Shown: positions 1 to 60,096 of the stretch, piece by piece
How positions within the stretch are numbered: position 1 is the stretch's first letter
Layout: every line of letters starts with the position of its first letter
NCBI GenBank assembly: GCA_001938485.1
Contig: MQRK01214937.1
Span: 1-60,096 of the forward strand
Source: Girardia tigrina
Lineage: Eukaryota
DNA length: 60,096 bases
Reading direction: 5' to 3'
Translations under genes and position numbers: made by a program
Notes under the pieces: model-generated
The model's input: the letters and a program-made list of their open reading frames with translations, nothing else
Database searches by the model: none
What the model was told of the DNA's origin: nothing

Positions 1-560
1 TTATTGGGCCCTACTTCTTTGATGGTACTGTGTCAGGTTCGTCTTACCTTGAAATGCTATCCGAATGGCTGTGGCCTCAGATTGAGTCGAGAATACAAGG
101 TGGTGAACGAATCATTTTCAGCACGACGGAGCAACACCACATTTTGCAATTATTGTGAGAGACTGGTTGAATGCAAAGTTCCCAGCTTCGTGGATTGGAA
201 GGCGTGGTTAGATGGAATGGCCACCGCGTTCGCCTGATCTTACCACACCGGACTTTTTTCTTTGGGGAACGTTGAAAGACTTGGTGTACAACAGAAAGCC
301 TCAAACAATCGAGGAATTGACCGCTGCAATCACCGATGGTGTACAATCATTTGACAATGAGTTGTGCCAAAGGGTGTGCCAGTCGGTATCTTCAAGGTTG
401 CAGAAATGTTTGAACAGCGATGGTCATCATTTCTAAGACTGAATTACTATTCGAACATGAATTGAAACGTCGTTTTTAGTAGTGTTTGAATAAAAATTTA
501 ATGTTTTACATGTATATTGTATCTAAATTTCATGTTTTGCGTTACTTTTGTCACACCCTG
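1..560 (+). mobile_element. 3' part of a Tc1/mariner-superfamily DNA transposon (Tc3/rosa-like), decayed transposase C-terminus plus right TIR
   Basis: ORF 212-436 reads WPPRSPDLTTPDFFLWGTLKDLVY...RLQKCLNSDGHHF. QHDGATPH (cagcacgacggagcaacaccacat) lies upstream at ~119-142. The element ends ...GTCACACCCTG followed by TA (reverse complement TACAGGGTG, a typical TIR start). Confidence 0.85.
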
Positions 561-1941
561 TATAACTGTACGTATTAACAAAATTATTAAGGACACAAGA
601 CTGCGTTTCAAAAAATTTATTTTTATGAAAAATCTGTAATCAATCTCTGATTACACATTTAAAATTCTGCGTGAAACAACCAATATTTAAACAAACTGTC
701 TTTTATAAAATTCATAAAAATTAAATTAACTGATTTAAAGACAGTTTTCAAAAACATTCATTGTTTGCGAGAGTTCGCATTTTACTTCACCTCATACAAG
801 CATTAAACATTTATAATTTCAAGCATACCTTGCAAAAATATTTCCGGATACAACTACCTTTCGAATCTGAAAATTTCAGATTTTTTAAAACAAAAATTGG
901 TTGACAATTTTAATACATATAAGTATGATTGTAGAACATAATTTCTTGACACGAAAAACACGAAATGCCTTAATGATTTCACGGTTTACATCTTATTTGA
1001 TTAAAATATAAAAAAAGACTTGAACTAGTCATCATCAAACAACAATTATACAACCAATATATAGGATGTTACACCTATTACTTATATTTTGGAGTGCAGT
1101 CTGTACGGGTACCGGCCAATTTTACGGGCATCGAGCACTAATGCACGATTATCATAATATGTAAAGGAAAACAAAAAAGATAAATTTTGTTTTTATTTTC
1201 CACTGTTTAAACTTCATTACGAACTTCCGGGGCTACCCGACTTTGACTTGGAAAATATTTACCCTATTTGAGAGATGGCAAGAGGCTTGAATTTTCACTA
1301 AAGCTTCATATTAGTCGTTTAAGCCATTGCTTGCTAATTCATATTTCTATGTAGAATATATGATTCACACAAACATAAAATTTTTTATGGTAAAGCCGTC
1401 TGATATACAACCTTCTTAGTTCTGTCAGCATTGAAAGTATATATACTATAAATATTCTTTACTGACACAACTCGGATCTGAGATTTAGAAAGTAATTTTT
1501 ATTTTTACTTTCTAGGTATACATGTATCCATGGAATTTAAAAACTTATTTTTGAAGGCTTTTTACTTAATCAACTATTTTTACGCAACTCGGATCTGATA
1601 TTTAAAAAGTGATTTTTATTCCACATATTCTTAAAGAAATTTTTTTAGAAAGATTTTCAGTAGTTTTGTTCATGTTTGTTTACAATCTACTTAGTTTTTT
1701 GATCATATTATCAGATCTTTTCGATAATGAATATGCCATTTAAGGGGTTAACAAAAGTTAAATTTGCATTAGGGTTCTCAAAACTCATCTTTTGATCCAT
1801 TCTGTTCCATTCAAAAAACACATTTTCAGCTGTTTGAAACTACTGCAATCTGAATAGTCGAATAAAGAACTGGAATACAATATTTTTTCTAAAAAAAGTA
1901 ACTCTCGGCCTACATCTTGGTGAGGAGAATCTTTGTAATTA

Positions 1942-3231
1942 CGTGGTGCGATCCCTAAGTCTTTAGACTTGTTGATAAATAAGATTATGACGTATATGCC
2001 GTTGATACTATAAATAGATGAGCTATCATTGGGTACAGATATGACTCACCATACCCAATCTGTATGTGTGAGTGGTGCGTACAGCCATTATTTCACTTTT
2101 TACAGTACACATGGACAGTAACGTCGAATATCGCAGCGTGATAAAATTTCTGCTCCTGCGCAATACTAAAAGCTTGGATATGTTGCAGCAGTTGCAGGAA
2201 GCTAACGGTGACCATCACATGCATTAGTGTATAATTGGATCAGAGACTTTAAACATGGCCGACAATCCGTTTTTGATGATGAGAGATTAGGACGACCGTG
2301 TGAAATTTTAACCGGGAAAAGTGATTTGTGTATGAAGATCGTGTCGGAAGAGAGACTAATAAGCATCCGTAAACTTGCACAGCGTCTATCCATCAGCTAC
2401 CATTCTACATATGATATTCTGCAATCATTTGGAGTTTGCAAACTGTGTTCACGTTTTGTTCCCCGATTCCTATCCGGTGAAATGTGCGACAAAAGTTTGC
2501 AGTGTTGCACTGCCAATTTGGAGTTGCTTCGCACTCATGGTTATCATTTTATCAACATATCATTACACAAGATGAAACCCCGGTGAGCTTGTATGTGCCT
2601 GAGAGCAAGCGTCAATCTTCTGAGTGGTACTTCCCCTGTGAAAGTGCTCCCAGAAAACTTCGAAGCGGCACCTTGCACAAGCTAGCAGCAATGATGACTG
2701 TGTTCTGGGATTCCCATGGCATTATTAAAATTGATTTCCTTGAGAAAGTACTTAAATGAATATTGAGTATTATGTTGAATTACTTCGCGATGTGAGAAAG
2801 TCTCATAGGAAGCCAAGAGGGATCCCATTGTGGTTCCTTCAAGACAATGCACCCATTCACACTTCGCGAGCAACTTTAACTGCTGTGAATGACTGTGGCT
2901 TTCAGTTTGTTTCACACCCCCCTATAGCCCTGACCTAGCCCCAAGTGATTTTGCTTTGTTTAAACACCGAAAGAAACATTTGAAAGGTGTCCACTTACAT
3001 TCAGTTGATGTACTCAAGGAGAAAGTCCTTGGTATTCTCAATTCTTTGCCTCCCAATTTTTTACAAAAATGCGTTCTCTGAGCTTGTTGCTCGCTGGCGC
3101 AAGTGTGTTGATGTACACGGCTCATACATTGAAAAATGATTTACTTTTATGTTATGTACTGATTCTAAAAAAATAAAGTTGATTGGACTTTGGTTTCTTG
3201 TCGAGTCTAAGGACTTATAGATCGCACCACG
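1942..3231 (+). mobile_element. Full-length mariner element (irritans-like), ~1.29 kb
   Basis: Imperfect ~28-bp TIRs (CGTGGTGCGATCCCTAAGTCTTTAGACT / AGTCTAAGGACTTATAGATCGCACCACG) flanked by TA on both sides. Confidence 0.92.
2111..3139 (+). pseudogene. Mariner transposase pseudogene (stops and frameshifts)
   Basis: Fragments across frames: VYNWIRDFKHGRQSVFDDERLGRP, RFVPRFL, IITQDET, MMTVFWDSHGII, LQDNAPIH, HPPYSPDLAPSDF. Confidence 0.9.
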
Positions 3232-3971
3232 TACTCGAACAACATCTCAAATTATCGGGATTTTATATCGATTTTCTTTTATTATTATCTTTCTGTTAGA
3301 ATATTATATTGTTATATAATTTCGTTAAATAAAAATTTTTTATATGTTTATTAATATCATTTGTTAATAGAGTTAACCTAAACATATCATTATATCATTG
3401 GGTTTTTTACAAGAACTACAATATTTATATGGTTTACATCCGTTAACGTTTAATTTAATGCGCTCTAAATTTTAATTTATTTTGCTTTAAAATACTTGTT
3501 TTAATTTCATTAGTTGTTATTTTAAAAATATATACTATATTTACATTTATATACATTTACAAATACATTAAATGTATTTAAATTTACATTTACATAAGAA
3601 GATACGTGTATTGTAAAAATTATTTCTGGAATATGAAACAATTTGCTGTTAAAGATCTTAAAGTAAAGGTATTCAAAGAGAAGAATTTTGATATAAAAAC
3701 TATATATTTTTCATTTTTTTATTTTTTCGTATTTTCAAAATATCATGTCTCTACACTATGCTACAACTTGTAATATTTTAATTTACATGTAAAATATATG
3801 TAATATTTTAAGGTGGATCAAATTAAAGTTTAACGGGATTAAATTAAGGTATAAACCCTGTATTATTATATTAGTACACATTTCACGAAAATTATCAAAT
3901 TAGATCAATGATAATAAAAAAAAGTAATAAAATTTTTCTGATTTATGACACCGTATTGTCAGTGGACACGC

Positions 3972-4310
3972 TTTTTCCATTCTTTTTAATAGTTTACTCT
4001 CTAGGTATACATTTATCCACGGAATTTAAAAACCTATTTTTGAAGGCTTTTTACTCTTTTTACTGTTTTTCAAACTTTGCACACTCACTCATTCTCGATG
4101 ACAATAAATGATTATGTGAAAATTTGATCATTTAAAACTTTTTAAGGTCTGAGAATTGGGAAAAAACGATTCCATCGGAGTTCCTGCACAATAATAATTG
4201 AAAAGGATCTACTTATAAAATATAAGTAGTTTATATTAATTTTTTAATGTTTTTTTTAAAATTATTTTTTAATTAAATCTTTGTTGGCAAAGTAGAGTGT
4301 TGTCTGCATA
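3972..4310 (+). repeat. Dispersed non-coding repeat; inverted copy at ~53355-53733, partial copy at ~1510-1570
   Basis: Shared blocks such as ggaatttaaaaacctattttgaaggc and cattctcgatgacaataaatgattatgt recur reverse-complemented near 53570-53670. Confidence 0.7.
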
Positions 4311-4323
4311 AAGAATGGATATA

Positions 4324-5761
4324 TTAGGTTGGTCGAAAAATAATGGCGGTTTTTGAGCTTTATACTTTGTTTATCTACTTTGATATGTATATAAGTTTAA
4401 ATGCATTAGTGTTAGATATTATTTGAAATCTTATGNNNNNNNNNNNNNNNNNNNNNNNNNNNNNNNNNNNNNNNNNNNNNNNNNNNNNNNNNNNNNNNGT
4501 GCTAAATTAATAATGGAAAAAATTAAAATTCGAGCAATTTTCTTGTACGAATTTAAACTGGGTCGTAAAGCAGCAGAAACGGGTCGCAATATCAATAAAG
4601 CGTTTGGCAAGGGAACAACTTCTGAGCGCACAGTGCAACGATGGTTCCGAAAATTTTCTGATGGAGATGAAAACCTTGAAGATGAAGACGGTCGTGGTCG
4701 TGCAGTTGCTGTGAACAACGACAATTTGAGGACAATGGTGGAAACAGATCCCCGTACAACAATCAGAGAACTTGCAGATGGGTTGGGCATTAGTCAATCA
4801 ACAGTCCTGGATCATTTAAAACAACTTGAAAAAATCAAGAAACTTGATAAATGGGTTCCACATGATTTGAATGAAAATCAAAAGAACCGACGCTATGAAA
4901 TTTGTTCTGCCAATCANNNNNNNNNNNNNNNNNNNNNNNNNNNNNNNNNNNNNNNNNNNNNNNNNNNNNNNNNNNNNNNNNNNNNNNNNNNNNNNNNNNN
5001 NNNNNNNNNNNNNNNNNNNNNNNNNNNNNNNNNNNNNNNNNNNNNNNNNNNNNNNNNNNNNNNNNNNNNNNNNNNNNNNNNNNNNNNNNNNNNNNNNNNN
5101 NNNNNNNNNNNNNNNNNNNNNNNNNNNNNNNNNNNNNNNNNNNNNNNNNNNNNNNNNNNNNNNNNNNNNNNNNNNNNNNNNNNNNNNNNNNNNNNNNNNN
5201 NNNNNNNNNNNNNNNNNNNNNNNNNNNNNNNNNNNNNNNNNNNNNNNNNNNNNNNNNNNNNNNNNNNNNNNNNNNNNNNNNNNNNNNNNNNNNNNNNNNN
5301 NNNNNNNNNNNNNNNNNNNNNNNNNNGCATAAAAAATTGAAAACCCTTTGTCCGGGATTGGTCAATCGAAAAAGTCCCATCCTTCTTCATGATAACGCTA
5401 GACCTCATATTTCAAAAGTGACTATTCAAAAGCTTAATGAGTTGGTCTATGAAACCCTGCTTCATCCACCATATTCACCAGACCTCTCGCCAACAGACTT
5501 CTACTTTTTCAGGCATTTGTACAACTTCCTGCGTGAAAAAATTTTCAAAAACCAAAATGATGCTCAAAATGCCTTCCAAGAATTTGTCGCTTCGAGAACC
5601 GATGCATTTTATGCTGATGGAATAAAACAACTTGTTTCTCGTTGGCAAAAATGTATTGATGCCAACGGTTCATACTTTGATTAATAAACTTTTGTTTCTG
5701 TGAATTTGCACGTGTTTGAAGTTTGTGTCCCAAAACCGCCATTATTTTTCGACCAACTCAA
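4324..5761 (+). mobile_element. Mariner element (cecropia/Hsmar1-like), interrupted by assembly gaps
   Basis: TIRs TTAGGTTGGTCGAAAAATAATGGCGGTTTT / AAAACCGCCATTATTTTTCGACCAACTCAA with TA flanks. Confidence 0.93.
4513..5684 (+). CDS. Mariner transposase (middle hidden by N gap; integrity unknown)
   Basis: MEKIKIRAIFLYEFKLGRKAAET...WVPHDL, then after the gap LLHDNARPH, HPPYSPDLSPTDF and RWQKCIDANGSYFD*. Confidence 0.85.
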
Positions 5762-5860
5762 TAAAAAATTAATTTTTGATTTACTAGTGATTAATGATTT
5801 TCGATAATTTCTGTTTTCCTAAAATCATTAAATCATTATTTAAATCTGATATTAATTTAG

Positions 5861-6057
5861 CACCTAATGAGAGCAAGTGGTGGTCGCTTACGAGCGCTGA
5901 AATGGTACATATTGGTATCGCATGTGTGATCGCTCTGATCTTGCTGATGTTACTGTGTTTGGTGTTGTGTCGATGGAGATCGAACAACCACAAGAAGTAC
6001 GACTCTTGTCAGGACGACAATGGGGACACCAAGATCGGCCGAGGGTACCGAGTGTAG
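5861..6057 (+). CDS. Probable terminal exon of a host single-pass membrane protein (TM helix plus short cytoplasmic tail ending GYRV)
   Basis: Acceptor attaatttag at 5851-5860 (phase 1). GC content rises. Hydrophobic IGIACVIALILLMLLCLVLC is followed by basic RWR, stop at 6055-6057 and AATAAA at ~6212. Confidence 0.6.
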
Positions 6058-6856
6058 CGAGTATAAGGCAAGAGAGTCTCGACACGGAAGCACGTGTATC
6101 TCTATCGATCTGTGTTTTTATAATTTTATTTATTTCAATGAGTCATTTTTCTATGTTTTGTGCAATTTCCGGAGCGAAGAAGTTTCATTTTAGTGAAAAC
6201 GAGTTGTGAAAAATAAAGTTGTACAATTTTTTTTAATGAGTGACTTTGTAAATATATTTATTATTTGATTTTGTATTCCGACGCGGAGAAATTCGTTTTC
6301 GGATGTCGTGTATAAATGTTCGGTTTTTAGCAGTTGTACATTCCCATTTTATTATGACTGTTCGATTCCAAAATATTAATGCAACTACTATAAATAAATA
6401 CGCATATTCGTTTGTATGACCTTTTATTAGTGAGTTTTGATATTTATATAATTTTAATAAATATATTTATTGTTTTATTTGTATTCAATTATTTGGGCAT
6501 TAACCCAATCTCAATTGTTAGTTTGCGTTGGGATTTGGATATTAATTGACTGGCAATACCGCGGGGAAGAGAGCCGACTTGTAGTTCATTGTTTCATTAT
6601 TTGTGGGAACTGCTTGATGATTCTGTTTAGTTCTTTTGCTCATTTTCACAACCAATGGATAACATTGGACATTGGTTTCCAACCATTCATTCGGCTATAA
6701 AAAGACTCGGGAAATTTGAATGCATTTTGAATTTATGTCGGTACGGATTATCTTAGACATGTGCTGCTTTTTCTTTTCTACGCAAACTAAATTATTTTTA
6801 TAAATTTTGTAAACATTTTGTTTTCTAAAAACAAAAAACGCCATTTGTTAAATTTA

Positions 6857-6911
6857 TTTTTTACGACAATTAATTTCGACGGTATAACCGTCATCGTCAG
6901 GTCTCAAGAAA
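6857..6911 (-). ncRNA. Minimal type I hammerhead ribozyme in Penelope pLTR (minus copy)
   Basis: Exact reverse complement of the motif at 7982-8036. Confidence 0.8.
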
Positions 6912-7981
6912 GAAATGAATTTTAAATCTGCTTATATAGGCAAGCAGTGATTATGTCATCTAAACACGCTTAATATGGTTTTCGAGAGACCCGTTTGCAC
7001 ATTAATCTTAGGATCTAAAGATCTGATGTATAGTGCTTCACAGGCCACCCTCTACCAATAGTTTTTAAAACGAGAACACAGAATTTTAAAATCATTTATG
7101 TTTATGTTTTCATTCAACTTGCAACCCTTTCTGCTTTCTGCAATATTATTCCCACCTACATTCCGACCATGTTCTTGGATTCTTTTACAAAGATGACGGG
7201 ACGTCTCTCTAATGTATGTGACATTACACCCATTACATGTAAATTTATATACGAGATCCGAACATAATCCAAATGGGGTTGGAGATTTATTACAAAACAC
7301 ATTTTATATGTTTGTGATATTATTTTTTAATTAAAGGCATTATTTACGCATTTTAAAATTGAACGTTTAAATTGAACAAATCCCTCTGAATATGGAATGC
7401 TTAAAACATATTTTAAAGTTGTTGAGTCTTCTTTATCATTTATAATCGGTTTATTAATTAATTTATCAATTGTTTCTTTGGTCAATTTCTCAACAATTGA
7501 TTTTGAGTAACCATTTTTATTCAATAGTTTTGTTAATTAATTAATGCTATCACAACTTTTTGTATAAGTTGATGATAATGACCAAGATCGAAAAATTAGT
7601 CCTCTAATCATATTATATTTGTATCGAGATTCACAAAAACTGTTTGGTGTTGTATATAACCCAGTATCAGTTTTCTTTCTGTGAATCTCAGTCTCATAAA
7701 TATCTCTTTTCCTTTTAATCAGTAAATCTAAGAAAGAACACAGAAAGGGTTGTAAGTTGAATGAAAACATAAACATAAATGATTTTAAAATTCTGTGTTC
7801 TCGTTTTAAAAACTATTGGGAGAGGATGGCCTGTGAAGCACTTTATATCAGATCTTTAGATCCTAAGATTAATGTACAAACGGGTCTCTCGAAAACCATA
7901 TTAAACGTATTTAGATGACATAATAATCCATTGATGACATAATCGCTGTTTGCCTGTATAAGCAGATTTAAAATTCATTTC

Positions 7982-8036
7982 TTTCTTGAGACCTGACGAT
8001 GACGGTTATACCGTCGAAATTAATTGTCGTAAAAAA
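7982..8036 (+). ncRNA. Minimal type I hammerhead ribozyme in Penelope pLTR (plus copy)
   Basis: GAC-CUGACGA-U-GACGG(UUAUA)CCGUC-GAAA-UUAA-UU-GUC. It has the core CUGANGA/GAAA, a 5-bp stem II, a palindromic AUUAAU helix III and stem I GAC/GUC extended by U-rich/A-rich pairing. Confidence 0.82.
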
Positions 8037-8367
8037 TAAATTTAACAAATGGCGTGTTTTTGTTTTTAAACATAATTTGCCATTATTTTTTAATTTTGTT
8101 TTCTGATTACATATTTTTTATTTACTATATTAGATGGCGTTGATGTAGAATGATCGCCATGAAAACACATGAGAAACACCAATTACTTGAACAATAAGGG
8201 CTCAAAGAGTCTGTCATAACTAGTCATGATTAGACATCAAAGAAATAGGGCTTCATAAAAGAGATTCCAATATTTTCAATTAGTAAACGATTCGAAAGCA
8301 ATTTTTCATCAAATTCCATATTCTTTTGCATTTTCATTTTCTTCCTTTAGCTACCATTTATCATATA

Positions 8368-9115
8368 TTAGGGTGAACCAAAAGTCTTTTCGTATTTCTA
8401 CGTCTTTTTGTTCAATTGTTTCTTCTTATCAAATAAAGATATTTTATATGCATGTGTTATATGTTTTTAATGCTCTTGAACTGCTCTATCACAATATATA
8501 ATAAAACTTCTAATTAGTCGTAAATATAATTTTTATGGTCTTTTAGATAAATCATGGAAAATTTTGAAATTCATGTTCTTTTACGCCATTACTGGAAACA
8601 GGGATTAAACCCAACTGAAGCAACAAAGAAGATATGCGAAGTTGAAGGCGATAATGTGGTCTCAAATCGTACTGCATAAAATTGGTTCAAAGGTTCAACG
8701 AACGCGACATTGACCTCGGAGATAATGCACGTTCAGGCCGACCTATCACCGTAGATTCCGGAGAAATTCGTGAAACTGTCGAGACAAATCCGTCAATAAG
8801 TACTCACAGATTGTCGGCCGAACTCGATATTCCTCAAACATCCATTGTACGACATCTTCACGCTCTTGGCAAGATCAATAGACGATGTCGACAAGTGCCT
8901 CATGAATTGACACAAATTCAAGCCGAAAAGCGTTTCGAAACTTGTCAAAAATTGCTTGAAAATCCGCGCGATGTCCGTTTCATCCGTCGAATTGTAACTT
9001 GCGATGAAAAGTGGGTTTACTTCAGTAATCCAGGCCAAGAAAATCAATGATTGGACCCCGGAAAAATAGCGAAACCGGTAGCGAAACGAGATCGTTTCTC
9101 AAGGAATTTCGAAAG
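8368..9115 (+). mobile_element. 3'-truncated mariner element (left TIR plus N-terminal half of a transposase pseudogene starting at 8554)
   Basis: TA-TTAGGGTGAACCAAAAG terminus. Translation MENFEIHVLLRHYWKQG...RSGRP...VPHELT...RIVTCDEKWVYF with stops. No right TIR seen. Confidence 0.85.
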
Positions 9116-9460
9116 CCATTATAGCTGGGCGAATAACATCAGCAGTTGGTGATTAAGATGCAGGAATATTTTCATTAAATGGGGTGTAGTGGTCCTACCA
9201 ATTACAGTGATATTTACTAAAAAATGATAATCTCAATGTCAAAGGGCAAGAATGCTATGAAAGGTCAAAAGATTCCAACAAAATATCGGCCGAAACCTCA
9301 CAAAACCGTTGTTAATAAAAGCAAAGTCAAATAACTTCATTCAAATATTAATAAAAGTAATGGCGAAGCAATACATAAGAAAAAATCAAATATTAATAAA
9401 CAAATCAATTATTTGAACATTTATTTACATACTTATATTATTATTATTATTATATTAATA

Positions 9461-9750
9461 TGTCGTGGCCATCCTTTGGTGTCGACATTTCTGGAAACTC
9501 TGGGCCCCCAGAGGTTTATAAGGGTTCAACCATAACCCCACGTGTGACATTTGTCTGTGTATTTTCTTCTGGATGGCCGGACACGTCTCCGTCACCCATT
9601 ATCTACAAGTAGTGAAGGGTTTCGAGCGCCTTCAGGTTCTGGAGGCCAGGACGGGCGAATAACCTCCAGCCGGCTAGGTATCGATCGGGGATGATGAAGC
9701 ATACATTAGATTTCCACTTGTTCCACATAATTCACGAGTCACGACGTCTC
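9461..9750 (+). mobile_element. LTR-like fragment, family D (3' boundary uncertain)
   Basis: Starts TGTCGTG. Motif CTCTGGGCCCCCA lies ~37 nt in and is shared with 36102 (+) and 17440 (-). Confidence 0.4.
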
Positions 9751-10296
9751 ATATTCCGACATTGGTCTATCTATAATTGCATCAATCATTTATTCGGTTG
9801 TCTAGTCTCTCTCTAATTTCATGTTTCTATTATCATCGAAAACCCCACCAACAACAATTGTTATCACACTCTTTGAACATTAATGTACATCGTGTAAAAT
9901 TTGTTATTTAAGAAACCTCATTCTAATAATTTATTCAAATTTATTTTTCTATAAAGTGTCTTTTCACTCAATCTAAACTCCATTATTTTCAAAGTTTGAT
10001 TCTAAAGATAATTTATTAGTAATTTATTTCATTCGACATTTATTTATTAAATTTTTTCCAAGGATAATTTATTTTAACCGAATGTATTTGTATACAAAAT
10101 CAAACAAGTTTGCCGACAACATTTGAGTTGCCATCATTGGTCGCCCCTTTTAATGCGGCCTTTCTCAAAAACATGGAGAGGGTAACCAAATCGAATCCCT
10201 TGGTGGAAGAAGTGATAATCCGAAATTTTATCTCACCTCATGTGGTTCAAGTTTGTTTTTCCAAGTCGGGAACAGTGGACACGGTATCATCTAGGC

Positions 10297-10340
10297 CAGC
10301 GGTCGGTAACCTGCGGCTCCGGAGCCACATGTGGCTGCAG
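10297..10340 (+). mobile_element. hAT (Charlie/Buster-type) left terminus
   Basis: CAGCGGTCGGTAACCTGCGGCTCCGGAGCCACATGTGGCT preceded by ATCTAGGC, which resembles the Charlie nTCTAGAn target. Confidence 0.6.
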
Positions 10341-10581
10341 ATGTATAAATTTACAGATCCACATAAAATTTTACAGCGGACGTAAATTTATACGCTCAAC
10401 ATAAAATAATTTTTGTTCTACACAAAAAATATAATTAGTTTTCCATATTATTTAGAAACATATTTTTGCATAGTTCAATATGTGAGGAATATTTTGAATG
10501 ATGTGCTGATATTGTGCATGCAGAATGTTAATTTGGATTGTGCCTCTCCTACACAGATGGATGATTGATATTTTCTTTGAC

Positions 10582-11310
10582 ATGGCGACTTCACACCACG
10601 TGACTCCGAACATCAAAGGTCCAGAAACATTCGATGGATCCGAGCACAAGTTAGAAGAATTCCTGATAAGTTTTAACAGGTATTACAAGATTATGGGATT
10701 ATCAGAGGAGAGAAAAATCCTACTGGTAACACCCTACCTGACTCCAGATGCGATTCTGAGATACGAGAAGGCCCCAGGGAGTACTTGCAAAGAGAAAATG
10801 CGAGCAGCATTTTCAAAAGATAAATCTATTTTGGATTTGATGAAAGATCTCATTGAGTTAAGAGTAGGTTGCACTGACCCGTCACTTGCGTTCCGCAAAG
10901 CAGATGAGATAATCGAAAAATTAGTAGAAAAAAAGTTGGGTAAGAAAGAACTATCAAACTTGGTCTATGCTAATATGATTGATGATGATAACATCGATCA
11001 AGAGATAGCGATTCGAGGTGTAACAAAGGTAGAGGAAATCGAAAACATACAAATGAGGATGTATAAATACGGGAAAAAGAAAAGAAATTCACCGATTGCA
11101 GCATATAACACAAGAAAAGAAAACGATTGGAAAACGGTGGAGAATAAAAGAAGAACACCAAAACTACGGAACGACGAGGTAAAGAGAGACGGTAAGAGTC
11201 GAAACTATAAAGTCAGAAAAATAATTTGTTGATCATGCCATGAGGAAAGTCATGTTAGAAGAGAATGTCCGAACGTTAAGTGTAGTCACTGTCAAAGAAA
11301 AGAACATCAA
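10582..11310 (+). pseudogene. Gypsy-type gag with degenerate tandem zinc knuckles
   Basis: PETFDGSEHKLEEFL...YLTPDA, then C*SCHEESHVRREC and CSHCQRKEH after the stop at 11230. Confidence 0.8.
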
Positions 11311-11464
11311 AACACGAATCTTGGCTTTAGACGAAGAATCTAAAGAGTTCAAATGGCAGAAAGATAATGACGAAATAAATCAGATCAGAAGATATTAGAA
11401 TGGGAAGAACAAAGAAATGGATACTGAAAGACAATATTGTGACAACAATAGATAATATTTTGGA

Positions 11465-11812
11465 TTTAAGTAGTATAATTTTTTTCAAACTTTAATTCCA
11501 GAACAATAGTTTTTAATTGTTTGAATATTTTTTTCAGAGATGTTTACAGTTTCGTATGTGTATCTCACGGTTTCAAACAATTATAAATCTTAAATATTTT
11601 TTCACCATTTGGCTGGGGTTTCTTTTGCACCCCCACTTAATTTAAGTAGTATAATTTTCTTCAAACTTTAATTCCAGAACAATAGTTTTTAATTGTTTGA
11701 ATAATTTTTTCAGAGATGTTTACAGTTTCGTATGTGTATCTCACGGTTTCAAACAATTATAAATTTTACATATTTTTTCACCATTTGGCTGGGGTTTCTT
11801 TTGCACCCCCAC
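11465..11812. repeat. Tandem duplication, 2 x ~176 bp, inside the Gypsy relic
   Basis: Near-identical units at 11465-11636 and 11641-11812, each ending ggctggggtttcttttgcacccccac. Confidence 0.9.
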
Positions 11813-11879
11813 ATTGTGTCCATTTTACATTAGTTTCTGCCATTTTGTTTCTGTAAATATTGGATTCCGAGAACCACAA

Positions 11880-12030
11880 AGACAGAATTCGTGGAAGACG
11901 CTCACAAGATTCTATGCCATACTGGTAGTAAAAAGGTTTATAACTATTTGAAAGATGATTTTGATATGGTTAATATGAGAGAGATAATTAAGGAAATTGT
12001 AAAATGTTGCATAAACTGTCAAAAAAGAAA
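11880..12030 (+). pseudogene. Gypsy integrase HHCC zinc-finger fragment
   Basis: EDAHKILCHTGSKKVYNYLKDDF...IKEIVKCCINCQKR. Confidence 0.8.
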
Positions 12031-12290
12031 TCAAAAAAATCAACGCGATTCCAACCCCAAATGCGATGGCTCCAATTGAATTTGCGTTCTGCTGCATCAA
12101 TGAAAATATTCCACCTGAACTTGCTGATGAGATTCTAATTTTAGTTATGAAATTTTTAAATTGCGCTTCAATATCGTAAATGTTCTTCATAAAAAAATTC
12201 ATTCGCCAGAGCAATAGAGCACCGATAACCGCAAGCACATTTCGAGAATCAGTAAAAATAAAACGACGTAAAGAAAAAGATTCAGTCCAT
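12030..12290 (-). pseudogene. Host membrane-protein fragment, possibly tetraspanin-like
   Basis: Two hydrophobic segments, VLAVIGALLLW and IGAIAFGVGIALIFLISF, flank a ~40-aa loop. It abuts the integrase fragment. Confidence 0.35.
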
Positions 12291-12768
12291 TTTAAATTTT
12301 TATTTCAAATAATATTCATATCGAGCTAATTATTCGTTAAAACAAATTCGTTTTTTTATAATAATAATTTATACACCAAAATCAACAATTTTACTAAATC
12401 AACGATAAAACCTTTTAAAGAAATATAAATTTTGTTCTGTAAGCGAAACGACACAATTAAATTTGTTTTTCGTTTAAATTGAAATAAAATAGTGTCAATT
12501 GAAATAAATTTCGTTCTTTTGAATTATAAATAGTAAATAAAGTTAATTATTAAAATCTGTTCAATATTTGTTCTTTGTCCTTTCTTTGATATTAAATTCA
12601 AGATTACTTCGATCCACAAAAACAGAATAGGAAACGGCATTCATATACAACGAAATATACAAAAAAAAAATAACACAAATATAACCAAAACAAATACAAA
12701 CACAATTACAAGGTTTCCAAACTCTCCTGTACAACAAACAATAAAAAACAATAATAAAAAAAATTTAG

Positions 12769-13266
12769 CTTTAAAATTGTCATTAATCGGTCGACAATCG
12801 ATAGCATCAAATCGATTCAATTGGGTCAACTCGAAAAACAAATCGATATTCGTTCGAGAATTTCGTGAATAAACCGAGAAAACGTCGCCCGATTGGAAAT
12901 CGATTGAGTGATTGGAAAAGGTAATTAATCGAGTGTCTTGGAAATGAGTGGATGACGTCATGAGGAGATTGGATTTGAGAGAGAATTCCGTGTAACCCGA
13001 AGGACACTTGATGGGATTAGGTGTGTTATTGGGACAAGAAAAATCTTGCATCACTTCAATAATCGTTCGTTTTTGACGATAAAAATACGAATACAAATCA
13101 TCGATATTCGCGGCATCAGACAACTCAATCAAACGTTCTTTCTCCAAATCATTATCAGAAAGACACGCAAATTTCTCGAAAAACGAATTTCTCGGAACGG
13201 AATTCAAATCGAATCCACACAAAATAACATTCAACAAATCAACACTTGACGTTAATAATTTCGGCA
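12769..13266 (-). pseudogene. NDOR1: NADPH-dependent diflavin oxidoreductase FAD-domain fragment with its two halves in swapped order
   Basis: DLNSVPRNSFFEKFACLSDNDLEKERLIEL...YSYFYRQKRTIIEVMQDF and SNLLMTSSTHFQDTRLITF...FQSGDVFSVYSRN match the NDOR1/Tah18 motifs VPRRSFF...RPRRTILEVLCDF and HFQDVRLIEF...GDV. Confidence 0.85.
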
Positions 13267-14074
13267 CTAAAAGTATTCGATTTGATAATTATTATCAATA
13301 AATAAATAAACGGCGATCTTTGACCCGAAACCTTGACCACACGAGCGAAATTGCAGTAATTGAAAATCGATTATGGTGCTTATTGGTACTAGTGATAGTA
13401 GTAGTAATCGTCATGATGGCAGCGATAAAGACGCACTCGATCACCACTCTCACACTAGAGACTCGCCGGGAATTCGTCACACGAAGCGATAACCCGCGGC
13501 CGCATCGAGACACAATTAAACTGTGTAATTTATTTGTTTATTCTGGCACAAATAAAAGATAATAATAATAAATATCGTAATGATTTTGATTAAAATTTGT
13601 ATAGGATAAATTAAAATAAATATGTTTAAAAAATTGAAATTTTATCATTGTAGTTAGCTTAAATTAAAATTAAAAATTACACAAATAACAAAATTTTCTG
13701 TAATCTAAAATCTATTAACATTTATAAAATATAAGTTCAAAAAAAAATTTTTCAATGCATTATTAAAAAGAATTCCACACAAAACGACACAACAAATGAT
13801 TCAACAGTAAATTCCCAATTTGTTTTACTGCATCAAATGTCATTTAGTATTTACACCGTTATATATTATCTAGAAGTATAGAAATCGTTCCTTGTCTCTT
13901 CTCCTTTTTTTTTATTCATTTTAAAGTAATTGCATTCATTTAATATTCACAAATATTAATTATATATTATTTTTTTATATAAATATTAATTAAAATTATA
14001 AAATTAAATTATATATAAATATAAATGAAATAAAAGTAATTAATTAAATAATTAATTTATTATATAAACATATA

Positions 14075-14938
14075 ATTAATTCTTTTAAATATTTTAAAAT
14101 TTATATATTGAAATGATAATTATTTAATATTAACATTACTATCTATATGGACACAACTCAATGATCCCTCGGACTCGGAGACGGATTGTGATGCACCCCC
14201 ATGTCGGCCTCTGCCTTCTTCTCTATTAAGTAATAATCAACGAACTACTAGATATAAGAGTTTTATTAGAATTATTAAATATTACAAGCAGGCATAACAA
14301 TAAAATATAACATGTAAATCGAATAAAACAATATACCGTAAATGACTACCTTGGTTAAATTGATTGAATAAAATTCTTCTCAAATCAAATAAAATTATTT
14401 TAATTGAATGGGGTAAATAAAAATTCTTCGTAGACCGGAATTCTCCTCGAATTCAGTTGTACAAGATTTTTAAAAATATCTCGAATTCAGTCGTACAAGA
14501 TTTTTAAAAATGTCGTGGTCTGAAATCGAGGGTCGCTGCTCTACCTTATATACCCAACGGATGTACTATCAGAATACACACAATCCGTCCGGTATCCAGC
14601 GAAGACGGTCACGCAAGATGTGCGTGATCAACAGGAACACGAGGTAAATTTTTTGTTTATTGTTCATATATTTATTAAGTTCACGTAGGACACTCGTGGT
14701 TAACTCGTGCCAATATCGTCTGGATTCGAATTCCAGATTTCAAATGTCAATGGTAAGTACTATTAATTAAAATTTTAACTTTTGTTCTTTTATTTTAGAA
14801 GGGCTCCTCATCCTGTTCGGAGTTCGGCGTGCATTTACAATTGACGGGGGATAGTCGAGTTTGACTATCCCCCACACTCAATAACTTTGGCGCGCGTCGG
14901 GCAACGAATGGGCGAAGGAGTCATCCTGGGCCGTAACA
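14075..14938. repeat. Dispersed LTR-like repeat, family B (second copy ~39065-39890)
   Basis: Colinear similarity with 39065-39890 ends sharply at GGGCCGTAACA in both copies. It contains a TATA-like box and a strong hairpin. Confidence 0.8.
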
Positions 14939-16902
14939 AAGAAGAAATAGTTAATAAAAAATAAACCAAAATCGATAAAGTTACCTCCAAAATCCACCCG
15001 ATGGCCAAAATTGTGAAGTAAAACCTCCCCGCGTAGGTCTCGGCGACCGAAAACCATTTTCCTCCATGATCTTCGGACGAAAAGTTATAACCCTGCAAAG
15101 ATATGTAAATTAGTAAACAAAAAAACTGAGATTAATTAAAAAATTACCGTGACTCAGGCCGCGATCTAAAAATAAACTCGTACGACCTGAATTGACCGCA
15201 TGATGACGACCTGAATGATGACGTGGATCGGCACACAAGCTCCAAAATCTATAATAAAAATAAAATTTTAAAAATTTATTTGAAGACACACCTACTTGGT
15301 TATCCAACCAGCAGCAGCAAAAAACCCAGAAGAGTAGCTGGCGTTGACTGATTGGTTAAATCTGGAACACAGGGTGTCCTTCCAACCCTATAAGTACAAT
15401 GAACATTTTGTCATCAAACGCACAATTAATTACACAATTAACTCTAAGCATTTAATTTTACGCAGTGATTTAACCCAGAATTTACGCAAAATTTGAAGCA
15501 CCAAGCCGAGCGCCAATTCGAAGAATAATAATTACGAAGCGAAGAAATTAGAATCTTACGAAGAAAAGAGAATCTATACTAGAGACCGTACCACCGAGGA
15601 GAATAAAAGGGAGACTCGACACAATAACCGACGAGAAGAATTAATCGACCGAAGCATTCTGACCGATTTCGAACCGCTATCAAAAATGTAATTAGAGTGA
15701 AGTTATTGTTTATTTTATATGTATTGAAAATATGAATATATGTATTGAAATAATTATTTTTTTTATTTATTTATTTGTTTATTTCGTTAATTAATAAGTA
15801 ATTAGAAAAAGCACGAATTACCTCTTAGGTTTATAATTAGTAGAGTCGTCGTTCCGCCGTTGTCCCTCGTTAATCATGTCGCGAGTTGAATTCCCGCTAA
15901 GTGCGTCGTTAGAGGACGCAAGGGGATCAAACAATCCTCATCATCGTCGGCGTAAGATCGATATCAGGATCCGAATTTTTCAGCGGTCGCCGCATCGACT
16001 CGTTCCTTGACGAGGTGGGGCCGCCAGTGCGTTCCTATCGGACGCGATAATCCGAAAAAATGCCGATTTGCGTCGAGAGAACGAGAAAAATCATCGCAAT
16101 TTGTTTTCTCGGCGTGACAAGCATATTTAATTGATATACTTAAACAAAATAAATTTTTATATGCTCTAAAGAATACATAAAGTTAATAATTATTTTAAGA
16201 ATTGAGTTAAAGTGAAACCGATTGTAGTAGATGAAGTCAATTTTATAAGTGATTTTTAATGATTTACAAATTTAACGATTTATAAACGAATTTTAATGAT
16301 TTATGAATTTAATGATTTGCGATTTGGCGTGTAAATGAATTCTAATAATCTTCGTAATATTTTGAATTTGCTTTAATCTGACGATTTAGTTAAAGTGAGA
16401 GTAGAATTTTTAAGTAAATTTTTAAGGAATAAACGAAATTTGAACTTATCTATTTAGCTTCGACTTATTATTGCCTGATCAAGTTAATTATTCAACGAGA
16501 TTTTATTCCGTAAACATCTAATAGAATTATGAAAATTAGTTAAGAACCGTTTCAGGGATTAGTGTGTTCAGGATTTATTGAATATAAAATAATGAATTTC
16601 GTAAGAAAATTCCTCACCGTAGTACTGGTAATAACATTTCTACTTAATAACAGTGATAAATTCGATCTTTTGAATTGGTCGAATATTGTTTTGATAATTA
16701 TAGGAGTTGAGTTAATTTGAACCTTCTTTAATATAGTAACATTGAATTCTAGTAATTTCGATGTCGATTTGATAACGACCACTATAATGCTGGTTGGCAG
16801 ATAAGTCCGGAATCAATAATCTGGCTTAATCCGATAACTCGTAGCGCTTATGGAGAAAACTATCGATAAGGAGATGCTGGTCGATATATTGAGAGATAGT
16901 AA

Positions 16903-17440
16903 TGTTAACGACACACAGTGACATTCTGTCAGATAAGACCCTCGGGAGTGCAACAATACTATAAATTACCAAGTGACATAACAATACCGCAAGTCTAATC
17001 CTACACGACAGAACACATCGCCTTAAGTTTCTAAAACAGAGATACATAACAGTGCAGCAAGTTTACAGGGAGACATAACATTGCCTCAAGTTTCCGAAAC
17101 ATAGACACACAACAGTGTAATGAGTTTTATATTATACAACAGTACCGTAAGTCTCATGCCACACAGAGATGGAGTATAAGTCATCCCCGAGCAACACTCC
17201 GCTAGGTGGGGGCCAATAGCCCATCCCATCTTTATTGGAACCCGATGGCCCTTCAGACTCGGCACTGCCAGGCAGATGTCGAGCGAGAAGAGGCGTCCGA
17301 TCCATAAATAAAGAGAATAGCGATATAGGTATTAGAATGAATTGTAAAAAATGTGAATCAAAATCGGGTTGTGGCTGACCCTTAATAGTCACTGGGGGCT
17401 CTGAGCACTTAAAACTGTTATGAACAAATGAGTCGTGACA
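16903..17440 (-). mobile_element. Solo-LTR-like element, family D, abutting the truncated 5' end of LTR A
   Basis: TGT at 16903 and CGTGACA at 17434-17440. The minus strand begins TGTCACG...CTCAGAGCCCCCA. It has an internal degenerate ~30-bp repeat array. Confidence 0.5.
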
Positions 17441-19277
17441 TTATTAAAGGAAGAAATTAATTAATAGACGCCCACGTATTCCTTGTTTAATTAATTGCAC
17501 TTGTTAATTATCCTTTTTCTGGGACACCTAAAGACTTTGATTTAACAAGGGTCCCTATTAAATTTCTGTAATGTTATACTTGCAGTAACATTTTTGGACA
17601 TGCAACGTATTATTTTTCATGAGAATGTCTTGTTTTTTGTTTGAGGAGTTTTGATTCTTGTATAAATATGTGCTCGATTTTTGTAAAAAAATAATAAAAA
17701 TAAACGTATTCCACATTTTGGACTCCATTTTTATGGTAAAATCTTTGTTTTATGGAGGATAGAGAGTTGAGGTTTTGATGGCCGCCGATCCGTCGACAGG
17801 TAACGGCAGGTGCTTTTATAGCCTGCCGCGACTGTTGACGATCTGGCAGCTGAAGATGAGTAATAACTCCCCAACACATTCGATAATATCACCATGAAGA
17901 ACTCAACTCGCTAACCTCTATCAACCTTTTTTCCTCTTTGTTTTTCTTTTGTGTTGATGGTTAAAGGAAATGTTCATCGTCATTGTCGCTCTTCTCTCTT
18001 AGGAATGCAAATTGCTCTCTTAGGTGAGCAAAAACGAGTCGCAGATTCTAGCCCTGTCTAAAGAAAATCAACGGCTCCTTCAGGAAATCCAGGTATTGAA
18101 GCAATCAAATGACCAAAAGGAGGCCCAATTATCGAGACTCAATGCGGAGTTTGAGGACTACAGAAGACAGTCAGTCCCAATGTCGGTACATTGACCCATG
18201 GTCAAAAATATGTTCAATCTCAACAAAGAAATAAACAACTTCAAATGAACGTTGATGAAGAGAGAACCCAACAAAATATTATGAGCTATCAACGTAAAAT
18301 GGTCCAACGAGTTTCTCAAGAGCACCCGGAGCTAATTGTTGAGGCGGCTAGGAACATAGAAACTAAGATAGTCGATGATCCAAGAAACAAACCTACAACC
18401 TCCAAATCAAGAGTTTACGCCTCAATAATAAGAGAATATATGGCATCCTCTTCTCCGAGCATCATCAGCCGAACATAGAAACGGCGAGAACAGAGGAAAC
18501 GAAAAGCCTAACTGGACCAACAAGCGCGAATTGAAGTGGAGGTTATCAAAACCCATACGCGTTTGGATACAGTGGTTGGAGAGCAAGAAATCCTGGACGA
18601 AGGTGGTTTCGATTTTGAGAGGATTGACCGATCGCCACAGCCCAGCATACATAATAAAATCGCCGTACCCCTTTTAAAGATTGGTATTGAAGAAGTAATC
18701 AGGAGGCAAAAATGGTTAGATTGGGAAGCCAAGTACAAAACATGGAAGGAAGGTCGAGACCGCCTATTGTACTGATCAATCACAACTGGTCAAAACGAAG
18801 AATTTGTGGTTTCGACCGACTCGGTTGATTAATGACGATGAACAGATTCTTCCTTTTTTATTTTTCTTTTGATTGATTAACAAATAGCAACATTTAGAAT
18901 TTGATTGCGTTTTTTCTCTTGTGGTCTATCTATAAAAATATAAAAGATAAAAATAAGTAGTCTAATCTAAATAACAAATAAATAATCAATTAAATTAGGT
19001 AATGATTCATAAATGAATGCAGCATATGATATTAAAGAACATAAAGACACAGAATTCCGATCGATAAAAAACAAACAAAATTTTCAATCATTAGGAACCC
19101 GGTAGATACTTGATTTTGTTCACTGGTGAAAGGATGGGAGCAGATGAACTTAATTGGGTATGGCATAGACCATATACCAACATCAGGAAGAGGTACCTGA
19201 TGGGGTTTATGCCAAAATTAATGTTGGAATTGAACCCATAATTAATTTATTTAAAATAAAATTTATTGAACCCAGTA
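17441..19277 (+). mobile_element. Family A LTR (lacking the first ~70-80 bp), 5' LTR position
   Basis: High identity to 34469-35121 + 40595-41831. It ends GAACCCAGTA (other copies CCCAACA/CCCAGCA) and is followed by a PBS. Confidence 0.85.
18005..18832 (+). pseudogene. LTR-encoded ~270-aa coiled-coil protein with Arg-rich motif (unknown family), disrupted copy
   Basis: ORFs 18191-18478 and 18536-18775 join into one frame when compared with 40595-41384. A splice acceptor (ctcttag) precedes it. Confidence 0.75.
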
Positions 19278-19286
19278 TATTATTTA

Positions 19287-19304
19287 TGGGGGCTCAGCTG
19301 GGAT
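19287..19304 (+). promoter_or_regulatory. Primer-binding site, tRNA-Pro-like (copy 1)
   Basis: TGGGGGCTCAGCTGGGAT matches 15/18 of the canonical tRNA-Pro PBS TGGGGGCTCGTCCGGGAT, after a 9-nt spacer from the LTR end. Confidence 0.75.
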
Positions 19305-19584
19305 TTGTTTAAACAATGAATTTTTGTTTTTTTTTTGAAGTAAAAGAATTACATGATAACATTTTTTTTGAGAAATTGCCGAAATTTTTATTTAGTCTAA
19401 TGAAAATTTCAGAAGGTTTTTTAATGATGGCATATGTATTGGAATTTATTCCACGTCAACGGACAATATTTGTGTGGGTTTTATTGTCTTTGGTCAGTGG
19501 AAAAATGGCAGTTAATTATTACAAATGGTACGTCGAAAACACCATCAAAATAAATTGAGAAAAGAAAAACCGAAAGATAAATTT

Positions 19585-19925
19585 GAACCTAAATAACAAA
19601 TAAATAATCAATTAAATTAGGTAAGGACTCATAAATGAATGCAATATATGATATTTAAGAAGAAAAATATACAGAATTCTGATAAAAAAAACAAACAAAA
19701 TTTTCAATCATTAGGAACCCCGTAGATACTTGATTTTGTTCACTGGTGAAAGGATGGGACCAGATGAACTTAATTGGGTATGGCATAGACCATATACCAA
19801 CATTAGGAAGAGGTACCTGATGGGATTTATGTTGAAATAATATGTTGAGATTGAACCCACAGTTACTTTAATTAAAATAAAATTTATTGAATCCAACATA
19901 TCATTTATGGGGGCTCAACTGGGAT
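19585..19925 (+). repeat. Family A LTR 3' fragment plus PBS (copy 2; PBS 19908-19925)
   Basis: Repeat of 18964-19304, ending ATCCAACA then TGGGGGCTCAACTGGGAT. Confidence 0.85.
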
Positions 19926-20221
19926 TTAATATATTTATAATTTCTAATTATATTATTTCTTTTTATTTAAAGACAAAGTTGGCTGCACTGATTTTGCTTG
20001 CAAATTTTTTATTTGAAAAGGAGTACTTAACCATGGTGGGATAACATTTTACATGACAAGTACGAAAATCAATAGGACAGTTTAATTGTTTTTTATATTT
20101 ATTGTACATGCGACCATTTAAAAACGATAAACGAGTAGTGTATTTTAAATTATGGGAAATATTTACAACTGATAAAATAAAATTCTGTAAAGATAGCGTT
20201 TAGGTAAAATTATAAATGTCC

Positions 20222-20472
20222 ATGGCTCATCATGTCCATTAGTTCATTCAAATCTGTATGCTTCCCTCTCTTCGGAGATATTCCAGTAAACTGCCCTTGC
20301 TCAACAGTTACGTTACAATATAGATGGGCTCATCCCTGCAAATGATATAAAGATTCACGAGATTTGCATGATTTAGTTTTTCTTTATTCGAGCATCTTTT
20401 AGGAATTCTTTCTTGGCCGTGGTATCAGGTTTAAGGTTTTCATAGCTACATCAATTGTTTTTTTCCACAGAC
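20222..20472 (-). pseudogene. Src/Frk-family tyrosine kinase exon (subdomains II-V), decayed
   Basis: After acceptor cgtttag the sequence reads [81 protein letters not shown], with three frameshifts and one stop. It is absent from the ORF track. Confidence 0.85.
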
Positions 20473-21389
20473 CTAAACGATTAAATACTAACACATATAA
20501 CAATAATTATGATTAGTAAAATAAAATGTAAATGGTAATCTTTAATGATATAGCATGACAATAGAACTTTCATATTATGAAACAAACAATAAAACTATCT
20601 ATAATTTCAAAAAAAATATTTGAAAGTACAAATAAATGTATAAAAACTGCATTTATTTATTTATTAATTATCTAAAAAGAAATTGTAAAATTAATTGATT
20701 TCTTACCTTTATCAGAACTTTCAAAACGTGGAGTGCCAATTCATTCATAACATATGTGAGGAGAAAGAGAAAAATCCCCATAGATATAATCCAAATAAAC
20801 GTCCCGCGTTTAAGTCGAAAGAAACTAACTGGAAAAATATAATAAATATAGAGAAAATATGATAAATTTAAATACCGTTGATTAATTACGGTTATTATAA
20901 AAATAATATAACAAATAAAACGAAATATAATACTCTATATTTTATAAATAAAATGTTACCTAAAGGAAAAGCGATACCCTTATGAAAAAGGAGAACAAAA
21001 ATAATTTTTTTTGATTTATTAAATTTCATTTATTTGAATTAACACATTAAACTATAATGAAAAAATATGTATATAATAAATAAACAAATAAATAAATTAT
21101 ACATATAATATGTTTAAAATTATACATAAAATATACATAAAATAAATTATAAAACACTAAATTGATGTAATCACATATTTTACTAAAACAATAAAGAACT
21201 CAAATCTTTCTTAATAAGATTTTCCGTAAAAGGTAAAGAATAAAATCATATTTTAAACAATTTTGAATACATGTCTTCCAAGAAAGTATAAGTTTTGAAA
21301 ATATATGTGAAATAATGAACAGAACATTTGAGAAAGGTTGCAACTTCCAGTTAAATAAACAGAAGTTTAATTATAGTTTAACAATTAAA

Positions 21390-21628
21390 TCGCCGTGAGT
21401 CGAGATTTTAAAGCTGAACTCGTGATGGCGGATACCTTTTAGAGAAAAAAAATCACCACGATATGAGGTAAAACTACTGAAAATCGTCATGGTGGATACA
21501 TTTAAGATATTAAAATTACCACGGAGAGCGGAAATTGAACCTGCGCGCCCGTAGATTTTTAGGATTGTTGGCCGGTCCAGATTTTGAGGATTTAGGAGGG
21601 AACAATAGGCCGTAACCGTTATGGTAGA
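21390..21628 (+). repeat. Structured leader block; diverged second copy at ~23670-23846
   Basis: aatcgtcatggtggataca...gcggaaattgaacctgcgcgccc...cgtaaccgttatggtaga occurs at both sites. Confidence 0.85.
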
Positions 21629-22341
21629 CATCCTGGTCGAAGGTGATTTCGATTTTAAGAGGATTGACCGATCGCCACAGCCCAGCATGGATAACACAAT
21701 TGCCGTACCCCTTTCAAAGATTGGTATTGAAGAAGTAATCAGGAGGCAAAAATGGTTAGATTGGGAAGCCAAGTACAAAACATAGAAGGAAGGTCGAGAC
21801 CGCCTTTTGTACCGATTAATCACAATTGGTCAAAACGAAGAATTTGTGGTTTCGTCCGACTCGGATGATTAATGACGATGAACAGATTCTTCCTGTTTAT
21901 TTTTATTTTGATTGATTAACAAATAACAATATTTAGAATTTGATTGCGTTTTTTCTCTTGTGGTCTATCTATAAAAATATAAAAGATAAAAATAAGTAGT
22001 CTAACCTAAATAACAAATAAATAATCAATTAAATTAGGTAAGGACTCATAAATGAATGTAATATATGATATTAAAGAACATAAAGATACAGAATTCCGAT
22101 CGATAAAAAACAAACAAAATTTTCAATCATTAGGAACCCGGTAGATACTTGATTTTGTTCACTGGTGAAAGGATGGGGCCAGTTGAACTTAATTTGGTAT
22201 GGCATAAACCATATACCAACATCAGGAAGAGGTACCTGATGGGGTTTATGCCAAAAGTAATATGTTGGAATTGAACCCATAATTAATTTAATTAAAATAA
22301 AATTTATTGAACCCAACATATTATTTATGGGGGCTCAGCTG
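21629..22341 (+). repeat. Family A LTR 3' portion (to 22318) plus PBS (copy 3, from 22328)
   Basis: Repeat of ~18590-19300, ending ACCCAACA then TGGGGGCTCAGCTG. Confidence 0.88.
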
Positions 22342-24738
22342 CGTTTAAAAAAAAGAACATTAATTTGTGTTATCTAACATTTCAAATTAATTATATCAAA
22401 AATATATATAAATGTATATTTCCCTTTTTTACTCCTTTACTCAATGAATTTCCTTAGAGCTTTTTGCTTTTGAAATCAAATTATAGATCCTAGATTGGAT
22501 TTAAATTATTCGAACATAATACAATAAATGTTTTCGATAAACAAAATTATAGCTGGAATTATTATTGTTCTGAGAACCATTAAAAATGACACTGAATCAG
22601 ATAATGATCCGTTATTACATAGAATTGAACACGTCCCGAAATAATTTATCTTCAATTATGATTTGCAATAGTATAAACGGGAATAATCTTTGTTCCATAA
22701 AACCAGCATTATTATGGTACGACAATTAGAAACAAATTCTTTACCTCTTGAAAATCTCAGCCTTTAAGACAAATCATATTTTTATTTAGTAAATACAAAT
22801 ATTCTGTTTGTTCGAGTTGCAATGTGATTTTTGTCGCTTTCATCAACCGATCCTTCGAAACATACACCAGAAAAGAGATCATTGCCACCGAATAATGGTA
22901 AGGAAGGATCGTTTCCACCGATAAATTATTGGGAAATATTATGAAGAAAATGAAATGAAGTATAAAGAAATAACATCTACGACAAGTCATTTGAGATTTG
23001 GTATTTTCTGTTCCATGTGAGATAATAAATAAATAAAGAGAAATCAATTAATCGTCGTTCTAGATTGGTACATTTTTATACACTAGAGTCGGATTTCGTT
23101 TACATTTTCCGATCGTGGATACTTGGCATTTAATGTTACACCAAGGTGTCGATTATCCAAAAAAATAAACAGACGAAAAACGATGATGATAATCATGAAA
23201 GACAGTAATAATGAAAATAATAGCTAATTTTAATTATTTATATTTCAAATTAAATCTCCCTTTGTAAAATAAAAAAAATGCGTAAAATAGGAATCATATT
23301 AACGCAATTTAATAATTAGTAATATAAAATGATAATATTTATCACTTATTAAAGGATACTATTACTTAGGGTAAAGTAAAAGGTATCATTAAATGGAATG
23401 ATCTAACATTTATTTCAAATAAAGGATGAGAGAAATAAAACCGAATTGGATCAAGTGTTTGAAAATAGAGAATAAGAAATACATATCTGTTTAAATATGA
23501 TAATTGTTGAAAAGCGGTAACAAAATTAGTTTAAAAATAATAATAATAAAAATAAAAAAATAATCTCCCATAAGTCTATTAAAGACAAAGACTTTACTAC
23601 CAAGAACGTCACGAAAACCACTTATGACCTCAAACTAAACGAAATAAAATTAAGATTATATATGATAAAATTACCACGATTGGATGTTGTAAAGCGAGAA
23701 TCGTCATGGTGGATACATTGGAATTAACGAAATTACCACGGAGTGCGGAAATTGAACCTGCGCGCCCTTAGATTTTTATGATTGTTGGCCGTTCCAGATT
23801 TTGAGAATTTAGGAGGCAACAATAGGTCGTAACCGTTATGGTAGATATATACTTTTGAAAACGAAAATGATATGATTAACCATCGATGATCCTACTAAGA
23901 GCAACTAAGTCGGACTTAGTGGTGAAGTAGCGGCGGATACTTGGTAAGGCCGGTTAGCGAAAATATCAACGAACACCACAGACAGATCATAATAATAATT
24001 CTTCCCCAGTAGGTGGACTCTGAAGACGGAGAAAAATAACGACTGATCAGATCTGTACTTCTAATAAAACCGAGAAGAATAAACAACCTCTTAAAATGAA
24101 CACAAAGGAATACAACAACACAATGATAAAGAAACACTTAGATAATAAATATTTCTTTTCCAGTAGGTGGATTCCGAAGAAGTGAAGAGAAAGAGTTATT
24201 TATGAAAAGCCACAATAAGAGCTTTTAACTGACAAATAAATAGCTTCAATTTACCAAAAGGTGTTTTAAAATAAAAAATGAATATAAAGTGATATCAGTC
24301 CTAATAAACAATTAACGAAAAAGAAAAGTACATAATTAGTCCATAAGAGAGAGAACCTGGATAAAGTGAATTATAGATATAATGTGTTTAACCCTCTTCC
24401 TTCGTTCCTTGCTTTATTTTTTGTTGTTTGTTTTACTTCCTTTTCTTTCTTTTTCTTTCAGTTTTAAAAGTTGGAAAGGAAGACGCGAATACAATAAGAT
24501 TTTTGTGGTTTTAGAAAAAGAAAAGGAAAATAACACAATCTCAAGAGAGCAAGTTGAATTAAAGAAGATAACTACCATAAATAACAAACGTCAATTTCTT
24601 TTCAAAAGCAAGATTGATCTTCGAAGTCGATTTGCTAAAACCCAAGCGAACCAAAAAATTACCCAATATTACGAGAAGAGACCGAATATAATTCTAGTGA
24701 ATTCAAGGAAATCATTGGTGCCAATGCATGTCATAGCA

Positions 24739-25150
24739 AGACGCATGCAGACGCATGTGGATGGTCTCCAATAGCTCGTTTTCAACGATTACCATTATAT
24801 CTTGAAGGAATTGCTCTTACTCTGTATGTAAACGAGTTGGAGAAAAGAACCATTTCTGATTTTGCAGTAGCAGTAACCTTTCTTAAAGGACAATTTTTAA
24901 CGTCAATGACACCAACACAAAGATATAATAAATTTATAAGAAGACGACAATTTCCCGAGGAATCGATTTTTGAATATGCAACTGAACTAAAGAGACTGGC
25001 TCAAAATGTCAATGTATCGGATAAACCTGAAGATGCAATAAAGGATGAGCAAATACTTGCTATATTTATGGGATGAATAAAAGATCGACGAACATCTAAT
25101 CATCTATATCTACAAAAACCTACATCCTTAAATACGGCCATATCTATGGA
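24739..25150 (+). pseudogene. Gypsy-type gag (capsid) fragment
   Basis: ADACGWSPIARFQRLPLYLEGIA...FLKGQF...RRRQFPEESIFEYATELKRLAQ...FMG*I...PTSLNTAI. Confidence 0.85.
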
Positions 25151-25185
25151 GTCAAGAAGATGAAGTATATAAAAAAGATAAACCA

Positions 25186-27420
25186 TTGTGGCAGATAGCA
25201 GAAATTTTACGAGATCATTGGACTGAAATGACGCAAGAAAGTGTTGATGCCACAAGGGAATTGATAATTCGAATATCGAAGGAATATCAAGTCGATCCAA
25301 GAAAACTTAAATATCATGATGGTACCACTGAATATGAATTGCATTGTAATGAGCGAATACTGACCAGAGAATTATATGAAATACTTGGAATTGATCCAAA
25401 AGGATCAGAAATACTACAATATGACAAAAGACCTATCCCAAGCAATGATAGACCAATAACCGAATATGATCTCTGGCAAAATTTGAAAAAGATTGTCCCA
25501 ATCTTGAGGAAGATGAGTCAAAATGACAACTGGAAAAATTTGCCGTATCCCGGAAACCAATATCATGACTGTATTCAATGTATAAAGATGTATAATGAGT
25601 TTATAAAGATAATAGTGGGGGAAATGAATGTTGAAGGATCACTGTCAGAGGATAATGGAGCTCGGCTGACTATTAAATTAATCATTTCAAACGTAGAATC
25701 GGCCTTTGACACAATCCCAAATGAAAGCTAAAGATATTTAATAAGTACTATCAAATTGAGGGAGAGCAACTACCAGAACTCTGTAAATTAATTTAGAAAT
25801 GCGAGGAAACAATTAAAGGAGTAGATAACCCTAGGACTTATCAATTATATGTTATCTTTCCAAATTTCAACAAGTATCATCTTAGCGAGTTACATAGTTT
25901 AAATACGAGAGAAATAATCCATGATTTAATTAACTTCTATAATATATCAGAGAAGACAGAATTTATGGTTGAGGATTATTAATTGTTTCACCTGAGAACA
26001 CCAATCCAGATGGGTAAAAACTTATTCGAAAATGGAATCTGGCCACATTGTGAGACTGAAATTTATCTTATTTCCGCACAAGAAATACTATTGCCAACGA
26101 TGGACTGGGAGTTGGAACTCTAAAAACTCAAAGTATTTGCTGCTTGCCTCAATATTGAGGATATTACCTATATAAAGAAATTTCATCAAGAACTAGGTAT
26201 TGCGGATAAAGTTTACAGCCAAATACTTGACATTTTACAAAACTTCCATCTTTTAACATTTGAATTGAGCAATATGGGAGAAATAATAAATCTTATTCAA
26301 GATTTACGGAATATAATTCCTGAAACAAAGCAACATGTAATAAATGAAATATTACAGAAATTTGCAAGGAACAAAACTTGTGAATTATTAAATCTATGGG
26401 TATATTTCCCCGATGAGACTGTCATCACAGTAGAGATATCCAGATCCACCGACAATGAAACACTCTACAAAATAATTTAAAAAATAATTGAAGAAAAAAC
26501 CAAAGACGAAGGGGAAATTGATTTCAAATTAGTGTATAATGGTACAAGAATCAAACGTAACAGTAAATTAGTTGTTAACAGTGGGCTATGGAATGGACGA
26601 AGATTATATGTATTGAATTGGAAAGATTTGGAAGAAGATTCTACCAGAAATGCTCGATTTTGTCGAGAAATGAATGAAAAATTTCAAAGGCTATATGGAA
26701 AATATGTTCAACCAGTAATAAAAAATCTTGGTGTATATAACAAAAAAGAAAACATTACAGAATGTTCAACAAAAGATTCCGAAGATATCCAGATAATATC
26801 CGAACAGTCATCAATGATAGAAATAAATACATTAGAGGAAAATAGAGATAAAAGTTTATCATCCCTCTGTATTGATGAAGACGAGAGATTAACGAAAGAA
26901 AATAACGATTTAAAACGAATTAAATTTCTCCTTTGTCATAACAAAATGAAGAAAGAGGAAATAATATCTATATTAACAGATTTAGACCCATTATTAGTGC
27001 CGTTACATGAGTTGAGGGTATTATTATACCTCTGTGAAAGATCAAAATTTATTCGAGAGTGGATACCTACTAGAATAGAGTTATTATTAGATATATGGAT
27101 TAGAAGGAAATAGAAACTGATGAAATAAAATATAAAATAAAGGTGGTAATGCTAACTAAAGAAAATAGTCAGACATTTACATTACCTATATATGCTACAA
27201 TTAATGATATTAAGCATTTATTACCATATAGAGATAATTATAACATAATAATTGATGGTAACCTTCATGAAAATGATGTTTATCTCGGTCTGACAAATTT
27301 GGATGAGGAAATCGAAAATGAAATAGAATTAGAATTACCGGAAAAACAGAAATGGTTATTAAAAGTATGGAACCCTCCACAAATGGAAGAAAATGGCACC
27401 GAAATAACTAATCAGAAATT
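25186..27420 (+). pseudogene. Accessory polyprotein region with about four ubiquitin-like (beta-grasp) domains
   Basis: Repeated ~70-80 aa units with ubiquitin-like pattern, e.g. NLWVYFPDETVITVEISRSTDNETLYKII*KII...FKLVYNGTRIKRNSKLVVNSGLWNGRRLYVL. Long reading frames are broken only by scattered stops and frameshifts. Confidence 0.55.
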
Positions 27421-27472
27421 TGAAGGAAAAAATTTTGAAGAAGTATTAAAGGCATCAAAAGGATCACCTTTG

Positions 27473-29300
27473 ATGACAATATTAATGATAATGTTGATTC
27501 TATTTTCAAATATTGCGAAGTTTAATGCATTTTATGGCTATGATTGTGATAATATGGAAATTGGAGCAAAGCAATATTCACTACTAGACACCGAAGACTG
27601 TCCAGAGGCCACGCCATCAACATTCATAAGTATTAGTAATAATACAATATATCACGTATATCAGGAATCACTTTATCAAACAGTGGCGATTAGAGAATGT
27701 AAAGTATTTAGAAGAAGATTTGCCTTCAACTGTGGATATCGCTCCTGGACATCAATAGTTAGTGATGGGTTAACAAAAGAAACAATTCATCTCACAAGAC
27801 AACAATGTGAAGACGGCTTTGTTACTAGAGAAATTAAAATTGAGGATTCAAGAGTAAGAGCCGTAAAAAAACGCAATCACGTATTCAAAAATCAATAGAG
27901 CAGGAAGAGTTACGTCAACGGCTGGCGATTGTGAAGAAGGTATATTTTCCTTGAATGGCGAAGTTGCGAAGCACATAGTAGTGATAGATACTTTCGAAGT
28001 AGAATTGAAAGAATTTAAAGGACATTTTGATGCCAATATGGGGGAAATGAAAACACACCATAAGTGTTTCACAAAAGACAGATCTTGCGAATATGGATCA
28101 TCAATATTGATTTATGATGTTAGAACGGAAGAATGCAACGTTGTGCTACTTAAAACAGCAACATTTGATGAATTTAAGTGACAAAATCTTAGAGAACCCG
28201 ATGATGAAGAAGTTATTGAAAGTCAAACCAGCCAAGAGGAAATTTAAAAAAAGGTTATTGGAAATAAAAGGAAAAGTGTACAATTGCAAGCTGAAGATAC
28301 TCCAACAGCCTTAATTACTAATAAAAAATAGGAATGGATGCACTTCATTAAAGGAGATCACTAAATGTGGGAGGCAAGTATTCAAAACAAATTACAGGGA
28401 GATTTATGTTAGTAGATATAAACTACCAACAATTTTTGGACAAATAAGTCCGGAAGATATGAATCATGAGTCCTATTTTAATAATAAAATGGAATTTCTG
28501 TACCATAGAGGTTTGTCAAATTTAGAACATACCTATTTCGACTTAATAAAAAATGATTGTAAACTAAATAAGGAATTACTGCGAACTAAATTAGCAATGT
28601 CAGTCACTAATGTCGATTTTATAGTACCTTTACCTCCTTTAAAACCTGCGGAATTTTGGAGAATTGTTGGAGAGGCTATGTTCATATACAAATGTGAAAA
28701 GGTAGTATTGAATATCATAGCAGAAAACACAGAATGTACAAATGAGTTGAAAATAAAACTCAAAGGACAAACTCGTTATGTCCAACCAATTACTAGACTA
28801 ATTTTACCAATAGAGTTCACACCTCTTAGAATAAACTGTTCAATAATAATGGCTCCTCTTTATAGAAATGACAACGGTAAATGGGTACGATTGCCAGATT
28901 TCCAACCTTTACTCACAGAACCACTACAATTTAGCTTAATGAAATTGGAAAAGGGTCGAAGATTTGAATCTATTAATATTAAAGATATTGGTTATTATAG
29001 TGATGTCGACTTTAAAAGAGCTAAAAAACATATATTTTTCCCTATAGCAAGGAATCAAATTATTTCTAAAATAATACATACGGTAGCATCAGACATGGCA
29101 GGGTATCAGAAACCTGATTTTGAACTGTTACTTTCACCGGATCATTTTTCAAAAGCAGCTCATAATGTAATGGAAAGACTATGGGGGAAATTCATTATTT
29201 TTGGTCAAGCAGCTTCAGGAGTATTAGCTATTATTATCATGTGAAGTATGATAAAAACTATAATAGCTCAATTATTGGCGTGTTTTGACGTCTACAAAGA
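27473..29300 (+). pseudogene. env: Envelope glycoprotein, chuvirus-G / herpes gB-like (class III fusogen), disrupted
   Basis: Signal-like MTILMIMLILFSNIA, then GYDC...YSLLDTEDC, FNCG, QQC, C(K)LNKELL, GEAMFIYKC, CTNEL, QPITRLI, NCS..MAPLY, WGKFIIFG and a C-terminal TM segment. Confidence 0.82.
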
Positions 29301-29757
29301 TGTTGGGTATTTGATTAGCATTTGATTTGAACACAAAATCAGAAGGATTTGTTTGGTGTTTGGCGCTCAATTACCTAACCTAACGTTTAAACTCGATGAA
29401 CTCTTTGACTCCAATAAATAACAAAGCTTCTTCAATAATCGTTTATTTCAAATTACAATTACAGTCTTGAGCAAAGGTTTGTACAACTTTTGAATGATTG
29501 GAGGCGAGAATATAAGGTGCTATACAGCTTAAAGATATAAATAAAATCTAAGATCCTATACAGGAATTATTGAAATATTTTGCTTTTCCGATTTTTATTT
29601 TTTGTTTGAGTTTTATTTTTTATTTTTTATTTTCTTTTTTATAAATACAAATATTGCTCTATTTATACTAAAGCTTAATTACAAATATATAAAATATAAT
29701 TTTATTTTTTTTAAAATAAAATTAAAAAAAATTTTGTTAAAATTATTTATTTATAAA

Positions 29758-29900
29758 GGACATTAAGGCCGTCAACAAAATTAATTAGGTCATTAAGGCC
29801 GTATTGAATTTCATTCTAGGCCATTAAGGCCATCATCTAAACCCATTAGGCCATTACGGCCGTCAATTTATTTTGCTTCAAGATTAATGGCCTAATGGCC
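29758..29900. repeat. ~30-bp-period array of GGCCATTAAGGCC-like motifs (possible DNA-transposon subterminal repeats)
   Basis: Four direct units (cattaaggccgt, cattaaggccgt, cattaaggccat, cattacggccgt) plus an inverted ggcctaatggcc. Confidence 0.65.
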
Positions 29901-30005
29901 AATTTTTATTGGTCGGCTGTTAAGCCGATGCAACAAAAAGAGAAATATTCCCTAAATTTTGTCATTATTTTTCATTTTTTTTAAAAGTAAGCTATTTTTT
30001 TAATT

Positions 30006-30073
30006 ATATAAATATATATATATNNNNNNNNNNNNNNNNNNNNNNNNNNNNNNNNNNNNNNNNNNNNNNNNNN

Positions 30074-30123
<50 letters not shown>
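30006..30123. repeat. (TA)n microsatellite spanning a gap
   Basis: Seen directly in the sequence. Confidence 0.95.
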
Positions 30124-30128
<5 letters not shown>

Positions 30129-30745
30129 ATATTTTTTTGCAAGCTAAAACAATAGGATCCCAAAATTCAGAAACGTTCCGGGAATGAGGCGATAGTTCCT
30201 CATTCCCAGGATTGATCGAAAATGGATCCTCAAGCATCCTTTGTTTTTTTTTATTTATTTATTTTTTTTATATATAATATTTCCAAATTACCGTATGGTA
30301 TATAATTTATTTATTATTCTTTATTTATATGAATATATATATTTTTTAAAACATAACCTCAACAAATCTTCCCCTTTTAATAAATATTGTCCTCAATATT
30401 ATCCTTTTTTCTTTAACAAAAAAATAATAATAGAAATTAAAACTAAAGTTTATTAAATAAAATTAAAGTTTTCTTTTTTTTGTGTTTGTTTTTCAATTTC
30501 CATGTAATTATTTGTCCATCTTTCGCTTCATATTCAATTTCTTCGGTACGTCTCTTGAAGGTTTTTCCATTGACGATGAGCTTCGAATAGATTATCTGCG
30601 CATTTTTGTCTGGGGAAACCTCCGTAGTAACGTTCTTCGCAATTGATAATTTGCTTTTCTTGATCTGTTGAATTTCCGCTTTTTGTTGTTCTAAATTTCC
30701 TTCTGCTGATGGGTTTTCATTAAATAATTTTTCAATCGATAACTC

Positions 30746-31489
30746 TTACTCCCATATTTCAATTTCAGGAGTATTATCATCTAAGTCGACTGAGTTTTCA
30801 TTCCAGGCCTGAAGAATGTTTTCAATTGGATCTTTCCAGCCACTGTTGACATTGTTTTGATCCAACACTGTACTAGATGGATTTAAATTTTTGTCCAAAG
30901 AATCCACTGTCAAAATTGGATTTATCCTTTCCACTACATCTGGAGGGTGCTGAGATGATGTTGAAGGTATTCCGGAGTTGAAATCATCGATGAATTCATC
31001 CTCGATTTTCCGATAAATGTCATACACAGCTCGTGCATCCTCCTGTGAATTGTGCTTTCCCGGTCTTTGAATTTCTTTACCCAGAAGAACGGATGCGACA
31101 TCCTGCAACTTATTGTATTGACCTTCTCCCTTTGGGTACATATTCCATTTTTCCAGCGCTCTTGCGGTTGCCAAGTCTCTTATACCCAGTAGAGACTTCT
31201 TGTCGATGCACAGATGTGTGACTTCCATCTGTAAATCGTGTCCAACAAGGATTTTTCCCTTGCAGATTTCTCTGATTCTTTTAAGGATGTCATACTCATC
31301 CAGCTGCCTCCGAAGCTGTCTTTCTGTAAGTCCATGGACTTTGGTACCTAATTGTTCAATTCGATGTCTTGGAGTGATCAAGCAATCTATAACGGTTTTT
31401 CCTTCCTTGTTCAATATTGTAACCGACACTGACACTCTCGAATTGTCAGCCATTTTACACGAGAATTCAGCATCTAAAAACAATAAGTG
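30746..31489 (-). CDS. DEDDh 3'-5' exonuclease (REX4/ISG20/RNase T-like) carried by the retroelement; part of a longer decayed ORF (~32180-30500)
   Basis: LFLDAEF (ExoI), TKVHGLT, KILVGHDLQME (ExoII), IRDLA, KLQDVASVLLGKEIQ and HNSQEDARAVYDIY (ExoIII). Confidence 0.88.
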   Translation of the reverse strand, partial: HLLFLDAEFSCKMADNSRVSVSVTILNKEGKTVIDCLITPRHRIEQLGTKVHGLTERQLRRQLDEYDILKRIREICKGKILVGHDLQMEVTHLCIDKKSLLGIRDLATARALEKWNMYPKGEGQYNKLQDVASVLLGKEIQRPGKHNSQEDARAVYDIYRKIEDEFIDDFNSGIPSTSSQHPPDVVERINPILTVDSLDKNLNPSSTVLDQNNVNSGWKDPIENILQAWNENSVDLDDNTPEIEIWE

Positions 31490-32029
31490 TTGTCTTATTT
31501 CCTATTTCTCCAAATGTTTTCGGATAAAGCTTTTCCGGTGATTAAAATCCTTTTCGGTTGGGTTATAGACAGAACCAACTAGATGACCTTCATCTTTATA
31601 TAATTTCGGATTATAATTGGCCTTTGGGTATTATCTGTATTCGACCGCAACGATAGCCGGTCGATCCGCAGCTTGTATAAAAAGGTTTTTGTCATCGACA
31701 GTTATGCGCCATTTTGACGATCGAGCACCGAATTGATAGACTTCTCCTTGTTGAAAACCTTTACGAGTTCAGCGGCAATATGTAGTTCAATGTCGCCATT
31801 GGACATTTCGTAACATATGTCTGAGATCATTTTGGATTGATTGTTGAAAATTAATTCAAGGTAGATCTCCATTTCGAAATCCGTTGTCCGAATATAATTA
31901 GGGAAAGCAAGATTGTCACGGAGTCACCTTTTGAATTGTCCCGTTCGAGTACTCAACATGTTGCAAAATTCCACATAGATTTTGCCGGATCTCGTAGTCG
32001 ATTTTTGAAGCATTGACTGTTTCATTGGT

Positions 32030-32173
32030 TTGATGGATCTGGATTGAATTGGATTGATGGATCTGGATTGAACTTGATTGATGGATCTGAATTGAACTGG
32101 ATTGATGGATCTGGATTGAACTTGATTGATGGATCTGAATTGAACTGGATTGATGGATCTGGATTGAATTGGA
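32030..32173 (-). repeat. 6 x 24-bp tandem repeat, probably coding ([PQ][IV]Q[SF]RSIN)
   Basis: Units TTGATGGATCTG(G/A)ATTGAA(T/C)T(G/T)GA read in frame into KPMKQSMLQKSTTRSGKIYVEFCN. Confidence 0.88.
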
Positions 32174-32539
32174 AAACGTGAGATTGTTTGAAAATTTTCT
32201 TATTAAAATTTTTTTGGCAAAATTTATTACGTTATATAGTATATATATATATTAAATTTATTATTGATTTTTTTTTAAAAAATTAAAGAGAAATTTTTCT
32301 CTCCTCCAATCATGATACATATTGTTTTTGTACTTTATGAAAATACAGATGGCACAACGAGATAAAATAAAATAAAATAAGATAAAATAAAATAAAATGT
32401 CACTAAATACAATAAATTAAGTGTTACTTTCGTCGTTTTTATACCAGCGTTGACAGGACCTCTGCACTCCTTTCAGGTTCAAGATGATCCTTTGCAACAC
32501 AAGATTTGATATAAAGAATTGCTCTACGTAGGAAAATTA

Positions 32540-33630
32540 GACAGGTGATGATGATTGTCGCAGATACGACAATAGATAAGAATAAAAGTTTAGTTTAATG
32601 ATCAAAAGACTTTCATTTTTTGTAACAGTAATGTTCGATTGCATTTTCAGATTTTTAGAAGAAGAGAGTGTAATTGGTGATTGTTTGACTGTTGAGGGCT
32701 TGCTTTTATTAACGAAGGTAGAAGGTATCATAAGCTTCTTGAGATCAACGAGAGTAGTTCTCCAACAATTGTCACTTTTGAAGAATGATACATATAGAAG
32801 TTTGATGGCATATTCTTCTCCATAATTTAGATCTCTGACGACTTATCTTGTTATTGATTGATTTAATATTATCATATATTCGATTCCCATAAAGGTTGAG
32901 GATATGATTACTTTTTCATTTTTTTGTGATTTTCTGTAAAACTGTATTGAATTCTTCATTATAGTAATTTTAACTTGGTTTGTCAGATTAATGATATCCA
33001 TTGTATAACTTTCAGCATAAACAAGGTTCCAATGTTGCATTGAATATTGTTGATCATTGTCTATATACGCTTCAGAATATGTTATGTTAAATACATATTG
33101 TTTATTAATTTCCAGATTATCGATCTTGAGAAACTTAGTTGGATACATTATTTTTTTAGAGAAAAGATTGGAATCCTTTGATACTTTATAATGATTTTTA
33201 TCAATTTGTTTGATTTTAGGTTGATACTGACACTCAACCATGTAGGGTCGATGGTCAGCATTTTGGACCATCTCTTTGTCCAAACAGCCATGACCGTAAT
33301 ATATTGCGGTTCAACTCCAGTGGAGTTTTCATTCTCCCAGTATTTGATTCGAAATGTATAGGGGTGATTAATTTTTAAATCTCGCATTATAACTGTTTTT
33401 ATTGTATTTTTTTAACATTATATGATTTGAAGATTACCCTTCTCTAGTGTTGACTGAAATATTTCAATTAAATTACATTGACAATTCCAAATTATCATAT
33501 TATAGGATGAGAAAACCTTTAACTGATTCAGCATTGGTAATTCCGTTTTTGCAGGAAAATAATTAACATTTTGAGCTTGGGATAAAGGTATGGTAAGCCA
33601 ACAAATCCACGGGATAATTGATAGATAATT
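32540..33630 (-). pseudogene. Accessory secreted/membrane ORF downstream of integrase, with FnIII-like beta strands
   Basis: Signal-like YLSIIPWICWLTIPLSQA, then the repeated motif DLKINHPYTFRIKY / NLEINKQYVFNITY. Confidence 0.4.
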
Positions 33631-33659
33631 GTAATTTTTACTTTTCTTTGGTTTATCCA

Positions 33660-34200
33660 TTTTTTGATTCTCATTTTTCTCACAAACTCTGTACGGTCCT
33701 TTGTACGGTCTTTTTAATTTAGCCGAAATGCCCTTTTTCGGTTCTGGTTTGTGCAAATAAACCAAACCTCCAATTTTCAAATCATGATCTTTAGCCTTCT
33801 TGTCGTAAGCTTCTTTGTATTCTTCTTGATTATATTTGATCTTTAAACCTGCTTTTTCCCAAGCTAATTGCATTCTTTCTTGCATTAACATTTTATAATT
33901 AGGAACTTCGACGGAATGAGTTTCTGGTTGTTGATAATTCAAATTAATAGGCATATTGTTTTTTCGTAGGTACATTAGATAAAAAGGTGTTTCTTGTGTG
34001 CTGGGATGCACAGCATTATTATAAGCATAAACACATGGTTTCAAATGAACGTCCCAATCAGTTTGTCCATCATTAACATAAGACTCAATCATGTTCAGTA
34101 TTGTTCCATTAAATCTTTCGACAAGTCCATCAGTTTGAGGAAGATAAGCCGATGTATTAATTTTTGTTATTGAAAAATAGTCTGTAACACATTTGAAAAA
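33660..34200 (-). pseudogene. Gypsy integrase core C-terminal half and GPY/F domain
   Basis: TSAYLPQTDGLVERFNGTI, WDVHL, YAYNNAVHPSTQETPFYLMY, KLKRPYKGPYRV. Confidence 0.93.
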
Positions 34201-34204
34201 TATT

Positions 34205-34468
34205 ATCAAAAGAAAACAAACGAATATCAGTTATCGGAGCAGTACAATGCAATTCAAAGGAAATATTTGTATGATTGACTACAAACTTTAACTTTTGATT
34301 TAAAACATTTAATCATTTGTGATCTGAATTTATTATAATTATATCATATAATCTTAGATTGTGTAACTCTTTCATGCTATGAGTGTTGTCTCAAAGATTT
34401 TATCTGTAGTGATTAGATTATTTTTATTGTACGATTCCGGGGCGGAATCTACGTAAATCCCCCAGTAA
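34205..34468 (+). mobile_element. 3' end of the family A internal region
   Basis: Similar to 43640-43872, including the hairpin GATTCCGGGGCGGAATC shortly before the LTR start. Confidence 0.65.
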
Positions 34469-35121
34469 TGTTGGGATCCCAGGATTTGCTTGGGCGTCAA
34501 TTTTAATTATTTAATTAATTGATTAATTGTAATGACCTAATTAATGGACGAAATTAATTAATAGACGCCCACGCATTCCTTGTTTAATTAATTGCATTTA
34601 TTAATTATCTTTTTTCCGGGACACATAAAGCCTTTGATTTGACAAGGGTCCCTATTAAATTTCTGTAAGGTTATACTTTCAGTAACATTTTGGACATGCA
34701 ACGTATTCTATTTCATGAGAATGTCTTGTTTTTGGTTTGATTAGTTTTGATTCTTGTATAAATATGTGCTCGATTTTTGTAATGTTATAATAAAAAATAA
34801 ACGTATTACACATTTTTGGACTCTGTTTTTGGTAAAATTTTTTGTTTTGTGGAGGACGGAGAGTTGAGGTTTTGATGGTCGCCGATCTGTCGACAGGTAA
34901 CGGCAGGTGCTTTTAGTGCCTGCCGCGTCTGTTGACGATCTGGCAACTGAAGAGGATGTAATACTCTCCAAAACATTTTATAATATCACCTGAAGAACTC
35001 AACTCACCAACCTCTGTCAACCTCTTTCTTTTTGTTTTTCTTTTGTGTTGATGCTTAAAAGAAATGTTCATCGTCATTATCATTCTTCTCTTTTAGGAAT
35101 GCAAATTATGTTGAGCAAAAC
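34469..35121 (+). mobile_element. Family A 3' LTR, left part
   Basis: Starts TGTTGGGATCC, the inverse of the LTR end. Matches 17441-18030 and breaks at GCAAAAC. Confidence 0.87.
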
Positions 35122-36101
35122 TGTTAGTGGTTTAGTACGTTTAATGCTGGGTATAACTAATTAAATTGACGTTTAACATGATTCTGTTCAAGCAAATATA
35201 TAATTCTGAGTTAAATCAACTTTATTCGAAGGCTGCGTTGCTTGTTCGTAGCTCGAACCCAGCTCAATATTTGATACCGTTAAATTTATTTCAATTCAGA
35301 TCAATAACAAATATTATAAAATTTATATTTGATAATCACAAAATTTTGTACAAGGATCTTTGATATAATAATCAAGACTGAATAACAATTTGATGGTAAC
35401 TTGTTTAAAAATGTATTTTCTTTTTATATTTGCTTTTTGTGTTTCAGTTTTGCTTTTAATTGTGTATTTTTTTTAAAATTTTTTTGAGGGTATTTATACC
35501 CGATTTTATTTATATATAAAAAAATATACATATATTACAATATATTAAAATTTTAATTATTATTTATTTTATAATTTTATTATTATTATTATTATTCATT
35601 TCTTTAATTTGGGCCAACATGTGGCACCAATTAGTCAACCCGCTCTGAAATCTTGGGTGACATTCCATGTAACATTCCATGATCATTCCATGAAAAAAAT
35701 TGAAATTTTGCCAACATGTGGCATAAATCTTATGGGAATTTGTTCCCATCAATCTTATTTTTGGATTTTACAAAAATTGTATTTCTACTTGGGCGAGATT
35801 ATACGCGATTGGCGAAGCCAATCGGTTCATCGCCCAAGTAGAAAAATTTTCATTTTTTCCAAAATTGAAATGTAAGTAAATTTTTATTTAGTAATAATAA
35901 TAATAACAACAACAATAATAATAATAAAATAATATATTAATAATAATATTAANNNNNNNNNNNNNNNNNNNNNNNNNNNNNNNNNNNNNNNNNNNNNNNN
36001 NNNNNNNNNNNNNNNNNNNNNNNNNNNNNNNNNNNNNNNNNNNNNNNNNNNNNNNNNNNNNNNNNNNNNNNNNNNNNNNNNNNNNNNNNNNNNATAATCA
36101 T

Positions 36102-36600
36102 ATGTCGTGCTCCCCTTCAAACAACATTATTAGCGACTCTGAGCCCCCATCCGTTTTTCTTTAGAGTTCAACGGCAACTCTATCAAATTAAGTTAACTAT
36201 AACTCAACAGGGAGCAGACGCAACTCTCTTGTCAACATCAACGAGTTTTGCAGACATTAGAGCGCCTTCGGGTCCGTAACCAGTAACGAGGACATCCCGA
36301 CTGGTAGCTGAGTTTCTGGAGGGGTAGATGTGAACTTGATTTACGCTTATTTCGAATTCATTTTATTTTCCTACAACGGACAAAGACACCCTAGAGCCAC
36401 AAGTGACGGTCAGCCCACGTACCCCTGTGCATTCTATGGGCCGCCTGCACCGTCTCTCTAGACCCTCTGTCCGTTTATGCTTGACTCATATAATTATACG
36501 AAGTTTATAGTGTTACATATTATGTTTATTTAAAGAACAACGGGTTCAACGAAATGTCGACTCTAAATGTTAACACGCTCAACAATAAATACACTTACAA
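36102..36600 (+). mobile_element. LTR-like fragment, family D (3' boundary uncertain)
   Basis: Starts TGTCGTG, has CTCTGAGCCCCCA ~34 nt in, a GC-richer body and a downstream AATAAA. Confidence 0.45.
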
Positions 36601-39064
36601 ACCCATCAAGTATGACAGGAGTTTCAATAAAATAAATAAAATGTTTTACTTCTAGATAAATGAACTTTAGGGAAACTGCATTTAAGATTTGTCGGAAGTC
36701 CTTAATTTCGTAAGTTATTTTTCAGTAAACAAGTACGAGTATTCGACGGGACCCCCCCAAAATTGTTGTTCGCGGCACAATAATACATTAAAGGTGTTTA
36801 ATTTCAAGAAATGTTCGTTATCCGGAAATAATAATAATTGAAAGGACAATTTGTGTTCTTCTACATGAATACTTCATCATTTACTTGATACTAAGGTACA
36901 AAATATCTGTAGAGTCGAACTTAATATTAATTATTGACAACCTTGTTTAGTTAGAACGACAAACGAGACAGTACGTAAAATTTATTATAGTATTTATGCT
37001 CAAAAGACCGCTAACTATTGTAAAACATTTGATAATGTCATTTTTTCTTTGTATGATGTCAGAAAACGAAATTGATTTATAAGGTAAAAATAATTACGAC
37101 ATTTTTATGACACAAATTTTGGCTCGCATGATTGTAAGAAGCACGGTTTATTTCTCGATAAGTAAATCTTTCCCAATTACAAATTAAATTTCGATTATGA
37201 AGTATTTACATAATTTGAGTATTGCTGTATACAAAAAAAATAAAATTGTAATGGCTATTTGATTTTAATAAATCAAGATCGATTTATAAATTTCCAATTA
37301 AATTATTTTTAGTTTACTGTAAAATAATAATAGTAATCTTTTCTTTTCGTTCGATGAAATCATCAAGAGGATAAATAAAGGAATTTTAGTCTTTCTAATT
37401 GATAAAACAATCAATATTCTATTAAATATGAAAAATGATTCGAAAGTTTGAACATTATCATAATCCATCAAATCAGTTTTTTGGTATGGTTTCTTGTACC
37501 ATGGAAGGAATATCAAAAGAGTTGCATCAGCACATTCCAATTTGGGACTTTCGTTCTTTGTATTGGAATTTATTATATTTACTTTGGTTTATGATTGATT
37601 ATTTACTTCTTGATTTGGCAGCATAAGATTTCAATGATTTTTAGGACTTCTGTGAATCATTTAATGATCAAAAAATAAATCCTATTTCGCATTATTGATT
37701 TTTTACCTTTTTAGAAACAATAAATTTGTGCATAGCTACAAAAATTAAAACAAGAAAAGTACATCATGTATAACCAGTCAAAACGAATTCCCAAAAAAAT
37801 ATTCTGCAATTGAAATACATAGTAGCAAAGCAGTATTAATTTCATCCTACTCATTTTCTTCTAGAATGCAACTTTATAATGGATTGCCACACTTCATCCA
37901 TAAAAATCAGTTAAAGTGATTATTTCATATTATTGAAATTAATTATCGGATTGAATATTTAATATCGCCTAAAATAATTTAATTCGTTAACACTAATGTA
38001 AACATGACATGTTTAACGATATTGTCTGAAAAAAAATTTTTTTTAAACAAATTAGATATGAACTTTAAATATATATATTTTAAGTATGTAAATATTTTAG
38101 TTAATAGAATATACAAATATCAGATCTGTCAAAAGCTCCTGAAGGATTAATAAAAAATTTTTATTATAACAATTAGTTTTAACTTCAGTATTCGAAATTT
38201 CTCGTTTTTGAATATTTATCGAATCTTTGATCATTCTAACAATCCATTTGAAAATCTCAATTATAAAATTTCTATAAACAAATTAGATTTATTTAACAAA
38301 TTTATTTAACAAATTTATTTTAACAAATTAAATATTTAAAACATAAAGTTGTAATAATTGTTAAGAGAACTCACACATTTGACAGAACATTTATTACATT
38401 CACAATTTTTATCATCTTTATGATGATCAACAGTAAGGCTTTTACTAGATTCCATCAATCAATTTTTCCATATCTCTCATTATAATCTGAACTAACTTGA
38501 GAAAAATATTTTATTTAAAAATATTTACTTTAAATTTTATTGGCTGAAATAAAATATTTTTANNNNNNNNNNNNNNNNNNNNNNNNNNNNNNNNNNNNNN
38601 NNNNNNNNNNNNNNNNNNNNNNNNNNNNNNNNNNNNNNNNNNNNNNNNNNNNNNNNNNNNNNNNNNNNNNNNNNNNNNNNNNNNNNNNNNNNNNNNNNNN
38701 NNNNNNNNNNTATAAAAATTAAATATTGACAATCCATCTGGTTAGGAGAGGCACAATCGCAAATCAACATACAACATTTAAACATACAAAAACTACACAA
38801 AAACATCCACACACCAAATATTCCTCACAATAATTTTAATCCGATCTTCAATTTATAATTAAAATCGATCGTTGAAAATCTTAATCAATCTAGTAAATAA
38901 GAATTACTTGCAGACATTTTTGATAGATCACAAAATAAATATAACAACCAAGCACCTAATTATTTAAATATTTCAAATTTATTGTTAATCTTGTAAATAA
39001 GAATTACTTCCGTAAATTTTCAATTAATGATAGATTACAAAATAAACATAATAATTAAGTATTT

Positions 39065-39890
39065 AGTTATTTAAATATTTTAAAATTTATTGTATATTGA
39101 AACCACAATTATCTAGTATTTACATCGCCATCTACACGGGCGCAACTCAATCGCGTGTCAGAGCCCGAGGATCATCTCACCGGATCCCTCGGATTCGGAG
39201 ACGGATTGCGATGTATCCCCACGTCGACATCTACCTTCATCTCTATTAATAACTAACGAACTATTAGATATAAGAGTTTTATTAGAATTATAAAATAGTA
39301 CAAACAGACAAAACAATAAAATGCGAATAAAATAAAATAATATACCGTAAATGTCTAGGATTTTCCTCAGATTAAATCGTGCAAATTAAAATTAAAAATG
39401 TCGTGGTCTGAAATCGAGTGTCGCGGCCCTGCCCTATATACTATACGGATGTGCTATCAACATAAACACAATCCGTCCGGTATTCAGCATCCGCGCAGGA
39501 TGCTCGCGGTCACGCAGGATGTGCGTGCAAAATGCCCGGTGATGTTTATCCACGCAGGATGTGCGTGATCAACAGGAACACGAGGTAAATTTTTTTTGTT
39601 TATTGTTCGTATATTTATCAAATTCACGTAGGATGCTCGTGGATAACCCGTGCCAATATCGTCTGGATTCGAATTCCAGATTTCAAATGTCAACGGTAAG
39701 TACTATTAATTAAATTAATTAAAATTTTAACTTTTGTTCTTTTATTTTAGAAGGGGTCCTCATCCTGTTCGGAGTTCGGCGCGCATTTACAATTAACGGG
39801 GGATAGTCAAGTTTGACTATCCCCCACACTTGCTAACTTTGGCGCGCGTCGGGTAACGAATGGGTGAAGGGGTCTTCTTGGGCCGTAACA
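39065..39890. repeat. Family B repeat, second copy
   Basis: Colinear with 14075-14938. Confidence 0.8.
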
Positions 39891-40594
39891 CATAAATAAT
39901 ATTACTTTTAATAATAACATTAATAATACAATTATAATAATAATTTAAAAATAAAATAATAATGATAATAATAATAATCAAATAATAATTATATAAATTT
40001 TTATTAAGTCAATCCTTTGGCGAACTTCTCCGCCCAAAGCAGGAGTACCCTCATAATGAATGGGTCCCTGCGGAGGAAAGAAAAACTCGCCGTAAAGGAA
40101 TATAATAATTTTAATTTCAAGAATACTAATAATAATATAATAAAAATAATTATGAAAGTGATAAAATTAATAATTATTAACAATAATTATAATAGTAATT
40201 ACACTAATAATAATAATAATTAAATAAATGATTATAAAAATAATATTATTAATTATAGCAATATTATTTATATTCATAATAATTTAGATTCTAATAATTT
40301 TAGTAATAATAATAATATAATAAAAATAAATAAAAATAAAATTAATGATGTTATAATAAATTTTCATTAAGATTTATATATATTTCTTTATTATTATTAT
40401 CCCAATTAACTGCCTCGCGTCCCTGAGCAACCTGCTCAAACAAAGGGAAGGTTAAAATGGGATTATCCGTCCTGTTTATTAGATTTATTTATTTGATTTA
40501 TTTATTTATTATTTTTTAAATTTTTTATTTAGGACAACGGGTACGCTTATTTATATATTTTATATTTTTCATATTTACAGAATCCCAACAAAAC

Positions 40595-41831
40595 TAAGTC
40601 GCAGATTCTAGCCCTGTCGAAAGAAAATCAACGGCTCCTTTAGGAAATCCAGGTATTGAAGCAATCAAATGACCAAAATGAGGCCCAATTATCGAGACTC
40701 AATGCGGAGTTTGAGGACTACAGAAGACAGTCAGTCCCAATGTCGGTACATCGACCCATGGTCGAAAAATATGTTCAATCTCAACAAAGAAATAAAAAAC
40801 TTCAAATGGACGTTGATGAAGAGAGAATCCAACAAAATATTATGACCTATCAACGTAAAATGGTCCAACGAGTTTCTCAAGAGCACCCAGAGCTAATTTT
40901 TAGGCGGCTAGGAACACGGAAACTAAGATAGTCGATGATCCAAGAAACAAACCTACAACCTCCAAATCAACAGTTTACGCCTCAATAATAAGAGAAGATA
41001 TGGCATTCTCTTCTCCGAGAATCATCAGTCGAGCACAGAAACGGCGAGAACAGAGGAAACGAAAAGCCCAACTGGCTCAACAAGCGCGAATTGAAGTGGA
41101 GGTTATCAAAACCCATACGCGTTTGGACACAGTGGTTGGAGAGCAAAAAATCCTGGACGAAGGTGATTTCGATTTTAAGAGGATTGACCGATCGCCACAG
41201 CCCAGTATGGATAATAAAATCGCCGTACCCCTTTCAAAGATTGGTATTGAAGAAGTAATCAGGAGAAAAAAATGGTTAGATTGGTAAGCCAAGTACAAAA
41301 CATGGAAGGAAGGTCGAGACCGCCTTTTGTACCGATCAATCACAACTGGTCAAAACGAAGAATTCGTCCGACTAGGATGATTAATGACGATGAACAGATT
41401 CTTCCTTTTTTATTTTTCTTTTGATTGATTAACAAATAACAACATTTAGAATTTGATTGCGTTTTTTCTCTTGTGGTCTATCTATAAAAATATAAAAGAT
41501 AAAAATAAGTAGTCTAACCTAAATAACAAATAAATAATCAATTAAATTAGGTAAGGACTCATAAATAAATGTAACATATGATATTAAAGAACATAAAGAT
41601 ACAGAATTCCGATCGATTAAAAACAAACAAAATTTTCAATCATTAGGAACCCGGTAGATAGTTGATTTTGTTCACTGGTGAAAGGATGGGACCAGATGAA
41701 CTTAATTGGGTATGGCATAGACCATATACCAACATCAGGAAGAGGTACCTGATGGGGTTTATGCCAAAAATAATATGTTGGAATTGAACCAATAATTAAT
41801 TTAATTAAAATAAAATTTATTGAACCCAGCA
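40595..41831 (+). mobile_element. Family A 3' LTR, right part (contains the LTR ORF to the stop at 41384)
   Basis: Matches 18035-19277, ends GAACCCAGCA and is not followed by a PBS. Confidence 0.88.
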
Positions 41832-41852
41832 AACGTTTCTGGGTACCAAGGT

Positions 41853-41996
41853 CCAATCGCGACCGTTGCTGCCTAGGCTAGGGACTTAGGAACCAATCAG
41901 AAGCGTTGACAAGTGAACCGGAACCGTTGCTAAGGTAATCTCCACCGTTGCTATGGTAACCTGATTTGTTGCCATGTTAACCGTTGCCATGGCAAC
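41853..41996. promoter_or_regulatory. Cluster of RFX X-box motifs and CCAAT boxes
   Basis: GTTGCTAAGGTAAT (41926), GTTGCTATGGTAAC (41947), GTTGCCATGTTAAC (41968), perfect GTTGCCATGGCAAC (41983). CCAAT at 41853 and 41893. Confidence 0.65.
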
Positions 41997-42074
41997 GGGT
42001 GACCTTACTCCCCGGGGGAAGGTGGTGACGAACATACATTTTCCCTCTACTTGACCACCCTGTATCGATGACGC

Positions 42075-43400
42075 CAGAAGATAAAAAACAGCGTTTTCAA
42101 TGGGTAATGATTTTTTCCAATTTATCAGAATACCCTTTGCACTCGCAAATGCTCCGAAATCCTTTCAGACATAACAGACTCTAGATTAAAACAACATTAT
42201 TATTGGCCAAATATGAAACAAGATATTACCGAGGGGATCAAGAAGTGTACCATCTGTGCTTCTAGAAAAGATACTGGTCATAAAATCAAAGCTTTTAAAG
42301 CCAAGTAAGCTCACTATGGATACAGTAAAAATAGATATAATTGGTCCATTCACTGAAACATACAAAGGCAACAAATATATATTAAGGTGTACAGACTTAA
42401 TGTCAAAATTTCAAGAGGCAATAGCCCTACCGGATCTAAAAGCTCAAAAAGTTGATAAAGCTCTTTTTTAAAGAAATAATTAACCGGTATGGAACTCCAA
42501 GAATAATACTTACTGACCAAGGAAGAAACTTTATGAGTCATGTTTTTGATGCATTAATAGATATAAATATTGAAGGAAGTATAGTGTATAAATATTGAAA
42601 TAAATATAAAGGAAGATCTTATACATAAAAAAATGAGAACAAATAGGTGGTCAAATAGAAAGATATAACAGAACATTGATTAATACACTGTCATGCTATG
42701 TTGGAAGATATCAAAAAGATTGATAATAATTCCTTTCAGTCTGTTTGTTTGCGTATCGATCTGCAAGGCATGCAACTACTGGATATGCACTTTTCGAATT
42801 AACGTATGGCATATCTTACAATTTATCAATTGATCAGGAATGACAACTTGACTTATATAAATATATGGATGATTCTGAATATGTGCAACATATGAAGGAA
42901 GAATTACCAAAACTATGGAAAATAGCACAAGATAATATCAAATTTAATCAAGAAAATGTAAAGGAATTATATGATAAAAGAACTAAAGCTCACACTTTCA
43001 AAGTGGGAGACAAATTATTAATCAGTCTACCTGAATATATTCCAAGAACTATTAATAAATAAAAGAGACCATACATAGGACCATTTGAAGTAAATCCAAC
43101 CAATATAAGAGTAAAGCAAGTTGATCGTTTGATGAATAAATCTTTCACGATTCATGTAAATATCTGTAAACTGGCAGCAGATGAAGAAACTGATAAAGAA
43201 GAGTATGCAATTAAAACAAGATCTGACCCAATTAATAGAAAAAAAAGAATTATGAAAGAGCCAATTAAAAGTTATAAATTGAGAAATCGTATTTGTAGTA
43301 TTAACACGATCAGCCAAAAGGATCAAAATTTTTCTGGTACAGATGTATCTCAGACAGATCATCATATGAAAAGCTACGAAACCAAAACAGAAAAAAAGGA
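42075..43400 (+). pseudogene. Decayed Gypsy pol (RT fragment, integrase) of a divergent family A relative (A')
   Basis: FQFIRIPFALANAPKSFQ; RLKQHYYWPNM...CTICAS; IDIIGPFTETYKGNKYILRCTDLMSKF; ILTDQGRNF; YDKRTKAHTFKVGD. Confidence 0.88.
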
Positions 43401-44207
43401 CAAAACAAGCGAATAATCACACATCTCATAACAAAGAGTTTCATTAAAAAATTCAAAAGTTAATGAAAACCAACAAAGTTTTCGCCAATATTTATTCAAC
43501 TATCTATCAAATTGATAAATTTTCCAATTTATTAATCATGATTGCAATTTGTTTACCAATAACTGTTTTTTTTGTTGTATCTTGTCTTGCCATTCGTTTG
43601 TCAATCTGCCACGGATATACTAAGCTAGTTCAAAATCCAGGAGATTACAAATAAATCAAAGTCAAATCAGAAAGGAATATGTGTTCGAGCAATGAAATAC
43701 AATGTGAAGAGTAACATTAATATTATATAATTTACTTTTGATTTAAAACAGTCACGATTGTGATCACTTTTTATAATATCGTCCTTTTATTTATGTAAGT
43801 CTTTCAAGCTTTTTGAATGTTGTGTTATTTGAATGTTGGGAAATTGTTATTTTACGATTCCGGGGCTGAATCTATTTAATTGGATATCGATTTTTTATTT
43901 AAATTAGTTAATTATTTGATTTAATTGATTTTAATTAACAACAAAACTAATTAATGAAAAAATTTAATTAATCGACGCTCACGCAAATTCTGTCTGATTA
44001 TTTGCACTTCTTAATTATCAATTTTTGGGACACCCAAAGTCTTTGATTACAAGAGTGAACCTATTATATTTCTTAAATATTATCCTTATTATAATGTTTT
44101 TGGACAGTTCACATATTTGATTTCGTGCACTGTCCCTCTTTTTGGTTGATGATTTCTTACATAGTGTATAAATATTTGAGTTTATGTGAGAAAAAGTGTT
44201 CAGACAA

Positions 44208-44254
<47 letters not shown>

Positions 44255-44257
<3 letters not shown>

Positions 44258-44906
44258 CTGTGGACAAAAGTCTGTTGACTCTCACATTTTAGCACAATAT
44301 ATTTGATAAATTTATGACATTTACAGCNNNNNNNNNNNNNNNNNNNNNNNNNNNNNNNNNNNNNNNNNNNNNNNNNNNNNNNNNNNNNNNNNNNNNNNNN
44401 NNNNNNNNNNNNNNNNNNNNNNNNNNNNNNNNNNNNNNNNNNNNNNNNNNNNNNNNNNNNNNNNNNNNNNNNNNNNNNNNNNNNNNNNNNNNNNNNNNNN
44501 NNNNNNNNNNNNNNNNNNNNNNNNNNNNNNNNNNNNNNNNNNNNNNNNNNNNNNNNNNNNNNNNNNNNNNNNNNNNNNNNNNNNNNNNNNNNNNNNNNNN
44601 NNNNNNNNNNNNNNNNNNNNNNNNNNNNNNNNNNNNNNNNNNNNNNNNNNNNNNNNNNNNNNNNNNNNNNNNNNNNNNNNNNNNNNNNNNNNNNNNNNNN
44701 NNNNNNNNNNNNNNNNNNNNNNNNNNNNNNNNNNNNNNNNNNNNNNNNNNNNNNNNNNNNNNNNNNNNNNNNNNNNNNNNNNNNNNNNNNNNNNNCAACA
44801 CATTTAAATAATTTTCACTTCTCATGGTGGTGTTTGGAGGCAAGAACCTTAATGTGTACTTAATGTGTAGAAAATGTGAAAGTCAACAGACTTTTGTCCA
44901 CAGCTG
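44255..44906 (-). mobile_element. Tc1-like deletion derivative inserted in a (TA)n tract
   Basis: ~36-bp TIRs CAGCTGTGGACAAAAGTCTGTTGACT(C/T)TCACATTTT with TA flanks. Remnant translation LPPNTTMRSENYLNVL. Confidence 0.88.
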
Positions 44907-45217
44907 TATATAAACCTTTCTTTTTTGTTTGTAGGCAAAAGGTTTGTTTCTTCTATAGTCAAGCGATGGAAGATGGGAGTTCAGAAACGTTAATAACCAC
45001 CGATGAGTTGACGGACAACGGCAGGTGTTTATATTGTCTGCCGAGACTGTTGACGAGCTGGTAGTGAAAATGAAAATTTCACATCATAAACGTTTGAAAT
45101 ATCATTGTCGTTCATAAATTGAGTTCTCTAATTTCTATAATTTTTTGTTTCGTTTGTTACATAAAACAATAAATAAATAGCTTGTCACTCGTAATTATTG
45201 TTTTTCTTCAGAAATGA

Positions 45218-45935
45218 ATGAGAAAAAAATTAATAGAAGAAAACGGCAGACTGTGTGAGGAAAATCACAAATTAAAGAGGAAATATGAAGGTTTGGAGGT
45301 GCGACTTATCCAAATTACGACAGAATATGAAAATCTTCAAAATAAATCAGTCCCCTTGGCTACTCATAAAAATGTATTTGATAAGTTACTTTCGAACAGC
45401 AAGCCAAAGTACTTAGAATGGAATAAGATGAAACGAGGATACAACAAAATGTCATCAACTATTGAAAGAACATCATTGATCGAGTTCTCCAGGAAAGTTC
45501 GAAAATAATAATTTATTCAGTCAACAAAATCGGAAAAACGTCAAGTCAGGAAAATTAAAATGCATCATCATCTTCAAATTCGACGACGTTAGTCGAACAA
45601 GAAAACGCTTAGAACAGAGAAAAAGTAAGGCTCAGTTGTACCAACAAGCTCAAGCTGAGTTGGAAAAAATCTATAAATCTAATTTTACGAATGACTTTGT
45701 AGTAGAGGTTGTCAGGGTAGAAGAAAGTCCCATATTGCTTCAACCAAACGAGTATAATAAAATAACTTTACCGTTGTCTTTGATCAAAAAGGATAAAATA
45801 ATCGAAAGGCAAAGACTGTTAGATTTTGAAACTAAAAGTCAAGACAAAAAAGCAAGACTAGAGTAACTGCTGTATCGCTGTATTAGTTATGGTCATGGAG
45901 AGGAATATATTGATTTATCTCAATCTGACGAATGA
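45218..45935 (+). pseudogene. Divergent homologue of the LTR-encoded protein
   Basis: EYENLQNKSVPLATH ~ EFEDYRRQSVPMSVH; RTRKRLEQRKSKAQLYQQA ~ RAQKRREQRKRKAQLAQQA; NKITLPLS ~ NKIAVPLS; LLYRCI ~ LLYRSI. Confidence 0.75.
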
Positions 45936-46666
45936 TTTAGATGGGTGGATTATTATTATTTCTTTTCTGAATTTCTAACAAAATAGATATTTTATGTGTT
46001 AGATAATAAATCAATACCATTGAGTTCATTCATGTTTTTAACTGCATTTTGTGTGTTTAAATAATATATAGGCAAGTAAATTATTAAATAAAAGGTTTTG
46101 CATCAATATACAAAGTAATTTTTAAGTTATGTGATAAAGTATTATATCTTCTTAATTGATGAATGAATAAACATTTAAGATAATATTTGGACACGAAAAT
46201 AAAATCTTGATGAAAGTTAATAAAACATTATAAACATCTCATTTAAACTTAATTTACCATCAAAACGAGAATTATAATAACTTTGTTTTTTCTTTCGGAA
46301 ATCGGAAGGTATCTGGCTTTACTCAGTTGCAAAGTTATATGGCCAGATGCGTCTAACTTGGTACGATGTGAACCACTCGCCAACATCAGGAGATATTTAT
46401 TGGTGAGGTTTACATCAAAATGATATGTTGGCACAAAATCAAATTAAAAATTGTTTTAAAAAAAGGAGAAAAGAAAATAATAAATAAAAATCAATAAAAA
46501 CCAACATATATATGTATATAAGACTATTATCTTTCTTAGAGCTATTCCACACTTTTTTAATTCGTTGCCTTTTATGTCAATCTCTAACGCATTTATCAAT
46601 ATCCGCATTGTTAACATTATTATTATCTCTACTTTCACTAATTTCTTTTTAAATTTTACTTTTCTT

Positions 46667-46768
46667 CTTAGTGCACTTTCATAAAGGAAAAAAGTGCTAT
46701 TGTAATCAGTATGTATATATGTATTTAAAAGTTTATATCAATAAATTACGGATACTAGATGCACTAAG
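46667..46768. mobile_element. Short Helentron/DINE-1-like non-autonomous element or MITE
   Basis: Inverted ends CTTAGTGCA / TGCACTAAG, stem-loop GCACTTT..AAAGTGC and GTAT-type microrepeats. Confidence 0.4.
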
Positions 46769-46780
46769 TATATAATATAA

Positions 46781-46827
<47 letters not shown>

Positions 46828-49723
46828 TATATAACTCGTTAATTGTCCCACGAAAAAATCAAAAAAGCTTTTTAACAAAAGATGTCCTAAAGGAACTTTT
46901 GATCAAAAAACCTGGAAGAAAAATGGTTGTTGTAAATGTAACAATAGTTCGACTGTCTCGTGGTTTTTTTATTTGAAATTATGTACAATATAAATTAATA
47001 AAAAAATATTTTTTCACTTAAGTCTTTCCGACCCCATTATACCGATTTTATGTGTATGTGTCTAGGTGTATAACAATAATTTTAAATTTTTTTTGGTTGT
47101 GGAATATAAAAAGAAACAATGATTTATTTAGTTAAACTGATCACTGTAAAATATTAATATTTTTATAACATTAACCACAATTTATAGAAAAATCTCAGTA
47201 AAATGTACTAATTGCAGTATTATATACTATTCACCTCATGACACACTATTCGCAGTAAAAACCTTACATAGAAAAGAGAAAATGCGCTGTATTTCACTCA
47301 CTGTTGTGAGTACTCATCTAATTTTTTTCTTCAATATACGAGTATTTTGAATCACAGTGATTTGACTAAAGAGACTCTTTTGCGACACTGATCAACGAGA
47401 GTTTGTATTCACAAGAAATTTAAAATCAGAAAGGCTTTTTAATAGAATTAAATTTTACAGAAATCAATAAACCAATAATTCCCAGAAAATACCCCACAAA
47501 TATAAAAGGTGATATTTCCTTTTATGGGTTTGTTGTGTGTACTTTTCTGGTCATCCAAAAAAGTCTAACCTGTAATTTTACTGATTATTTAAGTTTTGTA
47601 AACATTGTTGTCCTAACAATATACAGTAAATCTATTACGATATGCGTTTGCATGAAACTACATATAAAATAATATTTGGAAAATAAAGAAATTGGCACAA
47701 AAATTACGCAAACTTGCAACTAAAAGTAATATTTTATTTAACCTTAAAATCGTTAGAATTGAAAAATATAGATAATAATTATTAGTGTATAAAGGAATTT
47801 GAAAACCAACTAAAGTACTTCAAACTCCCTTTATATAGAATAAAGAAAATGAATATTTATTTTAAATATTATATAGTGTAAAATCATTCTCTCTACCTAA
47901 TCTGGATGATTCTGATATGTAGGAAAAATAGAAATCCGATTGCAAATTCGCCGGTTCGAGATATGATATTGCATTCCAAAGAGTTTTTATTCTCTACGCA
48001 AAGGAAAAAGAGAGAATATCAGATCTCATTGAGATTTACGGAGAAGAATTATTGATTGATTCAGAAATTGGGAATCGAACAAAAAAATACCGACAGATTT
48101 TATGATTTAAATCAACCGAAATTTTGGCCAATCGTTACGTTGAAACAATAAAATTTTGAAAGAATTTTCTACTTGATTTTTTTTTATTTGTATTATTTAA
48201 GACTATTGATAGATATAACGACTCGACCTAAGTCGTCCCGGTTATGGCGGCAACCGATATAAAAATCGGTTTAACCGGTCGCCGGGTGGGCCGTTCCGCT
48301 TGTGGGACGTCCGCGGTACTGTCGATTAGTGCGGACCAAATTCCATCAGTGAATTGTTGATTGGAAACCATCGAGTAAACGGAATGAATCGAGATAAATT
48401 GAATTGAATTTTGTTTTTTTTAAAGAAATCAATTCGGTCATTTTTAAAAATTTATTATTTACTACAGTAAAACAATGTCATTTTAGAGTATTGTTTTAAT
48501 TTACATTAGGGAATGATTTTTGACATTGAAAAAAAACAGTTTTTCTAAACAACAAAATAAGTATTTTTTACATGAAAAAATAGATTTTTTATGTTTTTTT
48601 TTACTGTTAAAATGTTGTGGTACGCAACAATTTATATTAAATAAAATTATTGTGACTTCTCAAATAAGTAAACTATATAACAAAAAAAAGTTAGAAGAAA
48701 AATCCTATTTTCTATTTAAAAAATAAATAATTATGATTTGATTGGATTTGTTTAAATTAATAACTATAAATATGAATGCGGGAAAGTGTATTTGAAAGAA
48801 TAAAAATAAATTTTACGTGACTGATTCTTCATGTGATTTTGAGTTTGTGATGGTGGATTCAAATTTCATTGATTCGACTCTTTAAGATACTTTGTATAAT
48901 TTAATTGACAAACGAAATCTATCCTCGAATGATGATTTTTTTATATTCCAAAGAATTGATTCTAAGCTTTATTTTGAATTTTGTTAATTTGGATAAAGAA
49001 CTGTTTGTCAATTGTAAGAACGATACAAATTTATTTCGACATGATGATTAATTTGAAAACCTCAATTCGAGCCTAAGTTGGTAAGGTTCTTTTGAATCGT
49101 CATGGTACCATCGCGATTTCAACTATAGTTTCAAATCGAATTTCAATTTTCAGAAAGAGCTTTTTCACTATTCAAAATCTGATAATAAATTGTCATTGAA
49201 TAATACTAATACTAGCGACAATAATCGATCAGTCGCGGTGAAATCGAGAAACTATAATTTCCTTTTTGGTATCATATTCCCTATTGTATATTCCCCCGGA
49301 TGACCCGGGAATCTGTCAACAGCACCGAAGCATTTCTGTCGCACTGTGCGTGCTATACCGTAACAACCATTAATATTTTAAAATTTAATTTTGTTAATAA
49401 ATTAACGTATTTTGAACACAAAACATTTATATTTGAAAAATAAAATTCTAAAGTAAAGCAATTTTAGTTATAATTTCATATCGAATTTGTTATATTAAAA
49501 AATGAAGGATGTAGAAATAAAATTTTTTTATTATAATTTGTTAATGAGAAATTGCGTAGAAGACGTTGACAAAGAGAATGGATGAAGTTTGAAAGTTATC
49601 GTTTGTTATAATTAAAAAAATAAAATTAAATAAAAGCTTTATACTTGAATAGATAACTAATTTAAATAATTTGAAACTGAACATTTCAAAAAGTAATTAG
49701 AATATGAAACAATTGTTCTAGAT

Positions 49724-50507
49724 CCGTGTTTCCTAAAGTGAGACACGCGTACCCCTGAGGGTAGGTTGAAGCTTTGGAAGGGTGCACACTTAACATAAAA
49801 ATTTTCACTCAAACTAAGTCTTACATTATATTTAATAATATTTCAATATAAATATTTTTTCAGATTCGAACAAAAATATTAAATGTACAAGACATCCATT
49901 TAACATTAATACTACTTCGATACCGGACTATTTATTGCATGCAGAAGAAGAGCAATAAGAACTAGCTGCAGATGGATTCTTGCAAAATAAATATAAGAAA
50001 TATACTTAACATCATTCTTGTTGCACATCCAACAATTGTATTTATGGTTTACAGAAAAACATTTGAAATACATCTGGAGAAGTTGCTTTTTCAGCATTAG
50101 TGTCCTTTATGTCAAAAAAAGAACAGGTTTTGGATACGGAATCGTACGTCCGATGAAGATGAATGAGGGCACCACATTATTATTATGAACTATCTTGCCG
50201 GCATAAACAACTTAATTTGGCGTAACACTATTTTTATTGTTATTTTGGAATTGAGTACAGTTGTTTATAATGTAATTTTTAATTATTTTATTATAAATTG
50301 CTTTTAATTTTCACTTATATTTATTTCGTTTATGAACTAAAAATGATTTATAATCAATATTTATTAACAAGGCATATCTGTAAATCTTAACATATTTTTA
50401 TTGTCATTGAACAATGTAACGATAAAATATATTTTAAAAAGGGTTTGCGCAGTAGTACGGAAATTATAGAAGGGATACTGAGATACCAACAGTTTGAAAA
50501 ACATTTG
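49724..50507 (+). mobile_element. hAT (Charlie/Buster) internal-deletion derivative
   Basis: Termini CCGTGTTTCCTAAAGTG / CAGTTTGAAAAACATTTG, flanks TTCTAGAT and TCTATAC, and a remnant of the dimerisation motif (HLEKLLF / EVAFSALV). Confidence 0.65.
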
Positions 50508-50599
50508 TCTATACTAGAAATACTATGTCATGAATATGTAATGATGACTTTGAATGCGTTGAATTGAATATTCAAATTGACCTAATTATATATTCACTA

Positions 50600-51350
50600 A
50601 ATATAGAAAAACATCTACAGAATCTGGAAGAAATATTCCTTGGACTCGAAAAAAGGAACCTGAAGATTAAACCAGAGAAGTGTGAATGGGCTCAAGTTTC
50701 TTGGGCCATGTCTTGATTTCAGATGGAAAAAGTCCAGATCCTCAAAATATTGAGAAAATAGTTAATCTTCTCACCCGCTAAAACTATTACTGAATTTCTA
50801 CAGGAAATTCATAACAGAATATTCAAAGAAAATGAAGCTTCAATATGATATAACAAACCCCTTTTATGAATCACAAAATTCTAGTGACAATTTGACTATA
50901 TTGGCACTAGTAATTCAAAAAATAATATTAAAATGAAACATAAACAAGGTATAGCAAATGCAAATATGAATTTTATATCCTGGTTACAATAAAATAACAC
51001 TAAAATAAGCACTTTTTTATGGAGATGGAAAACGTGATACTCTACGACAAACGCAACGGAATATATACTAAAACTAAGCCGTTTTAAAGGATAAAAGATT
51101 CACTCCAAAAGAGAAGATATCGTTGCATAATTAACGATGGATTTTCATTAGCGTAAGTAAATGAAAATTCTTTATTATTTATAAAAATATTAATGTTTTA
51201 GAGTGCTTCACAAATATCATAAAAAATAACAAGATCATTAAAAACATTGAATCTAGATTAAAACAATATTATAATTGGTCAACTATGAAACGTTATGAAG
51301 TGGATCAACAAGTGTACCATCTGTGCTTCTAGAAAAGATACAAATCATAA
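50600..51350 (+). pseudogene. Highly decayed Gypsy pol (RT, RNase H, integrase ZnF)
   Basis: HLQNLEEIF...LKIKPEKCEW, FLGH...PDPQNIEKI, KHKQGIANAN and RLKQYYNWSTM...CTICASRK, similar to 42180-42280. Confidence 0.8.
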
Positions 51351-52216
51351 AGTCAGTGTTTCGGAATTTCATATAAATTTATATTTAAATGTCGATATTT
51401 TATTTATATTTGAAATATTCTCCTTCTCTCCTTGCCCAAAGGCAATCAATCGTGTTAAAATTGTTTTAATAACTTGTATTCTTTAAATTATTGAATGTAA
51501 ATATCGTTGAATTGTTTCCGCTTTGTATATATATAAAGATATATTTATATATAATAATAAGTTTAAAAAAAATTAATAGTAAAACTTTGAAAATATTAGA
51601 TTTGAAACTGGTTCGATTTGAAAACTCGAACAAAGATGTCTTTTTTCGGCTTACTATTATTATTGTAGTTGTACCTGAGCGTGCCGAGTCATCGGGCACC
51701 ATGAGGACAGAATTTAGTCAAGTAGCCGGGCAAACAAAATTTTTTAAGTGATTAATAAAATTCACTTTTAACTGAATACATTTCTTAGGAGTGCGAGTTT
51801 TTTTGTGTTGAGCGAAAATTTAATTTCTGAAAACGAATAATTTGATTTTGTCGATCAATTGAATGAATTTTTGGACGAGATTTCTTTTCTCGGTTTAATT
51901 GACACTAATTCGATTTTTGGAGAGGATTTGTTACGATTAATTATGAATCATTTGAAACCACTTTTTATGAATTATTTGAAAACAATTTTTTGAATTTTTG
52001 TAACATTTCAATTTGATTTACTGATTTGAATATATTTCTTTGAAATGTCTGTTTTTTATCGTTTTGAGAACATCATCTTTTTAAAAATGATGAACCGAAC
52101 AAATGTCAACACTTTATTAAAAAATATAAAAAGGACCCTGAAAAATCATGACTCTGTTACCACCTGTCAGTCTCAAGGTCAACTTGCAGACTGCACCAAA
52201 CAGTCAGAGTCCCTTT

Positions 52217-52930
52217 AAAGCTATTGAAGCCACAGTCTGAATCTACAGTATACTAGCGTACACAGACTTAATGCTAAAATTTTCCGAGGCAATAGCATTT
52301 CTAGATCAAAAGGGTTTACAAAATTGCGTTGGTTTACAAATTCGGTTTGTGACAAATGAACAGGGGAATTGCTTGAAAATACACACCTCTTCTGACTCAC
52401 TGATTATTAGCCAGGTAAACTAGGACACTGTCTCTTTTCAGATTCACAGAGTGTACGGCCGATTAAAATTCACCAAAATGTAGCAGGTATATCAGCAGTG
52501 GCATAATAGGAGAGCAAAATCAGCATGGCCAATCTACACAAAGCTATTGAAGCCACTGTCTGAATCTACAGTATACTAGCGTACACAGACTTAATGCTAA
52601 AATTTTCAGAGGCAATAGCATTTCTAGATCAAAAGGCGCAAACAGTTGCTAAAGCTCTTCTTCCAAAATATTATGTCGTTATGGAAATCCAAAGAAAATA
52701 CTTACTGATCGAGTAGCAAACTTTATGGGTCAAGTTTCTGATTCAATGAAAAAGATCTTATAAATAAAAAGAAATGAGTACTTCAGCATATCATCCACAA
52801 ACAGATCACATAACAGAACATTGATTAATACACCATTATGTACAGTTTATAAATATCAAAAGAATCTGGATGAATTACATTCAAATTTTTAGTTTGTGTA
52901 TCGAACTGCAAAGTATGCAACTACTGGATA
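52217..52930 (+). pseudogene. Decayed Gypsy integrase core with a ~96-bp duplication
   Basis: TDLMLKFSEAIAFLDQKAQTVAKAL, CRYGNPKKILTDRVANF, STSAYHPQTD. 52217-52312 is repeated at 52541-52636. Confidence 0.8.
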
Positions 52931-53354
52931 AGATATCAGTTATTATTGTCTATTTTATATAATGTGTTATAAAGGAATATTAAAATCAAGATTAAAATGT
53001 TGCTTTTTGTATAACAAATGATTTTTCAAGATCCATTACAACATTTAGAGGTAATCAGCAAAAAAGTTCTTATCATCAAGAGCGAAAATGTGTGACAAAT
53101 AAGTAACTTTATATTATTTCATTTATATTTAATAATTAAAACAAAATGTAAACAAATAGAAAAGAATAAAAAAACTTGAGGAACAAGTTATTGTATTTTT
53201 TCTATGAATGAATTTTGCTATCTGGAAATTGTGGATTGTACGGTCTGTTGAGGCTCTTCAAAAACAAATGGTGATTTACTCAACTAAAAATATTTAAAAA
53301 GTTATATAAACTTGATAATTAAACTAGTAAATCAAAAAATTAAATTTTCTATAT

Positions 53355-53674
53355 CCATTCTTTATGTAGATAGAACTCTACTTTGACCAACAAAGATTTT
53401 TAAATTTAAAAGATTTTAAATGTAAAGAATTTCAATTAAAAAACAATAAAAATTAATATAAACTACTTAAAATTTATAAGTAGATATCTTGCAATTAATA
53501 TTTTTCGATAACTCCGAATTTTCCGTTTTCTTTTCATTTAGGGATCTTAAAAAGATTTTTTTGATCAAATTTTTACATAATCATTTATTGTCATCGAGAA
53601 TGAATAAAAGTGCAAAGTTTGAAGAAAATCGATTGAGTAGAAGGCCTTCAAAAACAGGTTTCTAAATTCCATGG

Positions 53675-53707
<33 letters not shown>

Positions 53708-53733
53708 AAGTAAGTTAATAAAAAGAATGGAAA
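53355..53733 (-). repeat. Inverted copy of the 3972-4310 repeat
   Basis: Reverse-complement similarity, see 3972-4310. Confidence 0.7.
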
Positions 53734-54309
53734 AATAAAGGTGAAATTAAAGAAAAAGAAATCTATTTTTATTTTAAGTAAATAAAGAAATATTTTTAAA
53801 TATTTCATTTTAAATATAATTATTAAAATAAAATATTAAATGAAAATTCAATGTTAAATTTATTAAAAAAATTACTATAAAAAATCGCTTTTTAATTTAT
53901 AAAATATAAAATTTAAATTAATTAAATGAAATTATTAAAAAAAATTAATTTAAATAATTTTTATTTGTAAAAAGATTGAAATTTTTGTGAACTTTATTCG
54001 GAAACCGATAATTGTAATGAAAATAAATGTTTTACAAGTAATGTTGTTCATGGTTTTAACAGATTCAATACTAAAAGAGTTAAATCCAAATTTATTAAAA
54101 ATATATAAAATGGAGGATCCCGTAACATAAAAATTTCTTCATTTGAAAGATTCTGAGGTACTAGAAGAGTCTAACTCGGAATTATAAAAGAATTATGAAT
54201 TATCAATATCGAGAGAAGAAGAGGAAAAGGTAAAAGATTTTGTGACCTAAAATCATTTATTTCACAATTTTTATACGAATGTTTTAAAATAAAAAATGAT
54301 AGAATACAT

Positions 54310-55130
54310 TCATACACCGATGTTTCATTTTGGCAGAATGGTCAAAGTCCTCGACTTCAGTCTCCTTCTTTCTAGTGACCTTTGCAAAATGCTAAGGTTT
54401 TGTCCAGGTCACCAACAAATTGACTTAACTCAATGCACTGTTCAGCTGATGGAAATTCTCTCGGATAAGTTGACCCAATATAGTTCATATTTCATCAATA
54501 CATTTGCTTTCATCTTGGCATTATGATTCACATCCTTGTCGGTATCATTTGACTCTCTAAAAAATCTTCAAATAAGTGTTTAAGTATTAATAAAAAGATT
54601 ACCAAAGTTTATAAAACAGATTTTTCCCATCAAAAATCACTGGGAGAACAAAACGAAGGTAAGACTCGCATTCGTATTATAACTTCATCAAAAAGGATAA
54701 GTCTCTTGAATTTAATTTTTGCTGAATAAAATGAATCAAATTAGTGAATAAATCATCTATAAATACAAAATAACATTAATTAACGAAAAAGTAACAATTT
54801 TCAAAGTATCAACTAACCGAAATTGAAATAAAATCAAAATTGAACAAATATATTCGGCATCAAATACCAAATGAATGTTACAAATATGACACATTTTACT
54901 GAATAAACAGACGTTAGACATTCATTCCTAAAGTTACAGATGCTCTTATTTATAAAAGGATGTTGTCCGGAATGACTGTGAGTCGAATGTTTAAGATTAG
55001 TTATGTTAAGCTACTTCTATTTATCCGATGTCACGCTTCTTTACGAAATTCGATGCCTAATGGTATCCAAATTCATGGATGTCCATCAAACCAAGGACTA
55101 ACACAAGAGAAAATACAATTGTTCTGAACC
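54310..55130 (-). pseudogene. Unidentified decayed multi-exon unit
   Basis: Four GC-richer blocks separated by ~45-100 nt AT-rich GT...AG segments on the minus strand. No clean ORF or recognisable domain. Confidence 0.3.
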
Positions 55131-55704
55131 TAAATTATTCAAAAAATATTTATATTTGAAAAGTATCTTCCCAGATTCAAATAATTTTGGTTGAAACTTT
55201 TATTGAAAAATTTTTACTAAATTAATTTAGTTAATTAAAGAATTAATGATATTTTTCTAAATTATTATTTTACTTGTTTTATTATTAATCAATTTTTTAA
55301 ACTTGGAAATATTAAAAAATTAAAACATTAAAATGAAAAGACACAAAAATTTATATTGGTTACAGATTATGAAATATTCTCAAACGGTACTTTTATACAT
55401 TTTTAATAGGGGACTCTACTAATGGTACCCTACCTGGGCAAAAGGGTGTAACCTTAAAGATTGCTTATTTTCCAAGTCAGATATTACTTGTAAAAATGAA
55501 ATAAATAATTAGACGTTGAATGATTTTTTAAACTCTTTTGTTAGTTTAAGAGTTACATTAAAATACAATTATTATTCGAATTTTATACAATTTATTATTC
55601 GAATTAAAGCTGTTACGGGAATTACAAAAAAATAATACTTCAAGTCCAAATCACATGTTCTGCATCAAGGATAATTTAAAAAGAAGATTAGAATTCAGTT
55701 ATTA

Positions 55705-57105
55705 TTAGGTCGTCAAGTATGAATTTTGTAGAACTTAAGTCAAAGTTTATTGATTATTTACCAATACAAATATTTATGTCATTCGTCAAAGTATACAAGC
55801 GTATTATCGACACACTTTTGCCATTTGAGCGGCAGCTTGTTGAGGTCATTTGAATAAACATTTTACGGGTGAGGAACTATAATTCCTTGAAGGTCTTTTT
55901 ACGGCATCTTCTAAACTGAATTATTTCTTGTTGCGTTCGTTGTCACTTCCCAACAAAATAAAAAGAAAAATTCAATCAATCAATAATTCAACAACCAATT
56001 CATCAATCAATTTTTTAGACAAGAAATTCAAACACGAATTCCAACCAAATCTCGAATTAAAAAAAAACATTTTTTGTGATAGTAATTATTGGAAAAAAAC
56101 GTGCAAGTTTTCTATTTTCAGTTTTTGATCTGCGTATTTTACCAGGATAATCTTTTCAATATTTATTGTTACTATTGACTATTTAAAGATTTTCTTAAAA
56201 AAAAGCTAAAAAATCGAAGTTTGGAAAAGATAAAATAATAAAGATTAATTATTATAAAGAATGAAATTATTTTTTAAAAATCTTACGAAATTTTTAAATT
56301 TATCTTGTTTCATACTCTGTTTCAATTTTATTTTCAATTTTATTTTAAATATCCAAATATGTGAAGTCTACGAAGGGATCGTCTTAGACAAATGAATGTA
56401 AGATTTATCTTGGATCTTTAGAGCAGTTAACTGATATATTAGTTTGCAGATAAAACAGTAGAACACTTGAATCGGATAATAGATATTTCCTTAGTAAATA
56501 AACATGTTGAAGACTAGAATCAGGTATCACGGCAAAACAAAATAATCAAATAAATTTTTTCAAAACTTCGAATTTTAAATTTTTTATTAATCCAGCATGG
56601 GTTTAATAAATATATATTCTTCCTTTACGACAAATATGATCAAATTATTTAGGTGAACATCACCTCAATATTTCCTATCAAAAACTTTTTCGAATTGAGG
56701 ACGAAATGGTTGTCAGTTTTGGCTAGGTCTGGTGAGTGTGGAGGGTGATGCAGAAGTTTCAACTCAAGTTCCTGTAGATTTTTCACGATCTTAAGTGCAA
56801 TGTGTGCTTTTGCTTTGTCGTCGAGCAAGATTGAAGTCGACATGTTTATCAAACGCGGCTGTGTTTTTGAGTTTCTGCATCATATCTTTCAACTGTTTGC
56901 CGTAGATATCTGCACTGATCGACACTCCAGGTTTCTTGTAGTCACACTGTATTATACCTGCGGCAGACTACCAAACACTCACCATCAGCTTTTTTATGAA
57001 TGTTGTGCTTTGTGCTGTGTTTTTGGGCTTCGTTCGTGTCAATCTAGCTTGTTGAACGTTTGCGATTATCATATTGGATCCATCTTTCATCACAAGTTAA
57101 GCATC
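55705..57105 (-). mobile_element. Old fragmented mariner (catalytic region 56660-57105; C-terminus and TIR 55705-55925)
   Basis: CDERWIQYDNRKR, KLMVSVW, LLDDKAKAH, HPPHSPDLAKTD, KWQKCVD...YFDE*; terminus TA-TTAGGTCGTCAAG. Confidence 0.8.
56347..56550 (+). repeat. ~204-bp apparently exact direct repeat, second copy at 59740-59943
   Basis: aaatatccaaatatgtgaagtctacg...gcaaaacaaaataatcaaa occurs at both sites. Confidence 0.9.
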
Positions 57106-57549
57106 AATTCAAAAAGTTAAAAAATTAATATTTATAGTTTGACTTTTATTTTGCAGCCAGTGATTGTAAAATCGATACGACATCAAAACATTATTTAATA
57201 ACTCCAAAAATATTTTTGTAGTCCTGTTCCCTAAGAACAGTAATTTAAAATCATATGATGTTATAAATAACGCTTCGCATATCACTCTCTCTCAACAACT
57301 TTTAAATTGAATGTACGGAATTTTTAAAATTTGAACATTTATGTCATCTTTTCAATGTTTTCAGAAGCGCAAACAAATTGTTTTAAGTAAATAGTCCTTA
57401 TTAACTTCCTTATTTATTTTTATATTCTACAATATTTTGTAATATAAAATCATTAACCTTTTGGACAATACGGCTCATGCGATTTCAAAAAATTCCAGAG
57501 AGATAAATTATGTATGCGAAATTGGTTATTTGCATCCCATTTGTATATA

Positions 57550-58833
57550 TTAGGGTGAGTCATAAGTTGTGGGGCACTTTTTATTAAAAATTAAAATGTT
57601 CATAAAACAACGCACAATTAAGATTATGATTCGAAATAAAGTCCATTATGTTTAATACATTGTTCCCAACGTTTTGCAAGTTGTTCTATTCCACGTCGAT
57701 ACCATGTTTTGTCTTTAGAAGCAAAAAATTCTCGACACCCATTATCGACGTCGTCGATATCGGAAAAGCTCCTTCCCTTCAAAAAATGCGACATAGCTCG
57801 GAAAAGATGAAAATCCGAAGGCGCTAAATCAGGACTGTAGGCAGGATGTGGAAGAAGTTCGATAGCTTCGAGTTCCTCTATTTTACGACGTGTCAAATCA
57901 GTGGTGTGGGGGAGATGTATTGTTGTTGTCTTGTTGCAGTATCACCTGCTTTCGGTTTATCAATGCCGGATATTTTTTACCTAAAGCGGTATACATTCGA
58001 TCTAGTTGATCAGTGTAGAGTTCAGCGTTAATAGCTCTATTGNNNNNNNNNNNNNNNNNNNNNNNNNNNNNNNNNNNNNNNNNNNNNNNNNNNNNNNNNN
58101 NNNNNNNNNNNNNNNNNNNNNNNNNNNNNNNNNNNNNNNNNNNNNNNNNNNNNNNNNNNNNNNNNNNNNNNNNNNNNNNNNNNNNNNNNNNNNNNNNNNN
58201 NNNNNNNNNNNNNNNNNNNNNNNNNNNNNNNNNNNNNNNNNNNNNNNNNNNNNNNNNNNNNNNNNNNNNNNNNNNNNNNNNNNNNNNNNNNNNNNNNNNN
58301 NNNNNNNNNNNNNNNNNNNNNNNNNNNNNNNNNNNNNNNNNNNNNNNNNNNNNNNNNNNNNNNNNNNNNNNNNNNNNNNNNNNNNNNNNNNNNNNNNNNN
58401 NNNNNNNNNNNNNNNNNNNNNNNNNNNNNNNNNNNNNTTTAGAATCCAGTGTTGGCGGTCGTCCCGGTCGTTCTTGATCCTCGAGGCTTATGTCACCTTC
58501 GTTAAATTTTTTAAACCATCTTGCTGCCGAAGATTTGGAGACAAAGCCTTCCCCTTAAACTTGGGAAATTTCCTTTACGGCAGCCCTTGAACTCAGACCT
58601 TTTTTCCAGAAAAATTTCAAAAGTACTCTACTTTCAAATTTTTCCATAATTTTCTAAAATGTTTAAAAAATTAGAATGAACATAAAATCATGATTTTCTT
58701 ACAAATACTGAAACTTCAGTTTATGAGCTTTATTACGATATACAAATTCAATTAATATCGATTCGACAATTCATGTTGTAATTAAAGATAATTACTTTGG
58801 AAAGAGTGCCCCACAACTTATGACTCACCCTAA
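57550..58833 (-). mobile_element. Full-length mariner with perfect 29-bp TIRs; transposase 58647-57624 frameshifted and gapped
   Basis: TTAGGGTGAGTCATAAGTTGTGGGGCACT and its exact inverse with TA flanks. Translation includes HPAYSPDLAPSDFHLF...RWEQCIKHNGLYFES*. Confidence 0.95.
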
Positions 58834-59739
58834 TAATGGATGTACTCTTTGGCGCCATCTACACTCACTACCAGAAAACTTGTCAGTAATTGTTAGTTGC
58901 TACAGTGGCTTGCAGTTAACTGTTGTGAATCAACAGTTAACTGTTATTCATGCCAATATTTGATTAATTTTCACTCGATTTTGATTATATTTTTCTGGAT
59001 TATTAAATGTAAAAATGAAAAAGTTAGATTTTTATTATACTTTTATTATAATATATACAAAAACGTTTTTTTTCATCTATTCAATCACCGTGAATATCTT
59101 TTATTAAGAGACAAACCTTGAATAATTTCTTGACATTTAACAGCTATTTTTATATTCTGCTTACAATTATTTTATGATTTTTTATTGGCTATTTATTTTT
59201 AGATGGCCAATTTTTATACGGAATTCCGAAATGAAGCAAAGAATCATTACTCTTAACTGAAAGCAACTGTAGTTTGCTCTTGCGCTAGGACCATCTCCTG
59301 TCATTATTTAATATGAGTAAAAAAATAGTTCGGTAGTCAAAGGGTTAAGTTAAAATACAAGAAATATATTTAACTTAAATAATTAAGATTAAAATAAGGT
59401 AGAATAGAATCACAATAACAGGAAAGTTCTATCAAAAGGAGATGAAACTCAAACGATACAATTATCTACTTTGTAGGTAAGATTTTAGTAAATTTCTAAC
59501 TGTTAATTTTGATTATGATGATGATTTTGAAAAGAGTATTTGCAACAGAACAATATAGGATCCTTGATTTATTGTATGAAATGACGAATAAAGAGTATAA
59601 ATAGTAAATATAAATTACTCTGTTTTTATTATAAATAATTATTCAAATAAGTAACGTTAGAATAAAACGATTTATAATATATCGCCGTAAAAGAAAAGGA
59701 AGTATGAAGGTAAAAATAAATATGCTACTTTCAGTAAAA

Positions 59740-59943
59740 AAATATCCAAATATGTGAAGTCTACGAAGGGATCGTCTTAGACAAATGAATGTAAGATTTA
59801 TCTTGGATCTTTAGAGCAGTTAACTGATATATTAGTTTGCAGATAAAACAGTAGAACACTTGAATCGGATAATAGATATTTCCTTAGTAAATAAACATGT
59901 TGAAGACTAGAATCAGGTATCACGGCAAAACAAAATAATCAAA
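59740..59943 (+). repeat. Second copy of the ~204-bp direct repeat
   Basis: See 56347-56550. Confidence 0.9.
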
Positions 59944-60096
59944 AACAACACTTCAATCCAAATTCATTCCATTTAACGACCACAGATTATGAAGCAATTA
60001 TTTTTAATAGATTTTTTAATTATTTTAATTATAAATAAATATTATAAAGGTATATTTAGTAGTATGAAAATGGGCATTCGGCATACATACCCCCCC

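Follow-up and report, generated by a model that had tools for sequence, protein, structure and literature searches.

The locus and its surroundings

The stretch of DNA analysed (the window) comprises 60,096 nt of a Girardia tigrina contig, has a GC content of about 30% and is rich in mariner and gypsy debris. On its minus strand lies a piece of an NDOR1-like FAD domain (NDOR1 or Tah18, NADPH-dependent diflavin oxidoreductase 1) in which the later part, segment B, stands before the earlier part, segment A (Table 1). The piece is embedded in a 2-kb mosaic (12038-14083), in which fragments of several repeat families share one strand, with the remnant of a gypsy integrase less than 700 nt away. 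The repeat on the other side of the mosaic is a putative LTR. Searches of the fragment at the edge of the mosaic (12038-12243) gave no convincing family match, and a reading of it as a tetraspanin found no support from Pfam or the Atlas.

Table 1. Features in and around the swapped NDOR1 piece (positions in the window; X1, X5, X6 and X10 are public runs)
Feature	Position	Strand	Basis or remark
Swapped NDOR1 FAD-domain piece (B then A)	13266-12769	minus	498 nt, multiple of three
Segment B, first in order, from the later portion of the NDOR1 FAD/connecting domain	13040..13266	minus	P0002 alignment and PF00667
Interval containing the B/A join	13007..13039	minus	11 codons without match in any homolog
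Segment A, earlier FAD-domain part with HFQDTR motif, placed second	12769..13006	minus	P0002 alignment
45-nt GT..AG flank resembling an intron, 16% GC, with the acceptor of B at its end	13267..13311	minus	sequence
42-nt CT..AG intron-like flank, 17% GC, donor-like save for its first base	12727..12768	minus	sequence
GC-richer block (45% GC), 75-codon open frame that reaches the upstream donor in phase 1	13312..13537	minus	sequence
Hydrophobic 27-codon stretch, in frame past the downstream acceptor	12641..12726	minus	sequence
6-nt deletion (12923) and exit from A (12907) in the commonest variant	12907..12928	minus	run contigs
Remnant of a Ty3/gypsy-type integrase zinc finger, at one edge of the mosaic	11834..12076	plus	PF17921, E 9.3e-12
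LTR-like repeat bounding the mosaic on its other side	14064..14949	plus	second copy 39042-39901, 72-80% identity
Fragment of another repeated, hydrophobic, membrane-protein-like sequence	12038..12243	minus, same strand as B/A	loose ends in X1, X5 and X10 (12038, 12243)

Neither proteins nor ends of Helitrons or MULEs were found near the block. Between 11800 and 16500 only stems of 5-7 bp precede CTRR, and no Rep or helicase was recognised among 146 of the 185 ORFs of at least 62 aa, nor among a set of 12 profiled ORFs. Among the 25 longest of the 140 inverted pairs between 9000 and 18000, those around the block are all AT-rich 70-82% pairs, and none qualifies as a terminal inverted repeat. There are no Rfam matches in 9000-24000 and no tRNA genes in the window.

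Both plus-strand copies of the LTR-like repeat have a TATA-like box, two GT..AG intron-like stretches of 45-46 nt and a perfect GC-rich hairpin of 11-12 bp (14846-14873 and 39798-39825), the arms of which are constant while the loop differs; the minus strand has further intron-like stretches at 15.3-15.5 kb. In one contig of run X6 (depth 38.7) position 12372 is followed after two letters by 13661, so that the whole NDOR1 block is missing; this may represent an empty-site version of the locus or a chance match of AT-rich sequence.

Elsewhere in the window a large retroelement remnant (24370-29244, plus strand) contains a Retrotrans_gag match (24639-25076) followed by three ORFs with matches to Monjiviricetes fusion glycoproteins (27104-27898, 27867-28181 and 28315-29244), with stops and frame changes. 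To a second element (30746-34230, minus strand) belong an RNase_T-type exonuclease ORF (30746-31501, E 2.1e-07) and an integrase-core match that is weak and below the cut-off (33418-34230); a short repeated peptide motif is found at 31916-32251. Decayed copies of mariner-type transposases were recognised with Pfam support at 2212-2756 and 4501-5684 and by eye at 8655-9050 and 57624-58554, two of the mariner-type copies being interrupted by assembly gaps. A 176-nt tandem duplication (11464-11812, 98% identity) lies within the gypsy remnant, repeated segments with 85-95% identity occur in both orientations (18029-19929, 21449-23848, 40589-41843), and 17436-18013 is found again inverted at 34533-35107.

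Source gene and native order of the two halves

Aligned to the diflavin reductase P0002, segment B corresponds to residues 284-361 (59% identity) and segment A, from 13006 on, to residues 206-270 (54% identity); in PF00667 segment B covers positions 101-163. P0002 (592 aa), the best intact match, has the domains Flavodoxin_1 (from residue 6), FAD_binding_1 and NAD_binding_1. The piece itself passes the Pfam threshold for FAD_binding_1 in two stretches (34.3 bits versus a cut-off of 32.3). Named matches are NDOR1 (P0004, P0009), and the structures of NOS, MTRR and POR are matched only with E values of 0.019-1.6. As judged from these similarities, the source gene is an NDOR1-type diflavin reductase.

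The first-pass annotation of this DNA had claimed that B precedes A on the minus strand, that the native order is A before B and that the piece is circularly permuted. The alignment to P0002 bears out the first point. Among 151 stored homologs both halves are found in 136, and in 134 of these A comes first; 15 homologs have B only. The two with B first (P0003, P0005) are decayed copies, which excludes that B-A is the native order in this lineage. When the halves are put back in the order A-B, 86 of 156 residues are identical to P0002 and there is no gap at the K/V seam; the outer ends of the piece are therefore neighbours in the native protein, as expected of a circular permutation on one strand. 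A mis-assembly is likewise excluded, the same join being present in P0003, P0005 and contigs of public runs. The swapped NDOR1 piece is real, neither a mis-assembly nor the native order. No further NDOR1 parts were found in the 60-kb window, which includes seven assembly gaps, and scans of JGI metagenome contigs, viral contigs and prokaryote genomes for the parent NDOR1 locus or for DNA of other copies gave none.

That a junction joins the two segments stood up, and its location at about 13040 needs refining: since the 11 codons of the join interval are unlike all homologs, the join can be placed only within 13039-13007. The residues that follow B in the window recur after B in P0003 and P0005.

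The piece is enclosed by a minus-strand frame of 215 codons without stops (13288-12641). This agrees with the annotation, which had noted that the joined frame is stop-free, but it is weak evidence, because the two halves are coding sequence of recent origin, and about one join in three would be in frame by chance. The other two frames of the piece contain 9 and 14 stops. The first full codon is at 13264; the TG at 13266-13265 completes a split codon, which is why a translation begun at 13266 shows stops.

Further copies of the join

P0003 and P0005, known as proteins, are encoded on separate JGI contigs (1951 and 1039 bp) and share the join at 86-90% identity; they are copies in their own right. 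In addition, four of the 24 listed public runs (X1, which may be RNA, X5, X6 and X10), all in the form of contigs, were compared with 11800-14800 at 80% likeness; the listed leaf-litter, biofilm and aquatic runs with small shares form no part of this evidence. One X5 contig (record 23, 12907-13069) spans the join interval; it extends 30 letters past 13039 on the B side, one below the 31-letter rule for an exact place.

Summed contig depth, which can be read as "many copies" only and not as a copy number, is far higher in the join region (12911-13213) than in the flank (12406-12607) in three of the four runs. The values are 6,200-9,600 versus 75-78 in X1, 57,000-71,000 versus 1,400-2,100 in X6, 64-430 versus 10-23 in X5 and 86-146 versus 22-38 in X10. 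The depth of zero at 13214-13314 in X1 and X5 is made uninformative by the record filter. The B/A join is a member of a multi-copy, decaying repeat family and not a one-off insertion.

The copies differ in how they continue. A 6-nt deletion at 12923 is present in all four runs, and loose ends at 12907 are found in X1 and X5. In the commonest variant the letters past 12907 translate as P0003 from residue 79 onward, and in P0003 the swapped piece continues in frame into an unrelated ORF of about 280 aa (residues 79-359). P0005 has the 6-nt deletion and continues within A, with a frameshift. For the ORF fused in P0003 neither a Pfam nor an NCBIfam family nor a solved relative was found, and among 265 candidates (197-629 aa) it matched itself only. 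A C2-like lead stayed under the Atlas threshold (clusters at 0.83-0.87), and a single-sequence fold proved unusable (pLDDT 32.6).

Decay of the copy in the window

At five of the six positions where the copy in the window differs from every other copy, the intact P0002 agrees with the others, and seven of the nine substitutions listed inside the unit (147 further rows concern the whole stretch) change the amino acid. This is the pattern expected from neutral drift. Conserved residues have been lost, and the open frame is therefore inherited rather than selected; the absence of stops is no sign of function. With about 160 of 592 residues and no FMN or NADPH domain, the copy is a decaying fragment and no working reductase.

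A functional, selected permuted reductase, for which the 215-codon frame could speak, is thus hardly credible, conserved residues being changed in this copy and the sister copy P0005 being frameshifted. The same very low probability attaches to an assembly artefact, since the join was found again in separate data.

Ends and flanks of the piece

Segment B starts in phase 1 directly after an acceptor-like ttttag (ttttag/TG, 13267/13266) and segment A finishes in phase 1 at AAAG (AAAG/ctaaat, 12769/12768), both as the first-pass annotation had it. Its proposal of an opening within an intron agrees with the AT-rich, intron-like flanks found on both sides. Among the 5060 AG sites in the window, 15 have a context like that of the upstream flank and seven a context like that of the downstream flank, by criteria chosen post hoc, once the site was known. 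An X5 contig (record 22, 12760-12910) is identical to the window, so that the C at the first donor position is not private to the assembly. The neighbouring repeat also has intron-like stretches, of 41-47 nt. Beyond the upstream flank, the GC-richer block, which has no Pfam match, may be a host exon; beyond the downstream flank, the hydrophobic stretch overlaps another repeated piece (12603-12751; X5 record 21, depth 181).

The two flanks are not mutual copies, their longest common word being 7 nt, and together they make up an inverted repeat of 5+5 nt with a 2-nt AG microhomology in its middle. The 7-nt word could mark a crossover.

These features bear on the idea that an intragenic duplication within NDOR1 created the B/A order in tandem and that a mobile element then copied the join together with bits of intron. 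Such a captured junction yields the same order and the same splice ends, and the same-strand mosaic around the block resembles gene-capturing elements. It requires, however, two capture breakpoints, one in each intron copy, the flanks should then be copies of one intron, which they are not, and the ends or proteins of a Helitron or MULE carrier were not found. We consider this origin improbable.

A direct join of A to B

In one contig of run X10 (depth 32.4) position 13266 is joined back to 12769 with a 2-letter overlap, so that A passes on into B at the very ends of the piece in the window. The letters between are marked "not known"; we read the joint as direct because its 2-letter overlap matches the microhomology of the window, and because an overlap of 0 is recorded for three other joints at which the reference has microhomology. 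Next to it, an A contig (12770-12922, depth 33.4) begins at the 6-nt deletion and differs by two substitutions and a 1-letter gap, as the frameshifted P0005 predicts. All X10 depth at 12923 has the 6-nt deletion. The depths add up to a loop: B (85.9) receives 32.4 from A and about 50.6 from outside, and the 92.1 that leaves is divided into 33.4 and about 59, the latter probably via the fusion at 12907. Hence the native seam seems to have been re-closed without an intron in decayed copies, by splicing or back-splicing if X10 is RNA, or as an intron-free tandem unit if it is DNA. The direct join is listed in X10 only and not in X1, X5 or X6, where the record filter makes its absence weak evidence.

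The loop fits an intronless circle of 498 bp derived from one long exon and inserted, sometimes with more than one turn, at the 2-bp AG microhomology in an AT-rich intron of about 85 nt or a palindromic site, the splice-like ends being a by-product of the target. The direct join stands beside a frameshifted, P0005-like A piece of nearly the same depth and, the depth at 12923 being all deleted, seems to belong to decayed copies; the balanced depths and the inverted repeat formed by the flanks point in the same direction. On the other hand, the acceptor-like upstream context and the downstream context, donor-like in 5 of 6 positions, must then have arisen by chance, and an intronless native gene predicts the same joint in X6, where none is listed. 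This origin we regard as rather unlikely.

An intron-free join of A to B in decayed copies would also result if two NDOR1 exons were back-spliced to a 498-nt circular RNA, which an LTR element reverse transcribed for at least one turn and spread. After A the sequence is T-rich rather than A-rich, and the absence of a poly(A) tail, the LTR-type neighbours and the many copies are as in the circRFWD2 pseudogenes of the mouse in the sections consulted of PMC4897178, although these features are not specific to that class. A circular RNA leaves unexplained, however, why the piece begins and ends exactly at the A/B seam, preceded by an acceptor and followed by a donor-like site. Moreover, in P0138, P0145, P0137 and P0022, genomic read-through sequences of other species and thus indirect witnesses, the similarity to NDOR1 ends about four codons before or a few after the DF at the end of B, and not at DF. 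We hold this route to be quite improbable.

Proposed origin

With a probability of about 0.5, the window contains a decaying permuted fragment of NDOR1 that arose via a small DNA circle opened in a short phase-1 intron and was later amplified as repeat cargo. The circle is suggested by the swapped order on one strand together with ends that are adjacent in the native protein, which is the signature of circle-mediated duplications as described in the accessible text of PMC7450558. The opening within an intron is favoured because both ends lie at splice-like signals of the same phase and have AT-rich flanks of 45 and 42 nt. Since these flanks differ and yet have the 7-nt word in common, they could be hybrid introns generated by one crossover.

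In this scheme about 0.55 kb of NDOR1, made up of parts of two successive exons and the short phase-1 intron between them, would have been excised or copied, and its ends closed into a circle. The closure would have created the B/A join, with the frame kept by chance. Recombination between the AT-rich intron of the circle and a target that was likewise AT-rich, probably a short intron too, would then have produced a phase 1-1 "exon" of 498 nt, flanked by an acceptor on the B side and a donor on the A side. The join was then copied, an outcome that is seen directly: it occurs many times among gypsy-type debris, and its copies have diverged through deletions, a shift of frame and fusion with an unrelated ORF. 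Where the donor still worked, splicing may finally have re-closed A onto B, either from tandem units or by back-splicing, which would give the join in X10. In the copy in the window the donor G would since have been lost, as several conserved residues have been.

Several findings count against a circle opened in an intron. X6, which is DNA-like, lists no A-B joint with intron letters, though the filter drops records and 422 loose ends lie beyond those listed. The donor requires a G-to-C change also in the X5 copies, the 5+5-nt inverted repeat at the AG fits the insertion of an intronless circle, and the A-to-B join in X10 requires an RNA step. Spliced joints of the short introns nearby are not listed in any of the four runs.

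A more far-reaching version, which we think doubtful and about as improbable as a circular RNA derived from two native exons, makes the "permuted exon" itself the active unit. Back-splicing would restore the order A-B in a 498-nt circular RNA with a stop-free round, and a retroelement would have turned circles of this kind, or concatemers of them, into DNA copies, multiplied these to a high copy number and fused them, in frame, with the 280-aa ORF. If true, this would amount to exon shuffling from a DNA circle via an RNA circle to a retrocopy, seeding a chimeric gene family.

Comparison with known systems

The copy in the window is a dead fragment, and its value lies in the record of a mechanism rather than in a gene. 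From NDOR1/Tah18 it differs in that only part of the FAD domain is present, swapped and decaying.

A literature search, mainly of openly accessible papers without their supplements, returned no permuted NDOR1 fragment and no exon-sized circle opened in an intron. Comparable are the captures of host sequence by Pack-MULEs and Helitrons and the domain capture by the planarian element Burro, as far as described in the sections available of PMC6431247: in both cases host fragments are amplified, and the mosaic has one strand. The gag plus mononegavirus-like fusion-protein element 11 kb away (24.6-29.2 kb) resembles Burro of dugesiid planarians, in keeping with a probable planarian host. Unlike in these captures, element ends were not found around the block, and the NDOR1 fragment is permuted and not collinear.

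The circRFWD2 pseudogenes of the mouse, with 33 high-confidence copies reported in PMC4897178, share with the NDOR1 piece a non-collinear join, many copies, LTR neighbours and the absence of poly(A). There, according to the same source, exon ends are joined by a known back-splice, whereas the outer ends of the NDOR1 piece resemble a retained intron. The locus would gain in significance if the permuted exon were shown to undergo back-splicing and to be the origin of a chimeric family under selection.

Duplications via circular DNA intermediates have been described for the human cSDPs, tilapia vasa, cattle KIT and a yeast gene cluster (PMC7450558, PMC7188851). The NDOR1 piece resembles them in its flipped order on the same strand, seen in the window as B-A versus A-B in nearly all homologs, in the fusion of the donor ends inside the copy and in a single opening point, to which the gap-free seam and the X10 join at the same ends correspond. 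In the cases described there, 1-2 bp of microhomology are found at the insertion end, for which the 2-nt AG and the 7-nt word are candidates here, and the duplicates sit away from the donor, as the NDOR1 piece may do as well; no other part of the gene was found in the 60 kb with their seven assembly gaps. The known duplications are, however, about 20 kb or larger, whereas the NDOR1 piece measures 0.5 kb and falls within a coding region; its ends, moreover, coincide with splice-like signals of a single phase, and it was later amplified to many copies.

Should the parent locus agree, the window would provide a clean invertebrate example of the reinsertion of an exon-sized circle. A circle opened within an intron would deliver a ready-made, frame-neutral exon, which a repeat could then spread and fuse to new frames, and the many copies let the steps be ordered on a tree. 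The mechanism as such is already known: the reinsertion of DNA circles in the germ line is well supported for tens of kb by the cited papers, which in their accessible parts contain no exon-sized case, and what sets the NDOR1 piece apart from them is its exon-sized scale and its later amplification, both of which are unusual.

Follow-up and report, generated by a model that had tools for sequence, protein, structure and literature searches.

In Gypsy elements the long terminal repeats (LTRs) are regarded as lacking genes, and a solo LTR is viewed as an inert promoter. A 60,096-nucleotide stretch of the Girardia tigrina genome, called here the window, raises the question of whether one such LTR encodes a protein and what this protein might do. 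An earlier note, made from the letters of the window, had pointed to a frame of about 270 codons inside the LTR and proposed an element-encoded, Tat/Rev-like regulator, possibly acting on conserved RNA structures on either side of it. We found that, contrary to the non-coding view, the LTR holds a real, selected and spliced gene for an orphan protein family, the function of which we infer below. A Gypsy gene lying wholly inside an LTR was not found in the literature by exact phrases in open papers, a question on which the Burro supplement and Repbase may also bear.

The repeat of about 1.89 kb is a true LTR, with TGTTGG...CCAACA ends, 4-bp target duplications and a primer binding site (PBS). 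The copy in the window, assigned to family A, spans 17436..19277 of the forward strand; its 5' end is clipped by about 64 bp and it ends in an altered CCCAGTA. A DNA search of the organism's own genome (40 matches of 91-100% identity listed from 248 candidates) yielded 30 loci. Both ends could be called in 17 of them (1829-1902 bp, one deleted copy 1367 bp), and 13 of these 17 carry an exact 4-bp target duplication, three of the 13 sitting in TA runs. Thus most family A copies are solo LTRs, and the position of the frame within the LTR, as originally described, is borne out. In the related families B and D (see below) the LTR termini are identical to these and flanked by target duplications; in family C the 5' end only was seen. 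A PBS-like TGGGGG stretch of the tRNA-Pro type (19287..19304, +) starts 9 nt past the LTR end, and is present at this distance in three window copies and in five of nine loci scanned. Furthermore, a TATA-like box (17661..17668, +) is conserved in families A, B, C and D and in a diverged relative, A', and we place the start site about 30 nt downstream of it. This conservation favours a location of the gene in R/U5, the alternative being an internal promoter in a long U3.

That the frame is encoded by an element is supported. The LTR belongs to a Gypsy element of the order gag-env-pol, as in planarian Burro. In the window we located a gag remnant (24639..25076, +; PF03732, E 2.4e-5) and an env remnant (27104..29244, +; PF24664, a fusion glycoprotein of the Monjiviricetes type). 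The latter lies upstream of the protease in a relative (L122) that is 98% identical to the end of the window env and has a 933-codon env frame with one stop, followed by the protease. One locus (L120) leads from this LTR through the leader into the gag region, another (L106) shows RT-RNaseH-integrase by Pfam and then the 3' LTR, and in five (L095-L097, L105, L106) integrase-region sequence and 3' UTR run into the LTR. No whole element with both LTRs on one contig was present among the fetched contigs, and the halves are linked via the shared LTR.

The window copy of the gene (18005..18832, +) is broken. Read plainly it has six internal stops; compared with open relatives of about 270 codons it shows a short start duplication, one frameshift near 18191-18203 and three in-frame stops. 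The peptide quoted previously was a composite of copies, whereas a naturally uninterrupted family A copy of 273 codons does exist (L005). It is the single open frame among the 28 distinct family A copies from the DNA search, the other 27 being broken. The methionine first proposed as the start is absent in seven of the 28 copies and in all three family A copies that lack the intron described below, so that translation more probably begins at the ATG three codons downstream. When the genome was searched at the protein level, with at least 147, at least 153 and at least 148 matches listed in overlapping sets, three further families emerged, B, C and D, and open copies of 256-273 codons occur in all four. 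Judged by these matches, the gene represents an orphan protein family in hundreds of copies. Two decayed relatives were also found, L107 and A'. The A' relic (45214..45935, +) lies within the window in a 3' LTR that comes after an integrase end (43063-43416); it aligns at 28-43% identity over three frames (best E 1e-17 against family A) and has an AG acceptor directly before its ATG, in agreement with the view that this diverged LTR keeps both the peptide motifs and the acceptor.

Comparison of natural open copies from the four families gave amino-acid identities of 39-51% and nucleotide identities of 0.52-0.65 at the first, 0.66-0.74 at the second and 0.31-0.42 at the third codon position, with pS of 0.73-0.88 versus pN of 0.31-0.39. 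The other five frames contain 6-23 stops each. The same skew as between families was observed between A and A' in their longest segment (0.61/0.65/0.43). As open copies persist in four families at this divergence, with silent sites saturated, the frame was selected as protein, and its long-term constraint is clear from these alignments. Within families dN/dS gave a divided answer: net dN/dS is 0.20 between B subgroups (CI 0.08-0.52) but 0.64 between two A subfamilies (45 copies; 95% CI 0.32-1.42, an interval containing 1), and the value for D subgroups, 0.96 (CI 0.15-14), is uninformative. Since B alone is clearly low and the interval for A includes 1, constraint may be relaxed in family A. 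Coding selection is therefore upheld between families but not clearly within A. The B and D sets from protein searches are biased to open frames: 9 of 11 listed family B copies are without stops, and the open fractions in B (8/13) and D (6/14) were given no evidential weight.

All families share an arrangement of TATA-like box, short AT-rich exon, GT donor and an AG acceptor that precedes the ATG by a few bases. In the window the GT...AG intron measures 267 nt (17736..18002, +) and is exactly missing in three other A copies, which were found with a gapped pattern as loci joined precisely donor-to-acceptor; a stricter pattern requiring the ATG first proposed had no match in the genome. The corresponding pattern for B identified four intronless loci versus 118 with an intact acceptor. 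A family B solo LTR with a target duplication (L069) is without exactly the GT...AG stretch of about 352 nt. The D pattern gave no intronless copies in the genome, and reversed-pattern controls gave no matches. In total seven copies in two families show precise intron loss, supporting the acceptor predicted at about 18002. Two of the intronless copies are solo LTRs with target duplications, and the flanks differ between the intronless loci. Precise GT-AG loss in two families would most simply reflect reverse transcription of spliced RNA, with the intronless solo LTRs preserving the splice in DNA. In B, exon-1 haplotypes differ, a hint that the intron was lost more than once. In 200 bootstrap trees, from which L163, L132 and L134 were left out as too short, the two intronless A copies were never sisters and the two B copies were sisters in 41%; these trees neither show nor exclude a single origin of the intronless copies. 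We also searched for the junction in RNA. Contigs of four runs (three presumed RNA, one sample) aligned to an A LTR contained no GT-AG joint, so that the case for splicing stands on DNA; a single skip was seen in these contigs, 42 nt long and bounded by GG..GC, and thin intron cover in two RNA runs was given no evidential weight. Splicing would remove 2-12 upstream ATGs (counted within 450 nt).

The RNA structures anticipated on either side of the gene were found as well. Hairpin 1 (17780..17851, +; z -5.4) is confined to the intron in all families, with one copy in A and A', two in B and C and up to three in D, and in family A it is located about 90-160 nt past the inferred start. Six copies fold with z from -2.0 to -7.3. 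In its alignment 95% of cells pair and 3 of 24 pairs are changed on both sides, a weak covariation whose score was reached by 31 of 500 shuffles. Hairpin 2 lies 3' of the gene (19106..19161, +), and its covariation is better supported: 6 of 19 pairs are changed on both sides and none of 500 shuffles reached the score, to which the tool attaches a caveat on the relatedness of the sequences. Rfam held no credible match for either hairpin.

The encoded protein has about 260-270 residues and is basic (pI 9.4), and no transmembrane segment was found in it (maximal 19-residue hydropathy 0.56). In an AlphaFold model, long N-terminal helices, probably a coiled coil, are followed by a basic segment that is also helical and by a disordered tail, none of them packed with confidence (pTM 0.23). 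The basic helix (18467..18520, +) carries five Arg and three Lys in open copies and is interrupted by stops in the window copy. Across families the motif consists of 4-5 Arg and 3-4 Lys, and it is predicted helical with pLDDT of about 77-87. The earlier description of a coiled coil with an Arg-rich motif is thus supported by prediction as to the coiled coil and the helix, but the motif itself is mixed, and its composition fits the reservation, made at the time, that it may be only a nuclear localisation signal (NLS). Conservation is highest in two blocks, the basic helix, which ranks first, and the last 20 residues. In the conserved tail (18770..18832, +) a hydrophobic core precedes a Ser/Asp run in a pattern like the SUMO-interacting motif (SIM) of Daxx. 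All families have the core and an S/T-D-S/L-acidic run, weaker in A with its three hydrophobic core residues. By pattern the tail is close to the phospho-SIM described for Daxx, IIVLSDSD (PMC8616421); this is a pattern match made without a chance control, and SIM patterns are degenerate. Cysteines number 0-1 in four reference copies, with no Tat-type Cys cluster, and matches to a nuclear export signal (NES)-like pattern map to sites that differ between A, B/D and C, no position being shared by all families.

Searches for relatives outside the family were largely negative, in line with the claim that the protein is unrelated to gag or a host gene. Among 5.8 billion proteins (lengths 150-478 and 97-590 aa) family members only were recovered. 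In a search of 1.84 billion proteins five of six matches belonged to the family and the other was a repetitive protein matched over about 45 residues. Pfam gave no domain match for the LTR protein, a PDB profile search gave weak coiled-coil matches only, the ESM Atlas best score of 0.83 was uninformative, and Foldseek on the PDB and viral (BFVD) libraries returned nothing at E<=0.001, so the recommended AlphaFold and Foldseek check assigned no fold to these unpacked helices. One entry, P0003, bears the name sucrose-6-phosphate hydrolase, which we rejected, as the protein has no Pfam domain and shares about 90% identity with copies of LTR B.

Several known systems were compared with this gene. 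Coding frames in or overlapping U3, read from the 3' LTR, occur in MMTV (sag) and lentiviruses (nef). The present gene likewise lies inside the LTR; unlike these it is downstream of a conserved TATA box, has its own intron and encodes no transmembrane segment. Tat has a Cys-rich core beside its basic motif, in contrast to the 0-1 Cys here. Extra ORFs in the internal region of LTR retrotransposons are already known from plants and rotifers (for example gene23 of Grande); like the LTR gene they are family-wide orphans, some nuclear or with coiled coils, and have been proposed as accessory factors of the retroviral style (PMC7264820, PMC5408684). With the Rev/Rex/Rem/Rec proteins the LTR protein would share a basic helix, predicted here, a spliced mRNA (on DNA evidence) and putative structured RNA present only in unspliced transcripts; it differs from them by its much longer coiled coil and by the lack of homology and of a positionally conserved NES (PMC3856414). 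Rev-like regulation in a Gypsy element is already known: CERV, made from a spliced mRNA of Cer1 in C. elegans, is described as required for export of unspliced RNA (PMC10309623). Cer1 resembles the present element as a Gypsy/Ty3 element with a PBS of the tRNA-Pro type; its orphan protein, too, is of a nuclear type, is made from a spliced mRNA and combines a coiled coil with a basic, NLS-like motif. CERV, however, has a Cys-loop M domain, and its exons lie within gag and ahead of the 3' LTR (PMC10309623), neither of which applies here; the two are set apart by description, as the LTR protein is about 260 aa long, contains hardly any Cys and has its whole frame within the LTR, and protein searches gave no nematode-type match. 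Because it lacks one defining feature each of Rev, Tat and CERV, we do not class it with any of them, and the Tat/Rev-like function proposed at first is not established.

The explanation we tentatively prefer, at somewhat less than an even chance, is by analogy that of a CERV/Rev-like nuclear regulator of unspliced element RNA acting through the intron hairpins. Transcription would start from the conserved TATA box in the LTR, and splicing would strip the upstream ATGs, making the LTR ORF the first on the mRNA. Spliced RNA, free of hairpin 1, would make the protein, and unspliced RNA would keep the hairpins and serve as genome. The putatively nuclear protein would bind the intron hairpins, so that unspliced RNA of the element could leave the nucleus and be put to use, as with CERV and Rev; such a choice between spliced and unspliced RNA is the logic described for Rev with its response element (PMC3856414) and for CERV (PMC10309623). 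SUMO binding by the tail, suggested by its pattern, may be the effector surface that replaces a classical export signal. This reading gains from hairpin 1, which is intronic in all families and repeated one to three times, as fits a multi-site binding element, from the basic helix as the most conserved and predicted helical block, from the CERV precedent in Cer1, and from the rarity of intronless copies. On the other side, Rev-like proteins carry CRM1 signals (PMC3856414), whereas the NES pattern is not at the same place between families; the basic motif contains Lys as well as Arg, as would suit an NLS; searches revealed no known regulator similar in sequence or fold, with a model of low pTM; dN/dS in A does not exclude 1, that in D is uninformative and no intronless D copy was found; hairpin 1 covaries weakly and RNA-run contigs gave no splice joint. 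In addition, Gag might bind the hairpins as signals for packaging or dimerisation.

Nuclear exit of unspliced LTR-retrotransposon RNA has an element-encoded solution in one case found, CERV, and the LTR gene is a second candidate, compact in that the putative protein and its putative RNA target are encoded next to each other. A fuller version, in which a complex-retrovirus regulatory circuit lies wholly inside a Gypsy LTR, comprising promoter, intron with repeated response hairpins, gene of the reader protein and a SUMO-binding tail in place of the export signal, is doubtful. If it were true, each solo LTR would be a free-standing regulator gene, and full-length elements could come under trans control by the hundreds of solo LTRs.

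The conserved tail, which the earlier note had missed, opens a rival mechanism, compatible with the Rev-like explanation and not exclusive of it, although we consider it unlikely. The protein might be a SUMO-linked anti-silencing or chromatin factor, with the basic helix as NLS or nucleic-acid tether, the coiled coil for oligomerisation and the SIM binding SUMOylated silencing machinery so that the copies stay active; its source, in trans, could be the solo LTRs. Conservation of the last 15-20 residues is strong in spite of their predicted disorder, their pattern approaches that of Daxx in all families (PMC8616421), and planarian Gypsy elements are described as under nuclear PIWI silencing (PMC8532177). 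The same degeneracy of SIM patterns, the short core in A and the uncontrolled match speak against it, and it leaves the amplification of hairpins inside the intron unexplained. Quite unlikely is a Tat/Tas-like activator that binds either LTR DNA or hairpin 1 of the nascent transcript and drives LTR transcription by positive feedback. The distance of hairpin 1 from the inferred start in A, an acidic tail and the position of the gene as first product of the LTR promoter would suit this, but hairpin 1 does not lie at the extreme 5' terminus and is lost on splicing, and the Cys-rich core is absent. Less probable again is a structural or host-directed accessory protein, serving as particle scaffold, in nuclear import of the integration complex or in manipulation of the host cell, with the hairpins as Gag-bound packaging or reverse-transcription signals. 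The long predicted coiled coil agrees with this, as do plant extra ORFs that have coiled coils or nuclear location and, as described, no known RNA role (PMC7264820) and the host-modulating domains carried by Burro elements (PMC6431247); a separate spliced LTR mRNA would, however, be more fitting for a regulator that acts early than for a particle protein needed in stoichiometric amounts. Finally, the reading that the frame was captured or arose by chance and is now decaying in the LTR is barely credible and largely refuted, for the broken state of 27 of 28 A copies and a within-A dN/dS compatible with 1 are met by one open frame kept across four families at saturated silent sites, by intron loss precisely onto the start of the gene, and by the neutral decay after insertion that is expected of dead copies.

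Among planarian elements, Burro/GYPSM1 shares with the present one the Gypsy pol order and a mononegavirus-type env between gag and protease (PMC6431247). Burro elements are of giant size and have BIR, MATH, BCL2 and SUMO-like domains, for which the window ORFs scanned gave no Pfam or PDB match, and the LTR here is about 1.9 kb; an LTR-encoded gene is not mentioned in the accessible passages of the Burro review (PMC6431247). Between gag and env the window contains about 750 codons of frames (25132-27400, +); the ubiquitin-like look, by eye, of two segments within 26481-27400 found no Pfam or PDB support and was rejected.

The usual spacer between LTR end and PBS is 1-3 nt; here it is 9 nt (19278-19286 and 22322-22330 in the window) and conserved in eight copies. 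A PBS of such a tRNA-Pro type is described for Cer1 elements (PMC10309623). The 3' part of another A LTR with PBS (21626..22321, +) runs into leader and gag. Across 17436-24639 there are three tandem LTR 3' ends with PBS (about 19277, 19900 and 22321), and a leader piece of 180 bp is repeated at 21449-21631 and 23667-23848, which suggests nested or recombined copies. A family A 3' LTR (34469..41831, +), preceded by the element 3' UTR (34205-34468), is split by an insertion of about 5.5 kb (about 35122-40584). Before the 3' LTR (34436-34468, 43855-43879) a plain purine tract is absent and a short GC inverted repeat stands instead; the same last bases also precede family C and D LTRs. AATAAA comes after the TATA box in A, B and C and is missing from family D (L135-L148). 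An open frame of 182 codons with a hydrophobic end and no Pfam match (L106:3198-3743) follows the integrase and extends into the 3' UTR, and a related stretch is found at 43448-43651 of the window. At one locus (L064/L116/L117, G000:C247834) a family B LTR lies between RT and a Monjiviricetes-type env of a pol-env element, either inserted or its own. A second LTR-type element on the minus strand (30746-31501, 32843-34230) has an integrase end followed by an ORF and a DEDD exonuclease (PF00929), resembling the exonuclease ORF3 described for rotifer elements (PMC5408684). Also on the minus strand, positions 12641-13288 of the window hold a fragment of an FAD-binding reductase (PF00667).

Follow-up and report, generated by a model that had tools for sequence, protein, structure and literature searches.

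Cis-acting signals for genome dimerisation and packaging have been mapped in retroviruses and in the yeast elements Ty1 and Ty3 (for Ty3, e.g. PMC11381356). Retroviral dimer sites are palindromes; that of HIV-1, in SL1, lies upstream of the major splice donor, and the dimer begins there as a kissing interaction (PMC516450, PMC12789967). The Psi signal of RSV is also upstream of the splice donor (PMC5035971), and HIV NC attaches to G that is unpaired or in weak pairs, a weak G-U helix being bound first (PMC7395439). In Ty3 RNA, dimerisation goes through a palindrome of 6 nt close to the 5' end (PMC11381356), and the packaging signal of the coronavirus MHV is made of repeated bulge motifs (PMC8206606). 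Among Ty3/gypsy elements of animals, gB-type errantiviruses with the order GAG-ENV-POL are known from nematodes, bryozoans and flatworms (PMC13524379), and the related nematode element Cer1 encodes its own export protein, CERV (PMC10309623). The literature searched describes no dimerisation or packaging signals for env-carrying Ty3/gypsy elements of animals; the words 'leader' and 'UTR' are absent from the main text of PMC13524379, and 'stem-loop', 'RRE' and 'response element' from that of PMC10309623.

The stretch of DNA analysed here (the window; 60,096 nucleotides from Girardia tigrina) holds a decayed, rearranged LTR element, the main parts of which are as follows:

17436..19277, plus strand: family A LTR (about 1.84 kb), carrying a broken copy of a basic ORF
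21626..22319, plus strand: 3' part of an LTR fused directly to a terminal hairpin unit; a rearrangement junction, matching 18586 onward
22328..22345, plus strand: primer-binding site (PBS) of the tRNA-Pro(UGG) type, with more copies at 19287 and 19908
24540..25160, plus strand: broken gag; an intact copy, which has Retrotrans_gag and CCHC knuckles, is 68% identical to it
27149..29244, plus strand: broken env, a Monjiviricetes (chuvirus-like) fusion glycoprotein (PF24664)

The LTR limits (about 17436-19277) are given by end-to-end matches in two copies from genome G000, and the PBS is complementary to tRNA-Pro(UGG) genes of the same genome. Several short contigs (L052, L053) carry these tRNA genes as tandem copies about 646 bp apart. 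The domains of the intact gag copy are Retrotrans_gag and zf-CCHC. LTR, PBS, gag and a gB/chuvirus-type env, the features of env-carrying Ty3/gypsy elements (errantiviruses of the gB type), are thus all present, and judging by these features the element belongs to a Ty3/gypsy family that carries an env of the chuvirus/gB type and uses tRNA-Pro as primer. It shares with gB-type errantiviruses and Cer1 a Ty3/gypsy gag bearing CCHC knuckles, with an env of the chuvirus/gB type behind it (PMC13524379, PMC10309623), but differs from HSV/gB-type errantiviruses and Cer1 in having an ORF inside the LTR and a Gag ORF of more than 1100 codons. The latter contains three CCHC-type knuckles (L265, 3590-7039; L327, 71-3385, minus strand), and its long C-terminal extension matches no Pfam family (L265, L327). 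No pol was found behind env in the stretches read; one copy (L335) continues past the gag region to RNase H and integrase, and from their sequences many of the copies could be non-autonomous. This family may figure in the element tables of PMC13524379.

The window contains further traces of mobile DNA. A second family A LTR is split (34533-35107 and 40589-41829), with about 5.5 kb of other sequence between its parts. On the minus strand, 30746-34092 carries an integrase-like ORF (recognised by eye, with no Pfam hit) and then an ORF for an RNase T-type exonuclease (PF00929); a 24-bp tandem repeat occupies 32002-32193. The start of a mariner-like transposase (by eye, partly N) lies at 4513-5340, and a gag-like ORF with no Pfam hit at 10525-11232.

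The subject of this analysis is a block of hairpins at 21390-21628, part of which recurs in the leader that continues to gag:

21391..21430, plus strand: short hairpin unit 1, of a divergent type, its lower stem altered on both strands relative to the other units
21454..21494, plus strand: short hairpin unit 2
21517..21626, plus strand: terminal unit, with closing stem and bulge as in the short units; a predicted rod with a 16-bp G-U-rich helix
21543..21548, plus strand: GCGCGC, a self-complementary hexamer placed by prediction in a bulge of 6-7 nt; candidate site of dimer initiation
23672..23711, plus strand: short hairpin unit in the leader continuing to gag
23734..23843, plus strand: terminal unit, with the hexamer GCGCGC at 23760-23765

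The three stems of the first copy, proposed in the initial annotation, were confirmed base by base, with a GA(U/C)A tail behind each, and the recurrence that it had placed at about 23670-23846 resolves into unit 2 (23672-23711) and unit 3 (23734-23843). The 'loop' of the third stem is a structured insert of 91 nt. Unit 1 occurs as a whole only at 21391-21430, though its 5' arm is seen again in one other contig (L305). The 21390-21628 copy has no gag behind it, since it runs at the 21626 junction into the middle of an LTR (equivalent to 18586); it is a rearranged fragment, and the leader upstream of it, which has one other copy in the genome, is unlike that before 23672.

The units had been described as sharing a 3-nt UNA bulge. 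A bulge is indeed present, but the 3' strand reads U-N-A-U, and a register with N-A-U bulged is equally possible; minimum free energy structures from ViennaRNA mostly take the latter, the two registers lying about 0.1 kcal/mol apart in most terminal units. Among 45 distinct short units, the first position of the bulge is U in 42, the second is variable and the third is A in all 45. An AUG spans bulge and stem in every short unit, and in the terminal units of the window as well, with G at -3 and +4, and the unit AUGs of the window stand at 21425, 21489, 21621, 23706 and 23838. The uORFs that begin at these AUGs run for 5-145 codons, and the lack of conservation in length speaks against a uORF function. 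The folding energy of 21380-21640 is unremarkable (z = -0.29), and the five window units fold at z = -0.3 to -2.3. As folding energy alone is not striking, support for the hairpins comes from the comparison of copies.

Copies were sought by DNA search (40 of 116 candidates scored, with at least 72 matches) and with the pattern YRCCRY-N16-40-GYNATGGYRGAYA, an approach by which diverged families may have been missed. In G000 the pattern matched 254 times and its reversed control 17 times, and 90 of the 100 matches listed are family units by eye. Two abundant families of pattern matches proved to be unrelated repeats (six loci read). The copies form three subfamilies, A, B and C (labels assigned from heuristic motifs), in which 0-6 short units are followed by one terminal unit, some copies thus having no short units. 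Short units are spaced at about 60-62 nt in B and C, and at 89 nt in many A copies. In most subfamily B loci that reach that far, the first unit lies 151-165 nt past the LTR end/PBS, and in subfamily A 0.85-2.1 kb of variable sequence separates the LTR end/PBS from the array; in subfamily C, the sequence upstream of the arrays showed no LTR. The A and B leaders align mainly over 23664-24033, at about 79%, with the flanking leader largely unalignable.

As an independent test, 30 loci were picked by gag similarity; nine with less than 1 kb upstream were set aside. The remaining 21 hold the whole terminal unit in 16 cases and part of the block in two, and are interrupted by other sequence in three. 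The terminal unit stands 834-890 nt before the gag ORF in 14 of the 16 loci that hold it whole, four of the 16 being on contigs that the hairpin search had already given. The possibility that the block belongs to an unrelated repeat, raised in the initial annotation, does not hold: the block is part of the LTR-element family and lies in the 5' leader, downstream of the PBS and ahead of gag, the location expected of a dimerisation or packaging signal.

DNA contigs from three sequencing runs (X1-X3) contained just the three known subfamily variants, and no relatives were found beyond these and G000 in metagenomes and viral contigs. There the pattern gave 120 metagenome and 13 viral-contig hits. 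When 93 of these 133 loci were scored with a covariance model, they reached at most 24 bits with one hit each, against 50-65 bits for the window units, from which the model itself had been built; given the low scores and the single hit per locus, we regard these hits as chance. A search with Gag gave no relatives among longer proteins or viral contigs. In a distant LTR family (ORF identity 35-38%) no unit was present in 11 stretches, none of which was seen to include a leader. An Rfam scan of 17500-30500 returned three matches (E 0.42-2.2), none of which reached the gathering score or fell on the block, and hammerhead, k-turn, IRE, SECIS and spliced-leader readings were rejected by eye, the core residues of these motifs being missing in most unit types. 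Neither Rfam nor the open-access literature searched holds a prior description of the block.

Across the 45 distinct short units, 98.0% of cells are paired, compared with 92.7% in shuffles and 22-60% when the strands are slid. Both sides are altered in 38 cells (0 of 500 shuffles), a count that overstates the number of events because all copies are related: the rows derive from about five short-unit types in three subfamilies, and independent events are few. A-U/G-C swaps are found at two upper-stem pairs, in 15 and 21 rows, and the lower stem of unit 1 is altered on both strands. The earlier observation that stems are retained while loops diverge is thus borne out in other copies, where pairing is kept through double changes. 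The terminal unit (28 rows) forms an irregular rod, 96.5% paired, the 16-bp helix of which is 94.2% paired despite many substitutions, with three doubly changed pairs, not above shuffles (mean 3.4). A branched alternative fold was rejected, being 5-22 kcal/mol worse in all 28 rows and more poorly paired; one of its pairs shows three pair types, and this branched fold is at most a possible minor state. G-U pairs outnumber A-C pairs by 15 to 1 and by 122 to 4 (137 to 5 in total), an excess which points to plus-strand RNA rather than to a DNA palindrome. In subfamily B, the G-U helix no longer has its G-rich side. On the strength of these comparisons, we conclude that the hairpin block is a real, base-pair-conserved RNA element.

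Within the terminal unit, RNAalifold leaves columns 31-36 unpaired, and these are exactly the hexamer, with the sequence GCGCGC in subfamilies A and C, GCAUGC in subfamily B. No other of the 116 hexamer windows is a palindrome in all three subfamilies (24 of 28 rows for this one; next best 15). Of 50 distinct copies, possibly including alleles, 41 have the palindrome perfect and nine have one or two changes. A self-complementary sequence is therefore conserved as a palindrome, as expected of a dimerisation or packaging signal, in two variants that are one double change apart. The dimer-site palindrome of HIV-1 subtype B is also GCGCGC. The hexamer lies in a predicted side bulge, not in an apical loop; in single-sequence folds it is partly open, and in the 23734 copy mostly paired (probability unpaired 0.02-0.21). 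CpG decay was considered as the cause of the hexamer change and rejected, as CpG loss is not raised here (5/320 vs 33/1212); with CpG sites not decaying faster, methylation does not explain the swap. As the change is one event (B versus A and C), the palindrome may still be a coincidence; for two transitions inside a hexamer, we estimate that chance alone would give such an outcome in about 1 case in 5.

Downstream of the terminal unit are two further stems:

23891..23949, plus strand: predicted helix (23891-23899 with 23940-23949) over a candidate 5' splice site (GT at 23944)
23974..24016, plus strand: related CCAC/GUGG stem around a candidate 3' splice site (AG ending at 24009)

The helix over the candidate donor is 97.7% paired, with one A-U/G-C swap. 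A GT-AAG donor-like site, followed 57-67 nt further (35 in one) by a pyrimidine tract/CAG, is found in 28 of 44 downstream stretches, with four having the donor only and 12 falling outside the strict pattern. The candidate mini-intron of the window (23944-24009) is 66 nt long, and further strong acceptor-like tracts precede gag at 24163 and 24461. A CTAAT branch-like motif is present downstream of the block in subfamily C.

The order PBS, hairpins, palindrome, covered candidate donor, further stems and gag parallels that of retroviral leaders (HIV-1 DIS-SD-Psi, RSV Psi, the MMTV/MPMV palindromes), which share with this block the location between PBS and gag, a GC-rich self-complementary hexamer upstream of a helix-covered (here candidate) donor, a weak G-U-rich helix and a partner Gag with CCHC knuckles. 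Differences are that the hexamer here lies in a predicted side bulge and is preceded by 0-6 tandem near-identical hairpins, and that the host is a Ty3/gypsy element, known here from sequence alone. By analogy, the block likely works like a retroviral dimerisation and packaging leader in a modular, variable-copy form. The more specific reading, that it is the genome dimerisation and packaging signal of the element with repeated sites for Gag, we regard as evenly balanced between true and false. The initial annotation had proposed a multimeric protein-binding or packaging signal, and the place between PBS and gag fits this part of its proposal, the comparison with HIV-1 TAR that went with it finding no support (see below). 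It had included neither the palindromic hexamer of unit 3 nor the donor stem downstream; with both found here, the reading moves towards dimerisation and packaging.

Under the dimerisation and packaging reading, each short unit would display, in plus-strand genomic RNA, a common basal helix, a bulge and an unpaired GAUAC tail, together forming a site, repeated along the array, to which the zinc knuckles of Gag would bind. The hexamer of the terminal rod would then pair with the hexamer of a second genome to start the dimer, and the next stem would conceal the splice donor, so that unspliced RNA is favoured. Unit number, which likely changes by template slippage or unequal recombination, would tune the count of bound Gag molecules. 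The dimer sites of Ty3 (DS/PAL6) and Ty1 are similar in that they too belong to LTR retrotransposon RNA and consist of a 6-nt palindrome near the 5' end (for Ty3, PMC11381356). However, PAL6 of Ty3 is in an apical loop near the GAG start, and no tandem hairpin array is reported in the relevant sections of that paper (PMC11381356). The packaging signal of embecoviruses such as MHV is also a repeated stem-bulge motif of variable copy number, proposed to provide sites for a structural protein, but its repeats are 2-nt bulges stacked in a single stem within the coding region of an RNA virus (PMC8206606), whereas the units described here are separate hairpins in a retroelement leader, with no sequence relation to it.

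The neighbouring candidate splice sites bring up another reading, which we consider unlikely though well worth keeping in view: the hairpins could be bound by RNA-binding proteins of the host that govern whether unspliced RNA is spliced, exported from the nucleus, localised or translated, in the manner of a CTE or a transport signal, with the palindrome incidental. The block lies directly 5' of the conserved candidate donor/acceptor pair, the donor being covered by a helix, and there is precedent for such binding in that structured RNAs of MPMV bind NXF1 directly (PMC10309623). An array upstream of a donor in use would, however, be present in spliced and unspliced RNA alike, making it a poor export element. 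Likewise, the AUG in its G-flanked context in every short unit would suit a role in translation, but the lengths of the uORFs are unconserved. This reading also leaves the palindrome unexplained, and no Rfam match comes near its gathering score.

A third reading, put forward in the initial annotation, takes the array as a response element for the basic protein encoded in the LTR, so that protein and RNA would work together as in Rev/Rex or Tat systems. Some copies carry an intact LTR ORF (310 aa, open in L220 at 1390-2322, minus strand); in the window the ORF is broken, at about 17900-18830 and 40590-41380. The protein has at least 150 matches in G000 and no Pfam match above cut-off, and a database search returned just two near-identical unnamed proteins. 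Its Arg/Lys-rich stretch and acidic end are kept in the LTR family that is 35-38% identical (258 aa; L248, 1192-1968, plus strand); the basic stretch could be no more than a nuclear localisation signal. CERV of Cer1 offers a precedent for an element with its own export protein (PMC10309623). A test of the array's co-occurrence with family A LTRs had been suggested. In subfamily A the two do occur together, the LTR ORF being upstream of the array in all three family A copies that span both, but in subfamily B, with arrays of up to six short units, the ORF is absent from all three copies with more than 5 kb upstream; supply in trans would be a possible way round this.

The response-element reading also drew on a likeness to HIV-1 TAR, which has a 3-nt bulge starting with U between two helices, with a purine before it (PMC6189040). 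The arginine sandwich of TAR involves a triple formed by a bulged pyrimidine (U:A-U or C+:G-C) with the second pair after the bulge, together with a G in the first pair and a purine before the bulge; in TAR itself, the pair that the bulge U caps is an A-U two steps on, next to G26 (PMC6189040). This arrangement is kept in neither register of the bulge here: in the UNA register the following pairs are U-A and then G-C, and in the slid register a U precedes the bulge, the first base of which is U in 33, C in 11 and G in one of the 45 units. In addition, and unlike TAR, the units have no conserved apical loop, and the block lies outside the LTR, 0.15-2.1 kb past the PBS. It is also upstream of the candidate donor. 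We therefore consider a response element for the LTR protein improbable.

A GC-rich long hairpin (-40.7 kcal/mol) lies within the LTR at 17775-17850, and again at 34872-34946 and 44990-45064. It is in tandem in L025 and L044, one subfamily B LTR has about five repeats of it, and the distant LTR family retains it too (matches of about 80% in L247-L254). Being stronger and better placed than the leader units, it is the better candidate for a TAR-like, or pre-miRNA-like, element, which also counts against the array as the response element.

That the array is a minisatellite without function, arising by slippage from one chance inverted repeat, would account for unit numbers varying from none to six and for the modest folding z-scores of the window, but is very improbable and, as far as sequence comparison goes, already largely refuted by covariation, since stems change on both sides while loops diverge, G-U exceeds A-C on one strand only, and the block is a conserved island in an otherwise unalignable leader.

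Returning to dimerisation and packaging, the reading that we prefer, the family is a compact candidate with natural variation for a signal of this kind. The two palindrome variants predict that A and C genomes pair together, but not with B, and the series of 0-6 units provides a natural dose series for Gag binding. A bolder synthesis, which we put forward as a long shot, would have an invertebrate Ty3/gypsy virus with a leader in the style of complex retroviruses: an accordion of identical protein-binding hairpins that tunes activity, a subfamily-specific kissing palindrome that blocks co-packaging of A/C with B, and an Arg-rich hairpin reader, encoded in the LTR, that acts in trans on subfamilies lacking it. 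If the dimerisation and packaging reading is true, dimerisation by a kissing palindrome upstream of a hidden donor would reach the errantiviruses of metazoans, in a modular repeat design without counterpart in the literature searched.

Follow-up and report, generated by a model that had tools for sequence, protein, structure and literature searches.

A repeated array of predicted helical and ubiquitin-like modules between Gag and Env in a decayed Burro-like Ty3/Gypsy copy of Girardia tigrina

The window analysed here (the whole stretch of 60,096 nucleotides, which is an entire 60-kb contig in the fragmented assembly of the AT-rich, 1.43 Gb genome of Girardia tigrina) carries at 23926..29300 on the + strand a decayed copy of an env-bearing Ty3/Gypsy element, internally deleted and truncated at its 3' end, as delimited by blastn against sister copies. 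In the relatives of this copy the genes are ordered Gag, array, Env, Pol, most simply as one polyprotein, and the array is built from units of which one is securely ubiquitin-like by sequence, with a predicted helical bundle ahead of every unit. The array has evolved under purifying selection. We consider the overall architecture of the element very probable, while the fuller reading, a decayed Burro-like copy whose array is a cytosolic scaffold engaging the host ubiquitin/SUMO machinery, seems to us about evenly balanced between right and wrong.

Across 23926..29300 the blastn identity is 90–99% with the closest subfamily (W, the window's own) and 67–84% with a second subfamily (V), and similarity to sister copies stops at 29300, with zero matches extending beyond. 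The Gag capsid domain (Retrotrans_gag, PF03732, E 2.4e-5) occupies 24639..25149 on the + strand, with a stop near 25076 and 95–99% DNA identity with the closest sister copies. At 25149..25150 the alignment jumps, that of sister locus L026 skipping from 7448 to 8678 at window position 25149, which marks a deletion of ~1.23 kb; in sister copies the lost stretch is occupied by CCHC zinc knuckles and an acidic linker (zf-CCHC, E 1.4e-9, in the frame of locus L020). The class III viral fusion glycoprotein (env, 27480..29300, +) lies in three frames, matched by PF24664 at E 1.2e-19, 0.0038 and 1.1e-37, and ends near the transmembrane region. With frameshifts near 25.7, 27.1 and 27.9 kb, in-frame stops in the second and third units (U2 and U3) and pol missing, the window copy is dead.

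Several other features of the window are worth recording. Three to four partial copies of a ~1.3-kb block lie at 18029–19308, 21400–22340 and 40589–41862, and a relative of this block sits ~5 kb upstream of gag in L026; the block is possibly an LTR, or else a leader, of the window family. No LTR-sized match was found between the upstream and downstream flanks among the fragments fetched. Decayed RNase H/integrase fragments at 42063–43193, 50855–51056 and 52572–52930 are ~70% like V pol, and are separate from and non-contiguous with the element at 23.9–29.3 kb. A further separate element on the − strand (30746–34230) combines an RNase T-type exonuclease (PF00929, E 2e-7) with an integrase fragment and contains a 24-base tandem repeat (32002–32193). 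An FAD_binding_1 frame (12641–13288, − strand, E 4e-8) is perhaps a host gene fragment, and the stretch 6818–8075, with inverted repeat arms of 140–190 bases at 93–95%, resembles a small DNA transposon.

A DNA search with 25186–27420 returned at least 54 matches (the best 40 of 170 candidates scored) in two identity bands, and it is these bands that define W (~85–97%) and V (68–77%). Queries of the genome with env and with U3, the latter giving at least 152 matches (the best 150 of 276 candidates scored), recovered the larger and more distant families X, Y and Z, whose copies hold stop-free frames of 2700–3150 residues from Gag through Env and carry five units each as against the four of the window family. 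The Env of X and Y is ~43% identical to that of W, and X and Y are 64% identical to each other. The four units lie where the preliminary description of this DNA had placed them, with its quoted motifs in the translated + strand, and they recur in the sister copies and in the distant families. Protein searches gave no homologue beyond the Girardia tigrina genome, a weak null given the length windows and short-word seeds that limited most of these searches.

The gene order follows from natural copies with intact stretches of frame. Gag is joined to U3 in one frame at locus L042 (1105 residues, 55 of them X from N), U3 to env at L014 and L035, and env through the transmembrane stretch to the protease active-site motif at L090, while another frame runs from the env tail through the protease. 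When junctions are counted over the loci that hold both markers (loci overlap and hence are not distinct copies), 4 of 11 are open from capsid to knuckles, 4 of 15 from knuckles to the first unit (U1), 18 of 28 from U1 to U2, 18 of 36 from U2 to U3, 6 of 18 from U3 to the next helical segment, 10 of 20 from that segment to the last unit (U4), 10 of 17 from U4 to env and 1 of 4 from env start to env end; from env end to the protease core, none of the 17 loci with both markers is open. A programmed stop or frameshift between env and protease was considered and set aside because the break positions differ among copies, as expected from decay. Since each junction is open in some natural copy, a single Gag-array-Env-Pol polyprotein is indicated, and the expectation that relatives would hold the array in one ORF with its neighbours was borne out for gag, env and pol across natural copies. 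Downstream of env, Pol reads PR-RT-RNaseH-IN in V loci (L030/L092, L093) and in distant ones (L079, L081, L084), so the idea that the window family has no pol was discarded. The Gag capsid with CCHC knuckles (PF03732, PF00098; the knuckles being deleted from the window copy) is a Ty3/Gypsy trait.

The loci of the relatives also hold frames outside this order. Long extra frames lie 3' of the integrase in X and Y (L087:4468–7983, L079:4549–8064, L081:7161–9134), the 1172-residue frame of L087 having zero Pfam matches, and a RING finger protein frame (E 9e-11; L024:459–1430, − strand) is found several kb past a truncated V env.

We assessed the fold of the units by sequence profiles and by a structure model, with the unit limits set by motif in the translated + strand. 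U3 (26394..26615, +, in-frame stop at 26478–26480) is secure as a ubiquitin-like, beta-grasp domain by sequence. Its profile, a 15-row alignment searched against PDB sequences, found almost exclusively ubiquitin-like domains (22 sequences at E up to 10), with an Arabidopsis ubiquitin-like protein as the best match (E 3e-4) and ubiquilins, BAG6, Rad23 and Dsk2 also present. Pfam ubiquitin matches 9 of the 15 members (best E 8e-7), all nine being X and Z rows; the family X counterpart matches at E 0.0026 and 1.6e-4, under the curated cut-off, the best Pfam match of a W member is Rad60-SLD (E 0.016), and a Pfam scan of the window's own array pieces gave no ubiquitin match at E up to 1. A profile of the distant families covers U3 jointly with the bundle ahead of it (E 6.5e-7).

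U2 (25839..26075, +, in-frame stop at 25980–25982) is likely ubiquitin-like through its homology to U3 (hhalign 77%, E 1.9e-5; found by the U3 profile at E 2.8e-6) and to the first unit, unit a, of the distant families (hhalign 61%). Its sole match against PDB sequences, ISG15 at E 1.8, is non-significant, and positional correspondence to unit c of the distant families was rejected (0.2%). U1 (~25303..25515, +), the weakest of the four, is a probable short ubiquitin-like domain, as suggested by hhalign with U3 (36% over 26 columns, covering the C-terminal motif only), by the model, and by collinearity with unit b of the distant families over 109 columns, yet at 5.6%. U4 (27131..27337, +) is a divergent unit that scores 7.8% against U3 and shares 27–34% identity with the unit that closes the array in X, Y and Z. 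Neither U1 nor U4 has a significant match among PDB sequences.

Fold evidence for the counterparts of U3 and U4 comes through the related family Y, the window family having no confident model of its own. The model covers the 1054-residue accessory region of a Y copy (35-row alignment, mean pLDDT 65.7, pTM 0.33; the MAFFT placement of window-family rows was wrong past U1 and was excluded) and contains five strand-strand-helix-strand-strand units at residues ~80–147, 299–394, 509–586, 702–779 and 981–1049, each preceded by a helical bundle. The top three Foldseek matches are linear ubiquitin chains of ~300 residues (E 4e-6 to 4e-5). The U3 counterpart aligns with Z 11.5 and rmsd 2.4 over 77 residues, and the U4 counterpart aligns to the C-terminal domain of ISG15 with Z 11.2 and rmsd 1.6 over 72 residues, which makes the ubiquitin-like assignment of U4 well supported by way of its modelled relative. 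A tri-ubiquitin chain aligns to residues 509–1050 over 214 of its 224 residues and a tetra-ubiquitin match begins at residue 299 (unit b), while the first unit has no match among the structure rows listed. Sequence identity to ubiquitin-like chains in these structural matches is 4–20%. A single-sequence fold of one V copy was uninformative (pLDDT 37), and ESM Atlas clusters of ubiquitin and Rad60-SLD at 0.83–0.84, under 0.9, are leads only. The ubiquitin-like fold claimed for all four units, and the beta-grasp models expected for each, thus stand for U3 directly, for U4 via its counterpart and for the five units of the Y model, are likely for U2 and remain weak for U1, and the V copy added nothing to them.

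The units are not in tandem, as had been thought, but are set ~100–170 residues apart by a predicted helical bundle and linker, and the label poly-Ubl accordingly overlooks the bundle ahead of every unit. The predicted helical segment between U1 and U2 (25580..25835, +), frameshifted and with stops in the window copy, is recognized by sequence pattern, its fold being assigned by analogy with the Y model. The predicted bundle ahead of U3 (26124..26390, +) is common to the distant families by profile match and model, and the one ahead of U4 (26895..27110, +) is weakly like the TFIIS N-terminal domain by profile matches and model. These TFIIS matches are full-length but non-significant (7faw, E 0.2; 1eo0, E 0.32) and rank below unrelated proteins; the bundle has a nearly invariant Trp and no Pfam match, and the fold lists of the Y model are dominated by the ubiquitin-like units. 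Two identities considered for the bundles were dropped: as copies of one domain, homology among them was undetected (0.3–1.4%), and as BAG domains, the BAG1 match is non-rigid (rmsd 15.7) and serves as a lead at most.

It is clear from comparison of W with V that the array evolved under purifying selection, with dN/dS of 0.06–0.25 over its seven segments: 0.06 in U1 and 0.12 in the segment after it (dS being near saturation for these two), 0.17 in U2, 0.17 in the bundle ahead of U3, 0.25 in U3, 0.18 in the bundle ahead of U4 and 0.25 in U4. The comparison genes give 0.06 for capsid and 0.12 for env, the row labelled "env N" having been excluded with 12 codons aligned only. Values within W of 0.29–1.06 fit decay after insertion. 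The units are moreover retained in lineages whose Env is merely ~43% identical.

The surface of the units differs from that of ubiquitin. No di-glycine occurs in the last 15 residues in any of 37 rows (15, 11, 5 and 6 rows for the units), as the preliminary description had noted for the window. Placing U3 positions through the ubiquilin alignment, and using ubiquitin residue numbering, the Ile44-equivalent is T in 5, V in 4, C in 4, I in 1 and M in 1 of 15 rows, and K stands at the Lys48-equivalent in 4 of them. Within U3 only a Leu-Trp pair close to the end of the unit is invariant; it is echoed in U1 and U2, and units 1–3 have a family-specific G-L/I-W motif in common. A non-conserved classic surface together with this pair makes a simple ubiquitin decoy less likely and points to a surface specific to the family. 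Of the earlier suggestion of a decoy or scaffold, the decoy is therefore weakened, because the two U3 equivalents are variable, and the scaffold is kept as a proposal.

The distant families add two features to the region. In their linker after the U3 counterpart (L078, L080), a V/E-I-D-L-T/S motif, which fits the SUMO-interacting type, is kept in all 15 rows covering an otherwise variable linker; none of the four W and V proteins scanned has it. Families X, Y and Z also carry a Bcl-2-like domain just N-terminal of the env signal (L078:7392–7850, L080:6754–7188 and related loci) that resembles Bcl-xL at E 0.03 over the BH1-BH2 region and is matched by Pfam Bcl-2 in 1 of 9 members. In these families ~400 residues, this domain included, separate the U4 counterpart from the signal, whereas W has no room for it: its U4 core motif lies 83 residues from where env starts, as against 445 in a distant family. 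Given the Bcl-xL-like domain in the distant families, we read the array region as host-directed cargo.

We then propose how such a polyprotein might be partitioned, on the basis of motif and hydropathy. By hydropathy, the Env ectodomain is bracketed by two hydrophobic stretches, one immediately before it and one closing it; from Gag through the array, W and V have none. The first of these (27467..~27529, +), like an internal signal peptide, is the sole hydrophobic window in the U4 frame and occupies the same position in sister and distant copies; in the window it shares with U4 the stop-free frame 27104–27898. The last unit is thus in frame with the env signal, as had been claimed, while the ORF start given for it, 27143, is a by-product of a frameshift, as the helical segment and U4 share a frame in half of the overlapping loci counted above. 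The array does not run directly into the glycoprotein: U4 ends ~43 residues short of the signal-like stretch, and further from it in relatives, from which the array is likely cytosolic and cut from Env. We prefer to see in it an accessory product of the Gag side, its cytosolic tail, rather than a component of Env.

In this scheme Gag and the array would be synthesized in the cytosol; the ectodomain of Env alone would enter the ER, directed by the internal signal; Pol would be returned to the cytosolic side by the transmembrane stretch; and signal peptidase would cut Env free of the array. The linkers repeatedly contain E/Q-I/V-N/Y-x-L motifs, in the distant families too; W and V both have one in the linker that joins U3 to module 4 (26817..26831, +, in the window copy). 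These motifs may be sites where the element's own retropepsin cuts, which would free modules 1–3 and leave module 4 on the signal stub. The modules may then act as a cytosolic, non-conjugatable scaffold that engages host ubiquitin/SUMO machinery and protects the element. A precedent for such pressure is the Gag-Pol-like PEG10, reported to be degraded in a ubiquilin-dependent way (10.1101/2025.03.28.646022). Of 30 bins, 17 are covered by contigs from a single run whose type is unrecorded, a result that says nothing on transcription.

The alternative with the most weight, though we hold it to be unlikely, is that the modules are structural, a matrix-like or Env-leader-like array that links the capsid with the glycoprotein and brings in budding factors, above all through a membrane-tethered module 4. 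In its favour, all lineages seen have the array lying between Gag and the signal stretch, all five groups conserve module 4, and ubiquitin fused to Gag can replace a late domain. However, the candidate protease site would split modules 1–3 from module 4, unit 4 of the distant families is separated from the signal by ~400 residues that include a Bcl-2-like domain, and the Ile44-equivalent of U3 is not conserved.

Less probable still, in our estimate, is that the modules are nuclear factors whose targets are chromatin or elongation factors, allowing the element to evade silencing or to direct where it integrates. The full-length TFIIS N-terminal matches with their nearly invariant Trp, Rad60-SLD as the top Pfam match of the window-family U3 and the SUMO-binding-like motif conserved in the distant families would agree with this, but those TFIIS matches are non-significant and outranked by unrelated proteins, module 4 would be membrane-tethered unless cleaved again, and the window family is without the SUMO-binding-like motif. 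A sharper version, to which we give the same low weight, has the array mimicking SUMO-like-domain and elongation-factor adaptors, with protease-freed modules, together with the SUMO-binding-like motif and the TFIIS-N-like domain, entering the nucleus to disarm SUMO-dependent transposon silencing; if true, the array would be a means of counter-defence, duplicated and reshuffled within these lineages.

Pestivirus polyproteins carry ubiquitin inserts that are cut by host deubiquitinases, and fragments of such a ubiquitin-bearing polyprotein are among the fold matches here, but for the units to be processing signals of this type, or conjugated modifiers, is very improbable and largely refuted by the absence of di-glycine in all 37 rows, with the 4–20% identity to ubiquitin-like chains and the element's own protease also against it. 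The least credible reading, already refuted for U3 and U4, is that the sequence was captured or duplicated and is neutral, or that its likeness to ubiquitin is due to chance; although protein searches gave no homologue outside the genome and U1, U2 and U4 have no significant PDB sequence match, it is opposed by the dN/dS values, the deep-lineage conservation and a Z above 11 for two units.

Among the closest known systems are the giant Gypsy-like Burro/GYPSM1 elements of planarians. The preliminary description did not recognise the architecture from described Gypsy elements, but the overall layout is already in print: the Burro paper describes a Gag with CCHC knuckles, motifs of Ubi2/SUMO-like and BCL2-like type, an env lying in frame between gag and pol, and a dUTPase between PR and RT, and likewise makes a general suggestion of a host-directed role (PMC6431247). 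The likeness of the families here lies in Gag with CCHC followed by a Ubi2/SUMO-like motif upstream of an in-frame, mononegavirus-type class III fusion glycoprotein within gag-pol, and in the distant families extends to the Bcl-2-like domain ahead of env and, in family X only, to a weak dUTPase between PR and RT (L079:3–4859, residues 657–748, E 0.002). In that paper Burro has one named Ubi2/SUMO-like motif where we find four (window family) or five (distant families) spaced units, and about half of its polyprotein is unannotated; the window family differs further in its far shorter Gag-to-Env region and in the absence of the Bcl-2-like domain. MATH, BIR and ankyrin domains, also Burro cargo, had no Pfam match in the frames scanned, which took in few of the accessory ones upstream and downstream. 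Judged by Burro's description, the window family is like a compact Burro that lacks the Bcl2 and MATH/BIR/ankyrin traits, and we call it Burro-like and do not count it as a Burro member.

GAG-ENV-POL errantiviruses with an HSV/gB-type Env, reported from Platyhelminthes, Bryozoa and Nematoda, likewise place a class III-type Env between gag and pol, its ectodomain lying between a signal peptide and a transmembrane domain, but the available text describes no accessory array, "ubiquitin" and "SUMO" occurring nowhere in the main text and seven supplementary files (PMC13524379). Among cellular proteins, ubiquilins, BAG6, Rad23, Dsk2, BAG1, Rad60/NIP45, ISG15, FAT10 and OASL resemble the units in having a beta-grasp within a larger protein; unlike these integral or tandem ubiquitin-like proteins, the units here are bundle-spaced, without di-glycine or a conserved Ile44 patch, and bear the family-specific G-L/I-W motif. 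A repeated four- or five-fold array of units is without a description in the literature searched, within its limited coverage of subscription papers.

What is added here to the published layout is therefore the repeated helical-plus-ubiquitin-like module, its variable number of units, and the loss or absence of the Bcl-2-like domain in the window family. Few Ty3/Gypsy elements have large host-directed cargo, Burro-like ones among them, and in several families much of the sequence between Gag and Env now resolves into repeated modules under selection. Being small and separately expressible, these domains offer a way to study how elements of this kind deal with the ubiquitin, SUMO and silencing pathways of the host.
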